IMG/VR virus record: IMGVR_UViG_3300037826_000058
Span: 55,095-119,094 of that record
Source: a virus
Strand: one strand, 5' to 3'
DNA length: 64,000 nt
Shown here piece after piece: positions 1 through 64,000 of this stretch (positions within the stretch are counted from its first letter, which is position 1; each line of letters starts with the position of its first letter). Both the position numbers and the translations under genes were made by a program. The notes under the pieces are model-generated. The model saw only the letters and a list, made by a program, of their open reading frames with translations, ran no database searches and was not told the DNA's origin.

Positions 1-3000
1 ATGTCGATGTATGGAGAATCTGCTGCATCACTGGTCATTTTGATGTACCCGCTTCCAGATTGACCATAATTGACAACGGCAGTACCACTAGGGAATGTAC
101 CAGCAGTGCCATCCATGCGCTCTACAACATAAGAATGGTAATCGTCTCCCCCAGATTCTACGCTATGAATCTTCAGCCAATTATCAAGCACGTTGGTTCC
201 ATCGAAAGCCTTCATACGCAGTATGTCACTGACCGCAAAAAGCTGTGCGCCAGAAACGGAGTCTTTCACGTCCATACGGAATTGCCCAGAAGCAAGCGTT
301 GTGGTGGTTGACGTGGTAGTTATGCTGGTCGTGGTCGTGGTGGTTGTGGTTGTTGTGGTAGTTGTGGTGCCTGTTGCCACTGGCCCAATGGCGTCACCGT
401 CGTCGTTGGCCCTGATCTCGTCAACGGAGACAGTACCGTTGAAACGCCGGGCGTTTTCTGGTCCTACTACGAAGACATCGGTGCTCTCAAATAGGTTATA
501 ATTCTCCAGCCCAGTAAGGCTCTCCTGAAGCACGTCGTGAATGTAGAAATCCACCTGTCCGTCACTAGCACCGTCAGAACTTTCACGCTGAATATAAATC
601 TCTACGAATTCTTCAACATCAGTGTCGGTCTGATACGATGATGATGATACTGATGAAAGCCCACCATCTTGGTAAGCTGTGACTCTGAGCTTGGTGATTC
701 CAGTGCCTTCGTCTGACGAAGCAAAGATAAAAAATCTCAACAGCAGGTTGACGACCCCACCACTACCATCCCCCTCACCCACCCATATTGGGAAGGACTC
801 GACCAACTGATAATCGCGTATCGTGTCGTGCGGGTGGAAATAGAGCCTGAATCTGAGATCGGCAGAGGGGTTAATGTCCTTCCATACTCGGCAGTCTGTT
901 CCACCATCACCATCACCTAATATTTCCAGTCCATAATTAGTCCCTGCTAGGGCTGAAGAAGCATTTATGCTGATGTCACTACCGGCAGACCCATCCCACC
1001 AATCTGAAACGTTGCCATATTCGTGAGTGATGTTAAAGAGCTCGCCAGATGCAAGGGTTGTTGTTGTGCTGGTGGTTGATGTGCTGGTAGTTGTTGTCGT
1101 TGTAGTTGAGGTTGTGGTGGTTGACGTGGTGGTTGTGGTCGTAGTAGTTGTTGTTGTCGTTGTGGTCGTAGTAAGAGGCCCAATCTCTGTACCAGTAGTG
1201 TTTCCTACGACCTCATCCATATAGAGTGTACCAGATGTTCCCGCGTCGATGCCCCAGATTGGGCCAACCCAGATACCATCAATAACACCAAAAGCATCAT
1301 AGTTGTCGAGATTGGAAATCGTATCTTCAAGTGACCCGTCAACCCACATGCGCAACCTGCCATCGCCAGCAGTGCTATTTGATGCTCTTTCTAAGTGAAT
1401 CTCTACATAGTGTGAAGCATCGGTAATCGTGACCCAGCTTCCGTAATGCTCGGTGTAATCATCTTCTTCAGCATAGGTTCTAATCTGGTAGTCAGAACCA
1501 TTGTAACCCAGTGTTATATCAGCAATCTCGTGTGGAGCTGAGCTACAATGCACCTGGAATGTCCAGAACCATTCATCGGTTCCGAAGGTCATCGAGTTGG
1601 GGTCAATATAGAATCGGATACGCAGGTCGGTTGATGGAGCGGAAAAGTTCTTTATCCCATAGATATTATCTGTGTTGTCTATGAGTATGTTCAATCCATA
1701 ATTTGTACCCGCAAGCGCGGCGGCTGCTGCGACTGTTAGGTCACCCCCACCCGTTTCTGTAACGTCATAATCTGATAAATCACCCTCTTCGTGATCTATG
1801 CAGAATATCGTGCTTGTTGTCGTGGTGGTCGTAGATGTTGTTGTGGTTGTTGTAGTGGTGGTCAGGCTAGTGGTCGTTGTGGAGGTGGTTGTGCTAGTTG
1901 TGCTTGTTGTCGTGGTAGTTGTAGTCGTTGTCGTGGTCGTGGTGGTTGTCGTGGTCGTCGTGGTCGTGGTAGCCTCTCCAATGGAATCACCGCTACTGTT
2001 GGCATATATTTCGTCAAAGTAGTAGCTTCCATATTCGTCCATCGCGCCAGAGCCAGGCTTGCCAAACTTGGCGCTTACCAGAGATGAGCTGCTGTTGCTC
2101 AGGCTTGTTAGGCTTAAATCAGGGCTACCGCTCACGTCATCAACCCAGAGCTTCATAAACCCATCGCCATCACCAGCGTACCAATCTATCTCAATCCAGT
2201 GGGGTTCATCTGTTATATTATGCCAGTATGCCCACCCTCCGGCGCTTTCGTAGATTGCCAAACGATGTGTTGAGGAAGCATAGTCTATTTGCATCCTGAC
2301 AATGCCCGTTCCACCAGAGTTTTCCATTTGGAAAACAGTGTTCTCGTCAAAGTCAATGCTGTTGGGGTCTAGGTAGAAGCGTAATCTGACTCGTGTTTGA
2401 CTGCTGAAATCCACCTGTCCAAACACAACACCCGACCCCGACGGTGCGACATCCATACCATAATCTGTGCTTGCCATGGCTGCCGTGGCATTTGCCGCAA
2501 GCGTACCGTCTGTGGTGTCAGTGGAGTCAAATTCTGAGAGATCACCCTCCTCAAAATCAATATCGAAAAGGGATGCTAGGGTTGTTGTGGTCGTGGTGCT
2601 CGTGGTGGTGGTGCTTGTTGTTGTTGTCGTCGTTGTGGTAGTTGTCGTCGTTGTAGTTGTAGTGCTTGTGGTAGTCGTCGTCGTACTTGTTGTGGTCGTA
2701 GTGGTTGTTGTCGTGGTTGTGGTGGTTGTCGTGGTCGTCGTGGTCGTAGCGATACCTATCTCATCCCCGCTATCATTTGCCTCGAATTCGTCCATGTAGA
2801 ACGTACCAGATGTACCCGTGTCGATACCCCACGAAGGGCCAAAGTTCATCCAGGTAATACCCTCGAATCCAGCGTAGTTGTCTAGGCTGCTTATGCTATA
2901 ATGGAAAATACCATCTACATATAGTCTTACTTCACCGTCTTCTGAGCTAGACGTACCAGCTCTTGAGACCCATACTTCTACATAGTGTGACGCATCACTG

Positions 3001-4616
3001 ATGTTTCTCCAGCTACTGGTGTGATAAGTACCATCATCTTCTTTGGTTCTTGTTGCTATGCTATGTGAACCACTACCACTACTATCGTAGCTCATCAAAA
3101 CCTCTACGAAGTCGTGGTTGTTCGCGTTGGATGAACGAACGAGCACAATGGTAAAGTATTCTCCGTCAGCCATAGTCAAGCTGTTGGGGTCAACATAAAT
3201 TCTGAACCGCAAGTTTTGCGTGTCTACGGTGACATTTTTGCGACCATACATTGTTTCTTGGTCATCAATGACATATTGAACACCGTAATTTGTACCACCT
3301 AGCGCGGCCCCAGCAGCAACGGACATATCACCGCTCGCCGTATCGGCGCTGTCATATTCGCTTAGATCATTACCTTCGTGGGTAATGACAAAGAGTCGTC
3401 CTGTTGGAGCTAGGGTAGTTGTTGAAGTAGTGGTTGTACTGGTGGTTGTTGTCGTGGTGCTGGTGGTCGTTGTACTTGTCGTGCTGACTGTAGTAGTGCT
3501 GGTGGTGCTAACCGTAGTCGTGCTAGTGGTTGTTGTCGTGGTGGTTGTTGTTGTAGTTGTCGTTGTGCTAGTACCGCTTACATACTCATAGGCCCCAATA
3601 TCATAAGCGTACCCTTGGGGGCGAGAATAGTCGTCGTAATCATCCGTTACTTCGGCTATGGTATCACCGCTGTCAATAGCAGGAGAACTAGACTGCAAAT
3701 GATAATCGCTACCCACACTTACAAACTGAGGATTGATGTATTGTGAGTGATCGCCATTGCTGGTGTTGGCAACATATTGAGATACGCTGTAGTAGCTGCC
3801 ACCCCAGTAAATGGGGCTACTCACACCATAATAAATGTTGTAGTCGCTACTGACCTGACCCGTGCTGTGCGAGCCGACCTTCAATCCAATCTGTCCACCC
3901 GTTAGATAAAAAATGTTGTTCTTGATGGTGGCATTGGTCACACCATCGATGCCTGACCCGGCTTCGTAGAAATCAATCGCCACATCGCAATCATAGAAAG
4001 TGTTATTATAAATCTCGATGTCTTGGGCACCATCCGTCATGATCACGCCCCAATGTCCACCTTCGATGATGTTATTGTAAACCTTCAGCCCGTTGACATT
4101 GGTGTCGTGCCAACCGTGGATACTACCAGCGGTCGTGTTCCAAAAGTGGCAGCCCCGGATAGTCACATCGCCTACGTTGTTGCCCCCGGTGTAGATATGG
4201 TGGTCTTGATTGGTGTCGCTTCCGTTGTCGTGCATATCGAGGTCTTCGAGAATGATATGCCATGCACCGTTGTTGAGCAGGATTGCCCCGTTGCCCCACT
4301 GGTCATCGTAGTTCCTAATTGTAAGACCAATGATGTGCAAATAATTCGACTGTAAGTATAGACACTCTCCTATGGAGTTTTGTCCATCGAAGATTGGTGT
4401 TTCACCGGGATAATTACGGAAGGTGATATAAGCACCACTTGTACCATCACCGCTTGACCAATCAGTTCCTCCTTGTCCATAGTACACACCCCCACGCGCA
4501 TATAGAGTGTCACCTGGGCTAAGATATGTTGAGGCGTGCCCAAAGGTTCTCCATGGGTCATTGATTGTCCCGCTTCCACCGTCGTTCCCGCTAGGGGATA
4601 TGTAATAATTAGCCAT
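1..4616 (-). CDS. Giant virion/tail-associated protein (>1500 aa, runs off the window): N-terminal right-handed beta-helix, four repeated beta-sandwich domains, five Thr-rich linkers, tail-tip-like C-terminal part
   Basis: Not in the ORF track because there is no stop in the window. ATG at 4616 gives MANYYISPSGNDGGSGTINDPWRTF...YNNTFY...DYHLQSSSPAIDSG...RPQGYAYDIGAYEY. Spot checks at ~3390, 2560, 1800, 1040, 290 and 3 are all in the same frame. The repeats share HE(E)GDLS..A..GTNYG..LRxRFYxDPNS. Confidence 0.88.
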   Translation of the reverse strand, partial: MANYYISPSGNDGGSGTINDPWRTFGHASTYLSPGDTLYARGGVYYGQGGTDWSSGDGTSGAYITFRNYPGETPIFDGQNSIGECLYLQSNYLHIIGLTIRNYDDQWGNGAILLNNGAWHIILEDLDMHDNGSDTNQDHHIYTGGNNVGDVTIRGCHFWNTTAGSIHGWHDTNVNGLKVYNNIIEGGHWGVIMTDGAQDIEIYNNTFYDCDVAIDFYEAGSGIDGVTNATIKNNIFYLTGGQIGLKVGSHSTGQVSSDYNIYYGVSSPIYWGGSYYSVSQYVANTSNGDHSQYINPQFVSVGSDYHLQSSSPAIDSGDTIAEVTDDYDDYSRPQGYAYDIGAYEYVSGTSTTTTTTTTTTTTTTSTTTVSTTSTTTVSTTSTTTTSTTTTTTSTTTTSTTTLAPTGRLFVITHEGNDLSEYDSADTASGDMSVAAGAALGGTNYGVQYVIDDQETMYGRKNVTVDTQNLRFRIYVDPNSLTMADGEYFTIVLVRSSNANNHDFVEVLMSYDSSGSGSHSIATRTKEDDGTYHTSSWRNISDASHYVEVWVSRAGTSSSEDGEVRLYVDGIFHYSISSLDNYAGFEGITWMNFGPSWGIDTGTSGTFYMDEFEANDSGDEIGIATTTTTTTTTTTTTTTTTTTTSTTTTTTSTTTTTTTTTTTTTTTTSTTTTSTTTTTTLASLFDIDFEEGDLSEFDSTDTTDGTLAANATAAMASTDYGMDVAPSGSGVVFGQVDFSSQTRVRLRFYLDPNSIDFDENTVFQMENSGGTGIVRMQIDYASSTHRLAIYESAGGWAYWHNITDEPHWIEIDWYAGDGDGFMKLWVDDVSGSPDLSLTSLSNSSSSLVSAKFGKPGSGAMDEYGSYYFDEIYANSSGDSIGEATTTTTTTTTTTTTTTTTTTTTTSTTSTTTSTTTTSLTTTTTTTTTSTTTTTTSTIFCIDHEEGDLSDYDVTETGGGDLTVAAAAALAGTNYGLNILIDNTDNIYGIKNFSAPSTDLRIRFYIDPNSMTFGTDEWFWTFQVHCSSAPHEIADITLGYNGSDYQIRTYAEEDDYTEHYGSWVTITDASHYVEIHLERASNSTAGDGRLRMWVDGSLEDTISNLDNYDAFGVIDGIWVGPIWGIDAGTSGTLYMDEVVGNTTGTEIGPLTTTTTTTTTTTTTTTTSTTTTSTTTTTTTSTSTTSTTTTLASGELFNITHEYGNVSDWWDGSAGSDISINASSALAGTNYGLEILGDGDGGTDCRVWKDINPSADLRFRLYFHPHDTIRDYQLVESFPIWVGEGDGSGGVVNLLLRFFIFASSDEGTGITKLRVTAYQDGGLSSVSSSSYQTDTDVEEFVEIYIQRESSDGASDGQVDFYIHDVLQESLTGLENYNLFESTDVFVVGPENARRFNGTVSVDEIRANDDGDAIGPVATGTTTTTTTTTTTTTTSITTTSTTTTLASGQFRMDVKDSVSGAQLFAVSDILRMKAFDGTNVLDNWLKIHSVESGGDDYHSYVVERMDGTAGTFPSGTAVVNYGQSGSGYIKMTSDAADSPYID

Positions 4617-4628
4617 ACTTGCCTCTTT

Positions 4629-5312
4629 TTAGTTAGTAGGTCTTAATGTTTCCCAGTTTGTAGGGAGAATAGAAGGGCGCCCTTTATATATTCCCCCTGT
4701 GAGAACGGAGTTTTCTCCGAAATGATAGCAATATACACCTTTGATGTATCCCACCTGGTATCCTAAACGCCTAGCCCAACTGCACATTGTCATTTGCGGA
4801 GCTGTTCCTAAATCATGGCGGTGAGGGGTGCTCATCTGCCTACTGCATTTGCGTCTGATGAAGCTAAAGGTTCCCCCCACCACCTGACACACAACAACAT
4901 CACCACGATCTTCCTTTGTCACACGCTTGGCCCCAGGGTGGTCGAGGGCCATAATGCCTAAATCTTTGTGTTTTCTAATGGTTTGAATACCCTGTGATAA
5001 CCAGTCCGGTTCGACATTAGGGCATAACATGTCATCATCAACATGTACGTAAACTGGTGATGCCCCAATGCGTGACTCTTGCATCAGGTTGTTCATCTGC
5101 CCCTGTTGTTCCTGATGCAACGTGATTGTTTCGAGCACCCCCTGTTGAAACAGACTAATTACATATTCTGTTGTACCGTCGCTTGATGCGTCATCAATAA
5201 TGTGTAGCTTGTACGGTGACTTTGTGCAACGCCTTATGCGATTGAGTGTTCGTTTGAGATAGTCTATACGATTGGTTGTAGTGACAATGATGTCAATTGG
5301 TTCTACACCCAT
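4629..5312 (-). CDS. Glycosyltransferase family 2 (GT-A)
   Basis: IDIIVTTTNR...IIDDASSDGT...HVDDD motifs. Confidence 0.85.
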   Translation of the reverse strand: MGVEPIDIIVTTTNRIDYLKRTLNRIRRCTKSPYKLHIIDDASSDGTTEYVISLFQQGVLETITLHQEQQGQMNNLMQESRIGASPVYVHVDDDMLCPNVEPDWLSQGIQTIRKHKDLGIMALDHPGAKRVTKEDRGDVVVCQVVGGTFSFIRRKCSRQMSTPHRHDLGTAPQMTMCSWARRLGYQVGYIKGVYCYHFGENSVLTGGIYKGRPSILPTNWETLRPTN

Positions 5313-5947
5313 CTGCTTTCAAACAACTGTTTGTTATGCACATATATTTCGTGTTGCCCCTTCAACTTCCCCCAGCTGGCGTTACCGACATGATTGACAT
5401 GCCCCACCTTCCGAAAGCGATATCCAGCTTGTTCGATGCGCTCCCACAAATCACGATCTTCAAACATACCCATCTGGTATCTTTCGTCTAGGATACCCAC
5501 ACGATTGATAACTTCACGCCTAGTCATCCACAGGGCTCCGAACATATGCCCCTTGGGGGCCTCCTCAATTCCCACCCTCCGCTTGGGGTCATGGTCTAGC
5601 AGATGCGAACTGATAGCACCAATACCGTCAATCCAAGCATGCTGTGCTTGTTCTATCCAATTATCTAGTATCTCGATGTCGTTGTTGGAAACTACTATCC
5701 AGTGAGAGGAAGATGCTTCTATGCCTTGATTAACCGCTGGCCCATATCCCCTGTTGGTTTTGTTTCTGATGTAAAAATCACTTACCGCTTTCATATAGGA
5801 TATGCCTATAGTGGATGCGTTGTCAACAATGATAATATTGTGCTGGGGGCAATATTCTCTGAAACTGTCAACGCATCGCTTGGTATAACCTAGCAACTCC
5901 CTGTCTATAATCCAGCATGGGATTATGATGTCAGCTCGGTTGTCCAT
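5303..5947 (-). CDS. Glycosyltransferase family 2 (GT-A)
   Basis: DIIIPCW...IIVDNAS...NRGYGPAVNQG...SNND...GILDERY..FEDRD; start moved to MDNRAD. Confidence 0.88.
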   Translation of the reverse strand: MDNRADIIIPCWIIDRELLGYTKRCVDSFREYCPQHNIIIVDNASTIGISYMKAVSDFYIRNKTNRGYGPAVNQGIEASSSHWIVVSNNDIEILDNWIEQAQHAWIDGIGAISSHLLDHDPKRRVGIEEAPKGHMFGALWMTRREVINRVGILDERYQMGMFEDRDLWERIEQAGYRFRKVGHVNHVGNASWGKLKGQHEIYVHNKQLFESRWV

Positions 5948-7199
5948 GAACCCCCTCGATAGCGGAATGTAAGTTGTGTCGCCACACCGCATCTAGGCTG
6001 CGTGTAAGCCTTGCCCTTTGATGCGCTTTCATTATGGGGCTGTGTTCCATTTGTCGTTTAATGCACAACGCTACCCAATGCATATAGTCATTGCGGTTGC
6101 CGTACTCGGTTATTGTATCCCCTGGCATACCGTTGTTCAAATTGATGGATGAGCTGAATTTTGCCATTTGTGCATATCCTGCGTATTGATGGAATACAGA
6201 TAGGTCGTAGTTGAGCATCAACCCCATACGTTTCCACATAGCCTCATGCAATATCAAGGGGTCGCTCTCGCTACGCGAGGGGTGTACCATTACGTCACCT
6301 ACTTCCATCAAGTCCATGACTACCCTGTGAGGTACGCTGTATCCTTTGTGGTCAGAGGTAAACAATACAATGTCTCCATAGTCCTCCTTGATTTTTTCAC
6401 GGTAGCGCTTCTTGTCGCCCGCCGTGCTGTGAAAGTCACATATTACCACCTTTACACGCGCCCCCATTTGTTTAAGATGTTCAAATATTTCACAGATAAT
6501 ATGAGGTTGCTTGCCCCGATCTAGTCTACAGGGATAAACAGCGATAATGTCCATTTGCATCAGATCACTATCGTGTACAATTTCTTGTGAAAGGGGGTGC
6601 ATCTCTCCCAAAAAATCAATTGGGTTTGGAATCACCAATACTTGGTCGCGTTCATATCCATACAATTGGCGCTTTCGCTCTATTTCCTCAGCATGCATCG
6701 CCACTAGATAAGAATACGGAAATTGCCCTACCAGCTCTTGCCCTAGTGTTTTGTCTAGTTGCATAACGCGGTCGGGTGTGCCCATGTTGGTTGCGCTGTG
6801 TACCCAATGCAACCAGCGCATATCGGGTCGCTTCTTGGCTATTCTTCTTGCTGCTATATGGTGTTTCCACATATCTGGCTGATAAATCAGGTCGTGCGTC
6901 AAGACTACATTAACATTAGATAGCGCATTCCCCATTTGCTCTTCGATGATGTCTATCTCCTTTTCGCTTTGTTGTGATATAACCTCAACACGGTTTTTAC
7001 CAAAGCGACCAGATTCTATTTTGACAACCTCGGCACCGGGATAGTGTTTTGCATCATTATCGTTGAAATGCTCTCTTACCAGTAATTTATATTGATATCC
7101 TGCACGGTGGAGCATCTTTCCTTGGTCTCGTACCACTCGACACAGCGAGTAAGCGTTATCAAAATTAACGAAATCAGTTACTATTGCTACCTTTTTCAT
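5931..7199 (-). CDS. Glycosyltransferase, GT-B fold (family 4-like)
   Basis: VIPNPID, YPCRLDRGKQ, VHPSRSESDPLILHEAM motifs. Confidence 0.8.
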   Translation of the reverse strand: MKKVAIVTDFVNFDNAYSLCRVVRDQGKMLHRAGYQYKLLVREHFNDNDAKHYPGAEVVKIESGRFGKNRVEVISQQSEKEIDIIEEQMGNALSNVNVVLTHDLIYQPDMWKHHIAARRIAKKRPDMRWLHWVHSATNMGTPDRVMQLDKTLGQELVGQFPYSYLVAMHAEEIERKRQLYGYERDQVLVIPNPIDFLGEMHPLSQEIVHDSDLMQMDIIAVYPCRLDRGKQPHIICEIFEHLKQMGARVKVVICDFHSTAGDKKRYREKIKEDYGDIVLFTSDHKGYSVPHRVVMDLMEVGDVMVHPSRSESDPLILHEAMWKRMGLMLNYDLSVFHQYAGYAQMAKFSSSINLNNGMPGDTITEYGNRNDYMHWVALCIKRQMEHSPIMKAHQRARLTRSLDAVWRHNLHSAIEGVHGQPS

Positions 7200-8056
7200 A
7201 TAGTAGTTACCTCATTTTCTAATACCCCAGCCTCAAGTACCATAAACGTTCCTCCAGCCGCGTGTATCTCTTCCTTGACAAAAATGGACGCTCGAAGCTC
7301 GCCCCTGATGGTTACATCATGCAACTCGGCTGTTCCATCAGCGTTGATGCGCATTCCCTTCAAACCACTTGTGAAGTTGCTTGATTGAATACGCTTGTTG
7401 GGGCCATCTATCTGTATCACCGGGGAACCTGTTCCCACAGTTACCACACCATCGACATCCAGTGTGCCTATGTGTCCAGCATTGGCGTCGATAGTACCTG
7501 TTATGTTCGCATTTGTTGCAGTAAAAGCTCCTCCTTTGGTTACTCTAAACGGTGCCGAACCCGCTGTGCTGTGTCCAACCCAGATGCGATATGTGGCATC
7601 TTGAGCGTCTAACCTCACAATATCTGTACCGCTACCAAGCTCTAAATACCCGTCGGAATGTAGCGTGGCATTGTTCTTTGCTAGGTTGTCAGAGTTGATT
7701 GTCCACCCACCGATTGCACCGGCGGTTGCGGTAATTGTACCTGTAATCGTTGCACTTGATGCTACCAGGTTCCCGTCGCTATCTACACGGAAGGGAGCTG
7801 ACGCGCGGGTGGCGTTACCTGCCCAGAACCTCCAATCTGTACCCGCTGTGACCTCGGAATTTAGGCCAACCTGTCCGTTATCTGAAATCAGAGTGTAGAC
7901 GCCAATCTCAAAGCCACCAACATGCCCCCCTAGCAGATTGTTACGACCGCTTCCAGTAACAGCGGTGTAACCACCCGTCTTAGAGCGTGAAGCTACATAG
8001 GGTCGCAATGCATCTACGTCCCCCCTGACATTCCTTTTGTGTGGTCTAAGTGTCAT
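7196..8056 (-). CDS. Tail tip/fibre-associated protein (appears C-terminally cut)
   Basis: SAPFRV repeats, ITGTITATAGAIGGWTI, GTAELHDVTIRGELRASIFVKEEIHAAGG; lies downstream of the tail genes. Confidence 0.7.
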   Translation of the reverse strand: MTLRPHKRNVRGDVDALRPYVASRSKTGGYTAVTGSGRNNLLGGHVGGFEIGVYTLISDNGQVGLNSEVTAGTDWRFWAGNATRASAPFRVDSDGNLVASSATITGTITATAGAIGGWTINSDNLAKNNATLHSDGYLELGSGTDIVRLDAQDATYRIWVGHSTAGSAPFRVTKGGAFTATNANITGTIDANAGHIGTLDVDGVVTVGTGSPVIQIDGPNKRIQSSNFTSGLKGMRINADGTAELHDVTIRGELRASIFVKEEIHAAGGTFMVLEAGVLENEVTTI

Positions 8057-10029
8057 CGTAAATCACTCATTCGTGCTACTAATGCGTCCAACGAGTCATC
8101 CTCTAGATCAAGAACTATTCTGAGTTGATTATTGGTAGAACTATACTCCATAGAAGTCGCTTGTGAGCACTGCAATCTATCCCAACTTGAAGTTAATAAA
8201 TCGGCTGTCGGTATTAAGTCTGAAATCTTGAAATAGCTTTTTGAATACTTTATAGGTGACCACAAGGGATAACGTTTATTGTAACTATCGAGAATATAAC
8301 CTGACGACAAAACTATACTCTTAGATAAAAGTGGGTTACTGAATTTTTCCCGATACAGCTCTGCGTAGTTTTCAGCAATAGCTCTTGTTGCGTCGCCTGC
8401 AGACACGATAATTTCTCTTCGCCAGTAATCCGATATACTGGTTGTATCTGTGAGATAAGATATTTGCGGTTCTATGCTTATCACCCCATCATTTTCCATG
8501 TCTCTATAAATGACTTTAACCGCATTCCTCATTTCTTGCACTGAACGCTCCATTACTCTAGAACTTGGTGCTAGCATGGAACGGTAGATACTCCAATCAT
8601 ACGTACCATCATTGACCTGTGCTTTGAAATATGGTATTGGTTTCTGAGGGCTTGTACCATCAAATGCGGCGTTTTTCAACCAATAATTCCACTGATTATT
8701 TGAACTGTCGCTCCATGATGATAGCTTGTCAATCAATTCCCCTGGATACATTCCACCCTGTTCAATAGGTGGTTCCCAAAACCCCACTACGGTGTTTGTC
8801 TCATCTATGTTGCTCTGATTGTCGCTAGCAAAGGGAACGTCATTTGTTAGAGCCTCTTTAATAACTTCGCTGGTGGTTTTATAGGCGTAGTTCTTTAGCG
8901 CTTGGTACGAGTAAGGAGTTAGGTCTGAGAAATCTGTGTCACCGAGCCAGCCCTGTGTGTCATCATCGCATTCCCAATTGCGATACACTTTTATATAGGT
9001 ATTCCCCCCCGTCCCCACATCTCCCATAAAACCCCAAGTTATAGACCCAACGTTACTTGTATAGATGCTGAACGTCATGCTATGTCCTGATCCCACACTA
9101 GTCCAATTGGTGCTAGCGTCAGCATCGTATTTGAACATAACATTGGCTTCCTCGCTACGACCATCAGAATCGGAACCTATGACAACCTCTGTTACTCCAT
9201 TACTGTAAGTATAACCGCTTGTTTTTATGACTAAAAAGTAATCAGTATTTGCGTCAAGTGTGGGGCCATTGCTAGCCCATGTAAAAGATATGTCACTGTA
9301 ACTTGTTCCTAAACTACTATTTATATTCAGAGACTGAGAGGCATTACCAACAATCTCTCCGGGCCTTCCTTGAGACTCTGTATAAACACTGGCGGTCATA
9401 GTCCCCGCTGGTGTGCCAACCTTTTTCATCTCCACGTCTGCTCTTACGATTTGGCTATTGATGTCTACTCTAAATCGTTCAGCATACCACTCACGGTCAG
9501 CGTTTCCATCAGATGACGTTAGATGATTGTCGGTATCAGTTACATTGCTATACTTTGTATCCGGTTGTCCTGTGTTAAAAACCTCTATTTTGTATTGTGC
9601 ATCACCGCTTCCCGTGTTCCAATCGCTAAAGTCTTGTCCTGTATCCCTAAAGACCCCCCCGGATTCATAGCTTAGTGTACCCTGCTGATAATCCTGTGCT
9701 GTGGTGTCGAAAGCATATAACTGATCGAAATGCCTAAACCATGCCCCGCTAGCTAGTATTTGTATCCCTGTGGGGGTCATGGCAAGTCCAGTAATAAACC
9801 CGTCTGCAACAGGTCTGTCACAAAATTGGTCAACAACAATTACACGATACCCAATGTATCTTCGGTAAAACGTGTATGCTTTTTGCCAGTGACCAATCCA
9901 ATCCATTTCTATGGATTGTAGTCCTCCATTTAATTCCCATAACAAACGTATGTTACCAGTTGGCATGAGTATGTTTGTTATCGGTGATGGAGATGATAGA
10001 TTGTTATCGTATAGATATGCTCTTAGCAT
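8053..10029 (-). CDS. Minor tail/baseplate hub protein with inserted beta-sandwich domain
   Basis: 658 aa; second gene after the tape measure. Confidence 0.65.
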   Translation of the reverse strand: MLRAYLYDNNLSSPSPITNILMPTGNIRLLWELNGGLQSIEMDWIGHWQKAYTFYRRYIGYRVIVVDQFCDRPVADGFITGLAMTPTGIQILASGAWFRHFDQLYAFDTTAQDYQQGTLSYESGGVFRDTGQDFSDWNTGSGDAQYKIEVFNTGQPDTKYSNVTDTDNHLTSSDGNADREWYAERFRVDINSQIVRADVEMKKVGTPAGTMTASVYTESQGRPGEIVGNASQSLNINSSLGTSYSDISFTWASNGPTLDANTDYFLVIKTSGYTYSNGVTEVVIGSDSDGRSEEANVMFKYDADASTNWTSVGSGHSMTFSIYTSNVGSITWGFMGDVGTGGNTYIKVYRNWECDDDTQGWLGDTDFSDLTPYSYQALKNYAYKTTSEVIKEALTNDVPFASDNQSNIDETNTVVGFWEPPIEQGGMYPGELIDKLSSWSDSSNNQWNYWLKNAAFDGTSPQKPIPYFKAQVNDGTYDWSIYRSMLAPSSRVMERSVQEMRNAVKVIYRDMENDGVISIEPQISYLTDTTSISDYWRREIIVSAGDATRAIAENYAELYREKFSNPLLSKSIVLSSGYILDSYNKRYPLWSPIKYSKSYFKISDLIPTADLLTSSWDRLQCSQATSMEYSSTNNQLRIVLDLEDDSLDALVARMSDLR

Positions 10030-11909
10030 TAACTGGTTCCTAATAAGAACTCGGTTCTTGGTCGAGCCTTAATATACACCTTTACTGAACCTTGTGAAAA
10101 ACCATCATCACTATTTGTGCTTGTTATCACAAACCGTTGCATAATATCTGGTTCTATTTGAGGCACTTGTCCTAGTATTGCATAGTGTCCAATGTATCCC
10201 TCAGCCCCGTCTGCTTTCAAGACCATATTCATGGGTACACCGTTTCTTTCATGTATAAAGCATGTTGCATAGTCATCTGGGGCGTTGAATATTGTGTATT
10301 CTTCATCTACGCTTACTAGCAAGAAGAAGTCTGCAGTTACTGTAGCGGCGCTTTCTAAGTTTACTAATACCCTAATGTTTTCTTGATAGTCCACTGCATA
10401 GTCTCCCCCAGGCCATCCCGCTCCCTCTGGAATTAAAGAAACATGGTCGTCTGGATTCATGCCAAAGTAAATAGGCCCAATTGCAATCATTTGGGAGGTT
10501 GTGGAAAGCGATATATTTACTACCTCTGTACTGGCGCTGTCAGTTTCGTCGTAAAAAGCAAAATCATAGTAGGGGCCACTTGTTAAGACCTTTGCTTTTC
10601 CATCTACAGACCCAGACGAAATGCTCATAGGGGCCAAGAGCATGTATGTACCGGGGTACATATCTGGTTGGTTTACAATGGTGGTTTGGTGTGCTTTTAC
10701 TGTTTCCCATGTATTAGGCGAAACGCTAATATCAGTTGCTCCGCTTATATGATAATCGTAACAGTTGTAGTCATTGGCATTTTCTGTAACGCGATAGGAG
10801 AACTTGCCTATATGGTATTCTGTAAAAGTATTGCCTTCTATTACCCAATGTGTTTCCATAGGAGCATCACCTGGAGCACCGTGAACATCGATATATGCTA
10901 CAGCACCACTATCACCGTCGTAGTTTGATATATTGCTTTGACTACACCACGTTGTGTGGCTGTTGCTTATCGCTGTTGAGTTGAATTGCAGATAGCATTT
11001 GTTTACATATACTGTCATGCCAGAAGTAGCCGTTATTCGCAACCTTACATCTTTTTCAGCTGGGACATTTGCACTCAAAGACAGCTTTACACCTTCATCT
11101 GTGGTGCTTGTTGTATCGCTAGTAATATCTGTACCGTCTGTATGGTTTCGCAGGGTCGCAGTGATTGTTCCGCTGTCTGTTGTATAGACATAGGCATAGG
11201 CTACGCACGCTTTTTCAATATCATTGGATGAAATTGTATCACTCTCGATTCCTTCACCGTCTGCATCTGTAGTGAAAAGACCGGCAGTACCGTTGACAAA
11301 AGACGATATTGCTCCAACACCGCTAGTTGTTCTCTCGAATTCTGTGGGGCTGCCCACTTCGTTCCAACCATAGGTGTTTTTGTAGAAATCCGGATTTGTT
11401 AGCTCGTTGTAAATATATTGCCATGCTCCATACCCTAGAGGCTCGGTAATTAAATCAAAGCTTATAGCATCACCAAATTTTACATCTTGGGTTTGCCTGT
11501 TGAAATATTCAAATAGATCAACACCCCCGAAATTAGCATCTATTACAGTGTACCTTGTCCAATTAGTGGCACCCTCTAACTGTATCTCTAAGTAAACCTC
11601 GCTTTCATCTTGGTGGGTTTGATGTCTTCTAGCTCTCTTGATAAGTCGGTTGAGAGTTATCAACTGGTTTGCAATAGCGTCGTCAGAAGAATTGCTTTTG
11701 AGTGCAACCTTCATAGGCCATGTTCGGTTGCCCAACTTCTCTCTAATGATTCTCTCACCATCTTGCCAATCCGATTGGTGATACAAGTGTTGGTGTTCAG
11801 GTAACCCTAAGGAGGCCCCAGAGGCCAGCATCTGAAACCCAGCTCCGGAAGCATCAAAGGAAAGATCAACAGAATCTGTTCCATTGGATATTTTTATTAC
11901 ATCTGTCAT
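10029..11909 (-). CDS. Distal tail (Dit-like) protein with carbohydrate-binding-like insertion
   Basis: 626 aa, immediately after the tape measure; NELTNPDF CBM-like start. Confidence 0.65.
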   Translation of the reverse strand: MTDVIKISNGTDSVDLSFDASGAGFQMLASGASLGLPEHQHLYHQSDWQDGERIIREKLGNRTWPMKVALKSNSSDDAIANQLITLNRLIKRARRHQTHQDESEVYLEIQLEGATNWTRYTVIDANFGGVDLFEYFNRQTQDVKFGDAISFDLITEPLGYGAWQYIYNELTNPDFYKNTYGWNEVGSPTEFERTTSGVGAISSFVNGTAGLFTTDADGEGIESDTISSNDIEKACVAYAYVYTTDSGTITATLRNHTDGTDITSDTTSTTDEGVKLSLSANVPAEKDVRLRITATSGMTVYVNKCYLQFNSTAISNSHTTWCSQSNISNYDGDSGAVAYIDVHGAPGDAPMETHWVIEGNTFTEYHIGKFSYRVTENANDYNCYDYHISGATDISVSPNTWETVKAHQTTIVNQPDMYPGTYMLLAPMSISSGSVDGKAKVLTSGPYYDFAFYDETDSASTEVVNISLSTTSQMIAIGPIYFGMNPDDHVSLIPEGAGWPGGDYAVDYQENIRVLVNLESAATVTADFFLLVSVDEEYTIFNAPDDYATCFIHERNGVPMNMVLKADGAEGYIGHYAILGQVPQIEPDIMQRFVITSTNSDDGFSQGSVKVYIKARPRTEFLLGTS

Positions 11910-14900
11910 GCCGGTTGCCTCCTAGCGTTAATCATGTTGCCAATCTCAACTGATAAATCCTTAGCAAATTGTCTACCAACTTGCATGTTTGGTACTACCA
12001 ACGTACCTACCAGCGATTCATTAAATTGAACTGTGCTGGGAGCGTCGGCTGGTGCTGGTGTAGAAGATGCAACGGGTGCTCCTATTGGTCGTGATGTTCC
12101 CACGCTACGCATCAATTGCCCCATTTCCCGCAACTCATCATTGACCATCGAAACAGCCGTTGCTAACGGTGGGGGCGAGTGCATCTCTAGGTTTTCAGGA
12201 ATGCTACCTGATTGTTGCACCTGAATTCTAATAGTCACCTTGTTTTCATCAGCCCACTTCTTGAGTTCCTTGACCTTCTTTAAGATTTTGGCAAGGGTGT
12301 CTTTTACCCCGTTTAGGGCTGCGCACGTCTCGGCGGCAAATTCCCTAAATAAGTTAAGCAAGTCACCTAGTCTTTCTTCAGCAATCTCTTCAAAGTCGTC
12401 AAACATTACTGGTACAATGCCACTGTCACCTAATAGCTCCTGGCTTAGCGCTTCAAATTGTTGTTGTGTACCAGAAGACCAAGATGCAGTATCTCCCTTT
12501 ATAGTGTCATACGTTTGATTGAATTGCTGTGTTGTTTCTGTTCCCCATTGTGCGGTTGCTTCCCCCGTTGAAGCATACGTACCCCCCAGCTCGCTTTCTA
12601 TGCTACTTGCCATCTGAGGTACAATCTCTTCTGAAATGCGCGTGCTCATTCCAGACATTTGTGCTTCCATACCAACACCGAAATCATCAGTTTCGGTAAG
12701 CCATCTGTTTAGGGTTGCTGACCACCCGCTAAGTGCTTCATCTGTACCTTGGGTTACGTTGGATGTGCTTGCTCCAATATCCTCAAAATGCTTGCTAGCA
12801 ACATCACTTGCTTCACCTAAATATCTGTCAGCCTGAAGCGCATATCGTTGTGCCGCAGCCCCCATTTCGTTTTGCTTTCTGATGTTTTCATCGGCAGCCT
12901 CGGCTACATTGTTGATGTTTAATTCAAAGTCATCTGCCCATTTATTGTACTCTCTGCGAGTTTCCAACATTGTGTCAATCACAAGGTCGTTACTTTTTTC
13001 AAATGACCTGGCAAACTCTTCAAGACCGCTTCCTTGGCCGCCGATCTTTCCCAACCAGTCCGCCACTGATTGAAAACCCTGTGCCATCTTTATAACCGGT
13101 ATGGCAACCAACCCGTGAACTGCCCCTCGTAAGTCAATTATGACATCGCGTGCCCACTCCGCTATCCGCCCCATAACAAGCAAGCCTCTTTGTACAGGGC
13201 TTAATGCGGCATGTAGGTGGGGCCACTTATTCCTGGATTGGTCATCAACCGTTTTGCCCAACAAGGTCATCATGGCTAAAGCAAGCCCCGCCTTGGCACC
13301 AAATAGAGCGGTTGCCCCAGCACCTACAAGCAATACAGTGTTGTATTCCGAAAAGAAGTCTGGGATATTGCTTTTATTTAAGGTCTCGGAGAGATCATTC
13401 CATGCATCCATCATCATAGCAACGTTAGTGTTGAATGATTCCCGTACACGGTTGAAAGGTTCCTGCAATATTTCGCGCACTGTTTGCGCAAATCCCCCCA
13501 TCTTTTTCTTGAGACCCTTGATGACTGATGGGCCACCAGCTGGGAAGTCAAAACCTCGTGTAATCTCTCCTAATTTCTTGGCAGCCCCACCAGCAGCCTT
13601 GGCTGCTTTTTTCATCTTGTCAGCTGTGCTACCAATACCTTCATCAACCTCGTCTATCATACGGTTGAGCATTCGGAACAGCTCTAGCTGTTCTTGGATA
13701 GCACTCTTGCGATTTTCTAGTACATTAACCTGTCTCTCTTGCTCTTTGACCGCCGCTCTAGTGGCTTGTACCTGTTGCAGCTGACCACGAATGGCATCCT
13801 CATCTTTGCCCAATACCTGCATTTCAAATAGAGCTGTCTCTTCCCCTTTGAGCTTGCCTTCCATACGCTCTAAAGCCTTGCGAGCGTCTTCCAGCTTCAT
13901 CTCTACTTGCTTTTCCAGTAATTCAAGGTCAAAGATGCTTAATCCCTTGGCCCAAGATGCAATGGCCGAAACCCCCCATTCCATTAATTGCTTCTTGGGT
14001 TTGGCTTCAAACTGCTTCTTTAGCTTCTGAAGCACACCGCTGAATTGGGGGTCATATTCCTCCATAGCGCCATACCATTCGGCAATGGCATCCATACCCC
14101 AATTGATAATATCTGGTGCAACACGAGGAGGAGACCCAGGGGCCAACCAGTTTTCCAAAATGGCACTGATTGTGTTCATCACGGTGACAATCGCGTATGT
14201 GAAGCCCTCTAGGATACCAACAGCTAAACTACTACCAATATTAGCACCCCAAGACGCTGCGTTTACAGCCCATTCTCCTGCCCTTGTTCCCATTCGCTGG
14301 GCACCATTAGCAACAGCGCTTTCTGCTCCTAAGACACCCTTGGACATACTGTGAGGTAACTCATCGCTTACTTTGTAAAACACATTCATAAAGGATTCTG
14401 CAAAGACACTGGCAAGAGGAATGGTTTTTGTTACAAATTCTCTGACGTAGCCCATCGCGACCGTAAGGGCTGGGCCAAGGGCCATCAATATGTTGTCTTT
14501 GAGATCAACAAAACTAGCCTTAACGGCTCCTGTTTGAAAAGCCAGCAATGCCTCTGTATCACCCATTGCGGCGACTAGGGCTTCACCCTGTCTTAATGCC
14601 TCGTTTAACAACGCTACGGACTTTTGTTGGCGTGACATCTCCTGTGTAGTAATGCCCAATTGCTCAGCGTATTTTTCTTGGGCGTAGTTGAGATCAACCA
14701 TCAAGCCCAGCTGGGCGAAGTACCTGGTATATAGACGCCCAGCACCCATGACGAGAGAGCTTACCATTTTCTCCACGTCTTTACCCATGATGTTGGCAGC
14801 GGCAGTAGCAACCTCAAATACACGGGGTAGTTTAGTTCCCACCTCGGCCCCCATCAAGGCAAAGGCATGGTTAGCCGCCTCTGCCATATCGGTATAGGAC

Positions 14901-15349
14901 ATCATACCCCTAGAAGCGACACGAAGCTTGTTCACAAAGACATCTATATTGGGGGCCATTTCAGCAAAGGCTTGATTGCCGCGTCGTGCAGCCTCTACAA
15001 AACCCTCAAATACAACACGTTTGTTCTGTATAGCACCAATGCTTTCAGATAGTTTATAGAATCCAAACGACAACCCAGCAACAGTGGCGGTTAAACCAAC
15101 CGCTGCTTTCCCGATGGTTTTAAGAGCACCTAGTACGCCCCCAATCAACCCTCGCGTGAGTTTGGTTGCAGCTTGGGCTGCTGTGTTAAAAACCTTGTCG
15201 AATACTGGTCTTAACCCAGCACCTGCTTTACCTATTTTGCTTGCCGCTTTAACTATTTTCTTTAATTGTCTTTTCAATCGTTCAAGATGCTTACTGAAAC
15301 CATCTTTAACGTTGATAGCAATTTGTCGTGCTATTTCACCCTGAGCCAT
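11906..15349 (-). CDS. Tape measure protein
   Basis: 1147 aa, Ala/Gly-rich helical; follows the chaperone pair. Confidence 0.9.
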   Translation of the reverse strand: MAQGEIARQIAINVKDGFSKHLERLKRQLKKIVKAASKIGKAGAGLRPVFDKVFNTAAQAATKLTRGLIGGVLGALKTIGKAAVGLTATVAGLSFGFYKLSESIGAIQNKRVVFEGFVEAARRGNQAFAEMAPNIDVFVNKLRVASRGMMSYTDMAEAANHAFALMGAEVGTKLPRVFEVATAAANIMGKDVEKMVSSLVMGAGRLYTRYFAQLGLMVDLNYAQEKYAEQLGITTQEMSRQQKSVALLNEALRQGEALVAAMGDTEALLAFQTGAVKASFVDLKDNILMALGPALTVAMGYVREFVTKTIPLASVFAESFMNVFYKVSDELPHSMSKGVLGAESAVANGAQRMGTRAGEWAVNAASWGANIGSSLAVGILEGFTYAIVTVMNTISAILENWLAPGSPPRVAPDIINWGMDAIAEWYGAMEEYDPQFSGVLQKLKKQFEAKPKKQLMEWGVSAIASWAKGLSIFDLELLEKQVEMKLEDARKALERMEGKLKGEETALFEMQVLGKDEDAIRGQLQQVQATRAAVKEQERQVNVLENRKSAIQEQLELFRMLNRMIDEVDEGIGSTADKMKKAAKAAGGAAKKLGEITRGFDFPAGGPSVIKGLKKKMGGFAQTVREILQEPFNRVRESFNTNVAMMMDAWNDLSETLNKSNIPDFFSEYNTVLLVGAGATALFGAKAGLALAMMTLLGKTVDDQSRNKWPHLHAALSPVQRGLLVMGRIAEWARDVIIDLRGAVHGLVAIPVIKMAQGFQSVADWLGKIGGQGSGLEEFARSFEKSNDLVIDTMLETRREYNKWADDFELNINNVAEAADENIRKQNEMGAAAQRYALQADRYLGEASDVASKHFEDIGASTSNVTQGTDEALSGWSATLNRWLTETDDFGVGMEAQMSGMSTRISEEIVPQMASSIESELGGTYASTGEATAQWGTETTQQFNQTYDTIKGDTASWSSGTQQQFEALSQELLGDSGIVPVMFDDFEEIAEERLGDLLNLFREFAAETCAALNGVKDTLAKILKKVKELKKWADENKVTIRIQVQQSGSIPENLEMHSPPPLATAVSMVNDELREMGQLMRSVGTSRPIGAPVASSTPAPADAPSTVQFNESLVGTLVVPNMQVGRQFAKDLSVEIGNMINARRQPA

Positions 15350-15703
15350 CCTTAGCCTCTTTGTTTACCTGCTTCATAAATTCTGCTACTTTTTCAGTTT
15401 GACTTTGCGGTTCAACCTCCATATGCAGGGCGTCCATCTTCCCCGACATTAGCAATCGTAACCTCATACGGTCTTCTCGCGACACGTTGTGAGGGTCTTC
15501 ACGGAAGTTTTGTGCTACGTTTCGCCAGCGACGTAAATTGTACATTCTCATGCATACCCATCCATCTTCTTCCTGCAACTCGGATGGGCGACAATGAAAC
15601 ATCTCGCATAACGAAAGCTCAACAGCCTCTATGGGAACTGGGGGTATATCAACGCCACGGCTCCCGCCTAATATATTTAGGACGAGAGCCGTAGCTGCAT
15701 CTA
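15336..15703 (-). CDS. Tail assembly chaperone, -1 frameshift extension (gpGT-like)
   Basis: The -1 frame is open from the slippery site: KLDAATALVLNILGG...CEMFHCRPSELQEEDG. Confidence 0.8.
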
Positions 15704-16096
15704 GTTTCCCTCTTCTGGCAACGCTTCTGGTGCTGTTCCCTCAAGCCACTTTTCTAGCAAGTATTGTAGCTCTGTAAATGCATCTAACTCCCTCAACGTA
15801 TCAGCACTTGGAGGGTTGTCTAGTTCTTCCCCAGTGTATGGATCAGTCCAGTCCCACCGGATGATAGCCCGCGCCAATATAGGGCAGACATCATCGTAGT
15901 AAAAGCGAGCCATCTTTCCTTCATCGTCGCCTTCCTGTAGCTTAGTAGCCTTCGCTACGACCATCATATCGCGTGGACTGATACGCTTGCGGAAGGATAC
16001 TTCTTCGCCCTCATGAGGGTGATATTTTTCCCCCCCACTTTCTATCACTAAATCATCTGACTTAACAACTATCACTGGGGCGCGTCGCTTACTCAT
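15701..16096 (-). CDS. Tail assembly chaperone (gpG-like)
   Basis: Between tail tube and tape measure; ends at the slippery site. Confidence 0.8.
   Translation of the reverse strand: MSKRRAPVIVVKSDDLVIESGGEKYHPHEGEEVSFRKRISPRDMMVVAKATKLQEGDDEGKMARFYYDDVCPILARAIIRWDWTDPYTGEELDNPPSADTLRELDAFTELQYLLEKWLEGTAPEALPEEGN
15704..15710 (-). other. Programmed -1 ribosomal frameshift site G GGA AAC
   Basis: Canonical X XXY YYZ heptamer directly before the TAG of the chaperone gene. Confidence 0.85.
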
Positions 16097-16146
16097 TTAT
16101 GTACCTCCTCGCCTCCGCCCGTTTGGGTAGGAGAGGCCAGATTGTG

Positions 16147-16163
16147 TGTAACATCATGTTACA
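16147..16163. repeat. 17-bp palindrome TGTAACATCATGTTACA (copy 1 of 3)
   Basis: Identical at 44373-44389; reverse complement at 55230-55246. Confidence 0.85.
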
Positions 16164-16550
16164 TTAGCTAAAACCGGTTGATGTCAAGGCTCCATCTATG
16201 ATTCCACTGAAGTCGATTGTCCAGAAGCCATCGGCAGGCCCATCCACTGACCAGCTTGTGAAATAACCCGTGAAGCTCCAGTAATCAGACGTTGCGTTCG
16301 TTGGGTAGATTGCTACGGTGTGCGATGAACCAGTGGTTGTGTAATCGATCAATGTGCTTTCTGTGTCGTCTGCTACTCCCCCACCTGAGAACTCACCTGA
16401 GTAAGGCCCTACAGCTTTCTCGGTGTAGTTCTGTCCTTGGATTAAGACCTCCGCTACCGATCTATCCAGGGATATTGACAGCGTGGTTGAAGACGAATAG
16501 TGGGAACCATCGACGTACATCATACCATTCAAACCATCTAAACTTGCCAT
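16164..16550 (-). CDS. Major tail tube protein
   Basis: 128 aa, YWSFTGYFTSWSVDGPADG..IDFSG; synteny. Confidence 0.75.
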   Translation of the reverse strand: MASLDGLNGMMYVDGSHYSSSTTLSISLDRSVAEVLIQGQNYTEKAVGPYSGEFSGGGVADDTESTLIDYTTTGSSHTVAIYPTNATSDYWSFTGYFTSWSVDGPADGFWTIDFSGIIDGALTSTGFS

Positions 16551-16590
16551 GTTATGTACCTCCTATCGTGAATTTTAGAATTCATCATTA

Positions 16591-17613
16591 TCAGTTGTCA
16601 ATAATGCTCAATTTCCTCAACAGGTATTGAGCGCGGTGGAGGTACGAGTGATTAGCTACAGCGCTTCTCGCGCCTCGACCTATGAGCATTCTATCGTTAC
16701 GTTTTTCATCTCGTATCCATTTTCTCAAGATGCCTTCTAATTCGTTTGGCGTTGCAAAGGGCAAATAGTTTTCCCCAAGCAAATCGCTCAGCTCCGGTAT
16801 TGTATCTTGTGAAGCAATCGTTGCCCCACAAGCCGCTGCCTCGTAAATACGTGGGCCAACAGATTCTCTTCCTGGTATAGTCTCCTGACCTTGAAAATCT
16901 ACGCTTACCCGATCTAAGTTAAGAACTATTTTGGCCCCGTTATAATACTGCGCTGCTTCATCATTCCTCAATACAACATCATCTTGGTTAAAAAATTTCT
17001 TTAATGGACTATCATCTAGTTTCCAGTATCCAAATAACTTGAAGTCGATACCACTCCAATCTACTTGTTCTAGAAAGTGTTGTCTTTCTGGAAAACCACT
17101 CCCTACGAATACCACGTCGCTTCTGTACTTGCTGGATACAATCATAGGGTGATGTATCTCTTGACTGTATGCCAATGGTAGAAAATCTATTCCCATTACT
17201 TCCGCGCTACTAAGGTCATTGGCGAACGTGTGTGTTGCTCTCTCGACTATGTACGAGTTTGTTTTATCTCTATAAGGACACTCCGTAAGTATTGCTACTG
17301 TGGGTATATTCAATCTATGCATCCAGTCCCAAAATATATCGTGAATAGACGTTCCGTCCACGATGAACACAATATCTGGCTGACATTCTACGACCTTAAA
17401 CACTACATCAGCTGTGGCTCGCTCGTATGTTGTTGCCGTGTTGAGACTGGTAGACTGAATGACCTTCTCCCATTGCTCCCAAATTTCTTCATAGTGAATG
17501 TTGGTGCAATGGACGTTGAGCTGTTGAAAGGCTCTAGAATATCCTACAGCACAGTCCCTTGTACTCGCTGCATGTGGTGGAAAGATCAGAGCTACGTGTT
17601 TATTTTGATGCAC
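16591..17613 (-). CDS. Glycosyltransferase, CgeB-like GT-B
   Basis: SDVVFVGS, YNGAKIVLN, PRIYEAAACG, HSYLHRA. Confidence 0.85.
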   Translation of the reverse strand: MHQNKHVALIFPPHAASTRDCAVGYSRAFQQLNVHCTNIHYEEIWEQWEKVIQSTSLNTATTYERATADVVFKVVECQPDIVFIVDGTSIHDIFWDWMHRLNIPTVAILTECPYRDKTNSYIVERATHTFANDLSSAEVMGIDFLPLAYSQEIHHPMIVSSKYRSDVVFVGSGFPERQHFLEQVDWSGIDFKLFGYWKLDDSPLKKFFNQDDVVLRNDEAAQYYNGAKIVLNLDRVSVDFQGQETIPGRESVGPRIYEAAACGATIASQDTIPELSDLLGENYLPFATPNELEGILRKWIRDEKRNDRMLIGRGARSAVANHSYLHRAQYLLRKLSIIDN

Positions 17614-17920
17614 CGACGATACCCGCGATAAGTGCTCCTAGGAAATTAACGATGTCGATAGTGTTGCTTTTATCTCGCAAGCTTTTTATTGCCCCCTCGA
17701 TGTTTTCCATCTTAGCTTGCGTGCTGGATTCCCGACGCTCTAATTCCCTTACTCTTCTGTCTAACTTATCATGTGTTGCTTCTACTTTACCGGTAAGAGA
17801 TTGAATTTGCTCACCTAGATCGTTACGGGTTCGCCTCATCTCCTCGGTAAGTGCCTCTACATCTCTGCAGAGCACTGCTACTACCATATCACCATCATTC
17901 TTCTTCGCCCCTGTCATCAC
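17600..17920 (-). CDS. Coiled-coil protein with C-terminal hydrophobic helix (possible holin/XhlA-like)
   Basis: Heptad-rich; C-terminal IVNFLGALIAGIVGA. Confidence 0.5.
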   Translation of the reverse strand: MMTGAKKNDGDMVVAVLCRDVEALTEEMRRTRNDLGEQIQSLTGKVEATHDKLDRRVRELERRESSTQAKMENIEGAIKSLRDKSNTIDIVNFLGALIAGIVGASK

Positions 17921-18092
17921 CGTCCTCTTCTAATCTGGTTCCAATGTGTGGAATGTCTTCATAACCTACCAGAACCAGTCCCCCTCCCCACATCGCGAAG
18001 GCCACTTGCATGATTTCGTGTGTGTTGGAAAACTGCTCTAGCTTGTGGCACAACTCCTCTGGACTTCCTCCTCTAATCGATTCAAATTTCAT
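17895..18092 (-). CDS. Hypothetical protein
   Basis: Fills the gap in a tightly packed operon. Confidence 0.5.
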   Translation of the reverse strand: MKFESIRGGSPEELCHKLEQFSNTHEIMQVAFAMWGGGLVLVGYEDIPHIGTRLEEDGDDRGEEE

Positions 18093-18093
18093 C

Positions 18094-18528
18094 TTAAGTG
18101 CTAACCTCCTCTGTTACCTCTAACCTCAAGTCAAGTCGCATATAATACGGTTCGTCTACCCGCAACTCAATACCACTGGAACCTGTTACTACGGCTCGCC
18201 TAACCCCCGTGGCGCTGTCTAAATGGGGGTATGCATTTAGCTGTGCCATTACATTATCAACATCCGACAGCAAGTTTTCATACGTTGAGTTGCTATCCAT
18301 GCGGTGGTAAACGCCCACTGTAATAACGTGATCGCTCGCAAATCGACCATGCCCAGCTACTGGTATGTTTCCAGGGCCATGTGAACTCGGTTCGTATTCT
18401 AATATCACTGCCCTCGATAAACCTGTAGTTAATATCGACCAGTCACCAATCGACACGTTGCTAGCACTATAGTTGGCATGGTTAGTTATGACTGTTTCAG
18501 TTGCTTGTAATACCGATATAATACTCAC
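18094..18528 (-). CDS. Tail terminator/completion protein
   Basis: Size and synteny. Confidence 0.6.
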   Translation of the reverse strand: MSIISVLQATETVITNHANYSASNVSIGDWSILTTGLSRAVILEYEPSSHGPGNIPVAGHGRFASDHVITVGVYHRMDSNSTYENLLSDVDNVMAQLNAYPHLDSATGVRRAVVTGSSGIELRVDEPYYMRLDLRLEVTEEVST

Positions 18529-19109
18529 TATTCACCTGGTAACCCTAATCGTTGGCTGGGTGAATGCCATCCAGACCCGTCACCCGCTAACTGCATAATA
18601 ATATTAACCGCCAGTTCAGAAGCTGTTCCTTCCAATACATCTTTGGTCATTTCGTCTTTAGCAACACGGTCAACAAATGGGTTCTCACCATGTGTTCCCC
18701 AACCCTGTCTTGTTGCCCAAACAGACGTACCGCGAAGCCTGATACCATGCCAAATCTGCCACGCCTCTCCCTCTGTGACACCAAGCTTGCTCTTAGCCCA
18801 CATATAGATTGGTATAAACGGTGGGGTGTGTGGGTCTGTACCATCCAACACATAGTTTACATTGTCGGCCTTGCTTGGGTCGGGGCCTACGACAAATCCT
18901 TTTTTGTGTTCTTCTAGTATTCTCACAGAGTCTGCTAAAACCCCGCGCCATCGTACAAGGTTGGCCTCGTATTGCAACCGTTTGGTGAAATAGGCTTTGA
19001 GCTTTTTGAGCGCTGTCTCAAGTACGTGCATTCCCCCACTCTTCGCTACCTTAGCGGCACGCTCGGAAAGCTCTGTTATATCTTTAGTCTTTACTTCAAT
19101 AGTCAACAT
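18528..19109 (-). CDS. Neck/tail-completion protein (HK97 gp10-like)
   Basis: GVLADSV...YVLDGTDPHTPP...WAKSKLG...NPFVDR. Confidence 0.65.
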   Translation of the reverse strand: MLTIEVKTKDITELSERAAKVAKSGGMHVLETALKKLKAYFTKRLQYEANLVRWRGVLADSVRILEEHKKGFVVGPDPSKADNVNYVLDGTDPHTPPFIPIYMWAKSKLGVTEGEAWQIWHGIRLRGTSVWATRQGWGTHGENPFVDRVAKDEMTKDVLEGTASELAVNIIMQLAGDGSGWHSPSQRLGLPGE

Positions 19110-20146
19110 TATTCGTTGTCCCACATATCGCGTGTGAATCGGGGCTTAATTAGTGTGTCGTCGTCATCCCAGCTATCCCTATCACTATCCTCTACTCCAC
19201 CAGCCGTTAATCCCCTTGCTGATTTTATTGTATCCTCCTTTGCAATACCCAGCGTCACGAATGCATCTACAATCTCACCACCTTCTCTAAGTTGCTCTTG
19301 TAGCGATTCGTACAAAGTACGGAACGCCCCCATACGAGTACCAGCTCCCTGTGCTCCTCGGAAACTGGCGGTATTGCTGGTCAGCTCACACCACATTGCT
19401 GTCCCCGCATCAGCATATGGTCTTAGCATGCGCTTTGCCATAGTGTCAGTGATAGGTGTCTCAAACCCAGCTCCTTGCAACCATAGGTCTATCTGGTCTG
19501 AAACTTGGTCAGCGTAGTCATAAACCTCTGTCGGTGATAGTTTGGAATCAGCGCTATAGTCAATTGTACCGCTGTTGGTATGTTGCTTGACTGCGTGAGC
19601 TACGCTTCTTATCGATGGATAGGATACATCTGTTCGCTCACCAGTGTATATTTGAAAGCAAAAGTCGGTGTCGGTGCCGATGTCTGACCATATGGTTCCG
19701 TTATACGTTTCCCCTTCCCCGTCAACAAAGTGGGGGGAAGATTGATCTGCACCCCAAGCAATCTCTGTGGTTCCATCAGTATAAGAATATGATGACGATG
19801 CCAACAATACTAGGTGATATGTCGTTGAAGCATCCATTTCCGGTCGCCCATCCATGTCGTAAGTAAAATCAACATACCCCCAAGATGTATCTACAGACGC
19901 CATTGGCAACCCATTAGAATCTCCGTTGGTCAAAGGGGTATCTGGTAACCCAGCGCCATCGTCGGCTCGAATACTGACCTGTAGATACCCAAGTGGTGCA
20001 CCAATTTTCCTGAGGTATAACCGCACGGTGCCCACAGTCCCAGATTGCTTTAATTGAAACGACTGTGCTAACATCTGATTAGCACCACTGCTGGTCAAAT
20101 CGACAGCTGTAGACCTGTTATCGCTGGCGTATTCTAGTATCTTCAC
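19109..20146 (-). CDS. Head-tail adaptor with N-terminal beta-sandwich appendage
   Basis: C-terminal adaptor-like part (QIDLWLQGAGFETPIT...KPRFTRDMWD); N-terminal LAQSFQL..VRLYLRKIG domain. Confidence 0.65.
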   Translation of the reverse strand: MKILEYASDNRSTAVDLTSSGANQMLAQSFQLKQSGTVGTVRLYLRKIGAPLGYLQVSIRADDGAGLPDTPLTNGDSNGLPMASVDTSWGYVDFTYDMDGRPEMDASTTYHLVLLASSSYSYTDGTTEIAWGADQSSPHFVDGEGETYNGTIWSDIGTDTDFCFQIYTGERTDVSYPSIRSVAHAVKQHTNSGTIDYSADSKLSPTEVYDYADQVSDQIDLWLQGAGFETPITDTMAKRMLRPYADAGTAMWCELTSNTASFRGAQGAGTRMGAFRTLYESLQEQLREGGEIVDAFVTLGIAKEDTIKSARGLTAGGVEDSDRDSWDDDDTLIKPRFTRDMWDNE

Positions 20147-20508
20147 TATGACCTCAACACAAACACCAAGGTTCTCTCTGCCCCCTGTGTCGTTGCCCCT
20201 CCGCTAGTACCAGAGCGTACCTTGAGGTAAGGAAACGCCGACAATGCTTCCATACCTACAGTCGTAAACCCAATAGCGCGTGAAGCCGCAGCAGATACCT
20301 GAACCTCATTTCCCTGACTGTCATATACATTATTGTATGTACCACCTGTTTCATGGGCAGCCTGGAAGGTTAAATCAGCGGTAGTCCAACCCGCAGGCAT
20401 AATCATGCCCCGAACAGACATTCCCTCGGTATCTACTTCGTCAGAAAGCGATGCTCCTGCGTCAATGGTGGCTTCTTTACCATGAAACTTCTTGGTTGTT
20501 CTCATCAT
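20146..20508 (-). CDS. Hypothetical virion protein
   Basis: IMPAGWTTADLTFQ...YLKVRSGT. Confidence 0.6.
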   Translation of the reverse strand: MMRTTKKFHGKEATIDAGASLSDEVDTEGMSVRGMIMPAGWTTADLTFQAAHETGGTYNNVYDSQGNEVQVSAAASRAIGFTTVGMEALSAFPYLKVRSGTSGGATTQGAERTLVFVLRS

Positions 20509-21202
20509 AAACCTCTTTCCATTCTTTCGTGCGCCTGAAATCCGCCGCACCTATAGCATACGTCGTTAGATGCCCCAGTTGTACCCTGAAGTCCGCGTGT
20601 ATCTTGAACCTGTGCTTGCGTGCCTTGCGGCAAAAGATGATGTCTGAAGTCATCCCATACACACCTTGCCCTGTCCAAAACCACGGTGAGGGTATAACCT
20701 CAAAGACCTCTCGTTTTACCATCAGGCATCCAGTACCAACCTCATCTACCTCGAAAACAGATTCATCGTCGGGTATCCCGCTTAGCACTTGTGGTTGATA
20801 AAATGTTGGTATGTTTTGTTTATCGAACCACGCTTGCACCTCCTTCGCCATAGGGAAGTGTAGCTCGTTATTTTGGGGTGCCAGCTTGTAAACACACGGT
20901 GCGAACGGGCGCTCACGTTGATATACAACACCACTCACAATATCGAGGTCAAGGTTGTAAAGGTGCTTTGCGGTATGAGGATGAAATACCTCGTCACTAT
21001 CTATAAAGAACAGGTGGGAGGCCCCTTCGATTTTTAGAAACTTCTCAGCAATGTTCTGACGCCCTTTGAAGATATTTGTGCATCGTTGACCTATCACCAG
21101 ATTGGGAATGTCGTTTTGTGCTAAATGAATGCGCATGTTGTCCAACGCATCCTTAAATTCCCATTGACCAAACCTTTCTCTCAAAACCCCTATTACAATC
21201 AT
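20477..21202 (-). CDS. Glycosyltransferase (GT-A, family 2-like)
   Basis: LFFIDSD, EVDEVGTGCLMVKREVFE, DIIFCRKAR...GH. Confidence 0.8.
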   Translation of the reverse strand: MIVIGVLRERFGQWEFKDALDNMRIHLAQNDIPNLVIGQRCTNIFKGRQNIAEKFLKIEGASHLFFIDSDEVFHPHTAKHLYNLDLDIVSGVVYQRERPFAPCVYKLAPQNNELHFPMAKEVQAWFDKQNIPTFYQPQVLSGIPDDESVFEVDEVGTGCLMVKREVFEVIPSPWFWTGQGVYGMTSDIIFCRKARKHRFKIHADFRVQLGHLTTYAIGAADFRRTKEWKEVYDENNQEVSW

Positions 21203-21432
21203 TGGTCACTATCCGCCAAGGGGTCGGTGACAGGATTCCCACCTGCTGTTTCCGCGATTGCGTTAGCAATATGTTGTAGCTCTTTAATAGCACCATTGTG
21301 CCTCTCTCTAGCGGCAATAGCCTCGTCTATTTTCTCGTTCAATTGCATAATTGCCATTGTGAGGTTATTGACTTCTTGTTGGTGCCATTCTAAACGTGCT
21401 TTCAACTTGTTGAAAGATGCATCATTTTTCAT
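21199..21432 (-). CDS. Small coiled-coil protein
   Basis: Overlapping start/stop with neighbours. Confidence 0.55.
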   Translation of the reverse strand: MKNDASFNKLKARLEWHQQEVNNLTMAIMQLNEKIDEAIAARERHNGAIKELQHIANAIAETAGGNPVTDPLADSDQ

Positions 21433-22075
21433 CTTTCTGTTCCTCCCATGCTCTTATTCCTTCTTCCCGATTTTCTACCCAGTCTCTTTCAGTGATGGAT
21501 TGTGGACGTATGTGTCCGCATTTGATACTGGTATCACACCAGATATTTACCTTTGCTTCTGTACGAGCCTTGAGACACAACCTTAAGTCGCTACCTACTA
21601 ATGGTTGGTCTCTAAACGGCCCCAACTGGCTCCATGGTCTTTCCATAGAAGCCAAAACGCTCCTGTGTATCAATAGACAACCATGCCCACAAGCGCCTAC
21701 TTTGATAAGCTGATTATCTGGATAGTAGAAATACCTTGTCTTGGGCCACTGGTCAATCGGTTCTGTCTGGAATATTGTAGGAAACGCCATGTCACCGCGT
21801 GAAAAGTACAAACCAGTGATAAACCTCTTTCGGTGACTAAGGAGTTTAGGCAAGGCATTGCTGGGTATCTCCATATCAGCATCGATGATAAATACAAAGT
21901 CAGAATCGCCACGCATAAACTCTTCAAGCAAAACCTCACGGGCGTACTCACTTCGCATTCCTACTCGCGCTAGAACGCGAGAGACCACTGGCTGATGAGT
22001 TACTGGCAACAATGTGCTTGTGACAAACCTTGATACGATAATATCAGGAAAGCACACTAAAACGTCAACCTTCAT
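21422..22075 (-). CDS. Glycosyltransferase (GT-A, paralog of 20477-21202)
   Basis: FIIDAD, GACGHGCLLIHRSV, SDLRLCLKAR...CGH. Confidence 0.8.
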   Translation of the reverse strand: MKVDVLVCFPDIIVSRFVTSTLLPVTHQPVVSRVLARVGMRSEYAREVLLEEFMRGDSDFVFIIDADMEIPSNALPKLLSHRKRFITGLYFSRGDMAFPTIFQTEPIDQWPKTRYFYYPDNQLIKVGACGHGCLLIHRSVLASMERPWSQLGPFRDQPLVGSDLRLCLKARTEAKVNIWCDTSIKCGHIRPQSITERDWVENREEGIRAWEEQKDEK

Positions 22076-22128
22076 ATGTCCCCCTAGCTGGGGCTACTAT
22101 TCCCCAGCCCTGCGGCTGTAGCAACCTA

Positions 22129-22692
22129 CTAAGCTGTGGTTGTGGTTGAGAATTCGACGTATCTGTATGTACCAGAACCAGTGTGGATACCAATCCAGTA
22201 TTTGCTGTTTTGGTTTACTACTCGGATGGCACCTGTATCAGGTTCACCACTAAGGGCGCTTGTGGTGTACCCGATGTCGCACCAGTTGTTAGCATCAACA
22301 GCCAATGCCGCTGTAGCGTCCTGTTCTACGGTAAGAGCGGCCTGATCGTCGCTTGCGTTGTCCTGCTTGACCAGTACCACCGGGCTGTTGGTTGCCCCGC
22401 TTGTTAAGTTGCGAGCCACTTGAACTTGACCAGCCTCTGCGATGTTGACCAACAATTGAGAGTTACCACTATCCCAATCTACAATCACATCGGATGAGTC
22501 ACCAAATTCAAGTTGGTCATTATCCTTCAACCACAAGTCACAACCGTCGAAGTATAACTCATCTGCGCTTGCATCAAATTTGACAACAGCATTCGATGTA
22601 TCACCATACCATGTGCTATCAACGGGGTCGTCTTCTGTGCCGAACTTAGTTGGGCCTCGAAAGTGCTCTGTCATTCTCCATTTTCTTGTCAT
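22129..22692 (-). CDS. Putative head decoration/fibre protein
   Basis: Acidic, beta-rich; follows the capsid genes. Confidence 0.5.
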   Translation of the reverse strand: MTRKWRMTEHFRGPTKFGTEDDPVDSTWYGDTSNAVVKFDASADELYFDGCDLWLKDNDQLEFGDSSDVIVDWDSGNSQLLVNIAEAGQVQVARNLTSGATNSPVVLVKQDNASDDQAALTVEQDATAALAVDANNWCDIGYTTSALSGEPDTGAIRVVNQNSKYWIGIHTGSGTYRYVEFSTTTTA

Positions 22693-22775
22693 GTCTTCCT
22701 CCGTGACTGTCCTCTCGCTTAAAGAGAGGGTTTGAGGTCTTTGCCCCTAGACGCCAGTCTGCGCCCAAGTAATTA

Positions 22776-22798
22776 AAAACCCCCTTCGCAGGGGGTTA
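22776..22798 (-). terminator. Rho-independent terminator after the capsid genes
   Basis: AACCCCCT-GCGA-AGGGGGTT followed by further Ts. Confidence 0.7.
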
Positions 22799-22872
22799 GA
22801 ATAGGTACTCACCCCTATTAGGTATACGTAGGTACTGACCCCCACGTGGGTCTATATATATTTTTTAGGGGG

Positions 22873-23145
22873 CTATGGAGCTACAATCTCTGCTGGCTCC
22901 TCTTTTTCCCCAGCGTGCCTTTTTACACCGTGTACGGTGCGGGCATCTTCTGTGAGGAACTTTGCCCCACAGCGCCCGCACTCGTACAATTCGGTGTTTT
23001 CATCCGGCAATGGTTTGAACAACCCGTGCCGTAACAGTTTCTCATCGTTTCGTAAACCTTTCAGTTCAATGACTTGTCGCTGGTCTAATTGTTCACCAGC
23101 ATATCCAAACGACTTACTGGCATAGACCTTATCACCGATTGACAT
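22873..23145 (-). CDS. Small C2H2-type zinc-finger protein
   Basis: CGRCG...H....H. Confidence 0.65.
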   Translation of the reverse strand: MSIGDKVYASKSFGYAGEQLDQRQVIELKGLRNDEKLLRHGLFKPLPDENTELYECGRCGAKFLTEDARTVHGVKRHAGEKEEPAEIVAP

Positions 23146-23165
23146 TGCTCCTCCTATTAGGTTGT

Positions 23166-24134
23166 TTATGCGTCTACTGCATCCTCAAGCCAAGCACCTG
23201 CGTTGGAAACCGTGGCTTTCTGGTCGTAGCAAGTTAGCCCCTCTACATAATCACCACGTTTCTCAGCGTCGTGATATTTACGTATCCATTGTGGGCCTGA
23301 ACCTGCCTCTGGGCCAGTCTTCCAAACAAAAGTATATCCTGCGCTTGGTGTGAACAGGGATGGGCGCTGTGCTACATAAAGCAACAGTGCGTCGTCATCC
23401 CAGTTAGCCGAATACGTCTGACTTGATGCTCCCTCATCGGCACTGGCGTAGATTGAACGCCCTACCAGTACACGCTCAAGGTCAAACAGTGCAGCTAGCA
23501 ACTCGGTGGTTGCAATGCCGCGCTCTGTGTACTTGATGCGGTCTAGTACATCGGGGTGATCCATTAGCTTGTCATAGGTCATATCACCTAAAACAAGGGT
23601 GTTGGGATCACGTCCAATCAATCGACGAACGGTTCGCTTATAGTCTCGAACGTCCGTGATAGGGTCAGAGCTACCAAAGCTCGACCATTTTACAAAGTCT
23701 ACACCACCGTCTTTATCTGTACCCCATACGGTATCGGTGCAGAATGAAGACACAAATGCTCGCTCTCGACGGATGAACAACTTCTCTGTCACAAGCATCG
23801 TTGCTTCACGATCAGCATCGAATGGGGTGTCCTGATTGGCTCGACGCTTATCAGAGATAAAGTGTCGCGCACCATATTCCTGACAGTAATACGTCGCTGA
23901 GGTATCAACCTCATAGCCGATGTCAGGTGCTACACCACCCTCTGGGATAAGCGAAGCGTCATCCCTGAACCAATAGTCCTGCGTATAGGCCGGGATGATG
24001 TCCGACTGCTTGTCTACCATCACGATAGGGAATACTTGGTCAGCGATATACTCCTCATTGCTGTATCCAATCGAGATGTTAGACAACATTTTATTAACAT
24101 GAACGTCTCCAGCTGTTGGGCTTAGAATAGGCAT
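23166..24134 (-). CDS. Major capsid protein
   Basis: LSNISIGYSN..YIADQVFPIV...PNTLVLG...HPDVLDRIKY...PSAGYTF. Confidence 0.88.
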   Translation of the reverse strand: MPILSPTAGDVHVNKMLSNISIGYSNEEYIADQVFPIVMVDKQSDIIPAYTQDYWFRDDASLIPEGGVAPDIGYEVDTSATYYCQEYGARHFISDKRRANQDTPFDADREATMLVTEKLFIRRERAFVSSFCTDTVWGTDKDGGVDFVKWSSFGSSDPITDVRDYKRTVRRLIGRDPNTLVLGDMTYDKLMDHPDVLDRIKYTERGIATTELLAALFDLERVLVGRSIYASADEGASSQTYSANWDDDALLLYVAQRPSLFTPSAGYTFVWKTGPEAGSGPQWIRKYHDAEKRGDYVEGLTCYDQKATVSNAGAWLEDAVDA

Positions 24135-24149
24135 TATTATCCTCCGTTA

Positions 24150-24539
24150 CTACGCTGCCCTGGCTGGGCCACCTAACAGAACCATCTCGGCGTTCTCGCC
24201 GCTATCGGCTCCGACTACCACGACACCAGCTACATAGGCTGTAGTGTCGCTACCGGGGGTGAGCGCTGTGGCTGACCCGCGTGCGTTTGGGCCTACCAGA
24301 TTGCCAGCCGTAAGTGTTTCTCCGGCTACCACCTTGGAATGACCCAATACTCTTACCAGTGCCGCCCTGCCTGACGATGCAGGCTTGTTTTGCAAAATAC
24401 CAAGTGCCTGGTCTGTAGCAGCGTTGCACCGACTGACCTGCTCGTTGGTGCTGTCCTGTTCTACAAAGTAGTATTGGTAATCGCTCAAATCTCCTGCGGC
24501 TTTGGCATTAACGTTAATTCCGTCCTGTTGTTTTGCCAT
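24150..24539 (-). CDS. Capsid cement/decoration protein (DUF2190-like)
   Basis: AAGDLSDYQYYFV...ALGILQNKPASSG. Confidence 0.75.
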   Translation of the reverse strand: MAKQQDGINVNAKAAGDLSDYQYYFVEQDSTNEQVSRCNAATDQALGILQNKPASSGRAALVRVLGHSKVVAGETLTAGNLVGPNARGSATALTPGSDTTAYVAGVVVVGADSGENAEMVLLGGPARAA

Positions 24540-24541
24540 TA

Positions 24542-26158
24542 TTAGTCCTCCTGCTTAGGCGAACCGTTGCGGGTAACAGCCGCGTCATACTCGGCGTAGA
24601 TTTCTGGGTGGGCTTCTGCTACAGCCACCGTCGCCTCTGAAACGCTTGCCCCATGCTCTTTTTGGTGTTTCTCAACCAGTGCCTCAAACTTGACCACAGG
24701 GTCAGTTGGGGCGGGGCCACCACTACCCATCTCATCGAACAAACGACCCGTCTCATCAATATTTCCCATAGCTTCTAACAGAGACTCCAGCTCAGCATAG
24801 CGAGCCTTGTCTTCCGTGTCATCCGCGTCGTGGAAATACATCAACAGATCGCCACCATTCTCAACCGGCAGCCCAAGCTCCTCTGCCTTATCTGAGAATT
24901 CTTTTGCCCTTCTTTTGCGCTCAACCATCTTAATCTCTTCCGCGAACTTAGCCGCTTCAGCCTCAGCCTTTTCTTTCTCTTCTCGCAATGCGGCTACTTC
25001 TTCTTCCAGTTCTGTTACCTTGGCCTCGAAGTTGAATACACCGCTTTTAAGCTGCTCAGATAAGGCTTCAACATCAATCGACTGTTCGGGAAAGCGCTCA
25101 GATAGATGGTCAGCGATATTTTGGGCTAACTCTTCTACCTTGATGTCACTCATATCATCTTTCTCCCGATATTCTCCTACTTTGAATTTTTTCTTAGCGT
25201 CTTCGATACGTTTCTCGACAACGTTTTTACCTTTGTATGAAAAGTCTTCCTGTGCAAAGCGCGAGGATGCGTTTTGGACATGAGACTTGTCATGAATGGG
25301 ATAACGATAATTCACCGGGTCGGCAAACTGATCGTCGCTGAGGTCTTCCCACTTGGCGGGCTTGGTTAAATGCCCGTGTTCAAGAATGGCGATATTGTAT
25401 TTCTCAGAGCGAGTCTTCTGTGCTTCGTGCTTTTCCTCTGATTCATTGTTGCCAAACATATCTGAAAGGCGCTCGTAAGCGCGTCTTAACAAATCTATTG
25501 CTTTATCTTCTTCCCCTGTTTCCCACCCTTGATCGTCAGAGAAAATTGCTGTTGCACGCCCCAGACGCGGGCGAGGGGTAAGCGCAATACCAAGTGCTAC
25601 GTTGTCGTAGTAATCTCCATCCAGTGCCTGGTATCTTCTCAATCGTACTTCCGGTGAGGCGTAACGATAACCCTTGTCTTTAATCTCCTCGATTTTTTCT
25701 TCTCTGAAATGGGGTTTCCACTGAACCTCGTTTCCCGTGAACCTTAAGTCATCTATATATCCATAGACACCATATTCGTCACGGTGTAGGATATTAACCG
25801 GCAGGTCATAGTCGGGAATGTTATGCACCTGAAAGTTTGTTACCATCTCTTGCGCGTCTTTCTGTGTAAACTCTATCTTTTTCCCGTAGTGATAGACGGT
25901 TCCTACTGGAAAGTACAGATACCAACCGTCTTCACGCTCAGAGAATGGGACAAAATAAGTTACATCTTCAGCCTTTACCCACTTACCATCCTCTTTCTTG
26001 TAATTTTTCTTGATGACGCCCCACGCTTTCTTGAAAGCCTTTTCCTCACTATCGCCACTGTCTAATGCGCTGTTGACGACTTTAAGAAATTGCTTTTGTG
26101 CAGCTGTAGGAAGTGTTTTTACCCTATCGGGTAATTCAGAAATTTTAGAATATGGCAT
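24542..26158 (-). CDS. Head maturation protease/scaffold fusion with N-terminal ChaB-like domain
   Basis: MPYSKISELP...AWGVIKK (ChaB); H..YRYASPE...ALTPRP (Mu gpI-like protease); FADPVNYRYPIHD module; coiled-coil scaffold. Confidence 0.8.
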   Translation of the reverse strand: MPYSKISELPDRVKTLPTAAQKQFLKVVNSALDSGDSEEKAFKKAWGVIKKNYKKEDGKWVKAEDVTYFVPFSEREDGWYLYFPVGTVYHYGKKIEFTQKDAQEMVTNFQVHNIPDYDLPVNILHRDEYGVYGYIDDLRFTGNEVQWKPHFREEKIEEIKDKGYRYASPEVRLRRYQALDGDYYDNVALGIALTPRPRLGRATAIFSDDQGWETGEEDKAIDLLRRAYERLSDMFGNNESEEKHEAQKTRSEKYNIAILEHGHLTKPAKWEDLSDDQFADPVNYRYPIHDKSHVQNASSRFAQEDFSYKGKNVVEKRIEDAKKKFKVGEYREKDDMSDIKVEELAQNIADHLSERFPEQSIDVEALSEQLKSGVFNFEAKVTELEEEVAALREEKEKAEAEAAKFAEEIKMVERKRRAKEFSDKAEELGLPVENGGDLLMYFHDADDTEDKARYAELESLLEAMGNIDETGRLFDEMGSGGPAPTDPVVKFEALVEKHQKEHGASVSEATVAVAEAHPEIYAEYDAAVTRNGSPKQED

Positions 26159-26176
26159 AATCTATCCTCCGACAAC

Positions 26177-26227
26177 AAAAAACGGGTGCGAGATTTGTAA
26201 TCTCACACCCGCTTAGATTCAGGTGAG
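26177..26227 (-). promoter_or_regulatory. Terminator/antiterminator leader upstream of the head-tail operon
   Basis: GCGGGTGTGAGAT-TACAA-ATCTCGCACCCG-TTTTTT; upstream CTCACCTG can pair with the 5' arm. Confidence 0.6.
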
Positions 26228-26361
26228 CTTAGTTATATCATATCATTTGCATCGCGGCGTAGTTTCCGCGAGCTAAGAATTGTACGTTAGAAGTTTACTT
26301 TGGTGAGGTATCAATTGTCAAGGTTGGCGGTGATTGCACATAAAGATGACTAACGAATCGC

Positions 26362-26390
26362 TTGACAAACCTAGGTATATGGTGTATAAT
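26362..26390 (+). promoter_or_regulatory. Sigma70-type promoter
   Basis: TTGACA-17-TATAAT; ATG 6 nt downstream (leaderless). Confidence 0.85.
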
Positions 26391-26396
26391 TGCTGT

Positions 26397-26969
26397 ATGA
26401 AAAACCAAAAAGCCCATGTTCTGGCATTTAGTAGCGAAAGCGTTGAGTATTATACTCCCTCAGAAATCATCGAGGCTGCGCGGTCTTTGATGGGGGGAAT
26501 AGACCTCGACCCCGCCTCCTGTGTGGAGGCACAAGAGACTGTTAGGGCCAGAACGTTTTATACCCAACAGGACGATGGCCTTAAACAGCAATGGGAGGGG
26601 CGAGTCTGGCTTAATCCTCCTTATGGGAAGATTGGGAACGAATCATCTCAGGGGTATTGGGCCGAAAGGCTCATCGTAGAATATGATATGGGGAATGTTG
26701 GGGCGGCGTGTCTCTTGACGCGCTCCGCCTTGGGCTACGAATGGTACGAATCCCTGCTAGATCGACTACCTGTTTGCTTGTTTCGCAAACGAGTTGAGTT
26801 TGTCATCCCAGGGGGAGGCACCAAAGGCCCCAGTAAACAAGGGGTGTCGGTTTTCTATCTGGGAGAGAACAGAGCTGGCTTTGTAGAGCACTTCGGGGAA
26901 TTCGGAAGAATCATTTTCCCTGAGGATTATAAGGGGGGCAAGGATGTATGGCAAGCTAACCTTTGGTAA
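26397..26969 (+). CDS. Phage DNA N6-adenine methyltransferase (Dam-like)
   Basis: EYYTP, IDLDPAS, DDGL..W.GRVWLNPPY. Confidence 0.9.
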   Translation: MKNQKAHVLAFSSESVEYYTPSEIIEAARSLMGGIDLDPASCVEAQETVRARTFYTQQDDGLKQQWEGRVWLNPPYGKIGNESSQGYWAERLIVEYDMGNVGAACLLTRSALGYEWYESLLDRLPVCLFRKRVEFVIPGGGTKGPSKQGVSVFYLGENRAGFVEHFGEFGRIIFPEDYKGGKDVWQANLW

Positions 26970-27213
26970 GGTTGGTGCTGTTATTATGGTGGTGCTGTTA
27001 ACGATTTTCATCATAGGGGTATCAAATGTTTTCAGGGTACGAAGCCAAAGAGGAAAATGGCGCGTCGTAGTAATAGACAGCCAGGTGGTCTATTATTGTC
27101 AGAAACGAGAAAGCAAGACTGTTTTCAGAGATTGCCAGCAAGGGTTAACTTCTTACAAGTGGATAGATTTTGATAAGGATAGTGTCAACATCATGTTAGA
27201 GGGGGGGCAATGA
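26944..27213 (+). CDS. Membrane-anchored hypothetical protein
   Basis: N-terminal TM helix; RBS. Confidence 0.55.
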   Translation: MYGKLTFGKVGAVIMVVLLTIFIIGVSNVFRVRSQRGKWRVVVIDSQVVYYCQKRESKTVFRDCQQGLTSYKWIDFDKDSVNIMLEGGQ

Positions 27214-27581
27214 GCAACACGCTATTTGATACCGCGCTGGAAATTGCCAGCAAATACCGCGATACCCAAGAAAAGCTCATCGCGTTAGAAATGGATATGG
27301 TAACCCTGAGAGTAAAAGCTGAAAAATTCCAAACACGCGCAGTTAGCAATGGGTATCGAACTGGGTTGATTAACGACCGAAACTCGGACACCCGTGCAGC
27401 GGGGGAATCGTTGGTTTTGCAGAACGACCAAGCATACCAAACAGTGCTTGAACGTAAGGCTGGATTAGAAAGCGAGATAAAGAAAACAAAAGCCCTTTTG
27501 GACTACTGGCACAACGTGTTGATGATTCACCGGTCTGTTTTGTCACCAGATACATGGAGGGCAAAAAATGAACATAGCTGA
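27210..27581 (+). CDS. Hypothetical coiled-coil protein
   Basis: ATGA overlap; RBS. Confidence 0.6.
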   Translation: MSNTLFDTALEIASKYRDTQEKLIALEMDMVTLRVKAEKFQTRAVSNGYRTGLINDRNSDTRAAGESLVLQNDQAYQTVLERKAGLESEIKKTKALLDYWHNVLMIHRSVLSPDTWRAKNEHS

Positions 27582-27882
27582 CTACGCCCTTTCACACCAT
27601 CTCCACAGGTTGTCTGACTCTCTCTATTTGCCGTATGTGGAGAGAGCAATAGAAGACCCGCACACGGGGGCCTGTCGATGTTCTAGGTGTGAAGGTATAG
27701 TATATGGTCTTAAATACCTAGTGTGGTATAACAACGGTACAGGGTGGTACGACTGCGCGTCGGCTCACCCCAGTCTAGAAGATGCTATACAAGCAGCTAG
27801 GAAACAAGGATGCTCTCGCATAACTCGTGTGGGGAAGGATGGGAACGACAGTGATGGTGTAATCTGGAGGAAAAATGAATAA
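27568..27882 (+). CDS. Hypothetical protein
   Basis: GGAGG RBS. Confidence 0.55.
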   Translation: MNIADYALSHHLHRLSDSLYLPYVERAIEDPHTGACRCSRCEGIVYGLKYLVWYNNGTGWYDCASAHPSLEDAIQAARKQGCSRITRVGKDGNDSDGVIWRKNE

Positions 27883-28018
27883 TGATGACAAGGTGTTTAG
27901 GGTGTTGTTTGTGGCGTTTGTTCTAATCTTTTTGTGCGCCCTAGTCAGTACAGTAGTCACATATGGCGGCGGGGCGTATGTTCTCGTTCGCGTTCTTAGT
28001 AATCTAGGACTTTGGTAA
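27875..28018 (+). CDS. Small membrane protein (47 aa)
   Basis: GGAGG RBS; hydrophobic stretch; below the ORF-track size cutoff. Confidence 0.5.
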   Translation: MNNDDKVFRVLFVAFVLIFLCALVSTVVTYGGGAYVLVRVLSNLGLW

Positions 28019-28019
28019 C

Positions 28020-29108
28020 ATGATTAAAGTTGAAAGAGAGAAACTGTATTCAGCGGTAGAAATGCTTAAGGACGTAGTGTCAAAACGTCCTATCGTACCC
28101 ATTTACGGGCATATCTTAATCAGGGTCGAGGAAGGAGAGATGCGCCTCACCGCAGCCTCAGGGACAATGGGAGCGCATTTCTGGATTGATGATATAGAAA
28201 CAGATGGTGAAGAAGTAGAAGCAACGGTGCCAGTCAAAGAGGTTCACGACTGGCTTAACACACAACAATCTTCGGAATTTGTTACTGTCATTATAGAAGG
28301 TGATAGGGTCACACTAAGCACTGACAAAGCACAGGCGAATTTGCAATCTATGAACACCGAGCATTTCCCCAACGTATCAACAAAACCAGATGGGGAAGAC
28401 ATCGTTATTGGAGAGGAGGATTTCAAACGAGCAGTTGGTCAAACCATCTTCGCTACAGTTGACGATATTGCCCGCCCTATGTTGTCAAGCATCTTGGTTC
28501 AATCGACAGATAACGGGAAGCTGTGTTTCCAGGGTGCGGACGGTAATAGACTTTCCGCGACTTACATCGAATATCACGGAGGCGACTTTCGTGCCTTAGT
28601 ACCCAGAGAGACAATCAGGGTTGTAAGCCGTGCTTGTATGGGTACGGTTCGGATAGGATGGGCTGGTGGTAACATAGTATTTACGTCTGGTGATTGGGTG
28701 CTAAGCTCGCAAACTACAGAGCAGAAATATCCAGACTTTTCACCCTTCACAGAACGCAAGGAGGAAGACGTAAACACCATAGTGGAAATAGGAAAAGGTG
28801 CAAAAAACCAGTCAAGGGCTGTAATGGTCTTCGCAAAGCAGAACGACAATCTACTCAAGGTGAAGATAACTGCAGACCAAATAATCCTGTCGTCGTATGT
28901 AGAAGTGGGTTCGGGAGAGGCTAGCTTTCCTTGTTTCATTCACAAGGGGGATGAGTTAGAGTTCATGATAAACGGAGCGTATTTTGTTGACGCTCTCAAG
29001 GCAGGAGACAACCTGTCGCTCTGGATAGTTGACGAAACAGAAGCGGTTCAGTTTGTGAATGAAGACCAGACATTTGTTCATTTCATTATGCCGATGCAAC
29101 TCAGATAG
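28020..29108 (+). CDS. dnaN: DNA polymerase III beta sliding clamp
   Basis: 362 aa; RPMLSSI, GADGNRLS, KYPDF, INGAYFVDAL, C-terminal IMPMQL. Confidence 0.9.
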   Translation: MIKVEREKLYSAVEMLKDVVSKRPIVPIYGHILIRVEEGEMRLTAASGTMGAHFWIDDIETDGEEVEATVPVKEVHDWLNTQQSSEFVTVIIEGDRVTLSTDKAQANLQSMNTEHFPNVSTKPDGEDIVIGEEDFKRAVGQTIFATVDDIARPMLSSILVQSTDNGKLCFQGADGNRLSATYIEYHGGDFRALVPRETIRVVSRACMGTVRIGWAGGNIVFTSGDWVLSSQTTEQKYPDFSPFTERKEEDVNTIVEIGKGAKNQSRAVMVFAKQNDNLLKVKITADQIILSSYVEVGSGEASFPCFIHKGDELEFMINGAYFVDALKAGDNLSLWIVDETEAVQFVNEDQTFVHFIMPMQLR

Positions 29109-29118
29109 GGAGGGGGGT

Positions 29119-29670
29119 ATGTTTAAGCGCGTGTTGATGTTGGTATTGCTGTTGTGGGTTGTTTCCTGCGTCCCCGAAAAAGAACCAGTTGAGAGGGCAA
29201 GCGCGGGGGTAGAGGGTGAAGTCCTGGTATCACCCGAAACAGACAACGAGCATGGGTGGAGCGTAGGGTCAAAAGTCCGAGTGAGTACCGAAACATATAC
29301 TTTAGAGGTGAAGATGATAGACTCTATGGCTTCCCACTCTGAAACAGAAGCGAGTGGTTCTGTTTACGGGTGGGGTAGCGGGGGATATGGTTCCTACCGC
29401 ATGGAACAAAACGGAAAGGGGATTATGCCTGTGGAAGTCAAGAGCGTCTCACCGGATTTCCACAACGTCGAGGTTGGTGACTTGATTATCATCAAGGTTA
29501 CTGACCTTAAGGCTATGGCTATTCCAACAGGAGCAGTTTTCACAGTGGTGTGTAACGAGGACGTAGAAGTGGTTAGTCCTAATGTGTCTGGGCAGGTCTT
29601 GACCACGGACAGGCTCACATACGAACTAGACGATTGTAGGTTAAAGTCACCGGAATTTAAGTTGGAGTGA
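29119..29670 (+). CDS. Putative lipoprotein
   Basis: MFKRVLMLVLLLWVVSC lipobox-like. Confidence 0.65.
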   Translation: MFKRVLMLVLLLWVVSCVPEKEPVERASAGVEGEVLVSPETDNEHGWSVGSKVRVSTETYTLEVKMIDSMASHSETEASGSVYGWGSGGYGSYRMEQNGKGIMPVEVKSVSPDFHNVEVGDLIIIKVTDLKAMAIPTGAVFTVVCNEDVEVVSPNVSGQVLTTDRLTYELDDCRLKSPEFKLE

Positions 29671-29682
29671 ACCACGGCAAGC

Positions 29683-29721
29683 AAAAAAAGAGGGAGGGGG
29701 TGTCATACCCTCTCCCTTTTT
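29683..29721. terminator. Bidirectional terminator between convergent operons
   Basis: A-run, GGGAGGGGG...CCCTCTCCC, T-run. Confidence 0.75.
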
Positions 29722-29745
29722 GCTTGTCAGTCAGATCAGTGCCAT

Positions 29746-30030
29746 TTACTTGTCGCTCCCCCTTGCTTTACGGATAGCAGCCTCTACTTTGTCGTTGCAC
29801 GAATATACACCGTCTGACCACTCACGTTCTTCAAAGAACCATTCGGGCAGATTGCAGGCGAGGGCTGCAATAACCTCACAAACCTCCAGTAAATCAGGTG
29901 CCGCAGCTTGTAATCGTGCATTTGCTTCCGTTTTGGGCAAGGGGTTATTGCTCCTGGATGGATAGACAACCCAGCTATCGAGCGCGTTGTCGTTACTCGC
30001 CCGCCACGGCCCCCTTGTGTGTTTACTCAC
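29746..30030 (-). CDS. Conserved phage hypothetical protein
   Basis: KHTxGPW...EANARL.AAAPDLLE motif; GGAGG RBS. Confidence 0.7.
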   Translation of the reverse strand: MSKHTRGPWRASNDNALDSWVVYPSRSNNPLPKTEANARLQAAAPDLLEVCEVIAALACNLPEWFFEEREWSDGVYSCNDKVEAAIRKARGSDK

Positions 30031-30050
30031 TTGCCACCTCCTTTACTTAA

Positions 30051-30908
30051 TCAAATCAACACCATTTGTCTTGCGTCTTTCTCATCTTTTGCTTTGTCCC
30101 GATGCATGGCTCGCATAATCGCTGGCCTCGACCAGCACCTTGCTAGGTTTTTCCATTTCCGTGAATATTCTATAAAGTGATCTGGGGGCTGATAAAGCTG
30201 TGCGAATGGTAATCCACCCAGCTCCCATACCTGTTCTAGTCTAGACTCGGCCTCATTGATAGTCTCATCACCATATGCTATCAGGACATACACACGCAGC
30301 TTGTTCCGTCCCAAAGCCGATAATTTATCAAGTGCCTTTTCCAATGGATGCAGGGCCGCTTCTGTGTCAGCGGCTAGGAATAATTCTTTAACGGTGATGC
30401 TCTGTAACTGTTCAACAATCCAGTCATCAACCAACCTTGCGTCTATGCCCCCAGCGAATACTGCCGCCTTTTGCGTTTTGAGCATTTCAATCACGCCACG
30501 AATATGTGATTGACTTGCCTGCAGAAGATTGTTGTCCTGTATAATATACCCTGGTGTAAAATCCTTAATCTCCCGTAATTTGCCTTCACGTTTTGGTACA
30601 AAGCACCATGGGCAATTATTGTTACACCCCCTAGTGGTGAACGTGACTCCGTGTTTTACATACAAACCAGGGGTGAAATTATGGCAGGGGCTATCGAAAG
30701 CAGGCCCGCCTATAAGCACATCTATGTCATTATAGGCATTGCTCCATGCTTGATATAGGCGTTTTGCCCTATCAATATCCCAGGTGAATGTTGCTGATAT
30801 ATGCACCTGGTCTACTTCTGGTGGTAATAGAGGGGGGTAATCGTCAAAAACCAAGGGGTCTTGAGGGGTCATCGACGTTACTCTAGGGAAAACTCTTGCT
30901 ATTTTCAT
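30051..30908 (-). CDS. Radical SAM protein
   Basis: TTRGCNNNCPWC (CxxxCxxC). Confidence 0.8.
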   Translation of the reverse strand: MKIARVFPRVTSMTPQDPLVFDDYPPLLPPEVDQVHISATFTWDIDRAKRLYQAWSNAYNDIDVLIGGPAFDSPCHNFTPGLYVKHGVTFTTRGCNNNCPWCFVPKREGKLREIKDFTPGYIIQDNNLLQASQSHIRGVIEMLKTQKAAVFAGGIDARLVDDWIVEQLQSITVKELFLAADTEAALHPLEKALDKLSALGRNKLRVYVLIAYGDETINEAESRLEQVWELGGLPFAQLYQPPDHFIEYSRKWKNLARCWSRPAIMRAMHRDKAKDEKDARQMVLI

Positions 30909-30921
30909 GGTTGCAATTTCA

Positions 30922-32115
30922 CTACATACAATCAAACAGGCTTTTCTGAACTGGTTTTTCGTAGTGATGCTTCAGCCTCGCCTCGCCAATCAGGACGTAG
31001 CTCGGTTCTAATTCAATCCCTATGAAATCACGGTTCTCTTGGATGCACGCTACTCCTGTAGAGGCACTACCAGCAAAGGGGTCTAGCACAACACCACCGC
31101 TTGGCGTTTTGGTGAGACGTACCAAATACCTCAAAATGGCAACCGGCTTGACCGTGGGGTGAATGTTTCCCCTTGCTTTCTTCTCGTCTGTTTCTAGCCA
31201 TTCCTCTCTAGTTGCTGGTCGCCACTCTATAGAAGTGTCTTCGTCTTTAATCCAGTAAAGGTGGTCGCACCCCTCATTCCTCTCTGATGAAGATGCCTTA
31301 GGTGTGTAGAAGAAGCGTGCGGCGGTGCCTGTGTCGCCGTGATACTTGCTGTTTTCAGGCTTTCCTTTTGCCCATCCGCCATATCCCCCACTGCTGTCAT
31401 TCTTGTTGCCCTTGGGTGACCACGGCCCAGGTCTCTCCCCACTCTGCTCTGCCAAAACCTTAACGGGACAATCGGGGTAGCAGTCCCAATCGGCTACAGT
31501 TTCTTTGCCATCGCTATCCACAAAGCTGGGCTCCCAGGCGTCGGGTCTTACTTCTTGCCCTCTACTCTCTTGGTCGGTATAGTGCATCGACTTACCCCCA
31601 GGCCCATTCGGGTATCCGCTATGCCCCTCAACCTTTCGTGTCCCACGCCTCTGGCATCCTGGTATCACCCCGTCCCCACCACAGTATGGGCATTCGGGCC
31701 AATCACCGCCGCAGAAGCAGGGCTGGTCTAGAACGTGACTTAGGATAAGGTTCGCGGGCCATCGACCTTCCGGTTTAAGCTCCAATACGTCTTGGTGCCG
31801 CCCAGCCTGTTGATATTTTCCGCCTCCACTCATAACGTCTTTATCATCTTGGGCACGCATCATTTTACACTCTTCGTTGTGTGCAATCCTCCCCCCATCA
31901 ATCCATAGTCCAGAAACCCCCCACTTGAGCGCATTGTTGACGAACGTCCCGTCACGCGGGTTCACCGCCACGATGATTGGCTCCCACGCTGGCTTGAGGG
32001 CAACATTGAATCCCTCTAGTTGCTTGAGAATATCCGGCTTGATGAACTTGCCATCATCGCGTCGCTCAATCTCTATCGTCTGACCCGCCACTTCAACTTG
32101 TATTTTTTCTGTCAT
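30922..32115 (-). CDS. DNA N4/N6 methyltransferase, C-terminal (SAM-binding) half
   Basis: ALKPAWEPI, GRWPAN, NIHPTVKP, VLDPFAGSASTG; no DPPY. Confidence 0.85.
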   Translation of the reverse strand: MTEKIQVEVAGQTIEIERRDDGKFIKPDILKQLEGFNVALKPAWEPIIVAVNPRDGTFVNNALKWGVSGLWIDGGRIAHNEECKMMRAQDDKDVMSGGGKYQQAGRHQDVLELKPEGRWPANLILSHVLDQPCFCGGDWPECPYCGGDGVIPGCQRRGTRKVEGHSGYPNGPGGKSMHYTDQESRGQEVRPDAWEPSFVDSDGKETVADWDCYPDCPVKVLAEQSGERPGPWSPKGNKNDSSGGYGGWAKGKPENSKYHGDTGTAARFFYTPKASSSERNEGCDHLYWIKDEDTSIEWRPATREEWLETDEKKARGNIHPTVKPVAILRYLVRLTKTPSGGVVLDPFAGSASTGVACIQENRDFIGIELEPSYVLIGEARLKHHYEKPVQKSLFDCM

Positions 32116-32137
32116 CGTGTTGTGACTACTCCCCTCG

Positions 32138-33265
32138 CTAAAGCAGGGGGCTTCTAGGGCTTTTGCCCAGGGACGATAGCCCTCGTCCCAAAATGTTTAG
32201 ACTAGCATTAAGATCACGATCAATCTCAAGACCACAATGAGGACACTTATGGACACGTTCGGACAGAGGCTTTTTGACAATCTTGCCACAACCAGAACAC
32301 ATCTGCGACGTGTTACGTGGGTCAACAGTGACGACCGTCCGCCCGGCCCATTCTGCCTTGGCTTGGGTCAATCTCACCAGTTGTCCCCACGCAGCGTCGG
32401 AGATGCTCTTGTTCAAGCTGCGCCAATTGCCTTCCTGTATGTCCTGAATGTCCAATGCCTCAAATGCAATGAATTGAAATTCGTTCACCAGTCGCCTACT
32501 CAGCTTGTGCGCGAAGTCTTTGCGACGATTAGCGATGCGTTGGTGAATGTGCTCTACCACCCGCTTCTGCTTGCGATACTCAGGCGTGCCTTTGTCACAC
32601 TCCGAGAGCTTGCGTTGTGCTTTAGCAAGGGCTTTCTCGTCTTTGCGGAAGAAGCGGGGGTTGTCAATCTGCGTACCGTCGCTGAGGGTAGCGAAGTGCT
32701 TACAGCCGAGGTCAATGCCAACTGTCTTGTGCGTGGGTTCAAGCAGTTCTGGTTCAAACTCTACCACGAAGCAAGCCCACCAATTGCCGAGGGCGTCTCG
32801 CTTAATATGAAGACGCTTGACCTCTCCCTCGATGGGGCGGTGAAGCACAATCTTAACATTGCCAATCTTGGAGAGGTAAAGTCTATCATCGCTAACTATC
32901 TTGAACCCGCTTTGCGGGAACGTAAACGACTTATACCAATTACCCTTGAAGCGCGGATACCCTGGATTCTCACCACCATCCTTACAACGTCGAAAGAAAT
33001 GCTGAAAAGCCAAGTCAACCCGTGTGCAAGCATCCTGCAAGACTTGAGAGTGTGCTTGTTTCAACCAAGGGTGCTCTGCTTTCCAACCAGGAAGCATATT
33101 GATTGTATCGTACAGCGAAAGCGATTCTTCTCGTTCTTCCCAGGCTTCCTTGCGCACTTCAAGCGTTTTGTTGTAGACCCATCGGCAAGCATCTAAGACG
33201 CTCTGCATAGCTGTGCGCTGTGCAGAACTAGGATAGAGCCGATACTTCATTGTCTTGGTAGCCAT
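32138..33265 (-). CDS. tnpB: RNA-guided endonuclease TnpB
   Basis: KYRLYP HTH, VGIDLG, FEAL, TSQMCSGCG..CPHCG..DRDLNAS; RuvC D-E-D present. Confidence 0.95.
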   Translation of the reverse strand: MATKTMKYRLYPSSAQRTAMQSVLDACRWVYNKTLEVRKEAWEEREESLSLYDTINMLPGWKAEHPWLKQAHSQVLQDACTRVDLAFQHFFRRCKDGGENPGYPRFKGNWYKSFTFPQSGFKIVSDDRLYLSKIGNVKIVLHRPIEGEVKRLHIKRDALGNWWACFVVEFEPELLEPTHKTVGIDLGCKHFATLSDGTQIDNPRFFRKDEKALAKAQRKLSECDKGTPEYRKQKRVVEHIHQRIANRRKDFAHKLSRRLVNEFQFIAFEALDIQDIQEGNWRSLNKSISDAAWGQLVRLTQAKAEWAGRTVVTVDPRNTSQMCSGCGKIVKKPLSERVHKCPHCGLEIDRDLNASLNILGRGLSSLGKSPRSPLL

Positions 33266-33272
33266 ATTAAAT

Positions 33273-33300
33273 ATTATACCACGTTTTATGTGTCTGTCAA
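33273..33300 (-). promoter_or_regulatory. Sigma70-type promoter for tnpB
   Basis: TTGACA-16-TATAAT with extended -10; ATG 7 nt downstream. Confidence 0.7.
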
Positions 33301-33398
33301 GTACATAAAACGCCATTCATCTCCTCGCTAAAGCAAGGAGTTTTCTGGCTTAACCTCTATAATTAGGATGATTGAGACACAGTGCTAAAGGGTTGTCG

Positions 33399-34178
33399 AT
33401 GCTTGAAAAGACCAAACTTGAAGAACTTTACATTGAGCAACAGATGACTGGTACAGAGATTGCCACCCTTGTTGGTGTCAAGTCCTCTCAAACCATCTAC
33501 AACTGGCTCGACAAGTATGGAATACCACGCCGCCAAGGACGCAGGGCGCAACGCCCTGTCACCCCCAGCAAGGAAACCTTGCAAGAACTTTATGTGGAAC
33601 AGAAATTGAGCATAGACCAGATTTGGCGAATGCTCGGTTCGTCTGAGTCCAGTGTCTCCAAGTTGCTTGACCAGTACGGTATCCCTAAACGCGCACGATG
33701 GGAGCAAATGGCTGGATGGAACAAGGGGCAGCCACTTCCCGAAGAGCAACGCCAGCATCTTAGCGAGATTGCCAAGCAACGTACTGGCCCAGACAGTTCG
33801 CGCTATGGCGTCGAGCTTTCGGATGAAACCAGACAGAAAATCTCCGATAGTCTCAAAGGGCGATACCGTGGCCCCGACAATCCGCAATGGAATGGCGGTA
33901 GTAGCGATGAGCGCCACAAGTGGCATAGCCGCTATGAGTACAAGGAATGGCGTGATGCAGTGTTCAAACGTGACGGATACGCCTGCCAGATGTGCGGTAA
34001 GCCCAGCGAGGGCGATATAGAAGCTCACCATATCTATCCCTGGTGCGACTATCCCAGCAAGCGATTTGACGCTGGCAATGGAATTACACTTTGTCAAGAA
34101 TGCCACCTCTCAATCAAAGGCATAGAGCTTGAGTACGCAGAGCAATTCTTGAGTATCATTCGTCAACCCACTCCGTGA
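33399..34178 (+). CDS. Free-standing HNH homing endonuclease with HTH and NUMOD3-like repeats
   Basis: SDETRQKISDSLKG, NPQWNGG, RDGYACQMCG..EAHHI..NGITLCQECH. Confidence 0.88.
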   Translation: MLEKTKLEELYIEQQMTGTEIATLVGVKSSQTIYNWLDKYGIPRRQGRRAQRPVTPSKETLQELYVEQKLSIDQIWRMLGSSESSVSKLLDQYGIPKRARWEQMAGWNKGQPLPEEQRQHLSEIAKQRTGPDSSRYGVELSDETRQKISDSLKGRYRGPDNPQWNGGSSDERHKWHSRYEYKEWRDAVFKRDGYACQMCGKPSEGDIEAHHIYPWCDYPSKRFDAGNGITLCQECHLSIKGIELEYAEQFLSIIRQPTP

Positions 34179-34650
34179 ACTCATAGCCCTGCTCTTCTAT
34201 CGCTGTCTCTAGCTTCTTGCGCAACCCCTTCTCTAGGCTATACCCCTTCGGAAACCCCTGGCCCTGCACCCAAGCCATCACACACCCTGGATAGTGCAAA
34301 TCCAGATAAGCCCTCTTTTGCTCTGCATCTAAACTGTCTAAAAATGCACTTCGCTGAAAGTCACCGCTATGCAAATGAGTTATCGTGTCCCGAATCTCCC
34401 ACCCCGCGTCCTCAATCGCCACCATTAGACGGTGGTGTGTACGCGTCCCACCGAAGGCTAGTAAGAACGCTCCCGGCTTGGCAACCCTGCGAACCTCTTC
34501 CCAGAAGGCAACCCCTGGAACACCGTGATCCCAATCCCTCCCCATAAAATGTAATCCGTATGGGGGATCAGTGATAACGGTGTCTACGCTGTTTTCTTCC
34601 ATCTCTGAAAGAACGTGTAAGCAATTCCCTGTATGTAGTTTGTATTCCAT
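34156..34650 (-). CDS. DNA N4/N6 methyltransferase, N-terminal (catalytic DPPY) half
   Basis: SVDTVITDPPYGL..FMGRDWD, FGGTRTHHR..IEDAGWEIRD, GFPK. Confidence 0.85.
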   Translation of the reverse strand: MEYKLHTGNCLHVLSEMEENSVDTVITDPPYGLHFMGRDWDHGVPGVAFWEEVRRVAKPGAFLLAFGGTRTHHRLMVAIEDAGWEIRDTITHLHSGDFQRSAFLDSLDAEQKRAYLDLHYPGCVMAWVQGQGFPKGYSLEKGLRKKLETAIEEQGYEFTEWVDE

Positions 34651-34896
34651 CTATCTATCGGTAGACACTCTCTCTAACAAGTCGAAAAAGTAAACAACTT
34701 CTCCGTGTGGGGCGTCCTCAGCACACACCCAGTTGTTTCCGACAACATAGGCTTCATCGTATCCCAGAACCTTACAGGCTCGGTTTGCCAGCACCAGTTG
34801 CCCCATTGCAGCGCCAAGCAATATTAGGGAACCTACAAATATGACCAACAACATGATTTCAGGCATTTTATTCTTCAAAGTAAATCCTCCATTCAT
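34651..34896 (-). CDS. Small membrane protein
   Basis: One TM helix. Confidence 0.5.
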   Translation of the reverse strand: MNGGFTLKNKMPEIMLLVIFVGSLILLGAAMGQLVLANRACKVLGYDEAYVVGNNWVCAEDAPHGEVVYFFDLLERVSTDR

Positions 34897-35419
34897 CTGG
34901 ATATTCTACCACAACCACTCTACCCCTGGGCTTTTTAGGTTCAAACCTAAGAGACATACCAGCCTCATGGGGCATACGGTTTCCTTTACGGTTGTTACAA
35001 TACCTGCAACAACATGCTACGTTCCCCCAGTTGGTCTTACCGCCTCGGCTCTGGGGAATGATGTGCTCTATAGTAAAATCAGAATGGCGAAGGGGGCGAC
35101 CGTCATCATCCAGATCACCCACCCGCCTTCCACAGTAAACGCATTGCCATTTGTCTCTGCGGAAAACGTTTCGCCTTGTAAACGGTACTGATTGCTGGGG
35201 GGCGTCGTGGTAAACACTTAGCATCAATACGCTCGGTACTTCATACACATCATCAACGGTATTTAGTTTTGCAGCCACACCGTCGATTGCAAGCACAGGC
35301 ACGTTGCCTTCATCGTCCTCTCGCATCATTATCTCGATAGCATCTCTTACGGTGATGATGCGAAAAGGGCGTCCTGTCCTGTCGAGCAATAAAACTTTAC
35401 GGTTTAACTTTTCAGTCAT
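34868..35419 (-). CDS. HNH endonuclease (McrA-like)
   Basis: RRNVFRRDKWQCVYCG..TIEHIIPQSRGG..WGNVACCC..CNNRKG. Confidence 0.9.
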   Translation of the reverse strand: MTEKLNRKVLLLDRTGRPFRIITVRDAIEIMMREDDEGNVPVLAIDGVAAKLNTVDDVYEVPSVLMLSVYHDAPQQSVPFTRRNVFRRDKWQCVYCGRRVGDLDDDGRPLRHSDFTIEHIIPQSRGGKTNWGNVACCCRYCNNRKGNRMPHEAGMSLRFEPKKPRGRVVVVEYPDEWRIYFEE

Positions 35420-35446
35420 GCTTACTCCCCCCCCAAAAAAAATGAA

Positions 35447-35518
35447 TACCCCCAGCTGGACTCGAACCAGCATCTACGGTTTAGGAAACCGTGGCTCTTT
35501 CCATTGAGCTATGGGGGC
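35447..35518 (-). tRNA. tRNA-Arg(CCT)
   Basis: Cloverleaf; loop TTCCTAA. Confidence 0.88.
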
Positions 35519-35524
35519 ACTGCA

Positions 35525-35800
35525 TCACGAATACAAAGGATTAAGTTCCTCTTCCTCTTCCTCTGCAACCCATACCGCAAACCTCATTGTTTTGTTGAGG
35601 TTACGGAAGGAAACATCACCGTCATACGGCGCGGTGTCTCGTTCCCATCTCCCTTGTGCGTTCACCAGCACAACACATCTCATGTCGTACTTGGTGATAT
35701 ACTCTAGGGCGTCCTGTGGCGTCCTAAATACCAACGACCCTTCCTTTTTGATGATGGTCTCGTGGTCACCCACAGCGTCGGAACAGTAACTTGCTAGCAT
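35525..35800 (-). CDS. Hypothetical protein
   Basis: TAATG coupling to the upstream gene. Confidence 0.55.
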   Translation of the reverse strand: MLASYCSDAVGDHETIIKKEGSLVFRTPQDALEYITKYDMRCVVLVNAQGRWERDTAPYDGDVSFRNLNKTMRFAVWVAEEEEEELNPLYS

Positions 35801-36645
35801 TATTCCCCCTTATACTTCTTGGCCTTCTCCAGGATACTTGGAATGGCTTCTTCCATATACGGTTTCATTTTGTCGTAACGATAGGTTCTATCGGTAAATC
35901 TTCTGTTTGTTATTGCCTTGAGGAATACATTATTTACCTCTTCCATGTAGGAGCCATAGATGTGGTAGCTATCGGCCTGATGAACATAGCGCCCCACGCG
36001 AACCTCACGCCCAGCATGCTCGCTGACTCGATCAGCGATTTTTTCCTGTAACTTCACAAATGCGAACATATTCATAAAAGCGGCTTTGTAGGCATCGTTT
36101 GAACGCATTCGGACGTTGGTGTTCAAATACCACACCCCATCCGTATCAGGGAGAATACGACACCAGATGCTTTGTAAGCACGCTGGGTCGTGGCAAAACG
36201 GGTCTTCCCAAGGTTTCCAGGTAATCGCCTGGGCGCGACGCGTGTAGGGAGCTTGGGCTAGCTTGCACGCCATTACTTCTATTTGATTGTAAAGCTCATC
36301 AATCCCCGGTACAGAGTATGTAAACAAGCGCTCGTGGTACGTATACTCCCACCGAGTATCGTTAGGGTCATCAGGGTCGCGAACCCAGTGGTCTTTAATG
36401 CCATCCCTGACTTCCATTGTGTACTCTTGTAGGTCTTGTAATCCGCATGGTATCATGCGGCTTATCATGGGTTCAGCTAGGGGGCTGTCTACCACGATAG
36501 TCATTGTAGCGTCTAGCGATGGGGGGTCTTCAGGTTTATCATACTCCGTTTGGATTGGGGTTCCGCTATGATAAACCTTTAAGACAGACTTCTCCCAAGC
36601 AGAAGGAAGATTACTCCCCTGAACGCGAAGAACTGGTATATACAT
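35800..36645 (-). CDS. Thymidylate synthase family protein (short type)
   Basis: YTYHERL, TRRAQA, PACLQ, MRSND..AFMN, SYHIY. Confidence 0.85.
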   Translation of the reverse strand: MYIPVLRVQGSNLPSAWEKSVLKVYHSGTPIQTEYDKPEDPPSLDATMTIVVDSPLAEPMISRMIPCGLQDLQEYTMEVRDGIKDHWVRDPDDPNDTRWEYTYHERLFTYSVPGIDELYNQIEVMACKLAQAPYTRRAQAITWKPWEDPFCHDPACLQSIWCRILPDTDGVWYLNTNVRMRSNDAYKAAFMNMFAFVKLQEKIADRVSEHAGREVRVGRYVHQADSYHIYGSYMEEVNNVFLKAITNRRFTDRTYRYDKMKPYMEEAIPSILEKAKKYKGE

Positions 36646-36650
36646 TAATA

Positions 36651-37838
36651 TTATTTCCCCTTGTAGTGATTGCATCCCATTTCAGGGTAAACTACCCTGT
36701 GAATAGTAGGAACACCCCATCCAAATGTATTGTCCTTTCCTGGTTCTCCTAGGTCACAAGCACTGTCTTTAAGCGCATCGTAAACCTCGTCAGGGGAGAA
36801 CTCTGGATATAAAGACTTGATTACTCCAGCCGCCGCAGAAACGTGTGGGGTCGCCATTGATGTTCCCGATTTATACCACGTTTCCGCGGGGGACGTGTAG
36901 GCATACACACAAAACGAAGGTGCTACAAAATCTAATTTCTCACCGTAATTACTGAAGTATGCGAGGTCTAAGTCTTCATCGATCCCGCCTACCGATACGA
37001 CACTATCAAATCCAGCGGGATATACTAATACATCAATATGATGATTACCAGCCGCCGCCACTGGTAACACACCATTTTCCCTTGCACGCTTCAGTGCGTT
37101 TTCCACCATTGACCACGCTTCGCTTTGAGGGTCTCCATATCCCCCAAACGACATAGACATTACATCTACGTCGTTCTCGGTACACCAATCGATTGCCAAA
37201 ATGATTGCCCTGAGGGAGCACCTTCCTCCCTCACAGACTTTTAGATGTACCCCCTCACAGTGCGGGCAAATCCCTGCAATTCCCGTCTCATTATGAGGGG
37301 CGGCACTAATGCTTTGCACATGGTAACCATGTGTATCATCGTCAGTGGTGTCAGCATTCCCCGTGAAATAGTTCCAGCCCGTAATGTCATTGGTGGGCTG
37401 GTCTTCAATTGGTGACCAACCACTGTCCAGAAACGCAATACGGGCCACTTGGGTATAGGAACGCGTGTAAACAGACGGAACTTCTTCTACCCCCATCATC
37501 TGAGGCCCGTACTGGAGCTCTATGTGTTCGTCGTTTAGCGTAGGCCTTGGTGTGGGGGTAGGAGTAGGACGTGTTGGTACAGGAATAATCTCACTTGCTT
37601 TGAAAACCAACGGGAGGTAGTGGTAGTAACGCCCTTCTTGCTGAGTATAGATTTCTGGCAAGGGAAAACATTCTTGTAAGCGAATAACTTCCTTCTTTTC
37701 AACAAACCGATACCCATACCGAGCATTGCTGTCTTCAACCAACACATAATCGTCATCGATAAACCCTCCATCCGCCTTAACAGGGGTAAAAATCAAGAGG
37801 GTTACTAAGACAGCCAAAACCAAAGATAACCTGCGCAT
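36651..37838 (-). CDS. Secreted subtilisin-like (S8) serine protease
   Basis: Signal peptide; LDSG, HGYHV, AAAGN, GTSMATPHV. Confidence 0.92.
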   Translation of the reverse strand: MRRLSLVLAVLVTLLIFTPVKADGGFIDDDYVLVEDSNARYGYRFVEKKEVIRLQECFPLPEIYTQQEGRYYHYLPLVFKASEIIPVPTRPTPTPTPRPTLNDEHIELQYGPQMMGVEEVPSVYTRSYTQVARIAFLDSGWSPIEDQPTNDITGWNYFTGNADTTDDDTHGYHVQSISAAPHNETGIAGICPHCEGVHLKVCEGGRCSLRAIILAIDWCTENDVDVMSMSFGGYGDPQSEAWSMVENALKRARENGVLPVAAAGNHHIDVLVYPAGFDSVVSVGGIDEDLDLAYFSNYGEKLDFVAPSFCVYAYTSPAETWYKSGTSMATPHVSAAAGVIKSLYPEFSPDEVYDALKDSACDLGEPGKDNTFGWGVPTIHRVVYPEMGCNHYKGK

Positions 37839-38122
37839 ATTACGCCTCCCCAGATAGCAACCGTCAACAGTTGAATGAATAAAGCTACAGACGCGGTAAC
37901 CCACCACCCCCACAAAATATCAGGGTAGCGTCGCTTTATTAGCTTCCCCAGCCCATAAAGAACCACGGGAATAATAACCTTAACAGCCACGAGGGGAAGA
38001 TACCCATAAGATTGCCAAACCGAGACAGCAAGGGGGTTAGCCTCAGCACCAACCCCCCACGCGTAGGTGACAATTAAGTCAACTGCTTGCAAGAACAAGT
38101 ATAATAGAGTTAATCCCACCAT
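37805..38122 (-). CDS. Membrane protein (DUF5658-like)
   Basis: D...T...GAEANPL; three TM helices. Confidence 0.65.
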   Translation of the reverse strand: MVGLTLLYLFLQAVDLIVTYAWGVGAEANPLAVSVWQSYGYLPLVAVKVIIPVVLYGLGKLIKRRYPDILWGWWVTASVALFIQLLTVAIWGGVICAGYLWFWLS

Positions 38123-38589
38123 TGCTCGAACCCCTTCAACAGGCTAATAATCCTCTCTTTGTCTTCTTGCCTCTTTATCTCCGAAATGTACCGTGCTATG
38201 CGGTATACACGCTCGGCGGCTTCTTGCCTTCCTGGGCTGTTGACCTTGGAGAATTCTGGCCCAGTATATTGGTATAGCCCGTTCTCTATCGGCTCGAACC
38301 CCATAGAAATATCCCCAAAATGCTCCTCGAAGGATATAGACCTCAATGTTTCGTCTAGGTAATCGTCTGCTATGTATCTATCGATAGCATCAGCCAGCTC
38401 TTCAAGTTCGTTGGCAATATCGTCGGCTGATGTTGATAAACCGCTTTCCCTGAAAGAACGAGCCATCTTTCGAGACTTAAAGGATATAATCTCGAAAAGA
38501 TAAGCCCAATCCCAGTCTCTGTCTCCCCAGATAACAGGAGCCCAAGCGATTAGGTTCTTTATCCCTCTAAATATCTTATCAAACAACAT
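38110..38589 (-). CDS. Conserved phage hypothetical protein
   Basis: W.PVIW.DRDWD...WWD C-terminus. Confidence 0.65.
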   Translation of the reverse strand: MLFDKIFRGIKNLIAWAPVIWGDRDWDWAYLFEIISFKSRKMARSFRESGLSTSADDIANELEELADAIDRYIADDYLDETLRSISFEEHFGDISMGFEPIENGLYQYTGPEFSKVNSPGRQEAAERVYRIARYISEIKRQEDKERIISLLKGFEQWWD

Positions 38590-38794
38590 TGGCCTCCGAG
38601 TTATCACCAACGACGTTTCCGTCTCCGGTGATACTAACATTGCGAGGTTGTGCGAGCGCAAGCGCGGAATTCTTGGGGTATAGTTCACCGCACTTGGGGC
38701 AAGCCGTGGGCTTTTTCATAACAGCATATCCATTCCCCTCTTCAGCATGACTTGCATAGAACTTGGCTTTACATTTGTCGCATACAACAATCAT
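38579..38794 (-). CDS. Zinc-ribbon protein
   Basis: CDKC...CPKC; GGAGG RBS. Confidence 0.55.
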   Translation of the reverse strand: MIVVCDKCKAKFYASHAEEGNGYAVMKKPTACPKCGELYPKNSALALAQPRNVSITGDGNVVGDNSEANVV

Positions 38795-38805
38795 TTCAGA
38801 CCCTC

Positions 38806-39354
38806 CTAGCTTGTCCAATTAGCGTCTTCTTTAACGCGTTTATCCCAACACTTCTCACAGTAAATACCAGCAAAGTGTCGCCGGTTCTGTGCTTCACTAG
38901 CATCTATAAGCTTACCACAGGTGCTACAATGCACCTGACCTTCTCGCCACTTCTGCGTGGCATCGAGAATACGGTTTACAGTCTCTTTTGGCATTTTCTC
39001 GTCAGGGTCAGATAGAAATCTGACTCCCACCAACTTTGTCTGTGTAGGTGACCACAGCGTCAGTCCCCACAAATTGGTATAGACGTATCTTGACTTGGGC
39101 TTATCCCCCAGCATCTCAAACCCATCGAATTCCTCCGACAAACGATGCTCTTCCGTCTTTCCTGGTATGACCATCTTCTGGGTCACCATCAGGGGGTATT
39201 CCCTATGCCCATCCCTAAACCTTAATCTAGGATTATCATAGGGGTCTCCAATAGCGGCCCTCAATCTTCTTTCCACCTTGGGCAGTTCTTCGGTGAACCA
39301 CTCCATATCCAATCGGTGAAGGTCGTTTCTATCAATAATAACCTTAGCGTCCAT
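38806..39354 (-). CDS. Hypothetical protein with C-terminal Zn finger
   Basis: CSTC...CEKC; GAGGAGG RBS. Confidence 0.6.
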   Translation of the reverse strand: MDAKVIIDRNDLHRLDMEWFTEELPKVERRLRAAIGDPYDNPRLRFRDGHREYPLMVTQKMVIPGKTEEHRLSEEFDGFEMLGDKPKSRYVYTNLWGLTLWSPTQTKLVGVRFLSDPDEKMPKETVNRILDATQKWREGQVHCSTCGKLIDASEAQNRRHFAGIYCEKCWDKRVKEDANWTS

Positions 39355-39377
39355 AATCACCTCCTCACTCATTGCCA

Positions 39378-39406
39378 ATTATACACCAAAACCCCCTGGC
39401 TGTCAA
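39378..39406 (-). promoter_or_regulatory. Sigma70-type promoter
   Basis: TTGACA-17-TATAAT. Confidence 0.85.
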
Positions 39407-39624
39407 GGGGGTTCAAAAAAAATTAAGAGGGTTTTTGCTTTTCTCTAACCGCCTCTTCAAGAGTACGATCATTCAGACAGTCATTACATACGTCACACCC
39501 TGCTTGGATAGGTTTAACTTTATCACATCTAGAACACCGTTTTTCTATGTACGATGCTCTATAAATCCCTTCAATTGTATGGTATTTTCTTTTCACACTC
39601 CCCCCTGTTTTCTTAACCTACAGA

Positions 39625-39697
39625 TATGCCCAGCGGGGATCGAACCCGCGACCTCTGGCTCTTCAGGCCAGCGCTCTACCAACTGAGCTACAGGCAT
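39625..39697 (-). tRNA. tRNA-Phe(GAA)
   Basis: Loop CTGAAGA. Confidence 0.9.
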
Positions 39698-39707
39698 ACG
39701 TCACCGA

Positions 39708-47502: not shown

Positions 47503-48196
47503 ATAACCAATACGCCCAGATGTCTTCTCTACCTGCCTTTTCCCATGTTGCCCCCCATTTTTCTAGGAGGCTCGTCACGTCACCTAGGGTAAAGCCCATC
47601 TGTCTCGTATTAACGTTATGGTGCTCCAAGAGCATCACAGGATGATGCTCCCTGATCGTTTGCTTTCCCCCTCTTAAAACCAATACTTCAGCACCTTCGG
47701 TGTCTATCTTGATGAAATCTGGTGGGGGAACCTCTATATCATCTAATCTTCTTGTCTCTATTTCAACGACCCTCTTTGCCTTAAAACGTAGAGGAGATTG
47801 AGATAGCGTCGCCAGCCCGCTAGCACCGATGTCTTTTGGAACACTCAATCTTGCCTTACCATCTTCATCATATAGAGCAATACAGTATGGTGTTACCCTG
47901 TCTTCTACACCATTGCGCTTTATGTTTTCTAAGAGTATTTCATAGACACTTGGGTTGGGTTCAAATGCAAACACTCTCATCCCAGGATGCAACGTGGTAA
48001 GAAGGCTATAAGAACCTGTGCTAGCCCCCACGTCAACCACTACTGGCTTTTCAAGTGCTACCGTTCTTTGGTAGAACTCTTTCAGGAGACCAGCGTCCCA
48101 AGCTCTTGTCTGGTTGTTTGCCGTGACAAACGACCCACGCACTTGTCTTGTCAATGGATGTACTTTTACTCTATGATTTCCAAAAAGATATGCCAT
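47501..48196 (-). CDS. FkbM-family methyltransferase
   Basis: VVDVGASTG, FAFEPNP, DFIKIDTEGAE. Confidence 0.88.
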   Translation of the reverse strand: MAYLFGNHRVKVHPLTRQVRGSFVTANNQTRAWDAGLLKEFYQRTVALEKPVVVDVGASTGSYSLLTTLHPGMRVFAFEPNPSVYEILLENIKRNGVEDRVTPYCIALYDEDGKARLSVPKDIGASGLATLSQSPLRFKAKRVVEIETRRLDDIEVPPPDFIKIDTEGAEVLVLRGGKQTIREHHPVMLLEHHNVNTRQMGFTLGDVTSLLEKWGATWEKAGREDIWAYWL

Positions 48197-48198
48197 AG

Positions 48199-48270
48199 CG
48201 CCCCCAGCGGGATTTGAACCCGCAACATCGGTTCGACAGACCGACATTTTGCCAATTAAACTATGAGGGC
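48199..48270 (-). tRNA. tRNA-Asp(GTC)
   Basis: Loop CTGTCGA. Confidence 0.88.
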
Positions 48271-48333
48271 TTATCCCCCTCGATGGCATCCCCTACATAC
48301 CCACATTCTCCAACTAGACCACCGAGGGGGCAA

Positions 48334-48417
48334 GAGCGAGGGTCGGATTTGAACCGACGTTAGGCTTTCGCCTCTAGGTTATGAGCCTAGTGGGTTACCA
48401 GACTACCCTACCTCGCT
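48334..48417 (-). tRNA. tRNA-Met(CAT) with long variable arm
   Basis: Loop CTCATAA; AGGC-GAAA-GCCT extra arm. Confidence 0.8.
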
Positions 48418-48496
48418 ATGTACCCCCGTGAAACACGATCATGGTTCTCCGCACAGAAGAGAAGCATGCTCGTCTGTACTGTTTCACAAAGGGTAA

Positions 48497-48570
48497 TGGA
48501 TACGGCGGGATTTGAACCCGCAACCTCTACAGTGCAAATGTAGCGCTCTCCCCAATTGAGCTACGCACCC
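48497..48570 (-). tRNA. tRNA-Ala(TGC)
   Basis: Loop TTTGCAC; G3:U70. Confidence 0.9.
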
Positions 48571-48574
48571 TCAG

Positions 48575-48649
48575 TCGGGGAAGTGGGATTTGAACCCACG
48601 ATCTCGGCATCCCAAATGCCGCGTCCATTCCTGACTGGACTATTCCCCG
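48575..48649 (-). tRNA. tRNA-Pro(TGG)
   Basis: Loop TTTGGGA. Confidence 0.9.
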
Positions 48650-48758
48650 GTGCTGTCTATCGCTAGACAGCTGGGGTGATGTCTTGCCCCATCACCCCAG
48701 TAAGAAAGGACTTTTACCAGGTGTGCTAGAGGTGAAGAATTTGGTGGGCAAGCACCAA

Positions 48759-48833
48759 TAGGCCGAGCAGGATTTGAACCTGCGAATTACCACCTTATCG
48801 GAGTGGTGCCTTACCAGACTTGGCTATCGGCCT
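48759..48833 (-). tRNA. tRNA-Ile(GAT)
   Basis: Loop CCGATAA. Confidence 0.85.
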
Positions 48834-48836
48834 CTG

Positions 48837-48918
48837 TGGAGGTGGCGGGACTCGAACCCGCGTCCCCACCAGTGCCCTTCGGCTTCAAGGTGGGTCGATT
48901 TCCCTTTTCGACACCCCC
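48837..48918 (-). ncRNA. Mini-tmRNA: tRNA-like domain only, no tag reading frame
   Basis: GGGGGTG..TCGAC-CCACC..GGTGG-GGAC-GCGGGTTCGAGTCCCGC-CACCTCC-A; G3:U70. Confidence 0.75.
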
Positions 48919-48985
48919 GTGACTGTTCCCTCGCAAGGGCGAGGGCTTTTAGGGCTTTTGCCCACGGACGCCAGTCCACGTCCCC
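48919..48985 (-). ncRNA. Orphan TnpB right-end/omega-RNA scaffold-like segment
   Basis: Colinear with the tnpB right end at 32122-32189; both end in AGTCAC. Confidence 0.7.
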
Positions 48986-48987
48986 AG

Positions 48988-49060
48988 AGCGGAAGATGAG
49001 ATTTGAACTCACAACCTCCTGCTTGGCAAGCAGGCGTTCTACCAATTGAACTACTCCCGC
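48988..49060 (-). tRNA. tRNA-Gly(GCC)
   Basis: Loop TTGCCAA. Confidence 0.9.
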
Positions 49061-49064
49061 GAGG

Positions 49065-49138
49065 CACGCTAGGCAGGAATCGAACCCGCAACATACGGTT
49101 TTGGAGACCGCCGCTCTCCCTAATTGAGCTACTAGCGT
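49065..49138 (-). tRNA. tRNA-Trp(CCA)
   Basis: Loop CTCCAAA. Confidence 0.9.
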
Positions 49139-49281
49139 GCGTTGGGGCTGAAGCCTATCTCATTCAGCCCCAAGTGCGTCACCTTTTTACACTATGGGCC
49201 TCATTAATCCCATACCCCCGTCGCTTGGCCCTAACTTAGAGGATATAGCAGGAAACAATAGGCTTTTCCTGCCTTGGGGAA

Positions 49282-49354
49282 TGGATTTGGCGGGACTCGA
49301 ACCCACGACCTCCACAATGCCATTGTGGCGCTCTCCCAACTGAGCTACAAACCC
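49282..49354 (-). tRNA. tRNA-Ala(GGC)
   Basis: Loop ATGGCAT; G3:U70. Confidence 0.9.
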
Positions 49355-49394
49355 ACGCTATAAGTTGTTAAAGTTCCTTGCTCAACTAACAGCA

Positions 49395-49423
49395 ATTATA
49401 TCACGATTGGGCCGGTTTGTCAA
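49395..49423 (-). promoter_or_regulatory. Sigma70-type promoter for the tRNA array
   Basis: TTGACA-17-TATAAT. Confidence 0.85.
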
Positions 49424-49451
49424 GCGATTCGTCACTAGAAAACTCTTAAAA

Positions 49452-49524
49452 CTGACGGGGTGGGGGTCGAACCCACGACCTCCTGATTAACAGTCAGGCG
49501 CTCTACCAGCTGAGCTACCCGCCA
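49452..49524 (-). tRNA. tRNA-Asn(GTT)
   Basis: Loop CTGTTAA. Confidence 0.9.
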
Positions 49525-49535
49525 AAATACGCACG

Positions 49536-49967
49536 TTACGCCAGAAGAATAATGAACAACCGACTTGCTGACCCCATCGCTACCGCCCATCCCAAAGGTA
49601 CGTGGGGGGCAAACCCTATGACTTGATGACCCCAAGCATATGTCAGAATGGTCACCACCAAGCCGGCGACCATCCCGCATGTTGCTCCTACATTACGAGA
49701 AAGGCTATCTCTGGGCTTTTCCTCCAAGAACCAAACAATTAAAAAGAGGATAATCAGCGCCAGTAAAGAACCAGTTGAAATGGCGACAAGCGAAATGAAA
49801 ACCTCGTATATTATGCTTGTCAGAAAGACCGACAAGAAAATACGTCCCGTCATTCCCATCTCTATATACTGTGGTTCGATGGGGTTAATGGTCACCGATG
49901 GTACAGCTAGTACGGCAACGCATAGTATGACCGCAACCACCAAGAAGCTAGCTAAAACCTTAAGCAC
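49536..49967 (-). CDS. Multi-pass membrane protein
   Basis: About four TM helices; GGAGG RBS; paralog of the next gene. Confidence 0.7.
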   Translation of the reverse strand: MLKVLASFLVVAVILCVAVLAVPSVTINPIEPQYIEMGMTGRIFLSVFLTSIIYEVFISLVAISTGSLLALIILFLIVWFLEEKPRDSLSRNVGATCGMVAGLVVTILTYAWGHQVIGFAPHVPLGWAVAMGSASRLFIILLA

Positions 49968-50397
49968 CTTTTTCCTCCACGTTTATACTCGCACTAAAAC
50001 CAAACAATATGCTTAAAACAGAACTTGCCAGAGATATTAGCACAGAGTTAACCCAACCCAGTTTGGGATAGAACGACACAAGCAACGGTAGAGTATTGTA
50101 CAGCACAATGTTAGCAAAGAAACCTGATGCAATAGCACTGACAATGACCAACACCAGAACCCCCTGAGCATCCTCAGCCAAAATTATGAACACGGAAGTT
50201 ATGGCCATGACTGTCCCCAAGGCAATGATGACGTTAAAGATAGTATGTATCACTGCCGAACCTACCAGACTTACCCAAAATTCCCCTTGGGAAGACATGC
50301 CCCTATAGTCATGGGGCGAGAACTCTACCCCAGGAAGCCAAGTCACTGCGACGGCCATCAAGGCGATGGTCACAACTATGCTTAGAAGCATTTTCAT
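49960..50397 (-). CDS. Multi-pass membrane protein
   Basis: About four TM helices; AAGGAG RBS. Confidence 0.7.
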   Translation of the reverse strand: MKMLLSIVVTIALMAVAVTWLPGVEFSPHDYRGMSSQGEFWVSLVGSAVIHTIFNVIIALGTVMAITSVFIILAEDAQGVLVLVIVSAIASGFFANIVLYNTLPLLVSFYPKLGWVNSVLISLASSVLSILFGFSASINVEEKGA

Positions 50398-50434
50398 TTG
50401 TCTCTCCTTTAATTACTATCCTCAACCACAAGCA

Positions 50435-50463
50435 ATTATATCACAATTGTTTCGCCCTGTCAA
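50435..50463 (-). promoter_or_regulatory. Sigma70-type promoter
   Basis: TTGACA-17-TATAAT. Confidence 0.85.
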
Positions 50464-50496
50464 GGGGGTTTAGACTAGAAAAAGCCTAGAAAAAAC

Positions 50497-50527
50497 AAAA
50501 AAGCGGTGTGAGTTTCCCCACACCGCT
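50497..50527 (-). terminator. Rho-independent terminator
   Basis: AGCGGTGTG-GGGAAACT-CACACCGCT-TTTT. Confidence 0.75.
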
Positions 50528-50655
50528 CTGCTTAATGTTAATGTGCTATTACATAGGTGGCGGTGTGTTGGCGTGGGGCCAGCTTTGGTGATAAGTTTTG
50601 ACAAATATTGTCGAGTTTAACATATCTCTAAGATACAAAGAGTATACAACAACTG

Positions 50656-50943
50656 TCAAGCATTTAATCCGTCTGGCAAGCCGACGAAGGCTATAGAGGC
50701 ATCATAGATGATACGTGCTCTTTCTACATCAGGTTGGTTGCGGGGTATATCAGCTATTTCCCATTCAGCCATCCATCTGCTCATCAATCTTCTGTACACC
50801 TTCCCGTTTCGATAGGTTATCTCCAACAATACGCTCTCCCCATGCCAATCGTGCTTGCTGGTTTCATCGGTTCCTTCTTGTATCTCTTCACCGATTTCTT
50901 CTAGTCGCTTTTCCGCATCTTCCGCCGGAACTTCCTTTCTCAT
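50656..50943 (-). CDS. Hypothetical protein
   Basis: ATGA coupling. Confidence 0.55.
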   Translation of the reverse strand: MRKEVPAEDAEKRLEEIGEEIQEGTDETSKHDWHGESVLLEITYRNGKVYRRLMSRWMAEWEIADIPRNQPDVERARIIYDASIAFVGLPDGLNA

Positions 50944-51530
50944 GATTCCCTCACAAATGTTATATTTTCCTCTTGACCATGTGATTGTCTTCTTCGGCTT
51001 TCTATCTCAAACCCATGCCGTTCCATCCATGCAACTACAACTGATGCTTGGGGTTGTCCCTCATAGACACAGTGAGAAACAGTGGTGACTTCTAGAGTTG
51101 CTTTCTGAATGCGATCTATCAATCGACCCGCAGATTGTACCACTTGCAAGTCGAGACCCTGAGCATCAACCTTAAGGTAATCAACTTTCTCAATGCGTAC
51201 CTGTTCCATAAACGTGTCAAGACGAATTGAGGGCACCAAGACACGTTTAACCTGATGCAGTTTATCCCCACCAATCCATTGGCTTACCCCCCTTCGGCTC
51301 AGAGGAAGCACACTACTACTTGCCTCATATGCGTTGACATAGAACGGCACCACACCATTGGTCAACGTCACGGCGCATGGTAAAACGATGTAGTTTTTGC
51401 GTTGACTCGCAATCTGATTGGCAAAATGTATAAGTGGTTCAAAGGCATACACTATGCTGTCAGGGTTCCTTGCAGCGTGTGGCAATGATTTTTGCCCTCT
51501 ATGAGCACCTACATCAATCCATACTTCCAT
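50940..51530 (-). CDS. FkbM-family methyltransferase
   Basis: IDVGAHRG, YAFEP, YLKVDAQGLD. Confidence 0.87.
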   Translation of the reverse strand: MEVWIDVGAHRGQKSLPHAARNPDSIVYAFEPLIHFANQIASQRKNYIVLPCAVTLTNGVVPFYVNAYEASSSVLPLSRRGVSQWIGGDKLHQVKRVLVPSIRLDTFMEQVRIEKVDYLKVDAQGLDLQVVQSAGRLIDRIQKATLEVTTVSHCVYEGQPQASVVVAWMERHGFEIESRRRQSHGQEENITFVRES

Positions 51531-51744
51531 CTCCCTGCTCCTTAGCATCTACCCTGAAATCTATTGGCGGCAAGACTTCCATCTGTCCCAATTGCCCCGC
51601 CTTGACAGCCCGTTTACCGTGCAACGCAATTACCATAGTTCCATACCCAGTTGTCTTGTTATCCAGGTATTCCATTAGCGAACCATATCTGTCCAACCAA
51701 TCTAAGACCTTTACAATCTTAATATCTCTTTGCTTCCTATTCAT
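51514..51744 (-). CDS. Small protein (weak DUF2292/YezD-like GYG.MVI.LHG motif)
   Basis: GGAGG RBS; motif resemblance only. Confidence 0.5.
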   Translation of the reverse strand: MNRKQRDIKIVKVLDWLDRYGSLMEYLDNKTTGYGTMVIALHGKRAVKAGQLGQMEVLPPIDFRVDAKEQGDGSMD

Positions 51745-52466
51745 TTTGCCTCCATCTTATACGTAGCATGGGCTACTCCAGCCAAGGGCTTACCCAACTT
51801 AGCGAACAAGGAACGATTGTGGTGTACCTCTTGCTTTCCCTCTTCCTCTCTGTTATAGTCTCTAGGATGGTTTTGATGCACAGCCAATACAACCTCAGTC
51901 ATATCAATAACCGGCACATCATTCTTAATAGCGGTCGCCACTAGCCAATTATCGTATGCGTATCGCCCTAAATAAAACCATGGTATCTCATCCCAAATGT
52001 GCCCCTTGACAACAAAATAGTCAATGCCCCAATGTTGATGTAAGCGTCCGTGGTTCTTGACACGAACCCAAAGGCGGTCTTCCCAACCATCACTGAAATC
52101 AACACGCTCTTTGATATTCATGTCAGTTCGCTGACCAATACCTAGACAGCAGTCGTACTTTCGATAGCATTCCTTAGCAGACCTGTAAAAACTAGGAAAC
52201 AGAATGATGTCTGAGTTGATAAAGACAAACTTATCCTCACTGTCTTTTTCAGCTGTCTTAAATATTGACGGAACCAGGGGAGTACCAATCGAGTTCGTCT
52301 CGACCTGCAAGCACCGCAACCCATGCTCACTCGCAAACTCTAACACGCTATCATCGTCACCCATTAACACAACTTCTACCGGTAGTTGCATCCAGCTCAT
52401 AATTGCGTTGTATTGAGTATCCTTGAAAAGACCCTCAAATGGGCGCGGGTATGTATAAATCCTCAC
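51741..52466 (-). CDS. Glycosyltransferase-like protein (GT-A)
   Basis: GTPLV, FINSDII, GIDYF, DNW, HQNH. Confidence 0.7.
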   Translation of the reverse strand: MRIYTYPRPFEGLFKDTQYNAIMSWMQLPVEVVLMGDDDSVLEFASEHGLRCLQVETNSIGTPLVPSIFKTAEKDSEDKFVFINSDIILFPSFYRSAKECYRKYDCCLGIGQRTDMNIKERVDFSDGWEDRLWVRVKNHGRLHQHWGIDYFVVKGHIWDEIPWFYLGRYAYDNWLVATAIKNDVPVIDMTEVVLAVHQNHPRDYNREEEGKQEVHHNRSLFAKLGKPLAGVAHATYKMEAK

Positions 52467-52467
52467 G

Positions 52468-52632
52468 TTAATCTCCTCCTATAACTACAGATATTCCTCG
52501 CCCTCCTTGAGAGGGATTAGGTGTCGGTGTCGGTGCAACTTGTGTTGACGGTAGCATTGACCAAGGGCTATAGTTGTATTCGCCCCTGCGGTACTCGAAG
52601 TGCAGGTGGGGATTTACTGAAGCCCCCTGTTT
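52468..52632 (-). pseudogene. Orphan duplicate 3' end of the M23 peptidase gene
   Basis: KQGASVNPHLHFEYRRGEYNYSPWSML versus KQGASVNPHLHFEYRKGEYNYSPWLML. Confidence 0.75.
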
Positions 52633-52810
52633 ACTGGGCCCCTCCCCATCGGAAAATGTCAAGCGCAATCAAACCCAGATTGGAACAGAACCCACGCCTC
52701 GATAGTGACCTTACACACCCCCACCGCTCAGACCACTTCATCTTGCGGTGAGTGAGTAGCCCAATCAACACCTCCCATTCCCCCACGCGAAAATGCCAAA
52801 CGTGCTTCAT
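52631..52810 (-). CDS. Small hypothetical protein
   Basis: Purine-rich RBS before MKHVWHF. Confidence 0.35.
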   Translation of the reverse strand: MKHVWHFRVGEWEVLIGLLTHRKMKWSERWGCVRSLSRRGFCSNLGLIALDIFRWGGAQ

Positions 52811-52857
52811 CCTAGTTTTGTCCCCCACCGTCTCCCTCCCTGCTGCAACAATTCTGT

Positions 52858-53595
52858 TTACTGAATTCTCTCGAACTCCACAACCCACACCCAGGGATTG
52901 TCTGCCCAACTTAACCCTGGGCTGGCATTGATGGAATTCCAAAGGCGCTTAAATCCGTCAATATAGTCAACAGTCATCGCGGTTCCCCACCCCTTGACCA
53001 TATGCCTCAACTGGGCCTCGGTCTGATACATTGGGCATTTACGCCAGTCAACACCCTCGGCTATAGCATCCTGCTTGCTAATCTCTTGTATCCGCTCTAC
53101 CCCCACGCTCGTGATCTCTAGCGTGAGGCGAGAAAATTCTCTGGGCATAAAAATCGAAGGCTTGAAACCTACCGTCTTCAATACTGCAAGATCGCGCTCA
53201 CACTTCACCCAACGAAGTGTGTCGTCTACCCTATATCGCACACGGAACTCTTTTAGCCCTGGCAACTGTGATCCATACGAACACAATTGCCACGCTTCCC
53301 GCACCCACAGCCGGTCGCCAGGGACGCCGTAGGGGCACGGGTCTTTGTACGGAGTCCGGGCCAATGCTGCTTGAAATTTGTTCTCGTCTGGGAATTCAGG
53401 CGCGGGCCAATTCTGACCTCCTATACCATCCTCGTTGTAGGTGTGAACGTACCCGCCTGGGTAAAACGTAGCCCACGGGAATATTATCTTCCCGCCTGAA
53501 ACATCTGGTTGCGGCGTAATCACCCGCCGCGTTTGCGTTTTTCTTCCGCCCAAAATGGCGCGAACGCTAAACGAGTTCATCAAAATTGGTTTCAT
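52858..53595 (-). CDS. ASCH/PUA-like phage protein
   Basis: MKPIL..VRAILGGRKTQTRR, GDRLWVREAW, PSIFMPR..SRLTLEI, NPWVWVVEF. Confidence 0.8.
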   Translation of the reverse strand: MKPILMNSFSVRAILGGRKTQTRRVITPQPDVSGGKIIFPWATFYPGGYVHTYNEDGIGGQNWPAPEFPDENKFQAALARTPYKDPCPYGVPGDRLWVREAWQLCSYGSQLPGLKEFRVRYRVDDTLRWVKCERDLAVLKTVGFKPSIFMPREFSRLTLEITSVGVERIQEISKQDAIAEGVDWRKCPMYQTEAQLRHMVKGWGTAMTVDYIDGFKRLWNSINASPGLSWADNPWVWVVEFERIQ

Positions 53596-53666
53596 TCTTG
53601 CCTCCAGTGCGAATAACGTGCATTACGTGCGCTGCGGTCGTCTGGGCCCGTTCGGGTTTTCATTTG

Positions 53667-54257
53667 TCACTGGGTAACTACAGACCCGCTACCGCTAGAG
53701 GGCTTCTCCGGCGCCTCTTCTCTGTCTTCCGGTTTATCCAACATCAACCACGGGCTGTAATTGTATTCGCCCTTTCGGTACTCAAAATGAAGATGCGGAT
53801 TTACAGAAGCGCCTTGTTTCCCTAACCTGTTATCAACTGTGGCTATAACTTGACCCTTTTGCACATATTCCCCACAACTTACATGCACCTCGCCTAAATG
53901 TGCATAGTAAGTCTGGCGGTGCCCGTGGTTTACAACTATTAAGTTACCATAACCCCACGTGCTGTACCCGGCCCAGTTGACCATGCCGCTGTCAACGGCA
54001 TATACAGGGTCACCGTTATTTACGATGATGTCAATTGCAGGGTGACTCCCGCTAAAGCCTCGCACATCGAGGACACGGCTGTCAGTGGGCCATACCCAGT
54101 TTCCGCTCCCACAACACCCCCAGCGCTGACGACACACGCCAGTGTCCCCCTCACACAGGTTACTGTATGGGTCAACATAGCGGTATGGTGGCCCACCCGA
54201 AAATCCTAATCCTAATAACAATAACACCAGCATCAAAAAGAGCAATGTCTTTTTCAC
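53667..54257 (-). CDS. M23 family peptidase with signal peptide (candidate lysin)
   Basis: HPAID, YAHL, PHLHFE. Confidence 0.9.
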   Translation of the reverse strand: MKKTLLFLMLVLLLLGLGFSGGPPYRYVDPYSNLCEGDTGVCRQRWGCCGSGNWVWPTDSRVLDVRGFSGSHPAIDIIVNNGDPVYAVDSGMVNWAGYSTWGYGNLIVVNHGHRQTYYAHLGEVHVSCGEYVQKGQVIATVDNRLGKQGASVNPHLHFEYRKGEYNYSPWLMLDKPEDREEAPEKPSSGSGSVVTQ

Positions 54258-54266
54258 AAAAACCCC

Positions 54267-55214
54267 CTAGGTCAAGGGCAGGGTGTCTACAATTTCTTGT
54301 TGCTGTTTCAACCCTGCTGATAGAGTGCCAGATAATCTTATCACGTTTTCTTCTACCTCTTCTTGTTCAAGTGACAGTAATCCCCAATCTGATTCATTTC
54401 TTATCCTTCCATCGAAAACCCCCTCTAGAAAATCGTCACAGTTGTAAATATTTGATAACTTGGGCAACTCATTAGCGAACGATTTATTGTTGACCCACAA
54501 ATCATTGTGCTCTAAATGATAAACCCGATGGTTCCTATCAAAAACCCTTTGGTCTAACCCCAACCCCTTAGCGCGAATTAACCCCAGGCTATCAATGTGA
54601 ATTGACCAGATGGGCCATTCCATATACCCCCGCATTTCTTGCCAGTTTCCCTTCGTCATTAACGTAAAATCCCCGCAGGCGTTCGTGTGCAAACGATCTG
54701 GAGGAGCGTTCATTACCCTGATGATATTCATTCGGCACAACAGGGTTTGCTCATTAATGTTTATAGGCGGTAACTTACGTAACGATGTGTCGAATCTGAT
54801 GGCGCGGTAAAATGCATCCCTGTCTAACATATCCTCATGACAGGCAAGACGATGTGCTAAATTGTCGTTGAATACGACATCAATGTTGGTTGCCAGAACC
54901 CAATCACCACGCGCTTGGCGGATGCCAACATTCTTTCCAATCATCTGGTACAATGGGATAATATTGCTGTGTAGATATTGATTGTGAACGCTGGGGGGCA
55001 CAACCACGAATCGCATGGGCATATCATACACATTAGAAAATATCTCATGCAATTTGAGGCGCTTTTCTGGTGGGTTCCAGTCTACCACTACCACTTCCAT
55101 ATCCCAATCGTATTTTCGATAATACGCATCGAAAGCGGTAAAACAAGCTGACATACGATCTAGTAGCCCACCCCCATGATCATCATTCCTAGAAACAACT
55201 ACTATACTTAACAT
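54267..55214 (-). CDS. Glycosyltransferase-like protein (GT-A)
   Basis: SRNDDHGG, VVDWNP, KNVGIRQARGDWVLATNID. Confidence 0.72.
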   Translation of the reverse strand: MLSIVVVSRNDDHGGGLLDRMSACFTAFDAYYRKYDWDMEVVVVDWNPPEKRLKLHEIFSNVYDMPMRFVVVPPSVHNQYLHSNIIPLYQMIGKNVGIRQARGDWVLATNIDVVFNDNLAHRLACHEDMLDRDAFYRAIRFDTSLRKLPPININEQTLLCRMNIIRVMNAPPDRLHTNACGDFTLMTKGNWQEMRGYMEWPIWSIHIDSLGLIRAKGLGLDQRVFDRNHRVYHLEHNDLWVNNKSFANELPKLSNIYNCDDFLEGVFDGRIRNESDWGLLSLEQEEVEENVIRLSGTLSAGLKQQQEIVDTLPLT

Positions 55215-55229
55215 TCTTCTTTCCCTCAA

Positions 55230-64000: not shown

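What the first reader, a model, noticed from the sequence alone, without database searches (positions are those of the whole stretch)
48837..48918. 82-nt mini-tmRNA with the tRNA-like domain but no mRNA-like domain
Seen: tmRNA-style ends (5' GGGGGTG...TCGAC; 3' GGAC-GCGGGTTCGAGTCCCGC-CACCTCCA) and the alanine identity elements G3:U70 and A73. A CCACC/GGTGG helix encloses only 18 nt where tmRNA has roughly 250-300 nt of pseudoknots and tag ORF. There is no anticodon loop. Known: these are the AlaRS and SmpB recognition elements, and tag-less tmRNAs are described from protist mitochondria. Inference: a phage RNA that titrates SmpB, or acts on stalled ribosomes without adding a degradation tag.
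Basis: partly seen in the sequence, partly recalled or inferred. Interest (0 to 1): 0.85.

Follow-up and report, generated by a model that had tools for sequence, protein, structure and literature searches.

The report
Phage mini-tmRNA lacking the tag
An 82-base RNA gene inside a phage tRNA cluster is a stripped-down tmRNA that keeps only the alanine-accepting tRNA-like part; one such case (mycobacteriophage DS6A) is already published, but the same design turns up in dozens of other phages, so phages may commonly tamper with the host's ribosome-rescue system.

Summary
Window 48837-48918 (minus strand) encodes an 82-nt RNA with a 7-bp acceptor stem (G3:U70, A73), a tmRNA-type D-loop analogue, one 6-bp helix enclosing 18 nt, GGAC, and a T-arm. 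ARAGORN does not call it. Rfam's tmRNA model scores it 43.6 bits (cut-off 47), against 25.3 for the best real tRNA.

It is not a one-off. A covariance model built from 18 similar elements in other viral contigs, window excluded, scores it 62.8 bits against 32.9 for the best tRNA. The same model finds one 80-nt element in mycobacteriophage DS6A at 59.5 bits. DS6A carries the published "TLD-only" tmRNA.

I collected 57 members, 48 of them unique. All have G3:U70 and A73, with compensatory changes in the stems. There is one copy per record. No SmpB and no full-length tmRNA was found in any of 50 records. The closed form is phage-enriched: 36 of 42 viral pattern hits against 5 of 120 bacterial ones.

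Function is inferred. It is probably charged with alanine and uses host SmpB to compete with host tmRNA, rescuing or blocking stalled ribosomes without the degradation tag.

Verdict: a new member of a known kind, from a family much wider than the literature I could search reports.

The parts
48912..48918 (-). Acceptor stem, 5' strand (GGGGGUG), carrying G3 of the G3:U70 pair
   Evidence: pairs 1-7 with 66-72 are 100% paired across the family
48895..48911 (-). D-loop analogue, 17 nt (UCGAAAAGGGAAAUCGA). It contains the GG...UCGA(C) signature of tmRNA and is the longest D region in the family. Its two UCGA words can form a 4-bp stem in the MFE fold.
   Evidence: (aligned to the model consensus gGgu.UUcGAC with a 4-nt insertion)
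48889..48894 (-). Helix 2 (P2a-like), 5' strand CCCACC
   Evidence: the first four pairs of this helix covary across the family
48871..48888 (-). 18-nt cap that stands in for the pseudoknots and tag ORF: purine-rich UUGAA, a small GCC/GGC hairpin, then ACU
   Evidence: Rfam tmRNA alignment of relatives shows 304-306 model positions replaced by 10-14 nt
48865..48870 (-). Helix 2, 3' strand GGUGGG (its last G is the first G of the conserved GGAC)
48862..48864 (-). GAC linker before the T-arm (GGAC is present in 47 of 48 unique family members; DS6A has GCAC)
48845..48861 (-). T-arm GCGGG-UUCGAGU-CCCGC
48838..48844 (-). Acceptor stem, 3' strand CACCUCC (U70 at 48840)
48837..48837 (-). Discriminator A73. 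CCA is not encoded (next bases are CAG), as for all 34 tRNAs of the array.
49395..49423 (-). Sigma-70 consensus promoter-like site (TTGACA-17-TATAAT, 12 of 12, TG upstream). It is the likely start of the transcript tRNA-Ala(GGC)-Trp-Gly-[element]-Ile-Pro-Ala(UGC).
   Evidence: consensus match only; 6 sites found in the region against 2.7 expected
48759..48833 (-). tRNA-Ile(GAU), 3 nt downstream of the element. RNase P cleavage at its 5' end would leave only a 3-nt trailer on the element.
48987..49060 (-). tRNA-Gly(GCC), 68 nt upstream of the element

Best explanation
The element is a TLD-only (tag-less) tmRNA of the type first noted in mycobacteriophage DS6A.

Proposed pathway:
1. It is transcribed with the neighbouring tRNAs and cut out by the host tRNA-processing enzymes.
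2. The host enzyme adds its CCA end.
3. Host AlaRS charges it with alanine through G3:U70 and A73.
4. Host SmpB binds it, since the phage encodes no SmpB.
5. As Ala-RNA.SmpB.EF-Tu it competes with host tmRNA for SmpB and for the empty A site of ribosomes stalled on broken mRNAs.
6. It can accept the nascent chain on alanine. Having no resume codon, tag ORF or stop codon, it cannot add the ssrA degradation tag.

The net effect for the phage is that trans-translation tagging is diverted or blocked during infection.

Shown here: the sequence and structure, family membership, conservation of the alanine identity set, and the absence of phage SmpB, of a full-length tmRNA and of release factors.

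Inferred: expression, processing, charging, SmpB binding, ribosome entry and the benefit to the phage.

My confidence in the identity is about 0.9. My confidence that it acts as a charged competitor on the ribosome, and not as a mere sponge, is about 0.5.
For: Identity:
- Rfam tmRNA scores it 43.6 bits, against 25.3 for the best real tRNA in the genome.
- Family model R1, built without the window, scores it 62.8 against 32.9.
- DS6A's single hit scores 59.5 bits and has the same segment-by-segment architecture.
- Rfam aligns close relatives over the whole TLD with the central 304-306 positions deleted.

Structure under selection:
- 99.3% of cells are paired, against about 48-62% when partners are slid.
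- 104 cells have changes on both sides, against 32.4 +/- 4.5 in shuffles; 0 of 500 shuffles reach the observed value.
- The helix-2 pairs and T-stem pair 128:142 were not constrained by my search patterns.

Charging under selection:
- G3:U70 is in 48 of 48 and A73 in 48 of 48 unique sequences, while pairs 4-7 vary with compensation.
- 24 of 48 encode CCA.

Dependence on host factors:
- SmpB 0 of 50 records.
- No full-length tmRNA in 50 of 50.
- Pth, RF-1/ArfB and RtcB each 0 of 49, and none in the window's own genome.

A dedicated phage gene:
- Exactly one copy in 49 of 49 records.
- Closed form in 36 of 42 viral pattern hits against 5 of 120 bacterial ones.

Expression context:
- Same strand and spacing as the tRNAs, with a consensus promoter upstream.

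Literature (passages read):
- A similar TLD-only molecule strongly inhibited tmRNA in E. coli (Mao 2009, as cited in PMC4131195 and PMC11915505).
- SmpB with a TLD fragment supports template-free polyalanine synthesis in vitro (Shimizu and Ueda 2006, as cited in PMC3929946).
Against: - There is no expression, processing, charging or SmpB-binding evidence for this element or for any metagenomic member.
- The window element is one of 4 of 50 that fall below Rfam's tmRNA gathering score. Its D region is atypically long, with a possible 4-bp stem that the family consensus lacks.
- According to PMC4131195, the inhibitory effect of the E. coli analogue did not need chargeability. That favours simple SmpB titration over ribosome entry.
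- No route is evident for releasing a peptidyl-Ala-RNA that has no stop codon. No Pth or ArfB is phage-encoded.
- For 42 of the 57 members, G3:U70 and A73 were forced by my first search pattern. Both patterns also required a particular T-arm and GGAC, so the census is biased and is a lower bound.
- The host is unknown, so compatibility with its AlaRS and SmpB cannot be checked.
Confidence: 0.55

Rival explanations
1. Pure SmpB sponge. The RNA only soaks up host SmpB (and perhaps RNase R or EF-Tu) and never needs to be charged or to enter the ribosome. Trans-translation is simply shut down.
For: [quoted passage not shown] The phages encode no SmpB of their own (0 of 50). The conserved GG..UCGAC and GGAC segments flank the helix where the TLD-SmpB complex forms (PMC3929946 passages).
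Against: If charging were irrelevant, the G3:U70 wobble and A73 should drift. They are invariant in 48 of 48 unique sequences while neighbouring pairs change freely, including in the elements whose acceptor was not constrained by the search. Half the members even encode CCA. A wobble pair kept across elements whose own G+C runs from 44 to 76% points to AlaRS recognition.
Confidence: 0.28
2. tRNA-like decoy unrelated to trans-translation. It would be an anticodon-less tRNA mimic that distracts host tRNA-targeting defences or tRNA-modifying or processing enzymes, in line with the anti-defence role proposed for phage tRNA arrays.
For: It sits inside a 34-tRNA array. It reaches 35.4 bits on Rfam's tRNA model, above the gathering score of 29. 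In tRNA-rich relatives the family member is also inside or next to the array.
Against: 29 of 42 loci with a family member hold no tRNA at all, and 23 of 50 whole records have no tRNA hit. The conserved features are tmRNA-specific (GG..UCGAC, GGAC, G3:U70, A73) and not generic tRNA features. Known anticodon nucleases need an anticodon loop, which the element lacks (established knowledge, recalled).
Confidence: 0.07
3. Decaying remnant. A full-length phage tmRNA suffered an internal deletion, and the leftover has no function.
For: Many phages do carry full-length or two-piece tmRNAs (PMC9004378 passages). The window element scores below Rfam's cut-off.
Against: 48 unique sequences from very different phages share the same compact design, with a neatly capped helix and compensatory changes. 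There is one copy per record. The sequence is identical or near-identical in other samples' contigs. The three distant relatives of this phage have no tmRNA of any form at all.
Confidence: 0.04
4. Integration site (attP). The element is the phage copy of the 3' part of the host ssrA gene, used for site-specific integration, possibly also replacing a host tmRNA disrupted by integration.
For: tmRNA genes are common integration sites (PMC10865867 and PMC11590407, passages). In 4 of 50 records (G002, G020, G037, G046) a tyrosine integrase lies within about 2 kb of the family member.
Against: The window's genome (91% complete by CheckV) has no tyrosine integrase. Only 9 of 50 records have one, and in 5 of those it is 4.6-56 kb away. 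An attP needs only the 3' part, yet every member has a matching 5' acceptor strand. In DS6A the element lies about 10 kb from the integrase, and the phage is reported to integrate at a tRNA-Lys gene (PMC10865867, table passage). Serine integrases were not searched for.
Confidence: 0.02
5. Y-RNA-like partner of the Ro60-like DUF2828/DUF7788/vWA protein encoded 1.8 kb away in the array.
For: Weak Rfam YrlA hit (21.8 bits) over the element's 3' half plus the next tRNA. The DUF2828+DUF7788+vWA protein at 45604-47019 lies inside the array.
Against: The YrlA gathering score is 69. The protein occurs in only 2 of 50 records that carry a family member. The 3 records that have the protein (G050-G052) have no such RNA.
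Confidence: 0.02

Closest known systems
TLD-only tmRNA of mycobacteriophage DS6A (tmRNA Website entry; Mao et al. 2009; Hudson et al. 2014; 2025 tmRNA database paper)
   Same: Same architecture segment by segment: 7-bp acceptor with G3:U70, A73, GG..UCGA D-loop analogue, 6-bp helix starting C:G, purine-rich stretch plus small hairpin as cap, T-arm. Length is 80 against 82 nt. Both are single-copy and phage-borne, with no SmpB found. They score 59.5 and 62.8 bits on the same model.
   Different: DS6A is a 60.6-kb temperate actinophage, and its element stands alone between protein genes, unannotated in GenBank. The window's element is embedded in a 34-tRNA operon of a ~119-kb phage with no integrase. 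DS6A has GCAC where the window has GGAC, and a GCGAG/CUCGC T stem. The window has a longer D region. The two phages are unrelated as far as tested.
Bacterial one-piece tmRNA (Rfam RF00023)
   Same: The whole tRNA-like domain: acceptor stem with alanine identity, D-loop analogue, base of helix 2, GGAC, T-arm. Rfam aligns close relatives over model positions 1-374.
   Different: About 300 nt are missing: all pseudoknots, the resume codon, the tag ORF and its stop codon. It therefore cannot act as a messenger or add a degradation tag. The window element scores 43.6, below the gathering score of 47.
Reduced mitochondrial tmRNAs of jakobids and CDS-less plastid tmRNAs (Jacob et al. 2004; PMC3590771; PMC11915505)
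   Same: Loss of the mRNA-like domain with retention of G3:U70 and A73. Function is thought to be limited to freeing stalled ribosomes (passages read).
   Different: Those are organellar, mostly two-piece (permuted), and are the cell's own and only tmRNA, working with a dedicated imported SmpB. The phage form is one-piece and is an extra RNA introduced into a cell that already has a full tmRNA, so it would act as a competitor.
Laboratory TLD constructs (for example the T. thermophilus 5' 25 nt + 3' 34 nt + UUCG loop crystallised with SmpB; TLD used by Shimizu and Ueda 2006)
   Same: Essentially the same molecule by design: TLD closed by a short loop. Reported to bind SmpB and to support template-free polyalanine synthesis in vitro (PMC3929946, passages).
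   Different: Those are engineered. The phage family is natural and carries a conserved, more elaborate cap (purine-rich stretch plus mini-hairpin) of unknown role.
Two-piece (permuted) phage tmRNAs (for example Stenotrophomonas phage Marzo, OM43 phage Melnitz)
   Same: Phage-borne, often beside tRNAs, with a near-identical T-arm and 3' end (PMC9004378 passages).
   Different: In those the acceptor piece has no adjacent 5' strand, and a coding piece with a tag follows. The window element is closed and has no coding piece.

Membership tests
tmRNA (RF00023), tRNA-like domain | 7-bp acceptor stem with G3:U70 and discriminator A73 (alanine identity) | tested here: met
tmRNA (RF00023), tRNA-like domain | D-loop analogue GG..UUCGAC followed directly by helix 2, whose 3' strand is followed by GGAC and the T-arm | tested here: met
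   relatives. The window has AAAUCGAC with a 4-nt insertion relative to the family consensus.
tmRNA (RF00023), whole molecule | mRNA-like domain: resume codon, tag reading frame, stop codon | tested here: not met
   Only 18 nt lie between the helix strands. No other tmRNA-like hit exists in the 119-kb genome.
tmRNA (RF00023), whole molecule | Pseudoknots PK1-PK4 | tested here: not met
   There is no room for them. In relatives, 304-306 model positions are deleted.
tmRNA (RF00023), whole molecule | Rfam gathering score of 47 bits | tested here: not met
   43.6 bits; 46 of the 50 family members examined do pass
tmRNA (functional definition) | Alanylation by AlaRS; binding of SmpB and EF-Tu | not testable with these tools
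   Needs biochemistry. Only the identity elements and conserved TLD segments are seen.
Phage TLD-only mini-tmRNA (DS6A type) | Closed one-piece TLD plus capped helix 2, 60-120 nt, scoring on a family covariance model | tested here: met
   R1 scores 62.8 bits, E 5.4e-12, and the model was built without the window. DS6A scores 59.5.
Phage TLD-only mini-tmRNA (DS6A type) | Phage-borne, single copy, no full-length tmRNA and no SmpB in the same genome | tested here: met
Phage TLD-only mini-tmRNA (DS6A type) | Inhibits host tmRNA function | not testable with these tools
   Known only for an E. coli analogue (Mao 2009, cited in PMC4131195). That paper is not held.
tRNA (RF00005) | Cloverleaf with a 7-nt anticodon loop | tested here: not met
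   ARAGORN makes no call. The arm in the anticodon position encloses 18 nt with a hairpin of its own. The Rfam tRNA score of 35.4 is the lowest of the 34 hits.
Two-piece (permuted) tmRNA | Acceptor 3' piece precedes a separate 5' piece that carries the tag ORF | tested here: not met
   The 5' acceptor strand is contiguous. The Rfam tmRNA_permuted hit is 17.3 against a gathering score of 47.
Bacterial Y RNA (YrlA) | Rfam score and a Ro60-type partner protein | tested here: not met
   21.8 against a gathering score of 69. The DUF7788 protein co-occurs in 2 of 50 records.

The most novel reading that the evidence does not exclude
These are not passive decoys. They would be a phage-specific, alanine-charged rescue RNA family that hijacks host SmpB to run a tag-free, or template-free (poly)alanine-adding, version of trans-translation. 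This would keep ribosomes running and spare phage proteins from ssrA-directed proteolysis when host defences or phage nucleases shred mRNAs. That would make trans-translation a regular battleground of infection, with a dedicated RNA weapon that standard annotation tools miss.
Probability: 0.25. Interest if true: 0.8.

Novelty: new member of a known kind. Interest (0 to 1): 0.6.

Why it matters
Trans-translation is the main ribosome-rescue pathway of bacteria, and in many species it is essential. Whether and how phages manipulate it is largely unexplored.

The papers I could read treat the TLD-only form as a curiosity of one mycobacteriophage. Phage tmRNA surveys rely on ARAGORN (PMC9004378, passages), which called none of the 42 elements of the first scan.

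This work shows that the window's element belongs to a conserved family. The family is phage-enriched, occurs once per genome, and always keeps the alanine identity set while never bringing its own SmpB. That gives a clean, testable system: one small RNA, with known host partners and known assays. It can answer whether phages block tagging, divert rescue, or add alanine tails.

There is also a practical consequence. A covariance model for this class would correct many phage annotations. DS6A's own element is unannotated in its GenBank record.

Tried and rejected
- Strict pattern copying the window's own 5' and 3' halves in viral contigs: 0 hits. Looser patterns were needed.
- DNA similarity of the surrounding 601 nt to named phages: only generic tRNA matches.
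- The element itself against named phages: the top hits were two-piece tmRNAs (Stenotrophomonas, Alcaligenes, Xanthomonas phages), a real tRNA-Ala (Vibrio phages) and full-length Streptomyces phage tmRNAs. No mini form was among the 60 rows listed; 196 further records were not inspected. I first suspected that Marzo's 375-nt tmRNA feature was mis-drawn, then withdrew that, since it fits a permuted gene.
- Close relatives of the phage: none through the portal protein. The three distant records found through the DUF2828 protein have no tmRNA form.
- MAFFT alignments A1 and A2 staggered the 5' ends and were not used for counting.
- Expression: no RNA holder is listed among the public runs. This says nothing either way.
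- Parts of the stretch without contig cover in runs X3 and X4 are not interpreted.
- A joint skipping 48865-49071 appears in single contigs of X1 and X4 at 88% likeness. I take it for other organisms' tRNA-like sequence and did not follow it up.
- Phage-encoded helpers for release or repair (Pth, RF-1/ArfB, RtcB, CCA-adding enzyme): none.
- The terminator-like site on the plus strand inside the element is at chance level (3 found, 3.1 expected).
- Mao et al. 2009 could not be read. Supplementary files of the tmRNA database papers, which may list further phage TLD-only entries, were not consulted.
- One script line mis-indexed U70 and printed 5 of 48. It was corrected to 48 of 48.

Full report
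**1. What is there**

Read on the minus strand, window 48918->48837 is an 82-nt element made of these segments:
- GGGGGUG
- UCGAAAAGGGAAAUCGA
- CCCACC
- UUGAAGCCGAAGGGCACU
- GGUGGG
- GAC
- GCGGG-UUCGAGU-CCCGC
- CACCUCC
- A

It folds into a 7-bp acceptor stem with G3:U70, a D-like region, a 6-bp helix enclosing 18 nt, and a T-arm. The MFE is -38.2 kcal/mol and the z-score only -2.27, so the energy on its own is weak evidence.

It lies in a run of 34 tRNA genes, all on the minus strand (35446-49525). It sits 3 nt upstream of tRNA-Ile and 68 nt downstream of tRNA-Gly. ARAGORN calls neither a tRNA nor a tmRNA here. Rfam's tRNA model gives 35.4 bits, the lowest of the window's 34 hits. Rfam's tmRNA model, aligned over its full length, gives 43.6 bits (E 2.1e-17). 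That is just under the gathering score of 47, but far above the 25.3 bits of the best genuine tRNA. In a local alignment, the 3' 30 nt are almost letter for letter the tmRNA consensus.

**2. It is real DNA**

Contigs from other tidal-flat samples carry it unchanged. An 8,560-nt contig of run X2 spans 48300-49500 with 1 difference and no gaps. A contig of run X3 covers 48764-48914 with no difference. X1 may be the source sample and is not counted.

**3. It is one of a family**

- 43 of those loci hold a closed element of 61-119 nt with a perfect 7-bp acceptor stem.
- ARAGORN takes 2 of them for tRNAs, and I dropped those two.
- ARAGORN called none of the remaining 41 loci's elements, nor the window's.
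- The other hits were full-length tmRNAs of 330-430 nt, or bare 3' ends.

A covariance model (R1) was built from 18 of these elements, window excluded. It scores the window element at 62.8 bits (E 5.4e-12), against 32.9 for the next best hit, tRNA-Ala(GGC). It scores the 42 elements at 49.6-81.7 bits.

Rfam's tmRNA model aligns two close members end to end. The acceptor, GAucuGGaUUCGAC, helix 2, GGAC, T-arm and ACCA are kept, and 304-306 model positions are replaced by 10-14 nt.

**4. The published precedent belongs to the same family**

Hudson et al. 2014 list 'Mycobacterium phage DS6A (TLD only)'. They say that a similar molecule, chargeable or not, strongly inhibited tmRNA, perhaps by titrating SmpB, and cite Mao et al. 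2009 (PMC4131195, passages). The 2025 tmRNA database paper repeats this and adds ~65-bp CDS-less plastid forms (PMC11915505, passages).

R1 finds exactly one match in the DS6A genome: 28478-28557, 80 nt, 59.5 bits. It lies between gp33 and gp34 and is not annotated in the record. Segment by segment it matches the window element.

**5. Is the conservation an artefact of my search?**

Partly, so I controlled for it. The first pattern forced GGGG...CUCCA. A second pattern fixed only UUCGAC, GGAC and the T-arm, leaving the acceptor free. It returned 42 viral stretches, a complete listing.
- 22 were already known, and all of those are closed elements.
- Of the 20 new ones, 14 are closed elements. 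All 14 have G3:U70 and A73, although their acceptor stems differ (GGGUGUG, GGGCCGG, GGGCCCG, GGGCCAU, GCGCGCG).
- The other 6 are ordinary tRNAs or pieces without a 5' strand.

Over all 57 members (48 unique):

| Feature | Count or range |
|---|---|
| G3:U70 | 48 of 48 |
| A73 | 48 of 48 |
| Pair 4:69 | 3 types |
| Pair 5:68 | 5 types |
| Pair 6:67 | 5 types |
| Encoded CCA | 24 of 48 |
| Length | 61-119 nt, median 79 |
| G+C | 0.44-0.76 |

On the structural alignment:
- 99.3% of cells pair, against 48-62% when partners are slid.
- 104 cells have changes on both sides, against 32.4 +/- 4.5 in shuffles (0 of 500 shuffles reach the observed value).

The acceptor pairing was a selection criterion. 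The helix-2 pairs (3 of 4 with changes on both sides) and T-stem pair 128:142 (4 types, 36 of 36 paired) were not.

**6. Whole-record context**

I searched 50 records: the window's genome plus 49 others. One locus, L104, was not held.

| Question | Result |
|---|---|
| Copies of the element per record | exactly 1 in 49 of 49 |
| SmpB | 0 of 50 |
| tmRNA-model hits | only the mini element plus three weak hits of 25-31 bits, two of which coincide with tRNA-model hits; 46 of 50 minis pass Rfam's cut-off; no full-length tmRNA anywhere |
| Tyrosine integrase | 9 of 50; none in the window's genome; within ~2 kb of the element in four (G002, G020, G037, G046) |
| tRNA hits | 27 of 50 records have at least one |
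| Pth, RF-1/ArfB, RtcB | 0 of 49 each, and none in the window's genome |
| CCA-adding enzyme in the window's genome | none |

In the tRNA-rich records the element lies in or next to the array. These are G000 with 34 tRNAs, G040 with 42, G045 with 33, G049 with 21, G034 with 19 and G013 with 15. In the loci of the first scan, 12 of 42 have a tRNA within 2 kb and 29 of 42 have none.

**7. Phage enrichment**

I ran the same acceptor-free pattern on one genome per bacterial species. The other 115 are the normal 3' region of full-length tmRNAs. In viral contigs the figure is 36 of 42. The 5 bacterial cases, among them a Saccharibacteria MAG and an Achromobacter MAG, may be prophages or mis-binned phage contigs; I did not check.

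**8. This phage**

It is a ~119-kb record, 91% complete by CheckV, with no end repeats. It encodes a Mu-like portal, a DNA clamp, methylases, a TnpB and sugar-nucleotide enzymes. It has no close relative: the best portal identity to named phages is 35.6%, and there is none in the viral contigs.

Those have no tmRNA of any form.

A perfect sigma-70 consensus (TTGACA-17-TATAAT, with TG) lies at 49423->49395 on the minus strand. It sits upstream of tRNA-Ala(GGC)-Trp-Gly-[element]-Ile-Pro-Ala(UGC). This is a consensus match only. None of the 34 tRNAs encodes CCA, and neither does the element.

**9. How it most likely works**

Shown:
- The RNA has every sequence feature that tmRNA uses as a tRNA.
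- It has none that tmRNA uses as a messenger.
- The alanine identity set is kept under what looks like selection.
- The phage supplies no SmpB, no second tmRNA and no release factor.

Inferred:
- It is made with the tRNAs, trimmed, given CCA, charged by host AlaRS and bound by host SmpB.

From there, two modes are possible.

(a) Charged competitor. Ala-RNA.SmpB.EF-Tu enters stalled ribosomes and takes the nascent chain, but no tag follows. A review reports that a TLD fragment with SmpB even supports template-free polyalanine synthesis in vitro (Shimizu and Ueda 2006, cited in PMC3929946, passages).

(b) Sponge. It merely sequesters SmpB, as suggested for the E. coli analogue, whose effect did not need chargeability (PMC4131195).

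I favour (a), because an unneeded G:U wobble and A73 would not stay invariant while the rest of the stem turns over. But (b) is the only mode with any experimental backing, and how a peptidyl-Ala-RNA without a stop codon would be released is open. Either way, the expected outcome is less ssrA tagging during infection.

**10. Rivals**

- **attP site.** Excluded for this window as far as tyrosine integrases go: there is none, and a 5' strand is present.
- **Decayed remnant.** Disfavoured by the family-wide design and the covariation.
- **Y-RNA partner of the DUF2828/DUF7788/vWA protein at 45604-47019.** Rejected: the protein co-occurs in 2 of 50 records, and the YrlA score is 21.8 against 69.
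- **Generic tRNA decoy.** Cannot be excluded, but it does not explain the tmRNA-specific conserved segments.

**11. Novelty**

The kind is known from DS6A, and in organelles from jakobid mitochondria (PMC3590771, passages) and some plastids. The window element is a new member of it.

What I did not find in the searchable library (searches, plus the passages read) is any account of these points:
- This is a widespread, phage-enriched family.
- It sits inside the tRNA operons of large phages.
- ARAGORN-based surveys miss it.

The 2025 database paper names only DS6A as a similar CDS-less form from a phage (passage read; supplements not seen). Most subscription journals are not in the library, so this is not proof that it is unpublished.

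Noticed in passing
window 45604-47019 (-); also L009:10001-11410, L011:10001-11404, L010:1058-2548, G034:C1:16347-16886: A 471-aa DUF2828 + DUF7788 + vWA protein sits inside the tRNA array here. Homologues (45-49% identity) sit among the tRNA genes of two otherwise distant phages (L009, L011), and a DUF7788 match lies inside the array of G034. The L010 stretch holds no tRNA. It has no solved relative by sequence and no functional literature. My idea that the architecture resembles Ro60/TROVE-vWA is recalled and was not tested.
   Followed up: partly
window 47501-48289 (-) and 50940-51548 (-): Two FkbM-type methyltransferases flank this part of the tRNA array. The first also gives a weak TRM5/TYW2 methyltransferase-domain match. 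They may be tRNA-modifying enzymes.
   Followed up: no
window 48334-48417 (-): tRNA-Met(CAU) of 84 nt with a long extra arm, which is unusual for a methionine tRNA.
   Followed up: no
window 32138-33316 (-): A TnpB/IS605 OrfB-type gene (OrfB_IS605 + Cas12f1-like TNB + HTH domains) lies inside the phage genome, next to an N6/N4 DNA methylase.
   Followed up: no
L009:12237-12308 (+): A distant relative's tRNA array holds a tRNA with a CUA anticodon, which ARAGORN labels tRNA-Pyl. This is a candidate amber suppressor and may mean stop-codon reassignment in that phage.
   Followed up: no
L150 (JN698994.1) 28478-28557 (+): DS6A's published TLD-only tmRNA is not annotated in its GenBank record. The same genome encodes an RtcB-like RNA ligase, gp76. 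RtcB was absent from the 49 other records with a family member.
   Followed up: yes
L126 (MZ326868.1), L128 (OK149171.2), L129 (PQ569993.1): Stenotrophomonas, Alcaligenes and Xanthomonas phages carry what look like acceptor pieces of two-piece tmRNAs. In related records the same spot is annotated variously as none, tmRNA, tRNA-OTHER or ssrA.
   Followed up: partly
L188, L219, L239, L245, L254 (genome contigs): Five closed mini elements lie in bacterial assemblies, among them a Candidatus Saccharibacteria MAG (70 nt) and an Achromobacter MAG (77 nt). I did not determine whether they are prophages, mis-binned phage contigs, or the cell's own reduced tmRNA.
   Followed up: no
G002, G020, G037, G046 (loci L014, L075, L124, L145): In four records a tyrosine integrase lies within about 2 kb of the mini element, so in some temperate phages the element may double as, or sit beside, an attachment site.
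   Followed up: partly
window 48919-48986 (-): The 68-nt spacer between tRNA-Gly and the element contains a perfect 7-bp hairpin (CCCUCGC-CCUU-GCGAGGG) with no U tract after it. It may be a processing signal.
   Followed up: no

Follow-up and report, generated by a model that had tools for sequence, protein, structure and literature searches.

The omega-RNA (reRNA) scaffold of ISDra2 is one of the closest described counterparts of the RNA module analysed here. In the account of PMC10097598 it is 116 nt long: its stem 1, with a loop that pairs just ahead of the guide, is followed by stems 2/3, by a stem 4 with a UUUA tetraloop, and then by the transposon end and the guide; sequence 5' of stem 1 is reported there to be dispensable. 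Omega-RNAs are also described apart from their nuclease genes: activity in trans has been reported for standalone omega-RNAs (PMC10691335), and the PATE-like elements of the IS200/IS605 family, which are non-autonomous, are reported to encode omega-RNAs (bioRxiv 10.1101/2023.03.14.532601). The module that we describe, an orphan right end of 67 nt in the tRNA gene array of a phage, repeats the ISDra2 order of first stem with a loop that pairs before the guide, middle stem, last stem, transposon end and guide position. However, the scaffolds of this family measure only ~67-70 nt, the TAM is TTAT instead of the TTGAT of ISDra2, and the orphan has neither a tnpB gene in front of it nor the UUUA loop, which is usual in the family. 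With the standalone omega-RNAs and PATEs it shares a protein-less right end, an intact scaffold and a compatible TnpB in the same genome. These elements, however, keep their left end, are mobilised and often occur in several copies; the orphan is a single copy that lacks a left end and is fixed between two genes of tRNA type. Two further comparisons concern this position. The homing endonuclease gene segB of T4 is reportedly located in the tRNA gene cluster of that phage and would likewise be a selfish nuclease system lodged among phage tRNA genes, but there a protein, SegB, recognises the site, while the RNA guide part alone is present here. In engineered tRNA-gRNA arrays a guide-RNA scaffold is placed between tRNA processing sites and the guide stays on the scaffold; the orphan is flanked by tRNA processing sites in the same way, but here RNase P would remove the guide. 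Protein-less omega-RNA scaffolds as such are already known, and the orphan is notable as one that is immobile and flanked by tRNA processing sites.

The analysed DNA, referred to as the window, comprises the final 64 kb (64,000 nt) of a 119-kb virus record (IMG/VR record IMGVR_UViG_3300037826_000058), for which the collection estimates a completeness of 91%; all coordinates are those of the window. ARAGORN recovers 34 tRNA genes, every one on the minus strand, and the spacing of most of these array tRNAs is only 2-5 nt. A spacer of 68 nt separates tRNA-Gly(gcc) (48987-49060, minus strand; ARAGORN, and 73 bits with the Rfam tRNA model) from an 82-nt tRNA-like gene (48837-48918, minus strand), and it is filled entirely by the orphan (48919-48985, minus strand), which we recognise as a right end with a complete omega-RNA scaffold from BLAST, from a covariance model and from its fold. 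The tRNA-like gene, absent from the ARAGORN calls in the window, scores 35.4 bits with the Rfam tRNA model and 43.6 bits with the tmRNA model (cut-off 47), and combines tmRNA-type acceptor and T arms without a tag region. Its final 28 nt are identical to the 3' ends of three genes that look like complete tmRNA genes and lie in large, unrelated viral contigs (L004, L005 and L006; judged by eye from a 5' GGGGGTG...TTTCGAC about 300 nt upstream), and this identity supports its designation as a mini-tmRNA. The tRNA-like gene begins at the base after the orphan, and its 5' end thus occupies the guide position. The original prediction had the orphan end at +1 of the mini-tmRNA, which is confirmed by an orphan 3' end at 48919 and a tRNA-like gene that starts at 48918; the sequence quoted there is located at 48984-48919 (minus strand), and one further G matches, to 48985.

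The orphan is a homologue of the last 17 codons and the right end of a resident tnpB element, with 79-81% identity. BLAST inside the phage genome aligns it with the resident right end at 32122-32189 (minus strand) with 79% identity over 66 nt and an E value of 5.8e-10, so that its claimed alignment with a tnpB right end 16.8 kb away holds. These two are the only copies in the 119-kb genome by both BLAST and covariance model R1, and a 14-mer common to them occurs twice in the window, against 0.02 occurrences expected. TnpB relatives of 40-60% identity were collected from 4 viral-contig loci and from 19 loci in bacterial and archaeal genomes, the latter mostly Chloroflexota, Armatimonadota and neighbours. 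They have a common design of the 3' end: two hairpins (1 and 2) precede a conserved UAGAAGCC, after which come hairpin 3, in most cases with a UUUA loop, and GGAGUAGUCAC with unrelated flank behind it. Model R1 was built from 15 family right ends with the orphan left out. It gives the resident right end 77.8 bits and the orphan, in a match over the full length, 44.2 bits with an E value of 1.2e-10, while the next-best match within the 64-kb window reaches 12.3 bits; a scan of the whole genome returns the same two matches. Among 85 family modules the nearest to the orphan is the resident copy (80.6%; median 66%). The original term 'omega-RNA-like' was correct as to the relationship with the scaffold but too weak in its wording, as the orphan is a member of the family. 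In Rfam, no family matched the orphan except for a chance match on the opposite strand (E 9.5), and none matched the resident right end. A doubled right end was observed in a Chloroflexus MAG element (L095 2098-2216), where two tandem right-end-like modules follow tnpB, the first one truncated.

The resident element (32122-33358, minus strand) is a tnpB-only member of the IS200/IS605 family. Its right boundary is given by comparison with a relative of the phage (see below), and its left boundary is inferred from a TTAT at 33359-33362 (minus strand). A left-end hairpin at 33321-33340 (minus strand) resembles the right-end hairpin. The TnpB ORF of 392 aa (32138-33316, minus strand) carries the Pfam domains OrfB_IS605, Cas12f1-like TNB and HTH_OrfB_IS605, and matches ISDra2 TnpB structures with an E value of about 3e-60 over residues 20-385. 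The right end with the omega-RNA scaffold occupies 32122-32189 (minus strand); the loop of a hairpin contains the stop codon of the TnpB ORF, and the element terminates in GTCAC at 32122. Stretches reading GIDLG, AFEAL and DRD are present in the alignment to the top match, 9yyg, an AI-designed RNA-guided nuclease that provides the sole residue-level alignment shown for this protein. We take these stretches to be the seats of the RuvC acidic residues, and with a motif set that looks intact the resident TnpB is apparently active. The ATG at 33265 is its probable start, since it fits the starts of homologues better than the ATG at 33316. A TTGACA/TATAAT pair lies inside the element just before this ATG (33273-33300, minus strand), and if promoter and start are both used, the tnpB message would be nearly leaderless. 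No match to a Y1 transposase was found in the phage record at E values up to 1, and the resident element is therefore non-autonomous.

The orphan is predicted to fold into three hairpins (minus-strand coordinates): hairpin 1 at about 48984-48965, whose loop holds the 5' strand of a pseudoknot, hairpin 2 at 48963-48952 and hairpin 3 at 48945-48928, followed by the pseudoknot 3' strand and the terminal TCAC at 48925-48919. The minimum free energy of the fold is -30.6 kcal/mol (z -2.84), and 1 of 200 shuffled sequences folds equally well. The third hairpin of the resident copy is complete in the covariance-model alignment, and the earlier statement that all three hairpins are preserved is borne out by the fold of the orphan and by this alignment of both copies. 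Covariation across the family supports the three hairpins together with the pseudoknot, in which the hairpin 1 loop pairs with GUAGUC before the end. In 16 sequences and 24 pairs, 92.6% of the cells are paired, compared to 66.7% in shuffles (none of 500 reaches the observed value) and 40-46% with slid partners, and 19 of the 24 pairs show changes on both sides. The pseudoknot helix is 96.9% paired in the same sequences, with three of its six pairs changing on both sides; a 3-bp long-range helix to the last bases, proposed by RNAalifold, was rejected in favour of this covarying pseudoknot. When RNAalifold was applied to 230 nt of 14 elements, no conserved structure appeared in the 160 nt upstream of hairpin 1. 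The order of the structural elements is that of the ISDra2 omega-RNA, which argues that the 67 nt of the orphan are the entire scaffold. Further support comes from viral copies without TnpB, which keep just this module: a left-end-type hairpin stands shortly before hairpin 1 in 9 of 19 such loci inspected by eye (L158, L161, L162, L164, L168, L178, L179, L195 and L199), in a layout of left-end hairpin, short linker, 70-nt scaffold and no protein. Judged from their sequences, these nine loci are PATE-like elements retaining the scaffold module only. One of them, L199, resembles an in-frame internal deletion that fuses the start codon to the last tnpB codons. The family thus gives a very compact omega-RNA scaffold of ~70 nt in which all helices and the pseudoknot are supported by covariation, and which may interest those trimming TnpB guides.

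Of the 23 pairs in the resident scaffold, the orphan retains 21, and the chance of retaining that many under 10-14 random substitutions is 0.044 to 0.006. Five of six pseudoknot pairs are kept, one of them by a compensatory double change from A-U to G-C; one G-U pair has become A-U, and hairpin 3 is a perfect 7-bp stem. This perfect subterminal hairpin and the GTCAC end at 48919 are the terminal features that have been kept. The hairpin 1 stem and hairpin 2 are the same in orphan and resident, though widely variable across the family. The orphan departs from bases that are invariant in 15 members: UAGAAG reads UAAAAG, and the UUUA loop is lost. Its 44.2 bits are below the scores of all compact full-tnpB modules in five bacterial genomes (52.1-80.2 bits) and lie within the range of viral modules without hairpin 1 (41.5-45.1 bits), a set that was retrieved with a pattern favouring high scores. 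A bacterial element with full tnpB (G004, 52.1 bits) likewise has UAAAAG and a non-UUUA loop, so the changes in the orphan need not be disabling. In its former coding part, as read from the alignment, four of seven changed codons are synonymous and the other three conservative, which suggests that much of the divergence arose while the ancestor was still an intact element.

Apart from the scaffold, nothing of the element was recovered at this locus. No further tnpB fragment exists in the genome, where tblastn gives just a 23-residue tail match at the orphan itself; the orphan does not overlap a tnpB 3' end and is abutted by tRNA-Gly instead. Upstream on the minus strand there is no left-end-like (hairpin-3-like) match, and tRNA-Gly ends 1-2 nt before hairpin 1. 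Without a left end, a transposase or a further copy the orphan cannot transpose. A composite element of left end, tRNA cargo and right end was considered and rejected, because the upstream minus strand is devoid of a left-end-like hairpin. A 44-nt repeat (40079-40122 and 63837-63880, plus strand; also G000:C1:316-341) ends in a hairpin like the left-end hairpin of the resident element. Read on the minus strand, the repeat stands immediately before +1 of tRNA-Cys and before the ATG of an ORF, and its 21-nt hairpin recurs without change in the right-end hairpins of a different IS in an Anaerolineaceae MAG (G002). The repeat could be either a promoter element of the phage or the relic of a left end; we do not claim it as an IS end, as BLAST aligns the hairpin only (15-21 nt, 90-93% identity, E 0.1-1.6).

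Right ends without TnpB are common debris in this IS family. In five bacterial genomes that hold the family, R1 matches with at least 1.4 kb of upstream sequence (7 contig-end matches excluded) amount to 23 modules, 16 of which have a full tnpB, one a partial tnpB, two only the last ~40 codons and four none. The viral contigs were counted with a family pattern that gave 58 matches in 56 loci. Here 41 modules have at least 1.4 kb upstream, with 20 full tnpB genes, 3 tails only and 18 modules with none; two of the latter (L170 and L171) have no R1 match and are probably chance matches to the pattern. A full tnpB is accordingly missing from 7/23 modules in bacterial genomes and from 21/41 in viral contigs. 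Solo or truncated right ends are thus a frequent kind of remnant, but the orphan differs from such debris in having its cut precisely at the hairpin 1 base and in lying inside a tRNA operon. In none of the 58 viral modules of the family did the 400 nt upstream or the 300 nt downstream contain a tRNA, which led us to reject the idea that the family prefers tRNA genes in general.

The surroundings of the orphan were also sought in other genomes. Exact-pattern scans with the tRNA-like gene (a 30-mer in viral contigs and a 25-mer in metagenome contigs) gave no match. Likewise, a 22-mer of the neighbouring spacer was without a match in viral contigs, and its two metagenome matches (L118 and L119) were discarded as chance matches with no BLAST similarity to the genome. 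Among 80 loci listed for the neighbouring FkbM-like protein, no viral relative exceeds 37% identity. Six sequencing runs contain parts of the stretch, all of them DNA and all labelled as tidal flat metagenome; four of these yielded mostly tRNA look-alikes of other organisms and short identical pieces of the phage, none spanning the orphan and none showing a variant. The literature search brought up no report of orphan omega-RNAs within tRNA arrays of phages; the supplements of published work may list standalone omega-RNAs.

A consensus sigma-70-type promoter (TTGACA-17-TATAAT, 12/12, with TG) is found by pattern match at 49423-49395 on the minus strand, within the array between tRNA-Asn and tRNA-Ala(ggc) and ~410 nt upstream of the orphan. 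A pattern search revealed no terminator-like site on the minus strand from this promoter to 48100. With a promoter upstream and no terminator, the orphan is most likely part of a tRNA precursor that would run in the order tRNA-Ala, tRNA-Trp, tRNA-Gly, orphan, tRNA-like RNA, tRNA-Ile and onward. No CCA is encoded by tRNA-Gly(gcc), and by analogy with known tRNA maturation its 3' processing would set the 5' end of the orphan RNA. Together, 3' processing of tRNA-Gly and RNase P cleavage at the tRNA-like gene would free a guide-less scaffold of ~67 nt.

We consider it rather probable that the orphan is a right end left stranded by a second ISDra2-like element of the IS200/IS605 type (tnpB-only or PATE-like), diverged from the resident one, and that it probably has no function. 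The ancestor, a member of the family with roughly 20% divergence by then and perhaps only a short PATE, would have inserted directly 3' of a TTAT, as elements of this family all do; this TTAT would have stood right in front of the tRNA-like gene, and such an insertion explains why the right end abuts +1. The left part, with its left-end hairpin and with tnpB if there was one, would later have been deleted up to the 3' end of tRNA-Gly, leaving the RNA-coding module alone, that is, three hairpins and the pseudoknot. Transcribed from the 49423-49395 promoter within the tRNA precursor, this remnant would be cut out by the processing of its two neighbours as a guide-less RNA of ~67 nt, probably with no selected role, and its persistence would reflect that an intergenic position within a tRNA array can accommodate it. 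The relic insertion offered as one option in the original prediction is in fact well supported: the orphan is a true right-end homologue, it has no tnpB fragment, left end or transposase, and such debris is frequent. This origin would also imply that the phage lineage was invaded at least two times by ISDra2-like tnpB elements.

Several observations count against an inert relic. The structure-preserving divergence, with 21/23 pairs kept, a compensatory change and a perfect hairpin 3, could reflect continued selection on the RNA; it could equally predate the stranding, when the ancestor was still active, as the four synonymous changes among seven altered codons would suggest. The end-point of the deletion falls within 1-2 nt of the hairpin 1 base and leaves the very unit that PATE-like derivatives keep, which for random loss from a 1.2-kb element would be a coincidence, though less of one if the ancestor was a short PATE. 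Moreover, an apparently active resident TnpB is available as a partner, and the trans-acting standalone omega-RNAs reported in PMC10691335 offer, by analogy, a precedent for its use. The cut at the hairpin 1 base and the intact folds keep a role in trans with the resident TnpB alive; taken as guide and decoy jointly, the other option of the original prediction, we regard such a role as unlikely. As a guide cassette, which by itself appears less likely still, the orphan would depend on some precursor escaping RNase P, and TnpB would load it with ~16 nt from the 5' end of the tRNA-like gene as guide. The nuclease would then cut co-infecting relatives that carry the empty allele, with TTAT directly before the tRNA-like gene, and recombinational repair would copy the orphan allele and the neighbouring tRNA genes, resulting in a homing drive without a nuclease gene of its own. 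The scaffold is complete and well folded with its pseudoknot kept, a strong promoter (by pattern match) lies upstream, and the hairpin 1 stem and hairpin 2 are the same as those of the resident, which makes the two scaffolds probably cross-compatible. TnpB has been recently mobile among relatives of the phage, in one of which the guide of the element matches an empty site here, and both standalone omega-RNAs acting in trans (PMC10691335) and omega-RNAs encoded by PATEs (bioRxiv 10.1101/2023.03.14.532601) have been reported. However, RNase P is expected to sever the guide at +1, where the acceptor and T arms provide a good substrate, and the guide bases are paired within the tRNA-like fold. The orphan has also lost a G that is invariant in the family, scores low with the model and is single-copy and immobile, and pattern scans of viral and metagenome contigs found neither a genome with the empty allele nor a second target. 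If the orphan did serve as a guide cassette, its allele of the tRNA array would be driven through the phage population, and any use in trans would make it a natural guide-RNA scaffold delivered by tRNA processing and a guide-only selfish element.

The other part of such a role, a decoy in which the processed 67-nt scaffold binds and titrates TnpB and so damps the nuclease during infection, is very unlikely in our view. It is true that tRNA processing on both sides would yield precisely a guide-less scaffold, and that this scaffold resembles the resident one. Against it, no benefit is known, as the predicted targets of the resident TnpB are empty sites only, which are lacking in a clonal infection; the TnpB and omega-RNA literature examined contained no precedent, and the orphan is single-copy and departs from conserved bases. 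A distinctly unlikely possibility is that the hairpins, whatever their origin, were retained as a co-opted spacer that helps its neighbours, tRNA-Gly and the tRNA-like RNA, to fold or to be processed: helices have been kept while bases related to transposition drifted, but most tRNAs of the array stand just 2-5 nt apart, and no spacer is needed. A chance resemblance between GC-rich hairpins, for which nothing more than the short length could be put forward, is refuted by the E value of 5.8e-10, by 44.2 against 12.3 bits with an independent model and by the 14-mer expectation of 0.02; its probability is practically nil. The stranded right end remains our preferred explanation.

Mobility and TAM of the resident element can be read from G001 (19,951 bases), the only close relative found, which is 97-99% identical to the phage across window positions 20172-39560. 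Its copy of the element is 99% identical to the resident one and inserted at a different site, and the two copies diverge directly after GTCAC. The site occupied in G001 is empty in the present genome, which reads TTAT (39561-39564, minus strand) followed immediately by the flank of the G001 copy. This comparison fixes the right boundary and defines TTAT as the TAM, as had been proposed earlier, and the occupied site in G001 next to the empty site here indicates that the element moved recently. The guide of the G001 copy, that is, the flank after its right end (L117 1-470), matches the empty site here with TTAT before it. Two co-occurring phage variants are thereby predicted targets of each other's TnpB homing, and a copy elsewhere in G001 whose guide matches an empty site here is an arrangement in which RNA-guided homing could naturally take place between phages that co-infect a cell.

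The surroundings of the resident element deserve a final remark. A DNA methylase gene is apparently split into an N-terminal piece (34156-34650), which covers positions 1-80 of Pfam N6_N4_Mtase, and a C-terminal piece (30922-32115) covering positions 141-218, both on the minus strand. Between the pieces lie an HNH endonuclease gene (33372-34178, plus strand) and the tnpB element, and G001 has a different insert of ~1.2 kb in this interval (L117 6911-8119). The split-methylase interval (window 30922-34650) looks like a hot spot for selfish elements.
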